Of a stretch of DNA of 64,000 nt, positions 1 to 64,000 are shown piece by piece. Numbering within the stretch: the first letter of the stretch is position 1; each line of letters starts with the position of its first letter. Where the stretch lies: the NCBI RefSeq assembly GCF_033153115.1, contig NW_026889795.1, forward strand, positions 11,222,001 to 11,286,000, in the 5' to 3' direction. The notes under the pieces are model-generated. The model was not told the DNA's origin. It made no database searches and saw only the letters and a program-made list of their open reading frames with translations. This DNA comes from Saccostrea echinata. Taxonomy: Eukaryota. Both the position numbers and the translations under genes were made by a program.

Positions 1-687
1 GCAGGAATATGATGTGACAGTAATATGCATGTATGGAGACTTTTGTAGTGCAGATTTAAAGAACTGAATGTACCTGGAGGTAGGATGGGGTCACATTGGG
101 GGTTAAAAACCCATTTACCGGTACATGTGAAAGCAAAGAAATTATGAAAAAAAAATATGTTTTCAATAGTTGCAGTGCCACACTAATTCACATTGCAATG
201 CAACCTTCTCTTCCATTGGATTTAAGTTTCCAATTAAAAAACAAAAAACATTGATATCATAGGGATAGGATTTGGCTTAAATAGGGTATCAATTTTCACA
301 AAATGCATGCATATGGAAGTAAAATGCTAAAAATTTCTTCTGAACAGCAAGGCTGTTTCAATCATTTTGTTATGGCAGCATGATGTAACACCCCCCCCCC
401 CCTCCCCCCCCCCCCCCCCGTGTGGATTCAAGTTCAGTTTAATCATGATTGGTTAAATTGTTCAGGGAATAAAAAGCTTTTTTTTTTTAATTTAAATCTT
501 TAGCAGAGAGGATGTGACTTTGGTGAGCATTGTGACTCCTGCTCCACTTGCTTTCATCACTGGTATGCCTTAAGAACCTAAGTGCAATTTTGAAATTAAA
601 AATTAAAGATTATGCAGTAAGTAATTTTAAAATACATGTAGTTCAAGGAATTTAGAACACAGATACATGTATATTTTTCCTTTGCAG

Positions 688-3600
688 ACCCCAAAGAAAG
701 AGAGAAAACATGGAATGAAAGCATCCACAGAATGTTATGTAAGTGATCTGACCCTGTCTAAAATGAATTTTGCATGACTTGTATTAATTATTTTTCAAGC
801 AAGCTGTATAATGGTTATGTGTAGGATTTGGAGCCATCAACATCAAAGGAATTAGATGGGAAAGGGTCACCACTAGGCAGTAATGTAGAGGAACAACCAC
901 ATAGAAAAATAAAATTGTCTCCAATCATTATTGAAAATGAGGTATGTTTAGTACAAGTAAATTGCCATTGTTGTTTATGAAAGTTTTTTAAACAAAAATT
1001 TTAAAAGTTTCTTGTGGCTTCACAATTGAAGAAATTAGTCTGAAACTTCACTGAGGAAAGTCAACAAAATTTCTAAAATTGACCAGAATTTGAAAGAAAC
1101 TGCATGCATTTGGATGTATTTTTAGGCATCAAAATATAATTTACCACTGTACCAATTAATAGTGTGCTCTGTTTAATAGAAGTGATTATATGAAAGCTAG
1201 AGATTGTTTCTCTTAAATTTGAACTTACATATAATATTTGAAGATTTTTATTAGGGATGGCCACATGCAGTAAACTGACAAATTGATCAGAAAGATCATA
1301 CTGGGTACAAATTCCATATAAAGCAGTCAACATTTTTAGAAACTTTTGTGATGAACTTACTTAAAAATTGTGCATTTATTTTAAATGTAGGGTTCTGATG
1401 ATGATTGTAAACTCCCGAAAATGGAATTATCAAGATCAGTAAGTGTTTATTTTTCATGACTTTCTAGTTGTTTGGTTTTTTTTTTCATTCTACAGCTTAA
1501 ACTTTCCTAATAGTGATTGGAATGTACATTGGTACATTTGTAATAGTTGGGCATACCCATATACCCTATCCAAAACAATACCACTGAATAAAATTTAAGG
1601 AGACTCACAAAAGGTTTTAACCCCCCCCCCCCCATCTACCATATGGGTATAATGGCAAAATCAATTTTTTGCTATTGAAAACTCTATTAAATAACTAGGT
1701 GTCATTTTGCTAGCCTGTTGCCAACAGTTCCTCCATTTTCTTTCTGTTTTTTTTTTTTTTTTTTTTTTTGGTAATTATAGTTATTAATTTAAACAAACTT
1801 TCAGTAAATTTGGATAATCTATCAAATAACAAACATTTCGCTATTAACTTAGTCATAATTTTATTATTACACAAGGTAACAGGATTCATTATGATTTTTG
1901 GTCACCTTAGTCACAAGATATTTCATTTGCAGACCCAAAAGGAAAAGAGAAAACGAGACATGAAAGCATCCACAGAATGTTATGTAAGTTGTCTGCCCTT
2001 GTTTATAATTACATATAATCACATATGACTTGTATTATGTTAGTATTATTCTAGCAAGCTGTATAATGGTTATGTGCAGGATTTGGAGCCATCAACATCA
2101 AAGGAATTAGATGGGAAAGGGTCACCACTAGGCAGTAATGCAGAGGAACAACCACAAAGAAAAAGAAAGTTGTCTCCAATCATCGTTGAAAATGAGGTAT
2201 GTTAGTATGTTTTAGTACAAGTAGATTGCTTCTTTCCTAATGAATCCATGTGAATATTTTCAATTGTATTTTAAATACTTTCAATGGGGGATATTGTTCA
2301 TGGTCATAAACTTAAAGCTAAATATGACTCTTTGAAGAAGAAAAATTTTTCCTCCCTTTTCCTCTCATTTTAATCTTTTTCTTGAGCACTATTATAAACC
2401 GCAGACTTCTTCACAGTCTGAAGATTTTGCTGTACAGATCTTACTTGTATAGACATATATATAAACTAGTATCTAAATTATATTGCTATTGATGCTCAGT
2501 CTCCATAAAATTGTCAAGTTTATGCAGCTATAGCATGTCAGGGGGAAAGTAACATCAATTGCATGTATGATTTATTACAAACAAACACAAATGCACGTAA
2601 ATGTAAAAACAAAGAAAACTTTAGAATTAGTCAACATCGATCATGAGTTCCAGGTGTGCATTCTGGTTTAATAATATATATTCTATTGCTGATATTTGAA
2701 AGATGAAAACTAGCTTATGGCTATTTATGAGTCCAGGAAAAATAACAGTTTAATTGTGCAAACATTTTACCAATCCATTGCCTTTAAATTGTAATTCAAT
2801 AAAGGACTGAAATTGGCTACTCAGTCTGTGCATAATTTTGGGTCTGTTTGTCATAAACTTCATGTGTTATGTGTATTCCTTATTAATGATAGGCAGCATT
2901 GTTAGACACAAGAGTTATCAATCTTGTTGGTAGAAGTATTTTTTTTTCTTCATAATTGATGTTGTGCTTATGAACACATCTATAGGCATCAGAAGCAAAT
3001 TGAAAGGGGGGGGGGGGGGTAACTGAAATGGGGAGCTAAACCAACAGAAAAAGGTAAGCCCCAATTTTCAATGCCTATATTATGGCCGTCTTTTGAAAAA
3101 AGTGGTGGGGGCTAAGCCCCCCCCCCCCCCATTTCCGATGCCTGTGGAATGTTACTAAGCAATTTGAGATTCATTTTGTAACTGTCGATCTGAAGAGCCA
3201 TTAAAGGTTAAAAGGCAGGAAGCACTTACAGATAAAATGAATTTTCAGGTCTTGAGAATCTTGACTTTTTTCATTGTATATATATATATATTCATATATA
3301 TTTTAGATTTCTGATGAGCTACCAGACATTGAGGTACCCTCTCTTTCTTCAGACATTAATACAGATCCTAAGTCTGATGCTGTATGTAAAAGATAATGTA
3401 TACTAAGTACACATATTTGTTATCTTTAAACAACACATTTATACATATGTGTATAGAAATGATTATGATATTGAAATAAGCGACAATTTAACATCAAGCA
3501 ATCTACTTTTTTTCTTAAAACTTCACTAGTCTAGTTTTTCCTTAACAAAGATTTGGAATGAGATAGTTAATGTAATGACCTGTTCACACAGAGAGTTTTA

Positions 3601-6600
3601 ATTCGCAGTAAATTAATGAGAAGTGAAATAATGCGTGTTCCCATTCATTTCTTAATCTTTATATGTATGACTTTTCTTAACAGGGGTCTGCGCTTTGCTA
3701 GTGAGGCGTCCGAGTTCCTTTTAGGGACCCCGACCCCCCCCCCCCCCCCCCCAGATTCGCACATGTTGTATAATGCTATCATGATGTCATTTGCAAATCA
3801 CTTCACATTGTGCAGAGCAGATCCATTAGACATAATGTCATGGTGTCTGTAATCATTTCAGTGATAAGCATAATTTCACTTTGTTTTTCACTAAAAAAAA
3901 AAAAATAGCATAAGTACCTATATCTGACCACTGACATGTTGCATGCGACTTGATTTTGCCATTACGCACGTGTCAGAATTTTAATTCTAATTATCTAAAG
4001 AGCTAATGCGGAGTAATTTGATGCACAGTAATTTAATTCAAATTAAATTAATTTGTAATCTCTGTGTAAATGGGATTCAAATTTAATTTGCTGTAACTTA
4101 CATTTGATTCAGATTACTAGTAAATTCTCGGTGTGAACAGGGCATAAAAGTATTTACTGTTCTTTCTTTCAGCTTTCGAAGGAGGATGTACCGGTATTAG
4201 AGGATTTGCCAGTAAGTTGTCAATATTGAATACATGTATTATATATGTTTACTGCTATCTTGTTCTTAATATCAAAAAGTAATCAATCAAATGAGAAATC
4301 ATAAAAGTGGCAGTTTCTCAACATATATGTACATGTATACATGTATATCAGATTCTTTGATTATTTTCAGCTAATGGACAGTGAAGTAGCAGCATTTTGT
4401 GATGTAAGTGTATACCATATTAAATATCTTTAAAAAGTACTATTTATTTTTCAAATTGGATTTTAGCAGTTTTTCCCAAGAACACTTTTTTATACAAGTA
4501 TGGATACATCAGCAAATGTTTCTTTATTGTAGGTCTTGGAAAAGAAGATAAAGAGAAAGGAGGTTTGACATTATGATACAGTTATAGCAGGATTTCTTGG
4601 CGGGTGTAAAATTTGGCGTTTTGCCTGTTCAAATGTATGCCAATCATTTTGGTGTAATTAATTTTAGCGGACACAGGGTTTGAACACATTGCAAAAGAAC
4701 ACTAAGAAGAATACTGAATATTTTAGTGATTAAAATTTTAGCGGGCTACTACCAAACCACTAAAATAAGCCAAAATTAGTACCCCGCTATACGGTATATT
4801 GCCTTGAAGTGTTCACTTGAAGAAGTTCACTGCTCATAACTTACTTCTCAGTAATTCTTTGTAAACCCTATTTCCCAGTACATGTACTTGCACACATAGT
4901 ACAATGTAAACTACTTTATTTGCCCTTGAATGATCAAAGGCCATTGGAAAAAAAAATAATTGGACTTACATAAAGTATTATGTTAATGCTTGGAATTGTT
5001 AATTCTGTCTAGAAGGGTAAGTTTTGTACCTGGTATGTCTCTAAACCTATATTCGATCTCCAAAACCAATAGGCTAATTTCAACCAAATTCATATTAGGC
5101 CTTCAAGGGTAAGTAAGGAGATGCCAGAATAGAAGATCAAAGGTTCACAGGTGAAGATATAGAAGAAAAAAAGAAATCTGTAAAAAAAAAAAATCTCCTC
5201 CTGAACATTAAGACCATGTTAGTCATTTTGGAATTAAAGCATCCAACATGTTGAATCAAACTTAGTAAATCACATTCTCTTGGGGCTAGATTTGGGCCAA
5301 ATATAGGATTAAAATTTTTATGGGAGTGGAAAGGGGAAAAATGCAAAATCTTCTAAAGATCAACAAGGCAACCGTCTCTTGGATGAATTTTATGGCTTAT
5401 GGGCTCTTGTTTTCAAACGTATTTGGTGGTCATATTAGGAACTGAAAGGCCTATTAATCATAATTTTAAATTGCTTTTCAACTTCAAGATGGCAGACGGA
5501 ATAGCCTTGACATTCCCAGACAATGGAAAGATGGTGACTGTGGTGTATGAAAATCATGGGGGAATGTCATTTTCTAGGGCCTTTCATCATACAGACACAG
5601 TACAGGTATGATACATATGATGCATGAAAAGTGCACATTATCATATCATAAACATAATGAAGACAGTAATCCTTGTATATGTATTTAACAAGAGTTATTA
5701 CTATTGAATCAATTTTCTTCTTATTACATGATTTGGATTTAAAGTAACAATTTTTAAGATAGATGCTAACTTGGCCATCATGAGTTGTTACATGTAAGAA
5801 ATAAATTGAAATGATACGTTATATGATGAAAAGTCATCAATGGGATACTCTAGTAGCCAGCAAATTTGAGAATGATTTTCTCACTATAAGTGAGCATTTG
5901 ATAGTAGAGTAATAAATTTTTGGCAATTCTAAATTTCAAATTGAAAGAATTCGAATTTAATTTTTAAAAATGTCTACAAATTTTGGATATAATATGGCAT
6001 TAAAAAAAATGTTCAAGCAGCTCTGGTATGTACATGTAGGTCACCATCTGCAATTTTGGAGTGAATGGTGTTTTGAATGTATACATCTCATAGCATATTA
6101 AATGAATAGAAATATATTTTCTTCTGAATTTAATGTACTTTTAATGCACATATTAAGCTGTCTTATTCACACAAAACAACAGTAATTGGACAATTATTTA
6201 ACATCACAGTGGAGCAACAGAAAAATGGATCTCACATAAAAGATAATAATTGAAATTTTTTTTTCCAGAAAGAAGTCTTGCACCTTTGTATATTGATGGT
6301 TCTTTTTTTTCAGAGTGTGTACACATTTATTTGTCAGATTATTGACCCAGAAATTCTCCCTTCTGTATTCCATTTGGAATGCATTTCACCAACCACCTGT
6401 ACAGAAAGAGAATGCATTCATTGTTTTGAGCTCACAGAGTGTTTTGAAATGCCAATTGATAAATTGCCATCATTGTTGGTATTGAAAGAGGGGGTAAGAA
6501 AATTATACATATATCTTTTAAACATGGTTTGTTTCTTTACTCTGTACTTCCATAAAAGAAAAACTTGAGTCTTGATGCTTGCAGTGAAACAAAACTTACT

Positions 6601-7212
6601 TCATATATTTTACTTAATTTCTTTCTCAGACAAAAAGGTTCTAAAATATTTTTCATCAGCTTTTTTGCTGATAACTGATGTCATAGCTTCAGAACTGTTG
6701 CATTAAGGTTTTATATTTTAGTCTTTGACCATAACACTACAGATCCTGTGATGCAAATATGGTCAAATTTACATTGCAAGATTTTCTGCGCATGGTGGGG
6801 GGATGACCAATATACTCAATTGTTTTGAATTTCTTGTAGGATGGCAGAAAATTCAAAACAATTGAGTTTATTCGTTGGTAGAGACGACTGTAACAAGGGT
6901 TACAAAATGAATAAAATATACAGGTTGGTTAAAGAATGTGCCTGGAATTACGGAATGAAAGGTTGACCAATGCTGGAAAGTGAGAATTCTCCCATACCAT
7001 GCGCAGAAAATCTTGTGACATAAATTGCACTGAGATCTGCAGCGTAATGGTCAAAGACCATGGTCAAAGGTTGTGTAAAATCATAAATCTACAGTTTGAC
7101 AGCTACTGATGTTAATGAACAATTTTAATTCTTTTATATGTATACATTTCAGAATTATCTGGTGGATGAAACCATGACATTTTATGGAACTGTGCTTTTA
7201 AAGAAAAACTAG
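688..7212 (+). CDS. 3' part (12 exons) of a microexon-rich gene with an acidic linker and a C-terminal UBX/ubiquitin-like domain
   Basis: GT-AG exons 688-738, 825-941, 1391-1438, 1933-1983, 2080-2196, 3307-3381, 4173-4211, 4371-4403, 4533-4562, 5489-5605, 6314-6493, 7153-7212. Every length is a multiple of 3 and the frame is open. The C-terminal KMVTVVYENHGGMSFSRAFHHTDTVQSVYTFICQIIDPEILPSVFHLECISP resembles the UBX pattern R.F...DT+..VY.F+......F.L....P. Confidence 0.72.
3577..4143. mobile_element. PIF/Harbinger-like MITE (mirror ~50256-50830)
   Basis: Imperfect TIRs GACCTGTTCACACAGAGA ... TCTCGGTGTGAACAGGGC. Confidence 0.5.
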
Positions 7213-7496
7213 ACTGGCGGGTTCTACATAACTGTCCTGTTTATTTGTGTTCATCTTTTGATTAAACTCTTAACCAAAGTTTACTGAAATCAGAATGCCT
7301 GTCTATCGTAAACAATTTTTATCAGAAGACTATTCAGTATTTTTATGCCCCCAACCATGAAATGGTCAGGCATATAGTGTATATCATTTTGTTTTCATTC
7401 CATCACAGTAAACTTTTTTGTTGGGTATACAAATGAGTTGCTTTGTAATATGTGTCTTTATTTTGCTGATTGAGAAATAAAGACTTGATGGTTTTG

Positions 7497-8990
7497 TTTT
7501 TAGTTCATCTCAGCTGAAAGGTCAATTGAGCTTTTCTGATCACCAATTGTCCATCCGACCATTTAGCTGTCCATCCATCTGTCTGTAAACATTTCACATT
7601 TTCAACTTCCCAAGAACTACTAGGCTGATTTTAAGCAGAGTTGGTACAAAGCATTCTTGGGTAAAGTGAAGTTTAAATTGTTAAAATGAAGAGCCAAGCC
7701 CCCTTACAAGGGGAGATAATCAAGAGAAGACAAAAATAGGGTGGGGTCATTAAAAATTCTCAAGAACCACTTGGCAAGAAAAGCCGAAACTTAAATGGAT
7801 GCATACTGGGATAGTGTAAATTCTAAATTGTTCGAATCATGACCCCCTGGGATAGGATGGGGCCTCCATGGGTGGTCAAAGTCTTGCATGGTATATATAG
7901 GAAAAATCATCAATAATCTTTTCAGGAACAACAAAAGATTAGTCATTTATATTGCAGCATCCACAGGTAATGTGGATTCAAGTTGATTTAAAACATGACC
8001 CTGGGGTAGGGTGTGGCCACTATGCTTGATCAAAGTTTTACATGGGTATAAATAAGAAAAATCTTCAAAACGGAAATCAATTTCACATGGAAGCGAATTC
8101 TTTTCAATGAATTGTTTAAGACAATTAAGCACTTTAAAGTGACCATTCTGTTCGACTTTTCATCATTTGCCCTTAGATGTCGTATCTTAAGTTTATTGGA
8201 TCATGATATTATTAGCTCTTCTGAGCAGAAGGCTTCAAAGAGCTAATGCTATGGCAATTTGTGCAGTGTCCATCAACTTTTAGGAATATGGGCCATAACT
8301 CAAGAACCCCTTGACCAATTTTTGTCAAATTGTCAGAGTATCTCTGGTCAATTGGCTCTCATTTATACTAAAAACAGGGTTGTGACCCTTAAGCAAGGGA
8401 AGATAATTGAGAAAATGATATAAAAAGTACAGGTTGCTAAAAAAATCTTCTCAAGAAGCAGGGGGCAGATTATCACAAAACTTGCATACAAGAATGAGGA
8501 TATGTTGTAGATTATGTTTTGTCAAAACTTTGATATTTTGCTTCCTATAAGGCAAAGGGTCATCAAGTCTTGTCAATTGATGCATCTTAGGTTACATATC
8601 AAGTTGACTCAAAAGTAGGCCACAGTGACCTACGTTTTTGAATATTTTCAGATACCAATTGGCTTAAAATCAGCAAACTTTGTCAGCTACTTCATCTTGG
8701 GTCCTCAAAATGATTCAATTAAAAAGAAGGTCACAGTGATCTACTTTTGGAATTTCAAGGTAATATTTAAATATTTCAATTAATATAATGCTTTGAATCA
8801 TCAAGCTTTGTCAGTTGATGCATCTTGGGTTCTCAGAGTGTGTTAACCAAAATGAAGGTAACAATGACCTACTTTTAGAATTTCAAGGTTTTATCTAGAT
8901 AAATAGAATACTATGAGGCTTCAAATACAAGTGATAGGTATGTTGTACAATTTATCAGAAGAGTGATTCAAGGCCCTTGGACCTCTTTCG
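7497..8990 (-). mobile_element. Two adjacent decayed HINE-like elements between the UBX-like and BTB genes (mirror ~45440-46925)
   Basis: TTTTAG(C/T)TCA..CTGA hairpin ends, CCAT/CTGT microsatellite, ~120-bp internal repeats, AGGCCCTTGGACCTCTT end. Confidence 0.55.
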
Positions 8991-9361
8991 TTAATTTGTC
9001 ATTGTATGAGAAATGTCCAGGAGTAGATTACCTCCAAATTCCTTTGATGGATATATGTCTAGTGATGTATTGATGTTATACAAGGCAATATTACAGGTGT
9101 GTTGAGGGAAGAACATTTTACCGGGTAGTTGATTTTTTAAACGCATGTACTTATTACAAAGTAAGGCTATATAATTATACAGATATACATGTGGACTAAA
9201 TAAAAAGATTTGAAATAAAAGTGACCTTTTATTATAATTTTTGTATGGTGAATAATAATGAAATATATAAAGAGAAAGGTATGAATTGAACAATTAATAA
9301 TGTTTCTATTGCCACTCATAACTTAGATAGATCTCAAGATTTAGCTTGTAAACTCATTATT

Positions 9362-10630
9362 TTAACGTTTTCTCAAAATGAGCCCCTTAATTTGCCCCGT
9401 TTGTACATTTGTTTCTCCAAAAGCATCTTGGAAAGTAATTTTTAGAGTGCTTGTCTCCCCCATTTGAACATTTATAGTCGACAAGCAACCTACACCATTA
9501 TAAGTGGGCCCTCCACTTATCCGCACAACTACTCTATAAACGGTGTCTTTAACAAGAAGCAATGGTTTTGGAAATATTACTGGAATTTCTTTGTAGTTCT
9601 GAGTTTTCTGCTTAGTTTGGCCTTTTCCTAAAAGCTGGCCATTTCCAGTATAAAGATACATGGAAACCAAAAGACCTGCTTCACATACAGTCTCTGTACC
9701 GTAAACAAATATTCCTCTTAAATAGAAAGTATCTAAGTTTATAGTGAATGATATCCTGTCCCCATTTAGGGAATTATCAACAACCCATGTAGGATGTAGA
9801 CTGTGACGTAAAAAGCGATTGATAATTATGTCCTGGTCTGTTATTAGACATCTTATCTTGGAGTGCTGTTCTGGTACTGGTTGTTGTTCAACTGTTGAAA
9901 AGTACACCATGATCTTCAAAGATAATTCATTGTCAATTATGCCTTTATTAACAATATTTTCCAAAAAAAAGTCCATTGACATCATTCCGAACCTTAGAAA
10001 GGGACTTATGTCATGCCAGGTGTGGGGAATGTCTTCTTTAACTTTTTTAGTCCAAAGATTGATGTGATTAAATAGAAGTTCCTCATGTATGCAGAGACTG
10101 TCTCTTTTAACAATATTCAAGAGTAATTCCAGAGGAATTTCTTGGAATTCTTCAGTAGTTATACTTAATAATACTTCTTCAATGTGTTTGTCTAAAAATT
10201 CAAGGTCTTTGTTTTTGATATCTGTTACGCTGTTTTCATGAGAAATAGTTAAAATTTTAAGAACAGTATTTTTTGATATGTTTTGTTCTAAGAATATGCA
10301 ACATTTTTCCATAAGTTCAGTAACACTATAATAGTCAGCAATCTGGTAAATCTCTTCTACATTATCTAAAGTAATGTGTATTTCAGAAGTGTACAAGAAC
10401 TCTAACATTTCCTTTGTATGTTGAATAGAATGAACATCACACTGAATTATGTTTGATTCATCACTGGCATGATTCCACTTTCCACAAAGCCGGGCCTCAA
10501 ACCATTTTGATCCAAGAATTAATACAATTTTATGGGTTTCAATGATGGAATTATCTTGAAGCTTTAACTTTACGTCACAAAGTCTCTGGTCTCTGAAGGC
10601 TTGTATTAACTTTCTCCCAAGAACTGACAT
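9362..10630 (-). CDS. BTB-BACK-PHR domain protein (BTBD1/2/3/6-like architecture), 422 aa, single coding exon
   Basis: BTB: LCDVKLKL..HKIVLILGSKWFEARL..MLEFLYTSEIHITLDNVEEIYQIADYY. BACK: EEFQEIPLELLLNIVKRDSLCIHEELLFNHINLW..LRFGMMS. PHR: INRF..DRISFTI..RGIFVYG..PVIFPKPL..TNVQTGQIKGLIL. Confidence 0.92.
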   Translation of the reverse strand: MSVLGRKLIQAFRDQRLCDVKLKLQDNSIIETHKIVLILGSKWFEARLCGKWNHASDESNIIQCDVHSIQHTKEMLEFLYTSEIHITLDNVEEIYQIADYYSVTELMEKCCIFLEQNISKNTVLKILTISHENSVTDIKNKDLEFLDKHIEEVLLSITTEEFQEIPLELLLNIVKRDSLCIHEELLFNHINLWTKKVKEDIPHTWHDISPFLRFGMMSMDFFLENIVNKGIIDNELSLKIMVYFSTVEQQPVPEQHSKIRCLITDQDIIINRFLRHSLHPTWVVDNSLNGDRISFTINLDTFYLRGIFVYGTETVCEAGLLVSMYLYTGNGQLLGKGQTKQKTQNYKEIPVIFPKPLLLVKDTVYRVVVRISGGPTYNGVGCLSTINVQMGETSTLKITFQDAFGETNVQTGQIKGLILRKR

Positions 10631-12249
10631 TTGTGTAGTCTGAAATACGAAATAGCTTCATATATTAAGACAAAATGACTATGCTTAGGTCACAATGGTT
10701 AATGGAAAGTCACCTTGACCTCATCTTACAATGTGTATACACTGATTACCCGGTAGATGTTTATAGGAACATACAAACAAAGTAGGATTCATTGCCTGAT
10801 CTAACAAATGTGTCTGAAAAAAACGTGTACATGAATTACACATAGAAGTGATGTTAAATTCATATGAATGCAAGGTAATTGTACAATAAATTTATAAAAG
10901 CTAGTTATCTTTAATCTTTCCTTCACTGTTACTTGAAGTTTTGCCAGTACATATAACAGTAACATATAACTTTAATAGTTTGACCCTCGATCTTCCAACC
11001 TCTTAACTTATCCAAAGAGGGGGACCAGTGAATAAGTTTGATGACGATCAATCAAAAGATTCTCAAGATACTCATGGCTGTAAGAACCGGGCCGGTTCCC
11101 CCTCCCACCCCCCAATAATTTTGCCAATGTGTAGAATACACTGTACTATAGAAAATATACATGTAGCTACTATATGCTTGTGCCCCCTCAATAATAACGT
11201 CCGATGACCTTTTTTTTTGCTTGTCAAGGAATTTTGGTAGTTGATAGTGCCCCCCAACTGAAAATGTATGGCTGTGCCCCTTCAAAGTGAAATTGCTTCC
11301 TACGGGCCTGATACTGATCAGACCAACTGACTGCTTAAAATGGCATGCCCTCTTTTTTCAAGCAACACAAATATACAAGTCTTTCAATGAGGATTCAAAC
11401 AAACAAATATCATTACATATTTACTTCATATATTTAATTAAACATATATAATGTACAAGTATATACACAAGGCTATTAAAGAATCACGATGAAGACTATA
11501 AACTTAAATAACAAAACACATATTAAGTATGAAAGCCCTAGCACCAACTGTTCAAAAGTTATGGCCAAGGTTAAAGTTTGGCAATTTTTTGTAAAAGTGG
11601 GTCACACTACAAGGTCAAGGTCACGAGGTCAAATTTGGTGGTACCCAAAGAAAGATTTTGTCACAAGGAATACACCTGTGAAATAGGAAATTTTTGATTT
11701 TGGGGGCATAAAGAGTCAAATAAATACAATATTGTTCAAATATATATGAAGTAAAAGTGGTTCATTCTAAATTTCCTCATTATACTAAAAGCTTTAATCA
11801 ATACATTTCAGTGTGTTTTATAGTGGGCCTATAGATAAGGTGTGAAAAGCTTATTTCAACTCTCCCCTCCAAAAAATATTGCTGAGAAATTCAGTTAATT
11901 ATGCACATTCACTTCTTTTATCCTTGATGGAAATGAAAACAGAGCATCCTTGAAGTACAATAAGTATAACATAATACATCAGGTATCAAAAAAATATTGC
12001 TAACATAAAGAGAAAATATCAATGAATGAAATTGATATTCTAAAGTTAAAAAAAAAAGATAAGGGGGCATATATCTATAGTGTTTCTGGATTTTGAACAA
12101 AGTATTTCTTCCTGCTATAAGCCAGTACATGTAACTATCTGACAGTAGAAACTATTACATAACTGGAATTTTTACTGCAGTTGTGACATTACATTGTGAC
12201 ATGATCTACCTTCATACATACATTCATACATATAATGATATTTCATATA

Positions 12250-15200
12250 TCAAGTCAATAAAAGAGACATAAACTCGCTTAGAAAAATGTACAGATGGCG
12301 AGCACAAGTCATGTCAGTTATGTTGACTGGGAAAGGCAAATTATAATGGCTCAATATAAATGAGGCTACGGAAGCAAAATCCTCGTCAATCTCCTTGAAA
12401 TTATTTCTGACAAGTCTCTGTAACTCAGTCACAACGTTTCTCTGAACAGGATGTAAGTAGTTTGAAGCACCTGAAAAATGAGCAAAATAATTAAGATTGT
12501 TGGAGCTAAAACAGTTGTGAAATATTTTATAACACATGCATATGATACATTTTCAATCATTTTTGTGTGCTTTTGGTACATAAAGATGAGAAACCAATGA
12601 ATATACAATGAATACCTGTCATGTATGTGCTTCCTTTTCTATAACATTTAGCAGAGAGTAGCATCTGCTAAATCTTGTATATAGCTAAATGTTTTCATGT
12701 ATATATTTAAAATAAGCATTTCCTGGAATGTGCTAAATTAATTCTACACTTGCATAGTAAACTAGAAGTGTTTGTGAAACACTGATGCCACAGATAATTT
12801 TACTGGTTTAGCTAATAATTTACTCATACCAACAACTTCAGGATTTTGAAACAATACTTCTGGAATTCCATGCAGGGTATCTCCCAGCTTCTGTCTTCGT
12901 ATGGAATGAGTATTCCATTGGTCCATTATATCTTTTAGATCTCTCTTTATCAGTGGAAGATAAACAAATTGTATACAGGATCTAAAAAATGCAGTTGATA
13001 TATGTAAATATACCGGTATTTAGACTGTTAGTAGCAACAACTTTATTTGCAATTCATTTTTTGAAATAATAAGGTATGCAAGTGGCCCTGGACAAATCCT
13101 CTCATCTGAGTCATGCTGTCACATGAATATTCAAAAAGACTCCCTCCCATACTTGATCAATTTCAGTTATAAGGCTATATACCAAGGTACATGTACATGC
13201 TAACATACATGTAGGTGCACTAAGTCAGAGTGTTATTTTAGAAACTATAGTGTTGTTCTTCTAACATTCCCACAATGTAATAAGCGAAAATCAAAATTTC
13301 ATGTTCACATTGAATGTAGCTGTTGCAATGGCTCTTCCATTAATTGTTACTTAATACCCAAAGAATAATAGTTTTGAAATATGAGTCATGTTTGCAGGCA
13401 AGACTGGGAGTTATAAAATGTAAATATAAGCATTAATTGAATCACTATTTTTTAAAAAATGAAGTCTCATAAGTCCAACAGTGTGTGCAAACAAATTTTC
13501 ATAATGTGCTACCACAATTACAAGTTACTCTATTTGTTTACCATGTTTAAACACACTGTTGCAGTTAGGAGACTACATCTTTCAAGAAATAATAAATGAA
13601 TGCTTTAATATAGCAGTTTCTTTTCAAAGCATAAAAAATGCTACCATAATTTCTTTTGTAAGTACAAATGACATAATATTTTTATCCTCCATGTTACAGT
13701 CTATATTTTGTTACCATTTACAGAGATATAGACGACACTTTATTATCAATGACAGGGTATCATTCTTATCCAAGACAAAATAAATAGACATGTACATCTA
13801 ATATTTCTTTTCAAGGAGGTTCATCTGAACTCCTTTTTCATCTATACATACTTATGTAGAGGATTTCCTATTTCCAGCAGTTCTTCATACACCAATCCCT
13901 AATAATAAATTCCCAAGATATATTTTCGTATTTTTTTATATTTACTATGGCCATGCATATTACCATAAACGAAGTACATGCATAGTTAAAGCTGAACACG
14001 CTTCGTAAAAAGAATGTGTCCGACATATTCGATTGGAGTCGTGTTCAGCTTTAACACACTGTAAAATGTAACTTTTGTCAGTAAAATACTTGTTTTCCTA
14101 AATAAATTAAGAGAAACATTTTTGTAATATTTCAGATGTGGCAATAACTTACTTTGAAATGATCCATCCAGAAATCTGCTTTCATTTGCTTTAAAATGCC
14201 CCAAAATCTTTCAATTCTCTACAATTAATGTTTGTAAAAAACGTTATTAAAACTTGGACATATGATTTTCTTTCCAGAAAATGTTATCTGTGTGTGTTTT
14301 GGGGGTGTGGAGCTGTTTAAAACATGTACAATGCTAACCTGATTTGCAGTCGAAGTTCCAAAAGACACTGCACTTGGATCTGTCTTAAGAAATGTTTGGA
14401 ATGTTGCGATGATCCCATTTTCTGTGCCAGTATCAGCTCTTATCTTTTGAGGACAACCTTAAACAGACTATGATGTTATCAATATATGCCTTCCCTTCTA
14501 ATTCATAACAAGTATTTTGAAATTTTGGTGGCTTAATTTCAGAAATCAATTGACATTTCTTGCAGCACACTTGCAATTGTAACTTGTCATTAAACATAGT
14601 ACCAGGTGATTCTGTCACTATACCTTTCATAGTATGAACTGCATTCAGGAAGTATTCTGCTACAACCTCCGGTCTTTTATTAGTCACATCTGCTTCCAGC
14701 CATATCAACTGTCTGGAAAATCTTTCAAAATAAATTGAAAATACGGAAGTGGTACAATCTTAGAAAGACACTATATTTTTCTCTTATATATATGCAAAAT
14801 AAGAAATTAGATTTTATAGTTGAAAGTTTTCCATTTATGTGAATGTTGTTGATCCCATCAATAATTTAAAACAACATCTGCAATACAGCAGATTAAACAA
14901 ATAAATTCAAGTCTTTCTCATGAAAGTAAATATACCAGATTTTTAAAACCCTTAACTTACTAAAAAGTGTGATGGAAGAACATAATGGAAGGATGGAAAG
15001 ACAGAAGTTGGAAAGAGCAAAGTACGGAAGACAGACATGGCAAATGATATATGTTTTGGCCATATTCATGGTGGGGCATAAAAATGTCAGATATGAAATG
15101 CTTCTATTTGAACAAGACTAATCATCGGCAGTGGCAGATTTAGAGGGGGCCTGGGCCCCCCTTTTGTGTCAAAATATCCATAAGATTTAAGAAATCATAT

Positions 15201-18200
15201 TTTTTTGGGTGTGGCTGTGGGCCTCTACCCCAACCCCAAACTGGTCAGCACCCCCCCCCCCCCTTTTCCAAGATACCTGGATCCGCCACTGATTGGCTCT
15301 GCTGCTTTCCTTCAAAAGATTTTTTTTTTATATTTACCTACGGTAATATATTTTCCTATGTAAAACTTTGAATGATCCCCTATTGTTGTCCCACCATAAC
15401 CCTAGAGACAACTAGAGATAACAAGAAATCTGTGAGCCAGTGCTCACTAATAATACCCCTGCTCTGTTGTGAATACACAAGTTCAGTTATGGACAGACAC
15501 AGTAATAATCAGGAAATTGACATCGATTTGTACAAAAATGATTCGCAACATAAAGCATGCCTAAACAATGAGTGAGTTAAAATTTCAAGCATCTGCGATG
15601 AGAAGTTGCTGAGAAAACTGCGACCAAAATTTCTTATGTATTGTACGGACAGATGCACGGATAAACAAGAAGTTGACATCAGATTCGTATAAAAATGAAT
15701 CCCACCACATGGCATGCCTAAACAAAGAGTGTGCTAAATTTTCAAGCAGCTGCAATGAGTAGTTGCTGAGAAAACTGCGACCAAAATTTGTTACGGACAG
15801 ACAGACAGAAGGACAGACACACAAGGGTAAAACAGTATACCCCCCTCTCCTTTGGAATGGGGGTATAATAATTGAAAAAAAAAATGAATATACACTATGT
15901 CCAGAAACTTTTACATCTGGTCCAGTGGTTCTTGAGAGGAAGTTTTTTTTTTTTAATTCACTATATTTTCAACTAATCCTTGTACAAGAGCATGGTTCAT
16001 CTGGAAGAAAAAAAAACCCTCACCCAAGGATGCTTTGTGGCAAGTCTGGTTAAAATTGGTCCAGGGTTCTGAGAAATATGAAATGCTAAATGCATACTGA
16101 CAGACAAGCAGACAGATGGACAGAATTCAATTAGAAAACCACATTTGAGCTTTTAAAAAAATATAATTTAAAATTTTGATGGTTTCTTTTTGTATCTACA
16201 TGTAAGTAAAATATTTGATTTCAGAAATTATTATACTTTTATGAGAAATCCATGTAGAACTAACATTAAATCAAACCACGCCAAAAAATCTTTTTAATTG
16301 AAAAGGAAATGCTTCAAAAACAATATGTCCACAATTATACAGTCCAAAAGAATATTTAAAGTTTTAGACATGAAACTACGAAAATCACATGAAATTACTT
16401 TTTTTTTTTTTTTTAAAAAATAACTTAACATATTGTATTTGAATACATTGATCATTAGTGTGGAATGTTTAAATTAATCAAACAAAACAACAAATCATAC
16501 CCATCAATGCAACCATGAATGCTTATACCATATGGCTTTAGTTTGTCATAACCATCTATAAATGCAGTTTCATGTTTGGAATTACAGTTTAATTTCTGCT
16601 TGCAGGTGTCTCATAAGAAGTTAAGACATTTGATATATTTGTTTAATTTTAAAGCATTTCAAACCTATTTCAAATATCTTTTCTTGACATGACTGACATT
16701 TAGGACAGATATCTACTATAAAATAAATGATATGTTTGTGAAACACTGATGCCCCAATCTCAACCAAGCCTTGGAGTGTCCATCCTTAGAAGCATCATCC
16801 ATGCTAATTTAGTTAAAGTATGGCTAAAATTCACTCATCTGGAAAATATAGGGCAAATCCAGCATTTGAAGCAGAAAGGATGGTGTACATCCCAGCATCA
16901 TCCATGCAAGTTTGATCCAAGTAGGGCTTATAGTAACATGGACATGTATAGGAATGAAGCTGCTTCAAAAACATTAACCTGGTCAATCATCTGAAAAATG
17001 TAAGTAAGATCCAGCATCTGAAGCAAGTCTGGTAGTGTCCATCCCTAGATGCATCATTCCTGCAAGTTTGGTCCAGGTAGGGCTTATAGTTTCCAAATGG
17101 ACTTGCTCCTAACACTTTTACAGGGATGTGACGCTAACACCCACACCAACAGTATAGCATAAGCTCATCTCGACATCATCGGGGTGAGCTAAAAATAAAT
17201 TACACAACCTACTTTTCATCTTATCAAATTGTAAAAGTTACATAAATAAATAAATAACAGGATTGATTTTGACTCTTCATTCATGAACCAAAAGAAGGCA
17301 ATATTACACTTACCCAAATGCCAAACAAAATTTGGACCCTATAAATACACATTGTACAAATAAGTCCCTGACTTTCATATTCTGTACAGCAGGAAATTAG
17401 CTCGTGGAAACAATATTTGCAGAAATAAGAACCCCTCAATATCATATAGTGAATAATTCTTTTAAAAAATGATAAATTGAAATATTACCATTATCTGTGG
17501 TTAGATTCTTTAATTCTCTCTGTGTTTCATTGCAAACATAAAAGCAGTAATTAATAAAAGCAGAGAAACTGATGTAGACCGTCTTGCTAATAATGAAGGT
17601 TTATGGATCAATTTAATCACTTAATACATGTAGTTGTTTGTGATTTTGAAGCTTAATTTAATTAATAATTAATTAATAAATATAATTCTATAACTTAATA
17701 GTCCACCAAAAAGACGTGCAAGGTAATTATCCACGAAACACACAGAGTTAACCTTTACATGTGCTTATTACTTATTCTTATTACCTTTAATCGAGGCACT
17801 TACCTAGTAAAAACAAAGGTTACACATTGATTTAGTTATACTAACAGTTCAACATAACTACTAATAGAAGGGAAAGGAAAAAAAAAAACAAGGGAAAAAA
17901 ATTAAAATCATCAGGATGCGTGACAACGCTTTGACTTCAAATTGGTATTGATCTGATATTTCGTTATATTTAATCGGGTTCAGAAACGACATGACATAAT
18001 ACGCAAGGAAAATACATGCAGTGCTGAATTAATAACATTTCCTTTCTGCAAATTCAAACAACCCTGATTTACTAGAAATTTAAAAAATTGCGATTTTAAC
18101 CTGCTGTACAGTACATGTACAAGGTATATTTTACTTTTATTCTTGCATAATTATTTTTCAAGCTTTGAAGTGTTGAATTTTGTCACATTTATGAAATTAA

Positions 18201-20478
18201 TACATTAATAAATACTGAGATGATCAATGTTTCATAATTTTTCTTTCAGTCTTCGGTCTATACCTTACTAAAGTATTGCCTTCTTCTCAGTCTTCTCTGC
18301 TTCCTTCTCTTTATCCCATCTTCATCCAAAAGACGAACTATATCTCTTGCTATGGACCTGTATCATTAAACATTTATTTCATTTAATGTATCAAAATTTT
18401 ACAATTATTGTCTATTTTTGAGGGCAAATATTATAACTTTTAAGCCCAAGAGAACCACCACCAACCAAGGCTCAGCCATGCAGTCTTAACAATGGTTTTT
18501 TAAGGGTGAAATTTTTCAATACAACTCTCATTGAAAGACCAAAATATTTGTTATACCCGGGTATTTTACTGAATGGTTCATGAAATATAATTATACATGC
18601 TTATAGATTCCATGCAGTCAGCAATTTTTGGGAACATGACTCATCATTTTTAATGCTAACTGTTGCTACATTCTGTTGCATTGGATGGGCATGGTTTAAT
18701 CAGTCATTGGAATATAGTGTTTTTATCAAATGTTTCTCAATGAATCAGATTCAACTAATTTACATGAAAGTATAACATCAAAATATTTGCATGTTTGGAT
18801 GTATTTAATCATGGATGGAGGAATGGACTGACTTTGATTATATACTTACCTGGTAATATTCAGCTGGTGTTTCATTTTTATAATTCTTCTTAGACTTTCA
18901 GCACCTGAACATCCATTCAGTATTTCTTTCTACAGAATATTGTAAATTGCATGTATAAGGTTTGCTCTATATAACTTTATGTGTATTTTAATTAATATAT
19001 GCAAGTTTTAGCATAATTTTCCGAATTTAATAGTACACTTTTTCTCCTTAAATACATGTACATGTGTAATGTATGTAATTTTAAATTTTGGCAACATTGA
19101 TGATTTAGAGCTGAAAAGACATCAGGGATATGAATTCCACTAAAATATGTCAAATTCCACACATCTTTCATACATATACATCCAACAAATAAGTTAATCA
19201 TTGTGTTCTAAACTTTCATTGAAGAATTACCGGGTACTTAATAACAGTTAAAAGAACAGAAATATTTAACATGCACGTGCACCTTTATATTTATGAATTT
19301 TCTAAGAAATAAAATTATTACCTGTGCAATATCAAATATTTCATCTAGAGCAATGTCTGCAAGCCTCCTTTTCAAACCAAGTCTAGGTAGAACTTTTCTT
19401 GTTAGGCAATTATAACTGCAAAATTTTTAATCACATCGAAGCATCATCATTGAATGACAATTTATGTATTTGATTAAAAGTCATGATACATTACTAAGAC
19501 TTCCAAAAATATTTTTTTTTAAATTTTGTATTATAATACCTTATGTCACAGTTATGGTTTCTCTGGATCAAATAATGGATTAAACGGTAGTTAAAACCCT
19601 TATAAAACAATTCTTTTATCTTTTCAAGTATATCTAAAAGAGAAAAAGAAACCTTTTAGCATAAAGTACTGATCATTTTATTATATAATCTACAGTTCAG
19701 CTTATACAAGAACATGATCTAGAGGATTTTCCCGATTTTCCCCAGAATAATGAAGTTTAACTGTATATCAAAACAAAACATTGCAAATGTCCATTATTCA
19801 TAAGATATACACTGCTGATCAGACTAAAGACAATGCTGAAAAGGAACAGCTTATTCTGATAAAGCAAAAAACAGCAGAACAGTAATTTTGAGCCAGGCTC
19901 ATTGCTCTACTCTTAGAGCAATAATTGCCTTTTTGTCAGGGTGTTCAACTGGATATGCTGCTTCCTCACTGCCAAATAAAATTTACAAGTTAAAAAAAAA
20001 GTATGTATATGCTCAGACGCTTTTGAGACAATACAACACTAAAATTAAACAAAGTAAAGTAAACTGATAAATTTTCTTAACAAACAAAATTAATGGTAAT
20101 GTACTTTGGTTTCTCACATGTGCCATGATGTACTACGATTTATTAATATGGTTTTAAAAGATGCATGTATGCAAAAAGTTTTCATCCAGTCCCCCTCAGT
20201 GTCTGTAGCACATACTAAAAATAAAGGTAGCATAACCAGGATAACACTAATGCAGGGAGCACGCGACCTGTGGTACACTTTGATGCAGAACTTCCCACTG
20301 AGCACTCATCTGAGCATAAACGTTTGTCCTTGCTGCATCAATGTTTATTTTTGTACATGGTGTAAGACCCCAGAACGATCCATGTGATAAATTCAATGTT
20401 CACTATTCTGTAAATGAGCTCTGCTCTCTATACTTCTGAGTACTTTGATTTTAAATATCACTTACCTTGTCTAATCAT
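12250..20478 (-). CDS. 13-exon DDE transposase, 385 aa, IS3/IS481-like integrase core with a probable helical N-terminal DNA-binding region (IS3EU type)
   Basis: Exons: 20478-20466, 19633-19540, 19415-19322, 18929-18850, 18357-18264, 17338-17314, 16555-16501, 14721-14624, 14457-14339, 14218-14153, 13898-13852, 12981-12830, 12470-12250. All introns are GT-AG and phase-compatible; total 1158 nt with no internal stop. Motifs: RRLRRRQYFSKGPNFVWHLDGYDKLKPYGISIHGCIDGFSRQLIWL, KIRADTGTENG, GTSTANQRIERFW, QWNTHSIR, HGIPEVLFQNPE. The 13-nt first coding exon is the least certain. Confidence 0.9.
15128..15291. mobile_element. Short hAT-like MITE; similar G/C-run MITEs at ~2983-3143 and ~11073-11310
   Basis: CAGTGGCAGATT ... 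GGATCCGCCACTG inverted ends with internal C/G runs. Confidence 0.45.
15420..15870 (+). mobile_element. HINE-like element in transposase intron 7 (mirror copy ~39735-40175)
   Basis: ACAAGAAATCTGTGAGCC start, two ~157-bp units, GACA microsatellite, terminal ATACCCCC..GGGGGTAT hairpin. Confidence 0.65.
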
Positions 20479-21940
20479 CTTCACTTCAGCTTATAATCTT
20501 TGTAAAACTACAGATAAGGAATGCAATACATATAACACCCAGTTCACTTCAACAGTATATAACTAAATATACGTTTACAATGTTAATGATAAGAAACTCC
20601 TTATACCATATGCTTTACTCTCAGGGTCATTCAGGGTTGCAAATAATCATTAGCCCACTCTCAAAATTTAAGTGTTTTGTCTGAAGGTAAGGGTTGATAT
20701 TTTCCTGGAAAATTCACTAGCACAAGGGTTACTGATCATTAAAAATTTCTAGCCCAAACCTCAAACTAACTAGCCCAACAATTTTTTAATGCAAAATAAA
20801 TTAAAACACAACAAAAGTAAATGTTTCAAATGCTTTGGTAACAGAAACAAATTAAAACTAGTTTTCAGTCAAAAGAAACCAGTTTACATACATAGAAAAC
20901 AGAAATAAAGTCACAAGAATATTTTCTGGTCTGCTAGTCTGGCAGACTATAGTTACATTTAAATTAGCTAGCCCTTGAAGTCTTAAAACAATTAGCCCCA
21001 GACTTTGGCTACCAATTTCAACCCCTGTTGAAGGCTTCAAACTCTTCAGGATGTTATTGCCCACATAGCAAGTAAAAATCTTATTGGAACTTCAAAACAT
21101 ACTGAATCGTGTCATCATTACAAATATCTTAGATTACAAAAACCAAGTGGAAATTTCAAACAAGAGGTATCTAACACCACAGAAAAACAATAGGGCATAG
21201 CTTTTTGGATTATGATAAAAGAGGATCCAAAACTTTTTCTAATCGAAATTGTGGAAATTAATTAAAAATGGAATTTGATTTGAAGTAAAGCAGTATGCAT
21301 AAAGAGTTTGTTTCTCTTTTCTTTATAATTGTTTTCAACCTTTTATTTACATTAATGTGGGCCCCAAAGCAACAATACAGGCTAGTAAAACTCGTGAAGT
21401 TAGGATCCTACATGACTTCTATACTTTCAGACAAGCAATATCAGTCTTAAAAGACAAGTGTAAAAAGTCATACCTTGTGGGCAATGACACCTTTGTGAGG
21501 AGCAACCGTGAGAGAATTAAATCACGCGCATGAAAGAAATTCACGCGCACATGTCTGAATTTCAAAAGTGCGAGGGAAAAATTCGCGAAAAAGAATAAAT
21601 ATACACATGCAACTTATTTGGAACTCACCAGGATTTTGACAAAAAGGTTGCATAATGTGTGATAAAAAATTTATCAAATCATATTCCCTCTTGCATAGTC
21701 AGCTTAAGAGTTACACAGAGCTCATTTTGTTATATTCCGAATACATACAAAACCTAGTCTTTAAATCAAATTTACTTACTTTTGCATGTTGCAAAGACAT
21801 TCTTTCAATACTTTTGCAATATGTACATCAACAAGAAAGTTTTTCTGTCAAAATTCACATTTTGTCATTAGAAAAGCACAAATAATGAACTTGTACTAAA
21901 TAACTAACTACTTAACATGCTAAACTAGGCTAGGGTTTCA

Positions 21941-22910
21941 TTCCCTGACGAGAAAATTCGAACTAGGGGCCGTTGCAGAAGAAAGTTAGGTTTGAAAGTT
22001 CTACACCAGTATACCTTAACATTTAAGTTTGAAAGTTCTGTTCAGTTTAACATTTAAGCTTAAAACATTGCTGGTGTGGCGTTTACTTCTTACCGTGTTT
22101 GTCCTTGCTTGTAACTTTTGTTGTCGAAGACTGAGATCACTGTCACTTCAACAGTAAAATCAACTGAACCCACATGTAAGGATCTCTCTCACATAGACGC
22201 TTGGTATCCGTCACGCTAGAAATAATATTTCTTCACGCTCAAGATAATATTTCCTTCACGCTTCAAATAATGTGTGCAAATCTCTCTCACATTAACGCTT
22301 GTAGCCGTCACGCTAGAAATAATATTTCTCCACGCTCAAGATAATATTTCCTTCACGCTTCAAATAATGTGTAGTCTGTCACAATAATAATCGTGTCTCC
22401 CAGCGTTTCAACATAATTATTGTTTCAACAAGGGAGAGTTCTCGTTCCTGTCACTAGAAAAGAAGTTATCTTTCCCGATGAGAAATAAAAATAAAGTTTC
22501 TACGAACAATTAAGGCGCACATTATTATTGTTGCAAATATGGTGTGTGGTTTTTTTTTTTTTAACGTGCATACATTTTTATTTCCATGAAAATGGCTTCT
22601 TTTTTTTTCTTTTTTTTTAAATTTTCAAACAGTAGTTGTTACATGTATGCCTTCTTATAAATCGTTGAAGTAAACGTAATACAGCTGTAATATGAATCTA
22701 TAATCTTGGTGCTAAATAAAAAATAATGTACACATCGACCGACAAGATGATAATTATTGCTGTTGGCAAGATTATAGTTGTGAAACAAAACATCAGAGGA
22801 TAAAATTATTATTATTATTGGGCTAAATAAAGATAATTTGTACACACATTATGGTAGTATAGTATGGAAACGTGATAATTGTAATTTTTGCGGGGAAATA
22901 TAATAATATG

Positions 22911-22960
<50 letters not shown>

Positions 22961-23163
22961 ATTTTTTTTTTTATTAATTTTTGGTACAATTATAAATATA
23001 TAGGAATAATAATAATGTGGAGGTACCCAAATTATTATTGTTGCAGAAAAATAATAATGTTGTAAAAAAGCAAGTTTTTTGTTTTTGTATGAGATCATTA
23101 TTTTTGGTATAATTATATAGGAAAAAATAATAATAATGTGGGGGTACCCTACGGCTTTCCATA
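21941..23163. repeat. Complete ~1.2-kb TIR of copy 1
   Basis: Matches 61660-62729 in direct orientation from TCCCTGACGAGAAAATTCGAA to CTTTCCATA, and matches 23164-24243 inverted. Confidence 0.88.
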
Positions 23164-23227
23164 CCTCCACATTATTATTATTCCTATATTCTTATAATTA
23201 TACCACAAATTAATAAAAAAAAATAAT

Positions 23228-23273
<46 letters not shown>

Positions 23274-24243
23274 ATATTATTATATTTCCCCGCAAAAATT
23301 ACAATTATCACGTTTCCATACTATACTTCCATAATATGTGTACAAATTATCTTTATTTAGCCCAATAATAATAATAATTTTATCCTCTGATGTTTTGTTT
23401 CACAACTATAATCTTGCCAACAGCAATAATTATCATCTTGTCGGTCGATGTGTACATTATTTTTTATTTAGCACCAAGATTATAGATTCATATTACAGCT
23501 GTATTACGTTTACTTCAACGATTTATAAGAAGGCATACATGTAACAACTACTGTTTGAAAATTTAAAAAAAAAGAAAAAAAAAAGAAGCCATTTTCATGG
23601 AAATAAAAATGTATGCACGTTAAAAAAAAAAAACCCACACACCATATTTGCAACAATAATAATGTGCGCCTTAATTGTTCGTAGAAACTTTATTTTTATT
23701 TCTCATCGGGAAAGATAACTTCTTTTCTAGTGACAGGAACGAGAACTCTCCTTTGTTGAAACAATAATTATGTTGAAACGCTGGGAGACACGATTATTAT
23801 TGTGACAGACTACACATTATTTGAAGCGTGAAGGAAATATTATCTTGAGCGTGGAGAAATATTATTTCTAGCGTGACGGCTACAAGCGTTAATGTGAGAG
23901 AGATTTGCACACATTATTTGAAGCGTGAAGGAAATATTATCTTGAGCGTGAAGAAATATTATTTCTAGCGTGACGGATACCAAGCGTCTATGTGAGAGAG
24001 ATCCTTACATGTGGGTTCAGTTGATTTTACTGTTGAAGTGACAGTGATCTCAGTCTTCGACAACAAAAGTTACAAGCAAGGACAAACACGGTAAGAAGTA
24101 AACGCCACACCAGCAATGTTTTAAGCTTAAATGTTAAACTGAACAGAACTTTCAAACTTAAATGTTAAGGTATACTGGTGTAGAACTTTCAAACCTAACT
24201 TTCTTCTGCAACGGCCCCTAGTTCGAATTTTCTCGTCAGGGAA
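23164..24243. repeat. Left TIR of copy 2, missing the outer ~140 bp
   Basis: Reverse complement of 21941-23022; begins CCTCCACATTATTATTATTCCTATA. Confidence 0.85.
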
Positions 24244-26171
24244 TGAAACCCTAGCCTAGTTTAGCATGTTAAGTAGTTAGTTATTTAGTACAAGTTCATT
24301 ATTTGTGCTTTTCTAATGACAAAATGTGAATTTTGACAGAAAAACTTTCTTGTTGATGTACATATTGCAAAAGTATTGAAAGAATGTCTTTGCAACATGC
24401 AAAAGTAAGTAAATTTGATTTAAAGACTAGGTTTTGTATGTATTCGGAATATAACAAAATGAGCTCTGTGTAACTCTTAAGCTGACTATGCAAGAGGGAA
24501 TATGATTTGATAAATTTTTTATCACACATTATGCAACCTTTTTGTCAAAATCCTGGTGAGTTCCAAATAAGTTGCATGTGTATATTTATTCTTTTTCGCG
24601 AATTTTTCCCTCGCACTTTTGAAATTCAGACATGTGCGCGTGAATTTCTTTCATGCGCGTGATTTAATTCTCTCACGGTTGCTCCTCACAAAGGTGTCAT
24701 TGTCCACAAGGTATGACTTTTTACACTTGTCTTTTAAGACTGATATTGCTTGTCTGAAAGTATAGAAGTCATGTAGGATCCTAACTTCACGAGTTTTACT
24801 AGCCTGTATTGTTGCTTTGGGGCCCACATTAATGTAAATAAAAGGTTGAAAACAATTATAAAGAAAAGAGAAACAAACTCTTTATGCATACTGCTTTACT
24901 TCAAATCAAATTCCATTTTTAATTAATTTCCACAATTTCGATTAGAAAAAGTTTTGGATCCTCTTTTATCATAATCCAAAAAGCTATGCCCTATTGTTTT
25001 TCTGTGGTGTTAGATACCTCTTGTTTGAAATTTCCACTTGGTTTTTGTAATCTAAGATATTTGTAATGATGACACGATTCAGTATGTCTTGAAGTTCCAA
25101 TAAGATTTTTACTTGCTATGTGGGCAATAACATCCTGAAGAGTTTGAAGCCTTCAGCAGGGGTTGAAATTGGTAGCCAAAGTCTGGGGCTAATTGTTTTA
25201 AGACTTCAAGGGCTACCTAATTTAAATGTAACTATAGTCTGCCAGACTAGCAGACCAGAAAATATTCTTGTGACTTTATTTCTGTTTTCTATGTATGTAA
25301 ACTGGTTTCTTTTGACTGAAAACTAGTTAAATTTGTTTCTGTTACCGAAGCATTTGAAACTTTTACTTTTGTTGTGTTTTAATTTATTTTGCATTAAAAA
25401 ATTGTTGGGCTAATAAGTTTGAGGTTTGGGCTACACAGCAAAATGTGCCACGTACGTATCACATACGTTAAACGTATGTGATACATACGTGACTTTACGT
25501 ACGTATCACATGAAAAAAGCACCACGTACGTTAAACATACGTTTTCACACGTATGAATATCATGCGTGACACGTACGTTACACATACGTATTGACTACCA
25601 TACGTTACACACGTTGCACACATACGTTATTCATACGGTTCTTGTATGAATAACGTACGTGCAACGTGTGTGTAGCGTACGTTTTGAGAAACATGCGTTT
25701 AACATGATTTGTATACACTGCTCATATGATAAATGTTTAAGTACCATACATCTGTCAAACCATGGTTAAACATATGTTTTGAACATTCTTTTTCACACAT
25801 TGTAAACATATGTGAAACAAAAATAATGTGCAATTAAAATATTCATTTCATGCATTTGACATAATTTTCTTCAAGGGCTTATTTTCTTTTCATCTGTTGA
25901 ATGATCCACATTTTGAAGGTACATATCTGGATATCCTTTACCTCAAATTTCCTGATCCTAATTGCTCTTTAGGCAATCACAACAAAAGACATATTCATAT
26001 TTAAGCCAAATTTAATGTTGAGATTTTAACATCAATTCATTCTTCTGCAATTCCCTTTCATCTGTAAAGAAAAAGAAAATATTAAATGAATTTGCACAGT
26101 TTTTTTCTGAACATTATTATTTTCCACATATAACTCCACATATAACTCTTGGTCGATTCCCTTTAGAACTA

Positions 26172-26997
26172 AACAAGAACTGTCCAATTTGGATAAATAC
26201 CCCCCACTGAGTTTTTCAGAGAAGATGCCAAGTCACTAATACTAGTATTTGAGGATCTAAAAGGTATTCACAATTTGTTTAAACATTAAGAGTTTTCAAG
26301 TATTTCTCTGTTGGAAAGTATGGATGCATTATTTATCCATTTTTTCTACAGTACCTGACTATAGGTCAGGATCATGACACATGTACCCTCAGGTCATAAA
26401 CAATCTTTGTGTGAAGTGGATACTCCCAACATCCAAAATTATTCTCCATAGGAAAGATACAGACTGAACACGAATTATGAACTTTTTCTGTAAGTGACCT
26501 TGAACTTGTCCAAATGACCTTGGGTCAAGGTCATGACACACCATCAGGTCATAAACAATCTTTGTGTAAGATGGGAACTCTCCAAGTTTATCCATAAGAA
26601 AGATATGGACCAGACACGTATTATGATTTTTTTCTGTCAGTGACCTTGAACTTGCCCAAATGACCTTGGGTCAAGGTGATGACACACCCTCAGGCCATAA
26701 GCAATATTTGTGCAAAATGGGAGCTTGCCAAGTTTATCCATAAGAAATATATGGACTGGACACAAATTATGAACTTTTTCTTCCTGTGACCTTGAACTTG
26801 CCCAAATGACCTTGGCCATGGGTCAGGGTCATGACACACCCTCAGGTCATGAATAATCTTTGTGTGAAATAGTAGATTCTAATGTTCCTCCGTAAGAAAT
26901 ATATGGACCAGACATGTTTGCACAGACAGACAAACAGACAGATGAACAAGGTGATTCCTACATATTCCCCTAAACTTTATTTGCAGGGGGATAAATA
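26172..26997 (+). mobile_element. HINE-like element with 146-bp internal tandem repeats
   Basis: TGACCTTGAACTTG at 26495, 26641 and 26787; ACAG microsatellite and a terminal CCCCT..AGGGG hairpin. Confidence 0.65.
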
Positions 26998-27680
26998 TAG
27001 TGTCGAATAACTACTACCTTATAATTCTCTACATGACAAATTTAAAATAGAAGCATTGTGAGTGAACTCAGAAAACAAAACTTGTTCATCATAGTCATGA
27101 ACTTAGTTTGTTTGCTTTAAACTCCTGGCCAGGAGTATTATTTGGATTTTCAATGAATCATTGCATTTTCACTATATGATCAATAAAGCACTGAATTACT
27201 TACCCTGAGGCCATAAATTCCATAATTTTAGTAGAAGACTCAATGCTCATTACAATCATGCTAACAGTTTGCTTGATGTCCAGATTTAAAGATTAATGCA
27301 TTAATTTTGATGGTTTTATATAGCTCCATCCCCTAGGCCCCAGGGGGAGCAGGGACCATGAAATTTGCTATTTTTGTTCCCATTCACCCACATATGCAGC
27401 ATTTATTTATGCCAAAAGTGGTCAATATGAGTTCAACAGTTTTAGAGAAACTGAAAATGTTCAAATTTTACAAGACAATGCACAGTGAATGATGATGGAC
27501 AAAAACAGATAGCAATAAGTCATGACTGACTCAGGTTACTTTTAAATTAGTTTTAAAAAACATTTTTTTGTGATTATGTCAGCTCAGGTGAGCTAATATA
27601 AAATATTGCTTATCACTGATATAAATGACAACAGTTAAATTTTAGACATAACCATGTGTCTGACAATTCTATATAATAAT

Positions 27681-30318
27681 ACAAGAGGCCCACGGGCCTT
27701 ATAGGTCACCAGAGTATCGTGTAACAACTTTCCAACAATTGAATTTGGTTTGTATTTTGCACCAGAGGCCATGTAATTCACAATTTTGAAAGAGGCACTA
27801 TTGCTCATCATAACTATACAGTTAGCATGCTTACTTTGATTACTTAATATCCAGAGGCAGAGCAGAGGAAGAAGGAAGATCAGGATCAACAAAATAATTA
27901 GTCTAGTATTCACTATCAACTCAGAAATTGAGTTCTAATCTGTCCCCCACTTAACACTATCACCATGCAGCCTATTAACAAACTATTAGTACTTCTGTAC
28001 TATTTTTAAACCCATATTAAGATCTCTAGCATTGACCTCTCTTATGGTCTTTGAAGAACTTTTAATAAGATAAGTTATTTTTGTCTCATTTTTATCTATC
28101 TATTACTTACAGGTCTATCTGATTATTAAAACTAAGAAAGTACTTTTTTAATTATACGATAAACATTCTTGCATAATTATCTTATTCTATTAACCTTTCA
28201 AATACATTATTTACAGTGATTAATTATCAAAGGTAAATGGTAAAGGGGAATAACTTCTCTCAGTAGTATACAAATTAATAGAGCCCTGCCCAGGACCAGA
28301 ATGCTTAGACGAATGGTCCAGATGTTTAAAAATCTGGTAGAAATACGCTTACTCATATCATTTAAACTTTTACTCAGTTTGCTTCCGATATGCCCAGAAG
28401 CAGAGAAGAATTTCACAGGTACAATGCATTTTCACTACAGATTCAACAAAGCCTTACCCTAACACCAGAACCCAAGACCAAGGGTCAAGAAAATTACAAA
28501 TTTGGAAGAGTTACCCTCATCATCAATACTATGGACTTCAAAGAATTAACACTTTTCCACTATATTATCAAAAGCCCCCCCCCCCCTCGTTATGCCAGAA
28601 CCCCTGACCCTAGAACCACAAGATTTAAAAATTCTGTTCGAAGCTCCCATTTTCATCATAGCTAAGCAATTTATTTATCAGCTCGACACTAAGGAGCCGA
28701 CAGGATTAATTAATGATTAATTAATAGAATTAATGCTTTTTCACTATATAATCAATAGAGCCCCCCCCCCTCTCCTCAAGAACCCCAAAAAATGAGGCGA
28801 TATATTTAAAAATTTTGGAAGAGGAATCCGTGTCTATCATAATCATGCACTTAGTTTGTTTAAATAATCTCCAGAAGCAGAGAAGAAGATTTTCAAAGAA
28901 TCAATGCATTTTCACTATATAATCAATAGAGCACCGCCCTAACACCAGAACCCCTGACCCTGGGGCCATGAAATTCACAATTTTGGAAAAGGCATCCTTA
29001 TGCATCATAACCATGCACTTAGTTTGTTTAAATAATACCCAGGAGCAGAGAAGAAGATTTTCAAAGAATGAAAGCATTTTCACTATATAATCAATAGAGC
29101 CCCGCCCTAACACCAGAACCCCTGACCCTGGGGCCATGAAATTCACAATTTTGGAAAAGGCATCCTTATGCATCATAACCATGCACTTAGTTTGTTTAAA
29201 TAATACCCAGGAGCAGAGGAGAAGATTTTCAAAGAATTAATGCATTTTCACTATATAGTCAATAGAGCCCCGCCCTAACACCAGAACCCTGCCCCTGGGG
29301 CCATGAAATTCACAATTTTGGAAGAGGCACTCTTGCTCATCCTAACTATGTACTTAGTTACTGAATTTAATACCCAGGAGCAGAGAAGAAGATTTTTCAA
29401 AGAATCAATGCATTTTCACTATATAATCAATAGAGCCCCGCCCTAACACCAGAACCCCTGATCCAGGGGCCATGAAATTCACAATTTTGGAAGAGGCACT
29501 CTTGTTCATCCTAACTATGTTCTTAGTTACTGAATTTGATACCCAGGAGCAGAGAAGAAGATTTTCAATGAATAAATGCATTTTCACTATATAATCAATA
29601 GAGCCCCGCCCTTACACCAGAATCCCTGCCCCTGGGGCCATGAATTTCACAATTTTAGAAGAGGCACTCTTACTCATCATAACTATATACTTACTTAGTT
29701 TATTTAATACCCAGGAGCAGAGAAGAAGATTTTCAAAGAATTAATGCATTTTCACTATATAATCAATAGAGCCCCGCCCTAACACCAGAATCCCAGACCC
29801 TGGGGCCATGAATTTCACAATTTTAGAAGAGGGACTCTTACTCATCATAACTATATACTTAGTTAGTTTATTTAATACCCAGGAGCAGAGAAGAAGATTT
29901 TCAAAGAAATAATGCACTTTCACTATATGATCTATATAGCCCCGCCCTAGCACCAGAACCCCTGACCCTGGGGCCATGAATTTCACAATTTTGGTAGAGG
30001 ACTTAATGCTCATTACAATCATGCCAACAGTTTGACTGCTTGATGTCCAGGAGTAAAGAAGAAGATTTTTAAAGATTGCATTAATTTTGGTGGTTTTAGC
30101 CCCACCCCTCAGGCCCCAGGGGGGCAGGGACCATGAAATTCACAATTTTTGTTCCCCTTCACCCATAGATACTATATGCCAAATTTGGTTGAAATTGGTT
30201 GAGCGGTTCCAGAGAAGAAGCTATAAATGTTCAAAAGTTTGCGACCGACGAACGACGTACGACGACGGACGAAAACGGATAGCAATAGGTCACCTGAGTT
30301 TACTCAGGTGACCTAAAA
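27681..30318 (+). mobile_element. Non-autonomous Helitron/Helentron-derived element (HINE, CvA/pearl-like) carrying a satellite array
   Basis: Starts ACAAGAGGCCCACGGGCC and ends with a GACG microsatellite plus the hairpin AGGTCACCTGAGT-TT-ACTCAGGTGACCT and an A-run. Confidence 0.75.
28730..30075. repeat. 168-bp tandem satellite, ~8 units (oyster Cg170-like)
   Basis: AATGCATTTTCACTAT-type anchor at 28903, 29071, 29239, 29407, 29575, 29743 and 29911, with degenerate units upstream. Confidence 0.9.
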
Positions 30319-33300
30319 ACTTACCCTCAGCATAAATCTTTCAAAGTTTGGCATGGACCTATTTGTTTTTGTGTCTGTTCGAAGTATATACATGTACTTC
30401 TTGTCCTTGAGGTAAAAAAAAAATATGTTAAAAAAAACTGCATTTCAGACTTGTAAAGCAAAACAAACAAGATGAAAAATTACTTATTTTACTGATAACA
30501 TTTAACATTTTCTTCTCTTGATTGAAATGTATAATGCACATCATTACCATGATTATATGATATGTAATTGCAAGTCTAAAAGCAATGGGATCAGAAAATG
30601 ATTTCTTTCTTAAGAGTATTACCATAATGCTAGTAAAACTATCAGAATCTGTTTTGAAGTCCAGTCATGGCATTTAGGTGTTTACATAGGAGATGCATTT
30701 GAGCTTCAGCTACCATCCTGGAGTGTACATTTAAAATCACATAAAAAATCACAATCTCAAAATATATTATTAGTATTCATAAGGATGAAAAAGGCAAAGA
30801 CATCTGAAAAATAAGTGTTACACCCTATTATTGCCCTAAAAGATATTAATTTCCTCTACATGCTCTATGAAGAAATACATGGGGTGGATGAAACTTTTCA
30901 ATCAAGGGTTTTATTTGCATCTTATTGGTAGGCTAAAAAATATATTTACAGTGTTGATTCACTCCTGGGCTGTGGTGCTTTGTCAACATTTTCTTAATTA
31001 TTTGGTAAACTAAGTCTACATTGTTATACACTGAAATAAAAGAAACAAACCCATTAGTTTACATGCAACACAATCTGAAATATAAAGTAATTAAATAACT
31101 GTTGATGTTATGTATTCCTCACCGTTATAGGGCAGTGGTTCTGGAGAAGAAGTCGAAAATGTGAAAAGTTTACAGACAGACGGACAGCTAGACAGACAGA
31201 CTACAGACAAAATGTGATCAGAAAAGCTCGCTTAAGCTTTCAGCTCAGGTGAGCTAAAAACAGATAGCAACAGGTCATGACTGACTCAGGTTACCTAATT
31301 AGTTAAAACATTTTTTTTTTTTTGTGATTACATATAAGTCAGCTCAGGTGCAAATATTGCTTATCACAGATGTAAATACAACAGTAAAATTTTAGACATA
31401 ACCATATGTCTGACAATTAAATTCTATATAATACATGTAGATTTAATAATAGAACTTACCCTCAGCATAAATCTTTCATAGCTTGGCATGGACCTATATG
31501 TTTTTGTGTCTGTTCGAAGTGTATACTTTTTGTCCTTGAGGTAAAAAAAATTGCATTTCAGACTTGTAAAGCAAAACAAACAAGATGAAAAATTACTTAT
31601 TTTACTGATAACATTTAACATTTTCTCCTCTTGTGATTGAAATGTAATGCACATCATTACATGTTATCTGTAATTGCAATAAGAGTATTACCATAATGCT
31701 GGTTAAACTTTCAGAATCTGTTTTTGAAGTCCAGACTTGGCATTTAGGTGTTTACATAGGAGATGTCAGAGCTTCAGCCACCATCCTGGGGTGTACATTT
31801 AAAATCACATAAAAAAATCACAATCTCATTAAAATACATTATTTTTATTCATAAGGACTGTATGAAAAAGACATCTGAAAAATAAGTGTTACACCCTAAT
31901 TGCCCTAAAAGATAATTTATATTTCCTCTACATGTTTTGTAAAGAAATACATATGGGTGGGTGGAACTTTTTCCATCAAAGGTTTTATTTGCATCTTATT
32001 GATAGGCTAAAAATAATCAGTTACAATAAATATTTTTTATAGGCCTAACAGAATGTTTTAAACTTCACCTGAATTTTGATATAGTGTGCCAGTGTTGATT
32101 CACACCTGGGCTGGGGTGCTGACCAAGACAGCTGACTGCGTCAATATTTTCTTACCTAGTTTACATTACGTTATACACTAAAATAAAAGAAACACGTTCG
32201 TTAGTTTACATGCAACACAGTCTGAAATATAAAGTAATTAAATAACTGTTGATGTTGTATATTCCTCACCGTTATCCTAGCCTAACTCCAGACTGTAGTG
32301 CAGACGTCAGACTTCTTACCAGTGACGTCACCGGTAACGTAAATAATAATTGGAGGTGAAAATTCCGGAACGTATAATTTAAATATTTTATTGTTATACG
32401 GACGCTACCTACTGCATAATTATCTAATATATATTTATGTGAATTCCATTTGAGTTTGTTGTGAAATTATCGTGATTTTCTTTCTTTTTTTTTTTTTTAA
32501 TTCAGCTTTTGCTCCTGAATTCGGAATGATTATATCTACCGATGATCGAGTTCAATTTTATGTGCCTCTACCGATATCCGATATACATATTACGAGATTA
32601 GTGTACTTGTAGTTGTATGTAGACTATGTTTTTACTGCTCTAAGAGTAAACTATACACCAATGCGAACTGATTACTCCATGACAGACATGCAAGTGGACG
32701 TAAGGTAAACAATGTGAAATAAATTGGAACATTAAAGACGCAAAACACGCACAACAAGTCAACAACGCACACACCTGTGAGCTTTCAGAGGTGATTGGGT
32801 TTAACACTGTTTAATCATAGATCATGATATGATATTATTTTTTGAAAAAAAAAGTTGAATCTTTAAAACATATTACAGTATAATCATTAAAATCCAGACA
32901 ACTTATGATCTAGAGTCCCGTTTTAAGAGGGATTTTATACTTAGACCAAGTTGGTTGCAATACTCTGTTTCATGAATTACACATTTACAGGTTATTGATT
33001 GTTAACGAGGTTCGCTCCTGAGCTTTTGAGCAGATTTTTATCTTAACCTATATTTCAAAAATTCTGCATAATGTTTTAATTCTTACAATAAATTTGGATT
33101 CTACAATGCCAATTTAACTATATTCAGTTAAAACTCCATGATTAAATTCAATACCAAAAGCATTGAATGAGGAACTATATTTTGTGGCGGAAGGTTTTCT
33201 TTAGAAGAAAATGATCATTTTTTCTCTTTCGAAGTATTAAAAGTATGTTAAGTTTGGATTCCTATTTTTACATACAGTCTGCACATATAGTTATTTTGTG

Positions 33301-35152
33301 CAGTGGGTTGTTTTATACTGGTCCTAAATTATCTATTAAATAAACTGTCATGAATTCTATCATCATATTTGATAAATATAGCAAATACATTGTGAAAATG
33401 AAGGAAAAAAAAATAGCCCTAATTTAAGCTTAAAATTAGCACTATTTTGGGAATATCTAAAAATTAACATCACAGACCCCAACTTTTAATATTCTTTTAT
33501 GAATATATACTATATTTTAACCATTCTTCTTAAATTCAGTAAAATGTCATTACTTTTAAATGATTTTTTTGCTTGTTAAATTTTTAATGCCAGAAAAAAA
33601 TGAAAATGTTTGAGTGCAAAAAGGTCAAATAATTGAACATGCGGAGTAATTTGAAAATTTCTTCGTTGTCACAAATTTTAGTGTGTCTATTTAAGATGAA
33701 ATAAGACTGTTTTTGTTCCCATAATTTATTTGAACAAAAATATTGGAGGAAAAACTTTAAAAATAGATGTATGTGTAAGACGTATTTACAGTGCAAAAAG
33801 GTCAAACTAAATGCTCTGTAGTGCCAAAAGAAGCGCATTGACCCCCATTTTTTGTTTTGATTTTTAATAAAGCTATGTGTATAAATTCTAAAAATATACT
33901 TGGTAAAAAATTCTCATTACTTTTGATGGCAGGATCCAACCTCCTTAAACATTATCTTGATTAGTTCTCCAAATTCACTTTGAACTATTAAGTTAAAAAA
34001 AGTATTTGGTCTGAGTACTTTTGAACAAAAAGTTCCTGTGTATTTGAAAATGTCACCAATTTAAGAATATTATAATCCCAGCAACAATAAAACTTTTAGG
34101 GATTTTTTTCACTTACTGACTAAAATTCAATACTAATTTTCCTAATTAATTAAACGAAATTGAAATTAAAAAAAATAAAAAGGGATTGAATTTAATTATA
34201 GTTGACCTACATTTATTGTACATGTATCTAAAAGTACCATTAATATAGAAAATATACAGCCTTCTCAAACACAGCTAGTTTTTCACACACATGTAAAACA
34301 ATTTTTATTAACATACATGTAACGTAGCTGATAATATACTTGTCATTAATGTTCATGTAATATGTGGTTTATAATACATGTAAACCGTGCATATATTAAC
34401 GTATGTGTAACGTGTGGTTGATAATAAATGTAAACCATGTGTGTGAAATATGTGTAATGTATGGTTTATAATACACATATAAACCATGCGTTTATTAACG
34501 CATGTGTAACATATGGTTGACAATACATATGTAAACCACGCGTTCATTAACGTACGTTTAACGTGTGGTTGACAATACACATGTAAACCATGCATTTATA
34601 AACGTACGTGTAACGTATGGTAGCACATACCATATGTTACACGTACGTGAAACGTACGTAACACATACGTGTATTCCAACCGCACGTTTCACGTACGTTA
34701 TGTGAAACGTATGTTGTCACATGCATGTTATCCATACGTTGTACCACGTACGTGAAACGTGCGGTTGGAATACACATATGTGTTACGTATGTTTCACATA
34801 TGTGTAACATATGGTATGTGCTATCATACGTTACACGTACGTGGCACAATTAGCTGTGTAGTTAGTTTGAGCTTTGGGCTAGATATTTTTAATGATCAGT
34901 AACCGCTGTGCTAGTGAATTTTCCAGGAAAATATCAACCCTTACCTTCAGACAAAACACTTAAATTTTGAGAGTGGGCTAATAATTATTTGCAACCCTGA
35001 ATGACCCTGAGAGTAAAGCATATGGTATAAGAAGTTTCTTATCATTAACATTGTAAATGTATATTTAGTTATATACTGTTGAAGTGAACTGGGTGTTATA
35101 TGTATTGCATTCCTTATTTGTAGTTTTACAAAGATTATAAGCTGAAGTGAAG

Positions 35153-38100
35153 ATGATTGGGCAAGGTAAGTGATATTTAAAATCAAAGTACTCAGAAGTA
35201 TAGAGAGCAGAGCTCATTTACAGAATAGTGAACATTGAATTTATCACATGGATCGTTCTGGGGTCTTACACCATGTACATTGATGCAGCAAGGACAAACG
35301 TTTATGCTCAGATGAGTCCTCAGTGGGAAGTTCTGCATCAAAGTGTACCACAGGTCGCGTGCTCCCTGCATTAGTGTTATCCTGGTTATGCTACCTTTAT
35401 TTTTAGTATGTGCTACAGACACTGAGGGGGACCGGATGAAAACCTTTTGCATACATGCATCTTTTAAAACCATATTAATAAATCGTAGTACATCATGGCA
35501 CATGTGAGAAACCAAAGTACATTACCATTAATTTTGTTTGTTAAGAAAATTTATCAGTTTACTTTACTTTGTTTAATTTTAGTGTTGTATTGTCTCAAAA
35601 ACGTCTGAGCATATACATACTTTTTTTAAACTTGTAAATTTGATTTGGCAGTGAGGAAGCAGCATATCCAGTTGAACACCCTGACAAAAAGGCAATTATT
35701 GCTCTAAGAGTAGAGCAATGAGCCTGGCTCAAAATTACTGTTCTGCTGTTGCTTTATCAGAATAAGCTGTTGATTCCTTTTCAGCATTGTCTTTAGTCTG
35801 ATCAGCAGTGTATATCTTATGAATAATGGACATTTGCAATGTTTTGTTTTGATATACAGTTAAACTTCATTATTCTAGGGAAAATCGGGAAAATCCTCTA
35901 GATCATGTTCTTGTATAAGCTGAACTGTCGATTATGTAATAAAATGATCAGTACTTTATGCTAAAAGGTTTCTTTTTCTCTTTTAGATATACTTGAAAAG
36001 ATAAAAGAATTGTTTTATAAGGGTTTTAACTACCGTTTAATCCATTATTTGATCCAGAGAAACCATAACTGTGACATAAGATATTATAATACAAAATTTA
36101 AAAAAATATTTTTGGAAGTCTGGTTATGTATCATGACTTTTAATCAAATACATAAATTGTCATTCAATGATGATGCTTCTATGTGATTAAAATATTTTGC
36201 AGTTATAATTGCCTAACAAGGAAAGTTCTACCTAGACTTGGTTTGAAAAGGAGGCTTGCAGACATTGCTTTTGATGAAATATTTGATATTGCACAGGTAA
36301 TAATTTTATTTCTTAGAAAATTCATAAATATAAAGGTGCACGTGCATGTTAAATATTTCTGTTCTTTTAACTGTTATTAAGTACCCGGTAATTCTTCAAT
36401 GAAAGTTTAGAACACAATGATTAACTTATTTGTTGGATGTATATGTATGAAAGATGTGTGGAATTTGACATATTTTAGTGGAATTCATATCCCTGATGTC
36501 TTTTCAGCTCTAAATCATCACTGTTGCCAAAATTTAAAATTACATACATTACACATGTACATGTATTTAAGGAGAAAAAGTATACTATTAAATTCGGAAA
36601 ATTATGCTAAAACTTGCATATATTAATTAAAATACACATAAAATTGTATAGAGCAAACCTTATACATGAAATTTACAATATTCTGTAGAGAGAAATACTG
36701 AATGGATGTTCAGGTGCTGAAAGTCTAAGAAGAATTATAAAAATGAAACACCAGCTGAATATTACCAGGTAAGTATATAATCAAAGTCAGTCCATTCCTC
36801 CATCCATGATTAAATACATCCAAACATGCAAATATTTTGATGTTATACTTTCATGTAAATTAGTTGAATCTGATTCATTGAGAAACATTTGATAAAAACA
36901 CTATATTCCAATGACTGATTAAACCATGCCCATCCAATGCAACAGAATGTAGCAACAGTTAGCATTAAAAATGATGAGTCATGTTCCCAAAAATTGCTGA
37001 CTGCATGGAATCTATAAGCATGTATAATTATATTTCATGAACCATTCAGTAAAATACCCGGGTATAACAAATATTTTGGTCTTTCAGTTGAGAGTTGTAT
37101 TGAAAAATTTCACCCTTCAAAAAGCATTGTTAAGACTGGCTGAGCCTTGGTTGGTGGTGGTTCTCTTGGGCTCAAAAGTTATAATGTTTGCCCTCAAAAA
37201 TAGACAATAATTGTAAAATTTTAATACATTAAATGAAATAAATGTTTAATGATACAGGTCCATAGCAAGAGATATAGTTCGTCTTTTGGATGAAGATGGG
37301 ATAAAGAGAAGGAAGCAGAGAAGACTGAGAAGAAGGCAATACTTTAGTAAGGTATAGACCGAAGACTGAAAGAAAAATTATGAAACATTGATCATCTCAG
37401 TATTTATTAATGTATTAATTTCATAAATGTTACAAAATTCAGCACTTCAAAGCTTGAAAAATAATTCTGCAAGAAAAAAAGTGAAATATACCTTGTACAT
37501 GTACTGTACAGCAGGTTAAAATCGCAATTTTTTAAATTTGTAGTAAATCGGGGTTGTTTGAATTTGCAGAAAGGAAATGTTATTAATTCAGCACTGCAAG
37601 TATTTTCCTTGCGTATTATGTCATGTCGTTTCTGAACCCGATTAAATATAACGAAATATCAGATTAATACCAATTTGAAGTCAAAGCGTTGTCACGCATC
37701 CTGATGATTTTAATTTTTTCCCTTGTTTTTTTTCCTTTCCCTTCTATTGGTAGTTACGTTGAACTGTTAGTATAACTAAATAAATGTGTAACCTTTGTTT
37801 TTACTAGGTAAGTGCCTCGATTAAAGGTAATAAGAATAAGTAATAAGCACATGTAAAGGTTAACTCTGTGTGATTCGTGGATAATGACCTTGCACCTCTT
37901 TTGGGTGGCACTATTAAATATAAGTTATAGAATTATATTTATTAATTATTATTAATTAAATTAAGCTTCAAAATCACGAACAACTACATGTAAGTGATTA
38001 AATTGATCCATAAACCTTCATTATTAGCTAGACGGTCTACATCAGTTTCTCCGCTATATTAATTACTGCTTTTATGTTTGCAATGAAACACAGAGAGAAT

Positions 38101-41100
38101 TAAAGAATCTAACCACAGATAATAGTAATATTTCAATTTATCATTTTTTTTTAAAGAATTATTCACTATATGATATTGAGGGGTTCTTATTTCTGCGAAT
38201 ATTATTTCCGCGAGCTAATTTCCTGCTGTACAGAATATGAAAGTCAGGGACAATTATTTATACCATATTTGTACAATGTGTATTTATAGGGTCCAAATTT
38301 TGTTTGGCATTTGGGTAAGTGTAATATTGCCTTCTTTTGGCTCATGAATGAAGAGTCAAAATCAATCCTGTTATTTATTTATTTATGTAACTTTTACAAT
38401 TTGATAAGATGAAAAGTAGGTTGTGTAATTTATTTTTAGCTCACCCCGATGATGTCGAGATGAGCTTATGCTTTACTGTTGGTGTGGGTGTTAGCGTCAC
38501 ATCCCTGTAAAAGTGTTAGGAGCAAGTCCATTTGGAAACTATAAGCCCTACCTGGACCAAACTTGCAGGAATGATGCATCTAGGGATGGACACTACCAGA
38601 CTTGCATCAGATGCTGGATCTTATTTACATTTTTCAGATGATTGACAAGGTTAATGTTTTTGAAGCAGCTTCATTCCTATACATGTCCATGTTACTATAA
38701 GCCCTACTTGGATCAAACTTGCATGGATGATGCTGGGATGTACACTACCCTTTCTGCTTCAAATGCTGGATTTGCCCTATATTTTCCAGATGAGTGAATT
38801 TTAGCCATACTTTAACTAAATTAGAATGGATGATGCTTCTAAGGATGGACACTCCAAGGCTTGGTAGAGATTGGGGCATCAGTGTTTCACAAACATATCA
38901 TTTATTTTATAGTAGATATCTGTCCTAAATGTCAGTCATGTCAAGAAAAGATATTTGAAATAGGTTTGAAATGCTTTAAAATTAAACAAATATATCAAAT
39001 GTCTTAACTTCTTATGAGACACCTGCAAGCAGAAATTAAACTGTTATTCCAAACATGAAACTGCATTTATAGATGGATATGACAAACTAAAGCCATATGG
39101 TATAAGCATTCATGGTTGCATTGATGGGTATGATTTGTTGTTTTGTTTGATTAATTTAAACATTCCACACTAATGATCAATGTATTCAAATACAATATGT
39201 TAAGTTATTTTTTTTTTTAAAGTAATTTCATGTGATTTTCGTAGTTTCATGTCTAAAACTTTTAATATTCTTTTGGACTGTATAATTGTGGACATATTGT
39301 TTTTGAAGCATTTCCTTTTCAATTAAAAAGATTTTTTGACGTGGTTTTATTTAATGTTAGTTCTACATGGATTTCTCATAAAAGTATAATAATTTCTGAA
39401 ATCAAATATTTTACTTAGATAAAAAAAGAAACCATCAAAATTTTAAATATTTTTTAAAAGCTCAAATGTGGTTTTCTAATTAAATTCTGTCCATCTGTCT
39501 GCTTGTCTGTCAGTATGCATTTAGCATTTCATATTTCTCAGAACCCTGGACCAATTTTAACTTGCCACAAAGCATCCTTGGGTGAGGGTTTTTTTTTCTT
39601 CCAGATGAACCATGCTCTTATACAGGGATTAGTTGAAAATATAGTGAATTAAAAAAAAAAACTTCCTCTCAAGAACCACTGGACCAGATGTAAAAGTTTC
39701 CTGACATAGTGTATATTCATTTATTTTTTCAATTATTATACCCCCACTCCAAATTAGAGGGGGGTATACTGTTTTACCCTTGTGTGTCTGTCCGTCTGTC
39801 CGTAACAAATTTTGGTCGCAGTTTTCTCAGCAACTACTCATTGCGGATGCTTGAAAATTTAGCACACTCTTTGTTTAGGTATGCCATGTGGTGGGATTCA
39901 TTTTTATACGAATCTGATGTCAACTTCTTGTTTATCCGTGTGTCTGTCCGTACCATACATAAGAAATTTTGGTCGCAGTTTTCTCAGCAACTACTCATCG
40001 CAGATGCTTGAAATTTTAACTCGCTCATTGTTTAGGCATGCTTTATGTTGCGAATCATTTTTGTACAAATCGATGTCAATTTCCTGATTATTACTGTGTC
40101 TGTCCATAACTGAACTTGTGTATTCACAACAGAGCGGGGGTATTATTAGTGAGCACTGGCTCACAGACTTCTTGTTATCTCTAGTTGTCTCTAGGGTTAT
40201 GGTGGGACAGGATCATTCAAAGTTTTACATAGGAAAATATATTACCGTAGGTAAATATATATATAAAAAAAAAATCTTTTGAAGGAAAGCAGCAGAGCCA
40301 ATCGGTGGCGGATCCAGGTATCTTGGAAAAGGAGGTGGGGTGCTGACCAGTTTGGGATTGGGGTAGAGGCCCACAGCCACACCCCAAAAAAATATGATTT
40401 CTTAAATCTTATGGATATTTTGACACAAAAGGGGGGCCCAGGCCCCCTCTAAATCTGCCACTGCCGATGATTAGTCTTGTTCAAATAGAAGCATTTCATA
40501 TCTGATATTTTTATGCCCCACCATGAATATGGCCAAAACATATATCATTTGCCATGTCTGTCTTCCGTACTTTGCTCTTTCCAACTTCTGTCTTTCCATC
40601 CTTCCATCATGTTCTTCCATCACACTTTTTAATAAGTTAAGGGTTTTAAAAATCTGGTATATTTACTTTCATGAGAAAGACTTGAATTTATTTGTTTAAT
40701 CTGCTGTATTGCAGATGTTGTTTTAAATTATTGATGGGATCAACAACATTCACATAAATGGAAAACTTTCGACTACAAAATCTAATTTCTTATTTTGCAT
40801 ATATATAAGAGAAAAATATAGTGTCTTTCTGAGATTGTACCACTTCTGTATTTTCAATTTATTTTGAAAGATTTTCCAGACAGTTGATATGGCTGGAAGC
40901 AGATGTGACTAATAAAAGACCGGAGGTTGTAGCAGAATACTTCCTGAATGCAGTTCATACTATGAAAGGTATAGTGACAGAATCACCAGGTACTATGTTT
41001 AATGACAAGTTACAATTGCAAGTGTGCTTCAAGAAATGTCAATTGATTTCTGAAATTAAGCCACCAAAATTTCAAAATACTTGTTATGAATTAGAAGGGA

Positions 41101-42134
41101 AGGCATATATTGATAACATCATAGTCTGTCTTTTAAGGTTGTCCTCAAAAGATAAGAGCTGATCCTGGCACAGAAAATGGGATCATCGCAACATTCCAAA
41201 CATTTCTTAAGACAGATCCAAGTGCAGTGTCTTTTGGAACTTCGACTGCAAATCAGGTTAGCATTGTACATGTTTTAAACAGCTCCACACCCCCAAAACA
41301 CACACAGATAACATTTTCTGGAAAGAAAATCATATGTCCAAGTTTTAATAACGTTTTTTACAAACATTAATTGTAGAGAATTGAAAGATTTTGGGGCATT
41401 TTAAGGCAAATGAAAGCAGATTTCTGGATGGATCATTTCAAAGTAAGTTGTTGCCACATCTGAAATATTACAAAAATGTTTCTCTTAATTTATTTAGGAA
41501 AACAAGTATTTTACTGACAAAAGTTACATTTTACAGTGTGTTAAAGCTGAACACGACTCGTAAATAGGCATACGCCATTTTCGATATTACTATCTTAGAT
41601 ATCAGCACCAGGGTATACTCTTCGGATTCGTTACACGTGACTGCTTTATTGTCACGGGTATCGGTGTGGAATGGCGACCCATGTTTGTGCTGGTTATCAC
41701 GCATTCCCTTTGTTTACATTTTATTGCAGTTGAGTATATTTGTGTTTGTTTGTATACTGCGCTGACCTGTGTAACTGTTGTAAATCTCTTTGGTATCTTA
41801 CTCTCCTGCATTATTTAGAAGAAGCACACAGTTATTTTGTCGCTACCAAGTGTTGTATAGCATACGTCCGTCTACACCGATGATGATTGATTACATTGAA
41901 CAGTGACCAAGTGAGCGACTCTATATATAGGGGCCCTCAGATACAGCCCGAGTCCAATCAAATATGTCGGACGCATTCTTTTTACGAAGCGTGTTCAGCT
42001 TTAACTATGCATGTACTTCGTTTATGGTAATATGTGCATAGTAAATATAAAAAAATACGAAAATATATCTTGGGAATTTATTATTAGGGATTGGTGTATG
42101 AAGAACTGCTGGAAATAGGAAATCCTCTACATAA
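35153..42134 (+). pseudogene. Broken copy of the DDE transposase (exons 1-11 only)
   Basis: Same exons as 12250-20478 in reverse. The exon-2 donor is changed GT>AT (GACATAAG|ATATT at 36081). A ~1.57-kb deletion with its junction at ~42272 removes exons 12-13. Confidence 0.85.
41541..42004. mobile_element. Kolobok-like MITE (TTAA flanks, AG..CT ends) in transposase intron 10; reduced to 13986-14054 in copy 1
   Basis: TTAA-AGCTGAACACG ... CGTGTTCAGCT-TTAA in both copies. Confidence 0.6.
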
Positions 42135-43800
42135 GTATGTATAGATGAAAAAGGAGTTCAGATGAACCTCTTTGAAAAGAAATATTAGATGTACATGTCT
42201 ATTTATTTTGTCTTGGATAAGAATGATACCCTGTCATTGATAATAAAGTGTCATCTATATCTCTGTAAATGGCAAGATAGTTACATGTACTGGCTTATAG
42301 CAGGAAGAAATACTTTGTTCAAAATCTAGAAATACTATAGATATATGCCCCCTTATCTTTTTTTTTAAACTTTAGAATATCAATTTCATTCATTGATATT
42401 TTCTCTTTATGTTAGCAATATTTTTTTGATACCTGATGTATTATGTTATACTTATTGTACTTCAAGGATGCTCTGTTTTCATTTCCATCAAGGATAAAAG
42501 AAGTGAATGTGTATAATTAACTGAATTTCTCAGCAATATTTTTTAGAGGGGAGAGTTGAAATAAGCTTTTCACACCTTATCTATAGGCCCACTATAAAAC
42601 ACACTGAAATGTATTGATTAAAGCTTTTAGTATAATGAGGAAATTTAGAATGAACCACTCTTACTTCATATATATATTTGAACAATATAGTATTTATTTG
42701 ACTCTTTATGCCCCCAAAATAAAAAATTTCATATTTCACAGGTGTATTCCTTGTTACAAAATCTTTGGGTACCACCAAATTTGACCTCGTGACCTTGACC
42801 TTGTAGTGTGACCTTGTAGTGTGACCCACTTTTACAAAAAATTGCCAAACTTTAACCTTGGCCATAACTTTTGAACAGTTGGTGCTAGGGCTTTCACACT
42901 TAATATGTGTTTTGTTATTTAAGTTTATAGTCTTCATCATGATTCTTTAATAGCCTTGTGTATATACTTGTACATTATATATGTTTAATTAAATACATGA
43001 AGTAAATATGTAATGATATTTGTTTGTTTGAATCCTCATTGAAAGACTTGTATATTTGTGTTGCTTGAAAAAAGAGGGCATGCCATTTTAAGCAGTCAGT
43101 TGGTCTGATCAGTATCAGGCCCGTAGGAAGCAATTTCACTTTGAGGGGGCACAACCATACATTTTCAGTTGGGGGGCACTATCAACTACCAAAATTCCTT
43201 GACAAGCAAAAAAAAAAAAGGTCATCGGACGTTATTATTGAGGGGGCACAAGCATATAGTAGCTACATGTATATTTTCTATAGTACATTGTATTCTATAT
43301 ATTGGCAAAATTATTGGGGGGTGGGGGGGGGGAACTGGCCCGGTTCTTACAGCCATGAGTATCTTGAGAATCTCTTGATTGATCGTCATCAAACTTATAA
43401 ACTGGTCCCCCTCTGGATAAGTTAAGAGGTTGGAAGGTCGAGGGTCAAACTATTAGTTATATGTTACCGTTATATGTACTGGCAAAACATCAAGTAACAA
43501 TGAAGGAAAGATTAAAGATAACTAGCTTTTATAAATTTATTGTACAATTCCCTTACATTCATATGAATTTAACATCACTTCTATGTGTAATTCATGTACA
43601 CGTTTTTTTTTTCAGACACATTTGTTAGATCAGGCAATGAATCCTACTTTGTATGTTCCTATAAACATCTACCGAGTAATCAGTGTATACATATTGTTAC
43701 AGTAAGATGAGGTCAAGGTGACTTTCCATTAACCATTGTGACCTAAGCATAGTCATTTTGTCTTAATATATGAAGCTATTTCGTATTTCAGACTACACAA

Positions 43801-45069
43801 ATGTCAGTTCTTGGGAGAAAGTTAATACAAGCCTTCAGAGACCAGAGACTTTGCGACGTAAAGTTAAAGCTTCAAGATAATTCCATCATTGAAGCCCATA
43901 AAATTGTATTAATTCTTGGATCAAAATGGTTTGAGGCCCGGCTTTGTGGAAAGTGGAATCATGCCAGTGATGAATCAAACATAACTCAGTTTGATGTTCA
44001 TTCTATTCAACATACAAAGGAAATGTTAGAGTTCTTGTACACTTCTGAAATACACATTACTTTAGATAATGTAGAAGAGATTTACCAGATTGCTGACTAT
44101 TATAGTGTTACTGAACTTATGGAAAAATGTTGCATATTCTTAGAACAAAACATATCAAAAAATACTGTTCTTAAAATTTTAACTATTTCTCATGAAAACA
44201 GCATAACGGATATCAAAAACAAAGGCCTTGAATTTTTAGACAAACACATTGAAGAAGTATTAAGTATAACTACTGAAGAATTCCAAGAAATTCCTCTGGA
44301 ATTACTCTTGAATATTGTTAAAAGAGACAGTCTCTGCATACATGAGGAACTTCTATTTAATCACATCAATCTTTGGACTAAAAAAGTTAAAGAAGAAGAC
44401 ATTCCCCACACCTGGCATGACATAAGTCCCTTTCTAAGGTTCGGAATGATGTCAATGGACTTTTTTTTGGAAAATATTGTTAATAAAGGCATAATTGACA
44501 ATGAATTATCTTTGAAGATCATGGTGTACTTTTCAACAGTTGAACAACAACCAGTACCAGAACAGCACTCCAAGATAAGATGTCTAATAACAGACCAGGA
44601 CATAATTATCAATCGCTTTTTACGTCACAGTCTACATCCTACATGGGTTGTTGATAATTCCCTAAATGGGGACAGGATATCATTCACTATAAACTTAGAT
44701 ACTTTCTATTTAAGAGGAATATTTGTTTACGGTACAGAGACTGTATGTGAAGCAGGTCTTTTGGTTTCCATGTATCTTTATACTGGAAATGGCCAGCTTT
44801 TAGGAAAAAGCCAAACTTAGCAGAAAACTCAGAACTACAAAGAAATTCCAGTAATATTTCCAAAACCATTGCTTCTTGTTAAAGACACCGTTTATAGAGT
44901 AGTTGTGCGGATAAGTGGAGGGCCCACTTATAATGGTGTAGGTGGCTTGTCGACTATAAATGTTCAAATGGGGGAGACAAGCACTCTAAAAATTACTTTC
45001 CAAGATGCTTTTGGAGAAACAAATGTACAAACGGGGCAAATTAAGGGGCTCATTTTGAGAAAACGTTAA
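43801..45069 (+). pseudogene. BTB-BACK-PHR copy with a premature stop in the PHR domain
   Basis: Near-identical to 9362-10630. AAG>TAG at 44818-44820 (GKGQTKQK becomes GKSQT*). The rest continues in frame to 45069. Confidence 0.88.
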
Positions 45070-47211
45070 AATAATGAGTTTACAAGCTAAATCTTGAGGT
45101 CAAAGTTATGAGTGGCAATAGAAACATTATTAATTGTTCAATTCATACCTTTCTCTTTATATATTTCATTATTATTCACCATACAAAAATTATAATAAAA
45201 GGTCACTTTTATTTCAAATCCTTTTATTTAGTGCACATGTATTTCTGTATAATTATATAGCCTTACTTTGTAATAAGTACATGCGTTTAAAAAATCAACT
45301 ACCCGGTAAAATGTTCTTCCCTCAACACACCTGTAATATTGCCTTGTATAACATCAATACATCACTAGACATATATCCACCAAAGGAATTTAGAGGTAAT
45401 CTACTCCTGGACATTTCTCATACAATGACAAATTAAAGAAAGAGGACCAAGGGCCTTGAATCACTCTTCTGATAAATTGTACAACATACCTATCACTTGT
45501 ATTTGAAGCCTCATAGTATTCTATTTATCTAGATAAAACCTTGAAATTCTAAAAGTAGGTCATTGTTACCTTCATTTTGGTTAACACACTCTGAGAACCC
45601 AAGATGCATCAACTGACAAAGCTTGATGATTCAAAGCATTATATTATTTGAAATATTTAAATATTACCTTGAAATTCCAAAAGTAGATCACTGTGTCCTT
45701 CTTTTTAATTGAATTATTTTGAGGACCCAAGATGAAGCAACTGACAAAGTTTGCTGATTTTAAGCCAATTGGTATCTGAAAATATTCAAAAAAGTAGGTC
45801 ACTGTGGCCTACTTTTGAGTCAACTTAATATGTAACCTAAGATGCATCAATTGACAAGACTTGATGACCCTTTGCCTTACAGGAAGCAAAATATCAAAGT
45901 TTTGACAAAACATAATCTACAACATATCCTCATTCTTGTATGCAAGTTTTGTGATAATCTGCCCCGTGCTTCTTGAGAAGATTTGTTTAGCGACCTGTAC
46001 TTTTTATATCATTTTCCCAATTATCTTCCCTTGCTTAAGGGTCACAACCCTGTTTTTAGTATAAATGAGAGCCAATTGACCAGAGATACTCTGACAATTT
46101 GACAAAAATTGGTCAAGGGGTTCTCGAGTTATGGCCCATATTCCTAAAAGTTGATGCACACTGCACAAATTGCCATAGCATTAGCTCTTTGAAGCCTTCT
46201 GCTCAGAAGAGCTAATAATATCATGATCCAATAAACTTAAGATACCACATCTAAGGGCAAATGATGAAAAGTCGGAGATAATGGTCACTTTAAAGTGCTT
46301 GTCTTAAACAATTCATTGAAAAGAATTTGCTTCCATGTAAAATTGATTTCTGTTTTGTAAGATTTTTCTTATTTATACCCATGTAAAACTTTGATGAAGC
46401 ATAGTGGCCACACCCTACCCCAGGGTTATGTTTTAAATAAACTTGAATCCACATTACCTGTGGATGCTGCAATATAAATGACTAATCTTTTGTTGTTCTT
46501 GAGAAGATTATTGATGATTTTTCCTATATATACCATGCAAGACTTTGACCACCCATGGAGGCCCCATCCTATCCCAGGGGGTCATGATTTAAACAATTTA
46601 GAATTTACACTATCCCAGTATGCATCCATTTAAGTTTCGGCTTTTCTGGCCAAGTGGTTCTTGAGAATTTTTAATGACCCCACCCTATTTTTGTCTTCTC
46701 TTGATTATCTCCCCTTGTAAGGGGGCTTGGCTCTTCATTTTAACAATTTAAACTTCATTTTACCCAAGAATGCTTTGTACCAACTCTGCTTAAAATCAGC
46801 CTAGTAGTTCTTGGAAAGTTAAAAATGTGAAATGTTTACAGACGGATGGATGGACAGCTAAATGGTCGGACAGACAATTGGTGATCAGAAAAGCTCAACT
46901 GAGCTTTCAGTTGAGATGAACTAAAAACAAAACCATCAAGTCTTTATTTCTCAATCAGCAAAATAAAGACACATATTACAAAGCAACTCATTTGTATACC
47001 CAACAAAATAGCTTACTGTGATGGAATGAAAACAAAATGATATACACTATATGCCTGACCATTTCATGGTTGGGGGCATAAAAATACTGAATAGTCTTCT
47101 GATAGAAATTGTTTACGATAGACAGGCATTCTGATTTCAGTAAACTTTGGTTAAGAGTTTAATCAAAAGATGAACACAAATAAACCGGACAGTTATGTAG
47201 AACCCGCAAGT

Positions 47212-50200
47212 CTAGTTTTTCTTTAAAAGCACAGTTCCATAAAATGTCATGGTTTCATCCACCAGATAATTCTGAAATGTATACATATAAAAGAATAAAA
47301 TTGTTCATTAACATCAGTAGCTGTCAAACTGTAGATTTATGATTTTACACAACCTTTGACCATGGTCTTTGACCATTACGCTGCAAATCTCAGTGCAATT
47401 TATGTCACAAGATTTTCTGCGCATGGTATGGGAGAATTCTCCACTTTCCAGCATTGGTCAACCTTTCATTTCGTAATTCCAGGCACATTCTTTAACCAAC
47501 CTGTATATTTTATTCATTTTGTAACCCTTGTTACAGTCGTCCCTACCAACGAATAAACTCAATTGTTTTGAATTTTCTGCCATCCTACAAGAAATTCAAA
47601 ACAATTGAGTATATTGGTCATCCCCCCACCATGTGCAGAAAATCTTGCGATGTAAATTTGACCATATTTGCATCACAGGATCTGTAGTGTTATGGTCAAA
47701 GACTAAAATATAAAACCTTAATGCAACAGTTCTGAAGCTATGACATCAGTTATCAGCAAAAAAAGCTGATGAAAAATATTTTAGAACCTTTTTTTCTGAG
47801 AAAGAAATTAAAATATATGAAGTAAGTTTTGTTTCACTGCAAGCATCAAGACTCAAGTTTTTCTTTTATGGAAGTACAGAGTAAAGGAATAAAACATGTT
47901 TAAAAGATTTATGTATAATTTTCTTACCCCCTCTTTCAATACCAACAATGATGGCAATTTATCAATTGGCATTTCAAAACAATCTGTGAGCTCGAAACAG
48001 TGAATGCATTCTCTTTCTGTACAGGTGGTTGGTGAAATGCATTCCAAATGGAATACAGAAGGGAGAATTTCTGGGTCAATAATCTGACAAATAAATGTGT
48101 ACACACTCTGAAAAAAAAAGAACCATCAATATACAAAGGTGCAAGACTTCTTTCTGGAAAAAAAATTTCAATTATTATCTTTTATGTGAGATCCATTTTT
48201 CTGTTGCTCCACTGTGATGTTAAATAATTGTCCAATTACTGTTGTTTTGTGTGAATAAGACAGCTTAATATGTGCATTAAAAGTACATTAAATTCAGAGG
48301 AAAATATATTTCTATTCATTTAATATGCTATGAGATGTATACATTCAAAACACCATTCACTCCAAAATTGCAGATGGTGACCTACATGTACATACCAGAG
48401 CTGCTTGAACATTTTTTTAATGCCATATTATATCCAAAATTTGTAGACATTTTTAAAAATTAAATTCGAATTCTTTCAATTTGAAATTTAGAATTGCCAA
48501 AAATTTATTACTCTACTATCAAATACTCACTTATAGTGAGAAAATCATTCTCAAATTTGCTGGCTACTAGAGTATCCCATTGATGACTTTTCATCATATT
48601 ACGTATCATTTCAATTTATTTCTTACATGTAACAACTCATGATGGCCAAGTTAGTATCTATCTAAAAAAATGTTACTTTAAATCCAAATCATGTAATAAG
48701 AAGAAAATTGATTCACTAGTAATAACTCTTGTTAAATACATATACAAGGATTACTGTCTTCATTATGTTTATGATATGATAATGTGCACTTTTCATGCAT
48801 CATATGTATCATACCTGTACTGTGTCTGTATGATGAAAGGCCCTAGAAAATGACATTCCCCCATGATTTTCATACACCACAGTCACCATCTTTCCATTGT
48901 CTGGGAATGTCAAGGCTATTCCGTCTGCCATCTTGAAGTTGAAAAGCAATTTAAAATTATGATTAATAGGCCTTTCGGTTCCTAATATGACCTCCAAATA
49001 CTTTTGAAAACAAGAGCCCATAAGCCATAAAATTCAACCAAGAGACGGTTGCCTTGTTGATCTTTAGAAGATTTTGCATTTTTCCCCTTTCCACTCCCAT
49101 AAAAATTTTAATCCTATATTTGGCCCAAATCTAGCCCCAAGAGAATGTGATTTACTAAGTCTGATTCAACATGTTGGATGCTTTAATTCCAAAATGACTA
49201 ACATGGTCTTAATGTTCAGGAGGAGATTTTTTTTTTACAGATTTCTTTTTTTCTTCTATATTTTCACCTGTGAACCTTTGATCTTCTATTCTGGCATCTC
49301 CTTACTTACCCTTGAAGGCCTAATATGAATTTGGTTGAAATTAGCCTACTGGTTCTGGAGATCGAATATAGGTTTAGAGACATACCAGGTACAAAACTTA
49401 CCCTTCTAGACAGAATTAACAATTCCAAGCATTAACATAATACTTTATGTAAGTCCAATTAATTTTTTTTCCAACAGCCCTTGATCATTTAAGGGCAAAT
49501 AAAGTAGTTTACATTGTACTATGTGTGCAAGTACATGTACTGGGAAATAGGGTTTACTAAGGATTACTGAGAAGTAAGTTATGAGCAGTGAACTTCTTCA
49601 AGTGAACACTTCAAGACAATATACCGTATAGCGGGGTGCTAATTTTGGCTTATCTTAGTGGTTTGGTAGTAGCCCGCTAAAATTTTAATCACTAAAATAT
49701 TCAGTATTCTTCTTAGTGTTCTTTTGCAATGTGTTCAAACCCTGTGTCCGCTAAAATTAATTACGCCAAAATGATTGGCATAAATTTGAACAGGCAAAAC
49801 GCCAAATTTTACACCCGCCAAGAAATCCCGCTATACGATAACTGTATCATAATGTCAAACCTCCTTTCTCTTTATCTTCTTTTCCAAGACCTACAATAAA
49901 GAAAAATTTGCTGATGTATCCATACTTGTATAAAAAAGTATTCTTGGGAAAAACTAAAAAAATAAATAGTACTTTTTAAAGATATTTAATATGGTATACA
50001 CTTACATCACAAAATGCTGCTACTTCTATGTCCATTAGCTGAAAATAATCAAAGAATCTGATATACATGTATACATGTTGAGAAACTGCCACTTTTATGA
50101 TTTCTCATTTGATTGATTACTTTTTGATATTAAGAACAAGATAGCAGTAAACATATATAATACATGTATTCAATATTGACAACTTACTGGCAAATCCTCT

Positions 50201-51099
50201 AATACCGGTACATCCTCCTTCGAAAGCTGAAAGAAAGAACAGTAAATACATTTATGCCCTGTTCACACCGAGAATTTACTAGTAATCTGAATCAAATGTA
50301 AGTTACAGCAAATTAAATTTGAATCCCATTTACACGGAGATTACAAATTAATTTAATTTGAATTAAATTACTGTGCATCAAATTACTCCGCATTAGCTCT
50401 TTAGATAATTAGAATTAAAATTCTGACACGTGCTTAATGGCTAAATCAAGTCGCATGCCACATGTCAGTGGTCAGATATAGGTACTTATGCTATTTTTTT
50501 TTTAGTGAAAAACAAAGTGAAATTATGCTTATCACTGAAATGATTACAGTCACCATGACATTATGTCTAATGGATCTGCTCTGCACAATGTGAAGTGATT
50601 TGCAAATGACATCATGATAGCATTATACAACATGTGCAAATCTAGGGGGGTGGGGTGGGGTCGAGGTCCCTAAAAGGACCTTGGACGCCTCACTAGCAAA
50701 GCGCAGACCCCTGTTAAGTAAAGTGGGTATGAAAAGTCATACATATAAAGCTTAAGAAATGAATGGGAACATGCATTATTTCACTTCTCATTAATTTACT
50801 GCAAATTAAAACTCCCTGTGTGAACAGGTCATTACATTAACTATCTCATTCCAAATCATTATTAAGGAAAAACTAGACTAGTGAAGTTTTAAGGAAAAAA
50901 GTAGATTGCTTGATGTTAAATTGTTGCTTATTTCAATATCATAATCATTTCTATACACATATGTATAAATGTATTGTTTAAAGATAACAAATATGTGTAC
51001 TTAGTATACATTATATTTTACATACAGCATCAGACTTAGGATCTGTATTAATGTCTGAAGAAAGAGAGGGTACCTCAATGTCCGGTAGCTCATCAGAAA

Positions 51100-51175
<76 letters not shown>

Positions 51176-64000: not shown

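Follow-up and report, generated by a model that had tools for sequence, protein, structure and literature searches.

An IS3EU-type DNA transposon of a rock oyster with two accessory genes of predicted ubiquitin-system type

Described relatives of the element and of its genes

DNA transposons are usually thought to need only a transposase, but conserved accessory genes, such as TET/JBP in fungal elements, reveal how transposons manipulate their hosts. The IS3EU/GingerRoot DNA transposons have an integrase-like DDE transposase core (Pfam rva_4), TA..TA ends with a 6-bp target site duplication (PMC10045372) and TAYGG..CCRTA termini (PMC12730594). In the fungal elements there are three genes, with an accessory gene next to the transposase in the same orientation and a third gene in the opposite orientation, the accessory genes being TET/JBP and an alpha-kinase (PMC12730594). 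Here we describe an element of the rock oyster Saccostrea echinata which shares the integrase-like core, the termini, the 6-bp target duplications and this three-gene arrangement. However, its accessory genes are unrelated to the fungal ones, encoding a BTB-BACK-PHR protein and a beta-grasp/UBX-like protein, it is about 32 kb long with ~1.2-kb subterminal inverted repeats, its transposase has many introns, and its host is a bivalve. Our literature searches for BTB, UBX or cullin cargo in DNA transposons found nothing relevant, and no paper found describes such a pair in a DNA transposon.

The two accessory proteins resemble three other kinds of protein. BTB-BACK-PHR proteins of the BTBD1/2/3/6 type are Cullin-3 substrate adaptors, and the oyster protein has the same three-domain architecture, although its gene is intronless, multi-copy and transposon-borne. 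UBX domains of p97/VCP cofactors such as p47, PUX5, FAF1 and UBXD7 share with the second protein a beta-grasp fold (predicted by modelling in the oyster protein) at the C-terminus with no di-glycine end. Poxviral BTB-Kelch proteins such as vaccinia A55 are Cul3 adaptors encoded by another mobile genetic parasite. A55 belongs to a virus rather than a transposon, has a Kelch domain instead of PHR, and is not known to have a co-encoded beta-grasp partner.

A 32-kb element with defined ends

We analyzed a 64,000-nucleotide stretch (the window; RefSeq assembly GCF_033153115.1, contig NW_026889795.1, positions 11,222,001 to 11,286,000). A sequence-only reading of positions 688-10630 had noted a BTB-BACK-PHR gene and a convergent gene with a UBX-like end, both inside terminal inverted repeats (TIRs). 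This observation is confirmed, but the element is larger than that span. Self-comparison and searches of the genome's own DNA showed that copy A runs from 8,458 bases left of the window (position 1543 of the flanking stretch L031), with an extra 148-base terminal unit outside it, to 23164. The left-end match starts at the same base in copies on other contigs of this genome (C43, C42, C58 and C1), giving an identical left boundary in at least five loci. The right subterminal inverted repeat (21981-23164) is 82-86% like the left end, and its last 148 bases (23017-23164) are 98% like the left terminal unit. The termini are TATGG..CCATA, reading TATGGAAAGCC... and ...GGCTTTCCATA in copies on C46, C42 and C1. 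A 6-bp duplication, CAAACG, flanks the C1 copy, and CCTGAG flanks the 71-kb pair formed by copy A and its neighbor, copy B, with three paralogous empty sites that carry one CCTGAG, although the C42 copy shows no target duplication. Copy B (23162-62730) is inverted and head-to-head with A, carries a 9.4-kb nested insertion (25434-34858), lacks the equivalent of 12141-13713 of A, and has a premature TAG in its BTB gene (43801-45066, +). There are at least 11 young copies in the genome.

The transposase is a multi-exon gene of the integrase-core type on the minus strand, assigned to 12250-20478, within which we examined three exon pieces. Piece 12765-13019 matches Pfam rva_4 at 27.7 bits (cut-off 26), piece 16458-16610 matches it only weakly, and a RADTGTENG motif lies in 14228-14458. 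A Maverick/Polinton-like element was considered and rejected since there are no long ORFs other than the BTB gene. A search of Rfam with positions 1-24000 gave no match.

The BTB-BACK-PHR gene and the UBX-like gene

The BTB gene (9362-10630, -) is an intact, intronless ORF of 422 aa with Pfam matches to BTB (4e-20), BACK (3e-13) and PHR (1e-10), in this order and all above their cut-offs. The closest solved structure for the BTB-BACK part is KLHL3 (4hxi, E = 3.5e-19), and gigaxonin, KLHL11, SPOP and A55 are also among the solved relatives. However, the phi-x-E motif through which BTB domains contact Cul3 is not canonical. In the HMMER alignment W-N-H stands opposite M-S-E, the phi-x-E motif of KLHL3, and across 16 family members the W is invariant while the third position is H, S, P, Q or K. 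The gene is present in at least 10 near-identical copies (97-100% aa) plus a partial one on C49, and in diverged intact paralogues. Two word-index protein searches with the BTB protein returned few hits, among them oyster relatives named by NCBI ‘BTB/POZ domain-containing protein 2-like’.

The convergent gene on the plus strand is supported by two S. echinata RefSeq proteins, P0010 (XP_061193015.1, 243 aa) and P0060 (326 aa), which map at 100% to GT-AG exons, although RefSeq models are themselves predictions and expression is inferred. Our searches used these public proteins, which are identical to the spliced product, and single exons. In the window the gene begins with an exon at 688-738 (TPKKERKHGMKASTECY), followed by an exon of the disordered region at 825-941 which is used in isoform X1, skipped in X2, and is a duplicate of 2080-2196. 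Exons 1391-1438 and 1933-1983, the latter a duplicate of 688-738, are found in isoform X1 only. Exon 2080-2196 encodes part of the disordered, NLS-like region, and exons 3307-3381 and 4173-4211 encode the acidic linker. The isoform X1 exon at 4371-~4406 has no GT after its maximal protein match, so its 3' boundary is approximate. Exon 4536-4562 encodes the helix that precedes the UBX-like domain (LEKKIKRKE; helix 116-128 in the model). The UBX-like domain itself is encoded by exon a (5489-5605), with strands 1-2 and the conserved YE.HGG.S..R.F hairpin, and exon b (6314-6493), with helix 1, strand 3, an invariant Cys3-His loop and the last strand. The last exon spans 7153-7209 with the stop at 7210-7212, so the gene ends at 7212 and not near 9300. 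A start at 5489 was ruled out by the upstream exons of the RefSeq proteins, and the gene in fact starts about 7.9 kb before 688, left of the window, where a zinc ribbon and another beta-grasp domain are encoded.

The last ~110 residues of the protein are predicted with high confidence to fold as a ubiquitin-like beta-grasp. The AlphaFold2 model has pLDDT above 90 over most of residues 120-220 (block means 85-96) and a strand-strand-helix-strand-strand-strand order, without a C-terminal di-glycine. All top-50 matches in an unbiased structure search are beta-grasp domains, the best being the UBX domains of p47 (Z = 9.6, rmsd 2.3 A, 80 aligned) and PUX5 (Z = 9.5), while other beta-grasps reach at most 8.5, within about 1 Z unit. 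The nearest language-model clusters are all UBX, at 0.88-0.89. The sequence evidence is weaker. Exon-by-exon Pfam scans of the gene and a sequence profile search of solved structures gave nothing, and Pfam UBX (PF00789) matches appeared in only 2 of 7 family members scanned, over strand 2 and helix 1 in the same register in two lineages, at 13.7 and 13.8 bits (E = 0.077 and 0.069) against a cut-off of 21. Further, the S3/S4 loop, where UBX domains carry the FPR signature that contacts p97, has no conserved F-P-R and holds instead an invariant C-x5-C-x4-C-x-H site (C187, C193, C198, H200), with only a proline mostly kept. By eye against p47 and FAF1, no conserved arginine sits on strand 1.

The two genes are not random cargo. 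While blastn between copy A and a diverged element on C77 found only shared satellites, tblastx showed that both domain exons are conserved, with exon b 43% identical over 72 aa. Exon b has matches at 35 places in the genome. Homologs of exon b (40-52% identical) and of a transposase exon (39-65%) sit within 3-19 kb of nearly every diverged BTB copy, on C11, C29, C72, C36, C5, C33, C20, C75, C77 and C39, although gene order differs between lineages so the module is not rigid. Across these lineages the proteins are 35-65% identical, and synonymous sites are saturated (pS 0.73-0.80) against a pN of 0.32-0.44. Among 10 young copies the BTB coding sequence has 0.027 variants per site, against 0.044-0.071 in the flanks, with no frameshifts. 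Relatives occur in other oysters, and those of the UBX-like gene also in mussels. In S. cucullata the BTB protein (83% identical) and the UBX-like protein are each reported on a 28,211-base contig, so probably the same one.

We also predicted the complex of the two proteins. The PHR domain was placed against the most conserved hairpin of the UBX-like domain, PHR residues 381-392 with hairpin residues 148-155, at an ipSAE of 0.66 (three runs: 0.65-0.69) against 0.01 for the best control. The runs share at least 91% of their contacts and partner pLDDT is at least 66. In calibration the mark was reached by 51 of 78 solved complexes and by 2 of 108 mismatched pairs. However, this binding is a model score only, calibrated mostly on microbial proteins.

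What the accessory pair may do

Taken together, we interpret this locus as a recently active ~32-kb IS3EU-type cut-and-paste transposon filled from end to end by three genes: the transposase, the intronless BTB-BACK-PHR gene, and a convergent multi-exon gene whose long form is a zinc ribbon, beta-grasp domain 1, acidic and basic disordered repeats, and a C-terminal UBX-like beta-grasp with a Cys3-His site. Our analysis shows that the two non-transposase genes are a conserved accessory pair of this transposon clade kept under purifying selection, whereas it is only predicted that the PHR domain, the substrate-binding end in BTBD-type Cullin-3 adaptors, holds the hairpin of the UBX-like domain by strand pairing. 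Binding to Cullin-3 is a matter of inference, as is any binding to p97. We hypothesize that the pair works as a transposon-encoded adaptor complex that plugs into the host Cullin-3 ubiquitin ligase, with the UBX-like protein being either a bridge to the real target (a host restriction or chromatin factor, or the transposase) or the regulated substrate itself, resembling the way poxviral BTB-Kelch proteins and other viral adaptors hijack cullin ligases. We give this reading a probability of roughly 0.55, recruitment of p97 being its least supported step.

The sequence-only reading had proposed a ubiquitylate-and-extract module, in which the BTB protein ubiquitylates a target through Cullin-3 and the UBX-like protein recruits p97/VCP to extract it, for example to take apart the transpososome or to remove silencing factors. 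This interpretation is only partly supported. Both domain assignments hold, both genes are cargo of a real transposon, and neither of the outcomes named beforehand as fatal to it, a C-terminal domain without a ubiquitin fold or random, neutrally evolving cargo, was found. The C-terminal position typical of UBX cofactors, the sub-threshold Pfam matches, the language-model clusters and the two top structural matches, both UBX domains solved on the p97/CDC48 N domain, would also fit. However, the contact motif of the Cul3 arm is not canonical, and the p97 arm is not supported, given the replaced FPR loop and a hairpin that is predicted to be occupied by the PHR domain, so the full model seems unlikely. 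It is also possible, though doubtful, that the pair works without any ubiquitin ligase, with the BTB-BACK-PHR dimer as a scaffold and the partner as a DNA- or transposase-binding cofactor that regulates assembly, target choice or nuclear import, comparable to second proteins of other transposons. The non-canonical Cul3 motif, the zinc ribbon, the NLS-like basic repeats and the head-to-tail and head-to-head arrays of copies, which suggest unusual end or target handling, favor this view, but the BTB-BACK part is closest to bona fide Cul3 adaptors and the BTB-BACK-PHR architecture is otherwise known from Cul3 adaptors (BTBD1/2/3/6).

It is very unlikely that these are captured host genes riding passively. 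DNA transposons do capture host genes, as with the gene fragments of GingerRoot (PMC6839031), and copy B has a stop codon in its BTB gene, but the same pair sits with the transposase in several lineages with saturated synonymous sites, reading frames of equal length stay intact, pN is far below pS, and the pair also occurs in other bivalve genera. Segmental duplication of a host gene cluster, which the tandem arrays on C40 and C43 and the palindrome in the window might suggest, is refuted by sharp shared boundaries on five contigs, terminal inverted repeats, 6-bp target duplications and paralogous empty sites.

A bolder reading, which we hold only tentatively and rate as less likely than not, is that a clade of giant IS3EU transposons in bivalves encodes its own two-protein substrate-receptor complex for the host Cullin-3 ligase, a BTB-BACK-PHR adaptor plus a zinc-ribbon protein with two beta-grasp domains, which would ubiquitylate a host defense or chromatin factor, or tune the transposase. 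This would be the first cullin-hijacking module described in a DNA transposon, a strategy so far known from viruses. The element is young, with defined ends and intact genes, and so is open to direct testing. Two ubiquitin-system-type proteins have traveled with one transposase through deep divergence in bivalves and are predicted to form a complex. If they act through a host cullin ligase, this brings a viral counter-defense strategy into the transposon world, and it would also give a handle on transposon control in molluscs, whose genomes are rich in DNA transposons.

The two accessory genes and their predicted domains

Within contig C46 of the 923-Mb Saccostrea echinata (rock oyster) assembly, the ORF at 9362-10630 on the minus strand encodes 422 aa and has Pfam BTB, BACK and PHR domains, all well above their cut-offs. 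To examine the convergent plus-strand gene, we carried out a translated comparison with a diverged relative of the element on contig C77, which revealed three conserved coding exons at 5489-5605, 6314-6493 (exon b) and 7153-7209. A whole-library phmmer search with exon b then returned full-length proteins, two of which are RefSeq models of S. echinata, here P0010 (XP_061193015.1, 243 aa) and P0060 (326 aa). Both map to copy A of the element at 100% identity, with exons in the window at 688-738, 825-941, 1391-1438, 1933-1983, 2080-2196, 3307-3381, 4173-4211, 4371-~4406, 4536-4562, 5489-5605, 6314-6493 and 7153-7209 and a stop at 7210-7212; these public proteins stand in for a joined gene model. 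All mapped exons but one have AG/GT borders, the exception being 4371-~4406, whose donor was not placed. These data confirm the observation of the sequence-only reading that a BTB-BACK-PHR gene and a convergent gene with a UBX-like end lie together in the element; its exon at 688 is right, and the gene ends at 7212. Within the disordered region of this gene, a two-exon unit is duplicated 1.25 kb apart at 87% identity (673-953 and 1918-2207) and is used once or twice in the two RefSeq isoforms, and the S. cucullata and Crassostrea gigas relatives also have repeated units there. We also observed that the C77 copy of the UBX-like gene uses a GC-AG intron (GCAAGT; C77:1252193, position 6193 of locus L032, sequence taken from C77) where copy A has GTAAGA.

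An AlphaFold2 model of P0010 with 14 relatives is disordered up to residue ~115 and then confident, with pLDDT above 90 over most of residues 120-220 and a helix followed by strand-strand-helix-strand-strand-strand. Foldseek ranks a UBX domain first, although weakly (E 3e-3), while VIA-align gives the p47 UBX domain Z 9.6 (rmsd 2.3 A, 80 aligned) and the PUX5 UBX domain Z 9.5, with other beta-grasp domains (kindlin, FERM, PI3K) reaching at most 8.5. In an unbiased structure search every one of the top 50 matches is a ubiquitin-like beta-grasp. Pfam UBX matches two family members from different genera in the same register, but below threshold (E 0.077 and 0.069, 13.7 bits against a cut-off of 21), and the nearest named clusters in the ESM Atlas are all UBX at 0.88-0.89, although such values are only a lead. 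The modelled fold is therefore ubiquitin-like, and UBX is the nearest subtype. However, the family invariants include C187, C193, C198 and H200, which sit in the loop between strands 3 and 4, where UBX domains carry the FPR signature that inserts into the p97 N domain. Only a proline at the matching position is mostly kept, so on that criterion the domain is not a canonical p97 binder.

Further exons of this gene lie left of the window (locus L031; negative coordinates), where copy A matches the long proteins of S. cucullata, C. gigas and Mytilus. A zinc-ribbon exon at about -7171 to -7097 is followed by two short exons, a 101-aa exon at -3883 to -3581 and another short exon at -2050 to -2000. 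The 101-aa exon is predicted to fold as a second beta-grasp (mean pLDDT 80) and matches RA and FERM-F1 domains at Z 8.0-8.7, with all top matches being beta-grasps. RefSeq starts its S. echinata models at an ATG inside this exon (L031 6396-6419, window -3604 to -3581) in another reading frame, whereas the in-frame continuation needs the unannotated exon at -2050 to -2000. The annotation probably truncates the gene, though the long form remains putative in this species.

An IS3EU-type element and its copies

The window holds two inverted copies of a ~30-kb repeat. When 10 kb to the left is included, copy A runs from -8458 to 23164, with an extra 148-base terminal unit extending it to -8606, and copy B runs from 62730 back to 23162. 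A search of the same genome with the left boundary showed the match beginning at the same base in copies on contigs C43, C42, C58 and C1, and the outside flank belongs to another repeat family. The ends read TATGGAAAGCC... and ...GGCTTTCCATA. The C1 copy (31.65 kb) is flanked by CAAACG on both sides, while the C42 copy shows no duplication. The whole A+B pair (71 kb), a head-to-head palindrome, is flanked as one unit by CCTGAG on both sides, and three paralogues of the flanking repeat read straight through with a single CCTGAG and are empty sites, so the pair seems to have inserted, or to be mobilisable, as a composite. At the centre of the palindrome, A's complete end abuts a B end that lacks its first 19 bases. 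Full-length copies also stand in head-to-tail tandem arrays, three on C40 (C40:3850550-3950765) with a 32.5-kb period and two on C43 (C43:307148-372469), and their ends abut or are slightly truncated, recalling the abutted-end junctions of bacterial IS3-family elements.

The transposase lies on the minus strand and was examined by exon pieces only, which match Pfam rva_4, an integrase core. TA..TA ends with a 6-bp duplication are the stated hallmarks of IS3EU/GingerRoot (PMC10045372), and fungal IS3EU ends are given as TAYGG..CCRTA, exactly as here (PMC12730594). The latter study also shows that IS3EU families can carry accessory genes, namely TET/JBP between the transposase and an oppositely oriented alpha-kinase, and the layout here, in which three genes fill the element between ~1.2-kb imperfect subterminal inverted repeats, is analogous. 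IS3EU elements, and IS3EU elements with accessory genes in fungi, are already known, but our literature searches found no paper that describes BTB or UBX-like cargo in a DNA transposon.

Copy B is defective in two genes. It lacks 1.57 kb (12141-13713 of copy A against 42272-42275) that in copy A holds the C-terminal transposase exon (12765-13019), and its BTB gene (43801-45066) has a premature TAG. Copy B also carries a nested 9.4-kb insertion (25434-34858) whose ends read CACAGC...GCTGTG, whose target duplication of about 22 bases is unusually long, and which contains a 168-base tandem array at 28723-30075. A run of 134 N (62429-62562) lies inside its left subterminal repeat. Further, satellite-like tandem units of about 168 and 146 bases sit between the UBX-like gene and the BTB gene (7480-8100) and inside a transposase intron (16740-17230), and the diverged C77 element carries longer arrays of the same units (loci L032 and L033).

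Conservation of the accessory genes

The BTB protein has about 11 copies at 96-100% identity on seven contigs, and further intronless, mostly intact paralogues stand at 50% and 34-38% identity. Exon b of the UBX-like gene has 11 copies at 98-100% and 24 further places at 40-52%, while a transposase exon has 10 copies at 98-100% and homologues at 39-65%. When the three lists were laid side by side, nearly every diverged BTB copy was found to have both an exon-b homologue and a transposase homologue within 3-19 kb, on C11 (three copies), C29 (three), C72, C36, C5 (three), C33 (two), C20, C75 (two), C77 and C39. One BTB copy on C39 has no exon-b match. In every pair but one on C72 the UBX-like gene is convergent with the BTB gene, although gene order varies and in the C11 type the transposase lies between the other two genes. 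In S. cucullata the 83%-identical BTB protein and the UBX-like protein are each reported on a 28,211-base contig, so probably the same one. UBX-like relatives also occur in Ostrea edulis, Crassostrea virginica, C. gigas and two Mytilus species.

Between lineages, synonymous sites are saturated (pS 0.73-0.80) while non-synonymous differences are 0.32-0.44, for both the BTB gene and the UBX-like domain. Among ten young copies the BTB coding sequence has 10 synonymous, 23 non-synonymous and 1 stop variant, or 0.027 variants per site against 0.044-0.071 in the flanks, and it has one in-frame indel and no frameshift while the flanks have many indels. A C-terminal domain without a ubiquitin fold, or a random and neutrally evolving cargo, had been named beforehand as grounds for rejecting the sequence-only reading. 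We find neither, as the domain is ubiquitin-fold and the cargo is neither random nor neutral.

Predicted pairing and possible mechanism

Because the pair is co-inherited, we modelled a complex of the BTB protein with residues 116-243 of P0010. The score was 0.66 (runs 0.69, 0.65 and 0.66) against a best control of 0.01, the runs agree in at least 91% of contacts, and partner pLDDT is at least 66. The mark was reached by 51 of 78 solved complexes and by 2 of 108 mismatched pairs. The predicted interface pairs PHR residues 381-392 with residues 148-155 of the partner, which are the HGG.S..R hairpin, the most conserved motif of the family. This supports binding but does not show it.

The BTB-BACK part is closest to solved Cullin-3 adaptors, namely KLHL3, gigaxonin, KLHL11, KLHL22, KBTBD4, SPOP and the vaccinia A55 protein, and BTB-BACK-PHR is the architecture of the BTBD1/2/3/6 adaptors, in which PHR binds the substrate. 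However, the phi-x-E position reads W-N-H, which is non-canonical. The sequence-only reading had proposed a ubiquitylate-and-extract module in which the BTB protein acts through Cullin-3 and the UBX-like domain recruits p97; this interpretation is only partly supported, and its p97 arm has the least support. What the sequences themselves show is a mobile element whose two accessory genes are kept together and evolve non-neutrally, whereas expression of these genes, the contact between their products and any use of Cullin-3 rest on prediction and inference. Our best reading is that the pair may form a transposon-encoded adaptor complex that uses the host Cullin-3 ligase, in which the UBX-like protein would be a bridge to the target, or itself the regulated substrate.

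Follow-up and report, generated by a model that had tools for sequence, protein, structure and literature searches.

A thirteen-exon DDE transposase gene, spliced in two ways, in a giant IS3EU/GingerRoot element of the oyster Saccostrea echinata

Introduction

The structure and function of IS3EU elements are largely unexplored, as stated in the available portion of PMC11934779. From the accessible sections of PMC10045372 and PMC6839031, members of the IS3EU/GingerRoot group are characterized by TA..TA ends, 6-bp target-site duplications, lack of an HHCC motif and extra genes, one of which runs opposite to the transposase gene, while fungal IS3EU ends read TAYGG..CCRTA in the excerpt available of PMC12730594. 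For the Drosophila P element, the part of PMC7776569 at hand describes alternative splicing that yields either the full transposase or a shorter product with the N-terminal DNA-binding part.

Here, we analysed a stretch of 64,000 nucleotides from Saccostrea echinata (the window), in which one copy of a giant element, copy 1, is inserted into a second one, copy 2. Judged by its sequence, the element is a member of the known IS3EU/GingerRoot group. It shows the group traits listed above, its ends TATGG..CCATA fit the fungal pattern, and its three core motifs are by eye the same as those of Repbase IS3EU-1_CGi, IS3EU-4_CGi and IS3EU-1_DR, as given in the accessible supplement of PMC10045372. We propose that the 13 exons probably constitute an intact DDE transposase gene of an IS3EU/GingerRoot element, found at many sites with 6–7-bp duplications, and that its transcript has two splice forms, of which one lacks the first predicted catalytic Asp and likely keeps the level of active enzyme down.

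Results

Exon chain of the transposase gene

The transposase coding sequence of copy 1 spans 8229 bp on the minus strand, and its 13 exons (Table 1) join to 1158 nt, encoding 385 aa and a stop, with GT-AG borders at 12 of 12 introns. This chain of 13 in-phase exons of 13–221 nt had been proposed in a preliminary description made from the sequence, and it was reproduced both by recomputation and by a spliced aligner, which returned the identical 12 introns without receiving any intron positions as input. The split of the first catalytic Asp codon by an intron (G|AT), noted there as well, was found at Asp134, and the remark that the gene is hidden from ORF scans holds, since only two stop-to-stop frames of at least 100 aa, with one exon each, were obtained over the gene. 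In the RNA check suggested at that stage, RNA-type contigs showed a CT..AC joint at each of the 12 splice junctions. The public models annotated for sibling copies likewise predict this 385-aa protein (P0002 for copies C58 and C42, P0005 for C43a). With blind spliced alignment, RNA joints and a sister family at hand, the 13-exon chain is more than chance.

Table 1. Positions of the transposase exons and of further element features within the window.
Feature	Position	Strand	Remarks
Transposase coding exon 1	20466..20478	-	13 nt from ATG; RNA contig runs on unspliced to 20778 (5' leader)
Transposase exon 2	19540..19633	-	94 nt; RNA contig joint
Transposase exon 3	19322..19415	-	94 nt; RNA contig joint
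Transposase exon 4	18850..18929	-	80 nt; RNA contig joint
Transposase exon 5	18264..18357	-	94 nt; end of N-terminal part (residues 1–125), predicted as two HTH units and a basic region
Transposase exon 6	17314..17338	-	25 nt; first of the two exons in the skipped cassette; G of Asp134 is its final base
Transposase exon 7	16501..16555	-	55 nt; other exon of the skipped cassette; Asp134 completed by its two leading bases
Transposase exon 8	14624..14721	-	98 nt; contains premature stop of skipped form
Transposase exon 9	14339..14457	-	119 nt; Asp193 at 14434–14432
Transposase exon 10	14153..14218	-	66 nt; Glu227 at 14212–14210
Transposase exon 11	13852..13898	-	47 nt; RNA contig joints
Transposase exon 12	12830..12981	-	152 nt; PF24764 match by itself
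Transposase exon 13	12250..12470	-	221 nt to stop; RNA contig extends to 12094
Copy 1, in-window part	1..23163		whole element 31,622 bp; left end 8,458 bp before window (G000:C46:11213542)
Copy 1 right terminal inverted repeat	21981..23163		~1.18 kb, 81% identical to left repeat; ends CCATA
Copy 1 7-bp target-site duplication CCTCCAC	23164..23170	+	inside terminal repeat of copy 2
Copy 2 (defective outer copy in inverted orientation)	23164..62729		first 147 bp before copy 1, outside window
Copy 2 transposase exons 1–11	35153..42134	+	exon-2 donor GT>AT; exons 12–13 deleted, junction near 42275
Copy 2 6-bp target-site duplication CCTGAG	62730..62735	+	
Intronless BTB-BACK-PHR passenger gene	9362..10630	-	422 aa; frame unbroken in 9 of 11 copies; RNA-type contig cover
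UBX-like gene, in-window 3' part	688..7212	+	multi-exon, faces transposase, C-terminal UBX-like domain; 5' exons before window; spliced exons 4371–4403, 4533–4562, 5489–5605, 6314–6493, 7153–7212; exons before 4211 approximate

Transposase protein

The Pfam profile PF24764 matches the copy 1 transposase with E 3.5e-38 and is found in 97 of 97 aligned relatives, with rve matched in 49 and HTH_21 in 23 of them; when nine exons were scanned singly, exon 12 was the only one matched. The putative D-D-E triad of the preliminary description, with motifs starting at residues 131, 191 and 224, is supported by the conservation of D134, D193 and E227 in 95, 94 and 93 of the 97 relatives, respectively. 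In a structure search with the predicted model (pLDDT 94.4), the core (residues 120–315) aligned with PFV integrase at Z 15.4 (rmsd 2.9, 155 aligned residues) and with IstA at Z 15.3 (rmsd 3.4, 178 aligned), and the TnsB fold likewise at Z about 15, while residues 1–50 and 55–112 weakly resemble HTH domains (Z 6–7). A sequence-profile search of the PDB returned nothing at E up to 1, so that the fold match comes from the structure search alone. Upstream of R112, no residue is 90% conserved among the 97 relatives, and the HHCC zinc motif is absent. Profile match and structural model support a DDE/RNase H-fold transposase as the predicted gene product. In such an enzyme, the N-terminal HTH pair would bind the terminal repeats, and D134, D193 and E227 on the RNase H fold would cut the ends and join them to the target with a 6-bp, sometimes 7-bp, stagger. 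For the family, we regard this modelled combination of end binding and cut-and-paste as highly probable.

Element ends, copies and passenger genes

The element is bounded by inverted repeats of ~1.2 kb. Its genome holds 108 exact termini (TATGG/TACGG), both ends of copy 1 matching, of which 96 were read for duplications; 30 duplication pairs resulted, 27 of 6 bp, two of 7 bp including copy 1 and one AT run, and no target duplication was found at the end pairs C42, outer C58, C14 and C29. The transposase is present in 11 copies diverging by 0.05–2.2%, six of which combine an open frame with intact splice sites, and the 14 non-synonymous versus 8 synonymous codons within the family are as expected of young unselected copies. 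Neither LTRs nor a reverse-transcriptase or ATPase gene were found among the element's genes, and its terminal repeats are inverted, not direct. An integrase of an LTR retroelement or provirus was considered and ruled out by the inverted repeats, the missing HHCC motif and the stand-alone spliced gene. The UBX-like gene is spliced in RNA contigs on the strand opposite to the transposase, and an Atlas search with its N-terminal part returned only cnidarian and sponge clusters, none of them named. We infer that this gene and the BTB-BACK-PHR gene are long-held passengers that would act via the host ubiquitin system.

Introns and related families

A sister family with 67% identity has the same 12 intron positions, with dN/dS of about 0.12, and eight intron positions are common to distant families, from which it follows that the introns are old. 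The density of 12 introns over 8.2 kb, previously termed host-gene-like, is thus confirmed as a number but is not a sign of domestication, because such mobile families have long carried introns. An unrooted tree, calculated by a quick method without Repbase reference proteins, unites copy 1, C77, C11 and C72 in a single clade, splits the intronless loci into two groups, and does not discriminate between intron gain and loss.

Skipping of exons 6 and 7

Five RNA-type runs (X1–X5) were identified by a share of 13–14% of query words in each, which equals the exon share; none of them is recorded as RNA. Their data are unstranded assembled contigs without tissue labels, one path being kept per bubble, and show the presence, not the proportions, of splice forms. 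Introns 1–10 were seen as joints in a four-run contig comparison and introns 11–12 in a second one. Introns 5–7, however, were joined in only one of the four runs (X4, full chain), while the other three (X1, X2, X3; two studies) connect exon 5 directly to exon 8, from 14721 to 18264 with zero letters between; for the X1 contig the length adds up exactly (156+1078+300 = 1534). Transcripts in a different reading frame, which the preliminary description had named as evidence against the chain, are therefore partly present, next to the full chain in X4. Upon skipping, Asp134 is lost and the frame shifted, giving a product of 138 aa, which is likely only able to bind DNA; leaving out the exons of the first predicted catalytic residue likely limits the amount of working enzyme. 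Since the product comprises only the DNA-binding half and its stop lies six junctions upstream of the last exon, it would either be degraded or act as a P-element-like repressor.

Exons 6 and 7 are present in every one of the 11 copies that hold exons 5 and 8. The skip contigs carry L235/G279/S335 (C1/C43b-like) and the full contig Q235, with no splice-site difference seen between these subtypes beside exons 6–7; because of the differing alleles, skipping is perhaps copy-specific, or it may stem from a deleted copy in those animals. Three gene models were left out of the count: P0013 and P0026, which lack exons 6–7 and look like prediction gaps, and P0010 from the sister species (222 aa, start in exon 8), which would fit a skipped transcript.

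Nesting inside family ends

The insertion point of copy 1 lies within copy 2, 147 bp from the end of that copy. Altogether, 13 distinct family insertions (junctions) were found about 150–540 bp inside another family end, 8 of them flanked by a duplication on both sides; C27 and C29:32490686, small elements matching themselves, are excluded from this number. Same-direction end pairs 147–536 bp apart were observed 11 times versus 0.004 expected, and among 28 paired elements five hold an inner end, always near an end and never in the 501 kb of interior (C3 placed by its flank). A second family of 39 kb, identical in its ends and carrying the same set of three genes, shows a single self-insertion, about 235 bp in from the end. 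Three nested junctions are each present twice, hence some nestings are inherited and not new events.

Discussion

The unbroken reading frame, all 24 intact splice dinucleotides, both ends and the target duplication agree with the earlier proposal that copy 1 is potentially autonomous; the RNA contigs with readable tables carry sibling alleles, and the private alleles of copy 1 are in none of those. The element may thus be mobile with copy 1 silent or impaired and siblings such as C58/C42, C1 or C43 supplying transposase, an explanation to which we give nearly an even chance. It would agree with copy 1 being the most divergent copy (1.4–2.2%), with its private changes T194 (beside D193 and present in 1 of 97 relatives), F350, K68 and K234, with deletions of 13 nt before the exon-6 and 3 nt before the exon-9 acceptor, and with the public model bearing its F350, P0006, having only 144 aa. 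However, besides the intact features, residue 194 varies strongly across the family, R3 and L59 of copy 1 are the same as in the sister-species protein, and the sequenced animals may simply be without copy 1, which could therefore still be a working source, the siblings being those seen in RNA. A domesticated host-type gene copied by inverted segmental duplication, in turn, is extremely improbable. While such an origin would suit the 12 introns, the spliced RNA and the purifying selection seen between families, a domesticated gene is expected as a single fixed copy without termini or duplication, and we find 11 dispersed copies, several of them broken, each in a unit with identical termini and different target duplications; termini and differing duplications refute both domestication and segmental duplication.

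For the skip of exons 6 and 7, selected control is a tentative reading, held slightly short of even. Splicing noise at a 25-nt micro-exon, or a product of a subtype or deleted copy without regulatory role, is a serious possibility of its own, though again not one we would expect outright: exon 6 is tiny, few pyrimidines precede exons 6 and 7 at their acceptors, the alleles of skip contigs are not those of the full contig, and C9 and C1b, two related families, have no exon 6–7 introns at all. A premature stop far upstream of later junctions, as in the skipped form, usually marks RNA for decay. On the other hand, the skip is the retained path in three of four runs from two studies, it is the only one among the 12 joints listed, it takes out precisely the first catalytic strand, the introns flanking exons 6–7 are retained at five loci of four related families, and the public isoform P0047 likewise ends at exon 5. 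Regarding nesting, we somewhat favour guided insertion, in which transposase bound to the subterminal repeats of a resident copy would draw incoming elements 150–540 bp inside that end. Local hopping, a preference for open, AT-rich DNA, recombination or misassembly appear unlikely as the cause, even though the terminal repeats are AT-rich, some copies also lie 0.4–1.2 kb outside an end, one junction repeated twice in the C40 array points to duplication, and local hopping and double insertion are described for P elements in the available text of PMC7776569 and PMC5932611. Each of eight nested insertions is flanked on both sides by a distinct duplication of its own, and positions are restricted to the zone near the end. 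At C58, a 14.5-kb element is nested in one of 32 kb. The closest relative of an inner copy is not its outer copy, nor the reverse, and inner copies are not daughters of outer ones.

A set of copies that spread recently, has intact genes and defined termini, and is supported by RNA renders the family directly testable. If the skip is regulated, splice control of a DNA transposase would have a second, independent example besides the P element, one that works by skipping exons instead of retaining an intron; if guided, nesting would be a self-targeting that builds clusters of 60–120 kb and long inverted repeats. A self-limiting programme of giant bivalve IS3EU elements, in which the cassette skip supplies a DNA-binding repressor, end-targeting a safe haven, and UBX and Cullin-3-adaptor genes blunt host silencing, is speculative and rather unlikely in full. 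In gene annotation, these elements pass for ordinary host genes, labelled 'uncharacterized', 'kelch-like' or 'FK506-binding protein 5-like', and bivalve gene counts are consequently inflated.

In the literature as far as accessible, no IS3EU description of own-end nesting or exon skipping was found (Repbase, the review 10.1266/ggs.18-00024 and bioRxiv supplements lying outside this scope), nor one of introns, ubiquitin-linked passengers or giant oyster elements with BTB genes. Measured against the available IS3EU/GingerRoot definitions, the first Asp at residue 134 lies within the 100–300 residues from the start given for the group, and the UBX-like gene fits the second protein opposite the transposase, with a third gene besides. 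The inverted repeats of ~1.2 kb at an element size of 31.6–39 kb differ from the 100–150 bp given for GingerRoot. Twelve coding introns are a further difference, and UBX-like and BTB-BACK-PHR passengers stand in place of the alpha-kinase/TET genes in the accounts at hand. The RNase H-fold DDE core is common to IS21 IstA (8q4d), Tn7-like TnsB (9bw1) and retroviral integrase (5frm), with Z 14.7–15.4 at 12–16% identity; the oyster element lacks LTRs, and among its genes neither a reverse transcriptase nor an ATPase was found. As in the P element, one of its splice forms (exon 5-to-8, 138 aa) leaves the catalytic core incomplete. Double Ds of maize consists of same-family members abutting or inside each other. 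Likewise, P-element/hobo double insertions (PMC5932611) and tandem-TIR MULEs (PMC3903597) are same-family members abutting or nested, in the sections available. According to the accessible text of PMC7776569, the P element keeps intron 3 and its 66-kDa repressor is proven, whereas the oyster element skips two exons, the cut falling before the first catalytic Asp, and its repression is putative, P transposase belonging to an unrelated family. P dimers share one host target site, while the oyster insertions fall into a zone 150–540 bp inside a resident end, with a new duplication each time and across subfamilies.

Transposase gene and protein

The transposase of copy 1, the element inserted within the defective copy 2, is a real, intact and intron-rich transposase of the IS3EU type, carried by a giant three-gene element. 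The 12 GT–AG introns leave 1158 nt (385 codons plus stop), and the Asp134 codon is divided across exons 6 and 7. This gene chain, proposed in a preliminary description, was reproduced on the sequence, and the same introns were recovered by a custom-written spliced aligner that was given a protein profile with intron positions withheld. Five sequencing runs marked 'RNA?' each contained 13–14% of the sequence words of the window. All 12 introns appear as exact joints in contigs from these runs, which demonstrates spliced RNA and bears out the predicted junctions. The gene is indeed hidden from ORF scans but not from evidence-based annotation, where public models of sibling copies in S. echinata give the 385-aa protein under the label 'uncharacterized'. 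Two public models are letter-identical to proteins of this genome (copies C58/C42 and C43a), and near-identical models are known from S. cucullata. The public Crassostrea virginica model P0003 joins a transposase with fragments of the BTB-PHR gene, which places this gene pair in another oyster genus.

The profile PF24764 spans residues 124–293 (E 3.5e-38) and is matched by exon 12 on its own in a single-exon scan; 6,560 representatives match the transposase at E <= 0.001. D134, D193 and E227 are kept in 95, 94 and 93 of 97 aligned relatives. AlphaFold predicts the sibling protein P0002 (C58/C42; six residues apart from copy 1) with pLDDT 94.4. In this model, D134 sits in the first strand of the core, D193 comes right behind a later core strand, and E227 belongs to the long helix that follows, the usual DDE placement. 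Structure search with this predicted model aligns the core with foamy-virus integrase, IstA and TnsB (Z 14–15), upholding the proposed D-D-E transposase. Residues 1–50 and 55–112 give weak HTH matches (Z 6–7), and HTH_21 is matched by 23 of the 97 relatives. In the modelled transposases of the C11, C5 and C72 families, the residue following the first Asp is Gln, not Gly, and there is an additional intron at 195.1.

Coordinates of features in and next to the window
Feature	Position	Strand	Remarks
Copy 1	8,458 bp before window to 23163		31,622 bp; limits from flanking DNA and six other loci
Large inverted repeat	1-20772		Found by self-comparison of the window
Zinc-ribbon-like exon	~7,200 bp before window		CxxC..CxxC, conserved with C77 family; probably start of + strand gene
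Duplicated exons of + strand gene	673-965; 1918-2229	+	Internal duplication of two exons; repeat also in S. cucullata protein P0011
BTB-BACK-PHR frame	9362-10630		422 aa, intronless
Transposase gene	20478 to 12250	-	13 exons
Intron 10 gap, copy 1	14036-14041		Lacks ~390-bp segment (copy 2, 41559-41949) present in other compared copies
~400-bp repeat, inverted ends	20633-21028		Overlaps transposase 5' leader (contig reaches 20778); similar repeat at opposite end of C77 element
Copy 2	23164-62729		Outer, inverted, defective
9.4-kb insertion in copy 2	25434-34858		Inverted ends CAC..GTG, apparent TA duplication; likely an independent non-autonomous DNA transposon
168-bp tandem repeats	near 28700-30090		Within 9.4-kb insertion
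134 N	62429-62562		Within copy 2 terminal repeat

Element, copies and passenger genes

The terminal inverted repeats measure ~1.18 kb, are 81% alike and end in TATGG..CCATA; the genome has 108 exact matches to the 26-nt end. Reading 96 termini gave 30 pairs with duplication (27 of 6 bp, two of 7 bp and one AT run). Paired ends span 0.2 to 71 kb, many of them 10–16 kb without the transposase exon nearby. The genome holds 11 copies of the transposase gene, 0.05–2.2% apart. In six, the frame is open and every splice site is present; copy 2 has lost exons 12–13 and the exon-2 donor. The C42 and C58 copies differ by only 0.08% and have common breakpoints, which suggests either haplotypes or a very recent move; no duplication is seen at the outer end pair of either. 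At G000:C40:3850550-3969055, three near-identical tandem copies all carry a transposase defect, and one duplication junction is present twice, which suggests that the array grew after nesting.

Copy 1 is structurally complete, in line with its earlier description as potentially autonomous. However, no other copy is as divergent: T194, F350, K68 and K234 are private to it, and two of its acceptors are preceded by short deletions. The RNA contigs carry sibling alleles wherever readable. The public model with its F350 allele, P0006, has only 144 aa. Residue 194 is highly variable across the family, so T194 need not be harmful. The odds that copy 1 is autonomous are about even.

The BTB-BACK-PHR frame is open in nine of the 11 copies. 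A multi-exon gene on the + strand faces that of the transposase. RNA contigs show splicing of five introns of this + strand gene, and its C-terminal part is UBX-like (TM 0.65, feature score 0.89), which we treat as a lead. Both genes are retained in the related C77 and 39-kb C5/C11 families at 36–53% identity, and S. cucullata has homologues of all three genes, recorded on contigs of one and the same length. Proteins of the BTB-BACK type serve as adaptors of Cullin-3, and UBX domains as binding modules for p97; the two genes are putative ubiquitin-system passengers.

Nesting and intron age

Copy 1 was inserted in inverted orientation, 147 bp within the end of copy 2. It has a duplication of its own, of 7 bp; that of copy 2 is 6 bp. 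Genome-wide, 11 same-direction end pairs are separated by 147–536 bp, whereas 0.004 such pairs would be expected by chance. Excluding two small self-matching elements, 16 sites flanked by family terminal sequence represent 13 distinct junctions, with duplication on both sides in eight. Among 28 paired elements, five hold an inner end, all consistent with near-end insertion, and 501 kb of interior contain none, compared with a terminal zone of 34 kb. At C58, a 14.5-kb element is nested in a 32-kb element, and the C5/C11 family shows one insertion ~235 bp inside its own end with a 6-bp duplication. Judged by divergence, the inner copy is not a daughter of the outer one, since other copies are closer (copy 1 differs from copy 2 by 1.8% and from its nearest relative by 1.4%; C43a–C43b 0.8%, C43b–C1 0.2%). 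A preference for AT-rich open DNA is a possible cause of nesting; we prefer tethering, in which transposase bound on resident ends would hold incoming elements there. Elements also form chains, 0.4–1.2 kb outside another family end (C9:49388906-49429910; C43:372469-373112; C11:1715866-1716253).

The intron density had been considered host-gene-like. Eight positions (36.2, 67.0, 94.2, 152.2, 185.1, 224.0, 262.2 and 313.1) are common to seven of eight modelled intron-bearing loci, and the eighth, the apparently damaged C9, has seven of them; four other modelled loci have no introns, two further long-frame loci being left out. The intron through Asp134 is present in five loci. Together with dN 0.21 and dS 1.73 between copy 1 and C77, these old positions show that the intron density stems from prolonged vertical inheritance within a mobile lineage, not from domestication. 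The quick, unrooted tree of loci is compatible with both intron gain and loss. Transposon introns that are conserved have been noted in GIN elements (PMC3424704), while a survey describes the basic DDE gene as intronless (10.1101/2021.09.26.461848).

Two splice forms

Although the 12-intron chain is spliced in the frame described, a second form departs from it. The X4 contig contains exons 5-6-7-8 in full; in X1, X2 and X3, exon 5 abuts exon 8 with zero letters between, and the 1534-nt X1 contig corresponds exactly to the skipped transcript plus leaders. X1, X3 and X4 stand under one sample label, X2 comes from another study. The 80-nt loss removes Asp134 and shifts the frame to a stop at codon 139 in exon 8; the public isoform P0047 likewise terminates at exon 5.

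Since L235/G279/S335 are found in the skip contigs and Q235 in the full one, skipping may be linked to a particular subtype, or to a deleted copy present in the sequenced animals, rather than to regulation. Against a regulatory reading also count that contigs retain one path each, without isoform ratios, and that a stop so placed usually sends RNA to decay. A deleted copy, however, is absent from this assembly, where all copies hold exons 6–7. The nearest precedent for the skipped form is the 66-kDa P element repressor (PMC7776569).

Comparison with known systems

A literature search outside Repbase and the main review, in the source parts available, turned up no description for IS3EU of giant size, passengers from the ubiquitin system, insertion within family ends or catalytic-cassette skipping. 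The element agrees with a known superfamily, IS3EU/GingerRoot, in ends, duplication, motifs and fold: TA..TA-type ends and 6-bp duplications are the marks of that superfamily (PMC10045372 and PMC12730594), and the core motifs are the same as in IS3EU entries of the PMC10045372 supplement.

What the first reader, a model, noticed from the sequence alone, without database searches (positions are those of the whole stretch)
22990..23200. Head-to-head junction exactly at an element end: self-insertion or fold-back
Seen: copy 1 ends complete (..CTTTCCATA, 23163) and abuts CCTCCACATT.., a point ~140 bp inside copy 2's left TIR. This creates a giant palindrome with a ~137-bp spacer. Hypothesis A: copy 1 transposed into the TIR of copy 2 (target CCTCCA). 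Hypothesis B: the 3' end TACC(T) folded back on (A)GGTA at ~23021-23024 and primed an inverted duplication. Both complete ends are followed by CCT (CCTCCA, CCTGAG), which is either target preference or the true terminus.
Basis: partly seen in the sequence, partly recalled or inferred. Interest (0 to 1): 0.82.

Follow-up and report, generated by a model that had tools for sequence, protein, structure and literature searches.

The report
IS3EU transposon targets its own ends
A 31.6-kb DNA transposon sits, with a clean target duplication, 140 bases inside the end repeat of another copy of its family, and all 8 such confirmed nested insertions in this genome lie in end repeats and none in element interiors, likely because transposase bound to resident ends captures incoming copies.

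Summary
The junction is real, and hypothesis A is confirmed. Upstream DNA shows the predicted layout: outer end, 140 bp of TIR, the target, then the inner end. The target duplication is 7 bp (CCTCCAC), not 6, and the outer copy has its own 6-bp duplication. Fold-back is rejected. CCT is not part of the terminus.

The element is an IS3EU/GingerRoot DNA transposon: TATGG..CCATA ends, 6-bp duplications, a PF24764 DDE transposase, plus a BTB-BACK-PHR gene and a second unnamed gene. The inner copy is not a daughter of its host (1.84% apart, against 1.16% to its closest relative).

Across the genome, 33 of 135 ends abut family TIR sequence. All 8 nested insertions with a duplication on both sides lie at TIR positions 141-536, none in interiors, and often join different subfamilies. 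Only 1 of 29 foreign insertions lies that near an end (Fisher p about 2e-7). Targeting of family ends in trans is well supported; protein-guided capture is inferred. No reads spanning the junction were found. The scan noted a nested IS3EU pair in another genome (e1-7880974, unchecked).

The parts
1..23163 (.). Inner (inserted) IS3EU copy, 31,622 bp in all. It begins 8.46 kb upstream of the window at G000:C46:11213542, has TIRs of about 1.17 kb (about 82% alike), and is inverted relative to its host.
23024..23163 (.). Terminal 140 bp of the inner copy's right TIR, which forms the spacer of the palindrome; ends ..CCATA
23164..23170 (+). Right copy of the 7-bp target-site duplication (CCTCCAC), at TIR positions 141-147 of the host. 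The left copy lies at G000:C46:11213535-11213541.
23164..62729 (.). Remainder of the outer (host) copy, 39.7 kb in all. Its first 147 bp lie upstream at G000:C46:11213395-11213541.
62730..62735 (+). 6-bp target-site duplication of the outer copy; its partner lies just before G000:C46:11213395
20750..23023 (+). Left arm of the near-perfect palindrome (partner 23164-25433). The tract at about 21100-22840 has only 3 substitutions in 1,740 bp.
25434..34858 (.). 9.4-kb foreign TIR element (CACAG..CTGTG, TA on both sides; CACTA/EnSpm-like by recalled signature) in the host only; contains 168-bp and 146-bp tandem arrays
12253..19634 (-). Transposase gene of the inner copy: 12 exon matches covering residues 5-385 of P0001 (residue 68 unmatched), no stops, 4 substitutions (one beside the second catalytic D); inferred triad D134-D193-E227
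35986..42135 (+). Transposase gene of the host copy; the last two exons (residues 263-385) are missing through a 1.58-kb deletion
9362..10630 (-). Intronless BTB-BACK-PHR gene (422 aa), open in the inner copy. The host's version at 43801-45069 (+) has an in-frame stop.
47215..59417 (-). Second multi-exon gene of the host copy (P0009-P0011-like, acidic, no Pfam hit; UBX-like C-terminus as a lead only). Counterpart in the inner copy at 682-7209 (+) and upstream.

Best explanation
The junction is one side of a transposase-type insertion, with a 7-bp target duplication, of one IS3EU copy into the terminal repeat of a different copy, and it is one of at least 8 such insertions in this genome, likely because transposase (or the element's second protein) bound to a resident end captures incoming copies. 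Shown: both duplications; the non-sister relationship; sites confined to TIR positions 141-536; cross-subfamily cases; no interior hits. Inferred: cut-and-paste movement; protein tethering to the subterminal repeats; later gene conversion between the arms nearest the centre; collapse of some doubled ends, giving one-sided head-to-head dimers; unequal crossover that expanded one nested pair to a three-unit array.
For:: the predicted upstream layout; 8 of 8 nested pairs have exact duplications (six of 6 bp, two of 7 bp) made of TIR sequence; no end's flank maps to an element interior apart from internal TIR copies, an AT repeat and three partial 81-90% matches judged to be dispersed repeats; the terminal 550 bp make up 6.2% of 672 kb of whole elements (p about 2e-10 for 8 of 8) and 0.008% of the genome; 1 of 29 foreign insertions lies within 550 bp of an end (Fisher p 2.3e-7); the inserted copy is from another lineage or size class at C46, C43, C58, C40 (right end), C36 and C1; among pairs tested, only C40 (left end) is a sister (0.29%). 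The sites differ in sequence. Three further insertions lie 643-1,191 bp outside another end.
Against: No protein-DNA binding or de novo insertion was tested. All counts come from one assembly and 8 two-sided events. At C43:372469 the host's remainder is missing. At C36 the site is 1,184 bp from the surviving end (about 345 in TIR coordinates, with foreign DNA between). Only ends with 0-2 mismatches to the terminal motif were found. The foreign-insertion control cannot see insertions in the outermost 150 bp or so, and one more foreign insertion sits in the C36 host TIR (p 9e-7 if counted). No reads span the junction. The arm homogenisation was not seen at the two other head-to-head dimers tested.
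Confidence: 0.62

Rival explanations
1. The insertions are real, but the TIR is favoured for its DNA or chromatin properties (A/T tracts, bendable or nucleosome-poor DNA) that suit this transposase, without tethering by bound protein.
For: The TIRs are rich in poly-A/T and short repeats. The P element has a sequence-driven hotspot inside its own TIR (PMC2577343, passages).
Against: Other elements do not favour these TIRs (1 of 29). The genome is A+T-rich throughout. The sites are many and unlike each other, and three insertions lie just outside ends in unrelated DNA.
Confidence: 0.2
2. Homology-guided pairing, or repair at resident ends nicked by transposase, brings donor and resident ends together; sequence exchange at insertion would then also explain the near-identical arms.
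For: The arms share 9 private variants at 20952-22651 and have 3 substitutions in 1,740 bp where 32 are expected. All subfamilies share the terminal 100-170 bp.
Against: The clean 6-7-bp duplications point to ordinary strand transfer. Cross-subfamily insertions land at 206-345, mostly beyond or outside the best-shared sequence. The C3 and C51 dimers show no exchange.
Confidence: 0.1
3. Local hopping or survival bias: copies land near their donor, or interior insertions are lost by recombination, so only TIR insertions remain.
For: At C40 the inserted copy is a sister of its host (0.29%). The IS3EU-related Styx hops within 150 kb (PMC10853768, passages).
Against: The inner copy here is not the host's sister. 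Small subfamilies share only ends with the 32-kb class, so they could not recombine out of its interior; yet 3 two-sided cases lie in its TIRs and none in the 10 interiors held.
Confidence: 0.05
4. Fold-back priming or an assembly mis-join made the palindrome.
For: A 5-bp self-complementary match exists at the centre. No spanning reads were found.
Against: There are two left ends with a two-sided 7-bp duplication 31.6 kb apart, and an outer 6-bp duplication 71 kb apart. The arms differ by 1.84% and by 9.4-kb and 1.6-kb indels. The same layout recurs at other loci.
Confidence: 0.03

Closest known systems
IS3EU / GingerRoot superfamily (Kojima and Bao 2023, PMC10045372; Cerbin et al. 2019, PMC6839031; Kojima 2025, PMC12730594; passages read)
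   Same: TA..TA ends (fungal families TAYGG..CCRTA; here TATGG..CCATA), 6-bp duplications with occasional 7-bp ones, an integrase-like DDE transposase, passenger genes.
   Different: Here 32 kb (63 kb with nested retroelements), against 3.9-12.9 kb and 100-150-bp TIRs reported for GingerRoot; TIRs of 1-3 kb; a transposase gene of at least 12 exons. The GingerRoot passages report a GC-rich, gene-poor target preference and no targeting of own ends.
Styx of Zymoseptoria (PMC10853768, passages)
   Same: IS3EU-related, 6-bp duplication, clustered insertions, tandem-inverted copies, solo TIRs.
   Different: Clustering is within 150 kb of a parental copy; insertion into TIRs does not appear in the passages read.
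Drosophila P element self-insertion and tandem dimers (PMC2577343, PMC5932611; passages)
   Same: Insertion into its own TIR, head-to-head dimers, dimers that can expand into arrays.
   Different: P uses one sequence-defined hotspot (bp 19-26) or re-uses the same genomic target. Here the sites spread over 141-536 bp in different sequences and join different subfamilies.
IS911 (IS3 family) targeted insertion next to IS ends (titles seen in the reference lists of PMC2909936 and PMC7780238; the papers were not held; mechanism recalled)
   Same: A related transposase lineage, with insertion directed to resident ends by bound transposase.
   Different: As recalled, IS911 inserts a few bases outside a 36-bp end through a circle intermediate. 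Here insertion is hundreds of bases inside long TIRs, and no circle junction was seen.
MITE self-insertion (rice Castaway, Gaijin; review PMC5172404, passages) and maize double Ds (recalled; search found no paper)
   Same: A DNA transposon nested in its own family, more often than chance.
   Different: MITEs are too short to separate end from interior. Double Ds, as recalled, is a single allele with an internal insertion.

Membership tests
IS3EU/GingerRoot | TA..TA termini (TAYGG..CCRTA in fungal families) | tested here: met
   TATGG..CCATA; 128 exact-pattern ends; definition
IS3EU/GingerRoot | 6-bp target-site duplication, occasionally 7 | tested here: met
   Of 36 non-nested pairs, 27 are exact (one in an AT repeat; three paired across contigs by me), 3 have one mismatch and 6 have none. 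Of 8 nested pairs, six are 6 bp and two are 7 bp.
IS3EU/GingerRoot | Integrase-like DDE transposase | tested here: met
   P0001 scores PF24764 rva_4 at E 3.5e-38 and maps exon by exon to both copies. The catalytic residues are inferred from recalled motifs. The fold model was unusable.
IS3EU/GingerRoot | Placement in the IS3EU/GingerRoot clade of a transposase tree | not tested
   No Repbase reference sequences were available
IS3EU/GingerRoot | Second protein (two-protein layout, as stated for the Styx ancestor in PMC10853768) | tested here: inconclusive
   A second multi-exon gene is in all 10 large copies and in the C77 subfamily; homology to other IS3EU second proteins was not shown
Polinton/Maverick | AG termini plus DNA polymerase and virion genes | tested here: not met
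   The ends begin TA. Only three genes were recognised, none a polymerase. The 6-bp duplication and size alone are shared.
Fold-back (replication) inverted duplication | One outer end, sister arms, no target duplication | tested here: not met
IS3-type targeted insertion (IS911) | Transposase-dependent capture of a resident end | not testable with these tools
   Needs a transposition or binding assay

The most novel reading that the evidence does not exclude
Animal IS3EU transposons have a built-in homing mode, the reverse of target immunity. Their long, repeat-rich TIRs act as landing pads for any family member, so 11-22% of insertions go into 0.008% of the genome. This gives harmless landing sites and builds Russian-doll ends, 10-30-kb palindromes and tandem arrays. 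It could be a eukaryotic survival of IS3-family end-targeted insertion, and a basis for tools that aim large cargo at a pre-placed TIR.
Probability: 0.4. Interest if true: 0.8.

Novelty: new variant of a known kind. Interest (0 to 1): 0.6.

Why it matters
IS3EU is a little-studied superfamily whose target choice is nearly undescribed. A strong preference for family TIRs acting in trans would be a distinct targeting rule that can be tested with a plasmid assay, and an apparently complete transposase gene is at hand. It also gives a route from single insertions to large palindromes and tandem arrays, and explains why such loci mimic fold-back events or assembly errors.

Tried and rejected
Reads. 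The run search gave 21 rows, none holding more than 6% of the words. Four runs were laid; they cover only the terminal 50-150 bp and a short stretch at 23584-23685, and none spans the junction. They appear to be other organisms and say nothing against the junction.

Structure. The AlphaFold model of the transposase (6 sequences) had pLDDT 41 and was not used. There was no PDB sequence match. Single-exon Pfam scans of the transposase were blank; 3 of 17 ORFs hit, all from the BTB gene. The atlas hit for the second protein (UBX, 0.83) is below the tool's 0.9 line.

Ideas rejected. CCT as terminus or target motif. Inner copy as daughter of the host. Arm homogenisation as a general feature: absent at C3 and C51. 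TA before both duplications at this locus is not general. Solo TIRs as products of an end attacking its own TIR: a few fit (C15, C19), others keep part of the far end and look like repair deletions, so this stays open.

Left open. Base composition of target sites was not computed. PMC2546779, PMC126149 and PMC1462012 were not held. Repbase Reports and paper supplements were not seen and may already describe this family.

Full report
OBSERVATION. The window is G000:C46:11222001-11286000 of a 923-Mb eukaryotic assembly. The nearest transposase relatives carry oyster names, so the host is probably an oyster. An element end (..CTTTCCATA) closes at 23163 and is followed directly by TIR sequence read inwards. 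The arms are 98.9% alike for 2.27 kb. A 9.4-kb insertion then breaks the right arm, and the inverted match resumes.

THE DECISIVE TEST. Upstream there are two left ends 147 bp apart, at C46:11213395 and 11213542. The inner end is preceded by CCTCCAC, the same 7 bp that follow 23163. The outer end is preceded by the same 6 bp that follow 62729. So a 31,622-bp copy lies, inverted, at positions 141-147 of the TIR of a 39.7-kb copy. Fold-back predicted a single end and is refuted. CCT is not part of the end: flanks vary across 135 ends, and related ends in 4 unrelated runs stop at 23162-23166.

IDENTITY. An exon at 41137-41256 matched P0001 at 100%; P0001 scores Pfam PF24764 at E 3.5e-38. It maps as 12 stop-free exon matches in the inner copy (4 substitutions; residues 1-4 and 68 unmatched) and 10 in the host, which has lost the last two. 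Ends and duplication length match IS3EU/GingerRoot: TA..TA and usually 6 bp (PMC10045372, passages), 7 bp in 5 of 77 GingerRoots (PMC6839031, passages), and TAYGG..CCRTA in rust fungi (PMC12730594, passages). The element also carries an intronless BTB-BACK-PHR gene and a second multi-exon gene with no Pfam hit. Classes of about 11 kb and 13 kb share the ends but show no transposase beyond a weak fragment. A second transposase-bearing subfamily with the same three genes lies at C77:1216818-1280305.

NOT A COPY OF ITS HOST. Over 23,320 gap-masked columns of 10 large copies, inner and host differ by 1.84%. The inner copy is 1.16-1.17% from C58 and C42, and the host is the most divergent copy. Near the centre the arms converge: 3 substitutions in about 1,740 bp (window 21100-22840) where 32 are expected (p 7e-11), with 9 shared private variants at 20952-22651. 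The innermost 200 bp differ again. I read this as later arm-to-arm conversion. It was not seen at the C3 and C51 dimers, and polishing cannot be excluded.

FAMILY CENSUS. Exact patterns found 128 ends (reversed-pattern control 0). All were fetched, giving 135 ends at up to 2 mismatches, and one more later. 33 of the 135 abut family TIR sequence (my curation, counted). Eight insertions have a duplication on both sides, at these TIR positions: C46 141-147 (7 bp), C40 155-160, C40 206-211, C58 284-289, C43 323-328 (host remainder missing), C36 about 342-347 (1,184 bp physically), C43 438-443 and C1 530-536 (7 bp). Ten further distinct one-sided sites lie at about 16, 23, 49, 173, 255, 265, 285, 362, 474 and 511. 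Repeats of one junction were counted once, and C22 was merged with C58; the three shortest may be repair slips. About 62 insertions lie outside the family (35 paired loci, 27 distinct single flanks). So 8 of 70 to 18 of 80 events hit about 0.008% of the genome. Three more lie 643, 773 and 1,191 bp outside another end.

CONTROLS. All 135 flanks were compared with 38 whole elements and with 7 further stretches. The interior matches were internal TIR copies, an AT repeat and three partial matches of 81-90%, which I judged dispersed repeats and did not count. The terminal 550 bp are 6.2% of those 38 elements (p about 2e-10 for 8 of 8). Foreign insertions in the same elements number 29 distinct, after dropping three widely shared indels that are probably deletions in the reference copy. 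One of the 29 lies within 550 bp of an end (Fisher p 2.3e-7, or 9e-7 with the C36 case added). This control misses the outermost 150 bp or so.

ACTING IN TRANS. A 14.5-kb element sits in a 32-kb host (C58), an 18-kb one in a 32-kb host (C40), and a 10-kb one in a large-class remnant (C36). The C1 pair is 91-94% alike. The C43 pair is 0.91% apart while the host's sister is 0.21% away. Among pairs tested, only C40's left insertion is a sister (0.29%).

CONSEQUENCES SEEN. C40 holds a three-unit tandem array with an identical junction repeated (units 2 and 3 differ by 0.06%). C43 has three nested left ends. C3 and C51 are head-to-head dimers of non-sister copies (0.75% and 4.5% apart) with a single outer end, which is what this locus would become if the two tandem left ends collapsed. 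At C9 a doubled end is flanked by a new 6-bp duplication, so the composite itself moved.

MECHANISM. Shown: transposase-type insertion into family TIRs at many unlike sites, in both orientations, across subfamilies. Inferred: the outer 500 bp of the TIRs carry many short repeats that likely bind transposase, and protein on a resident end would hold an incoming complex and deliver it to nearby DNA. Tiny deletion derivatives with intact duplications suggest excision and repair, hence cut-and-paste. Rivals are DNA or chromatin preference (0.2), homology- or repair-guided pairing (0.1), local hopping or survival bias (0.05) and artefact (0.03).

KNOWN PARALLELS. P elements have a hotspot at bp 19-26 of their own TIR and form dimers (PMC2577343, PMC5932611; passages). 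Some MITEs self-insert (PMC5172404; passages). Styx hops locally and forms solo TIRs and tandem-inverted copies (PMC10853768; passages). IS911 targeted insertion was seen only as reference titles and is otherwise recalled. PMC11934779 (passages) calls IS3EU structure and function largely unexplored; PMC9604107 (passages) added nothing. No listing or passage described end targeting by IS3EU in these searches: IS3EU (62 papers, 30 listed), IS3EU + nested (2, listing only), GingerRoot (13). Repbase Reports, subscription journals and supplements were not seen.

VERDICT. The junction is real, hypothesis A holds, and the element is a member of IS3EU/GingerRoot. Nesting as such is known. The strength, end-restriction and trans nature of the targeting appear to be new for this superfamily. 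It rests on one assembly and 8 firm events, without reads or assay. New variant of a known kind; interest 0.6.

Noticed in passing
window 25434-34858: 9.4-kb TIR element with CACAG..CTGTG ends and TA on both sides (CACTA/EnSpm-like by recall), holding 168-bp and 146-bp tandem arrays; present only in the host copy.
   Followed up: partly
G000:C42:2692588-2725129 and C58:6081373-6128501: Two near-identical copies (0.06%) whose target duplications pair across contigs, left with left and right with right: a reciprocal exchange between copies, or an assembly swap. C75:1887400 and C77:1280305 pair across contigs too.
   Followed up: partly
G000:C77:1216818-1280305: 63-kb second subfamily with the same ends and the same three genes (transposase exons 45-81% identical to P0001), carrying long ORFs that look like a Gypsy-type and a LINE-type retroelement by eye.
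   Followed up: partly
window 9362-10630 (-) and 43801-45069 (+): Intronless BTB-BACK-PHR gene carried by both transposase-bearing subfamilies; a possible captured retrocopy kept as cargo.
   Followed up: partly
G000:C29:15954995-15964146: Tandem array of about six 1,534-bp units (99% alike) derived from the element's subterminal region, next to a one-sided nested junction.
   Followed up: no
G000:C4:7414177, C15:8087259, C19:4264448, C42:3999460, C56:3955914: Solo TIR pieces of 22-416 bp with the 6-bp duplication on both sides; some join the flank with no trace of the far end.
   Followed up: partly
G000:C1:13713921-13730143 and C58:6081662-6096206: Two elements that each sit in a host TIR are 99.5% identical to each other, so one recently active lineage hit TIRs twice on different contigs.
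   Followed up: partly
G000:C5:2625035, C36:5263717, C36:5614388: The same 103-bp end fragment with identical sequence on both sides at three places, apparently carried inside another repeat.
   Followed up: no
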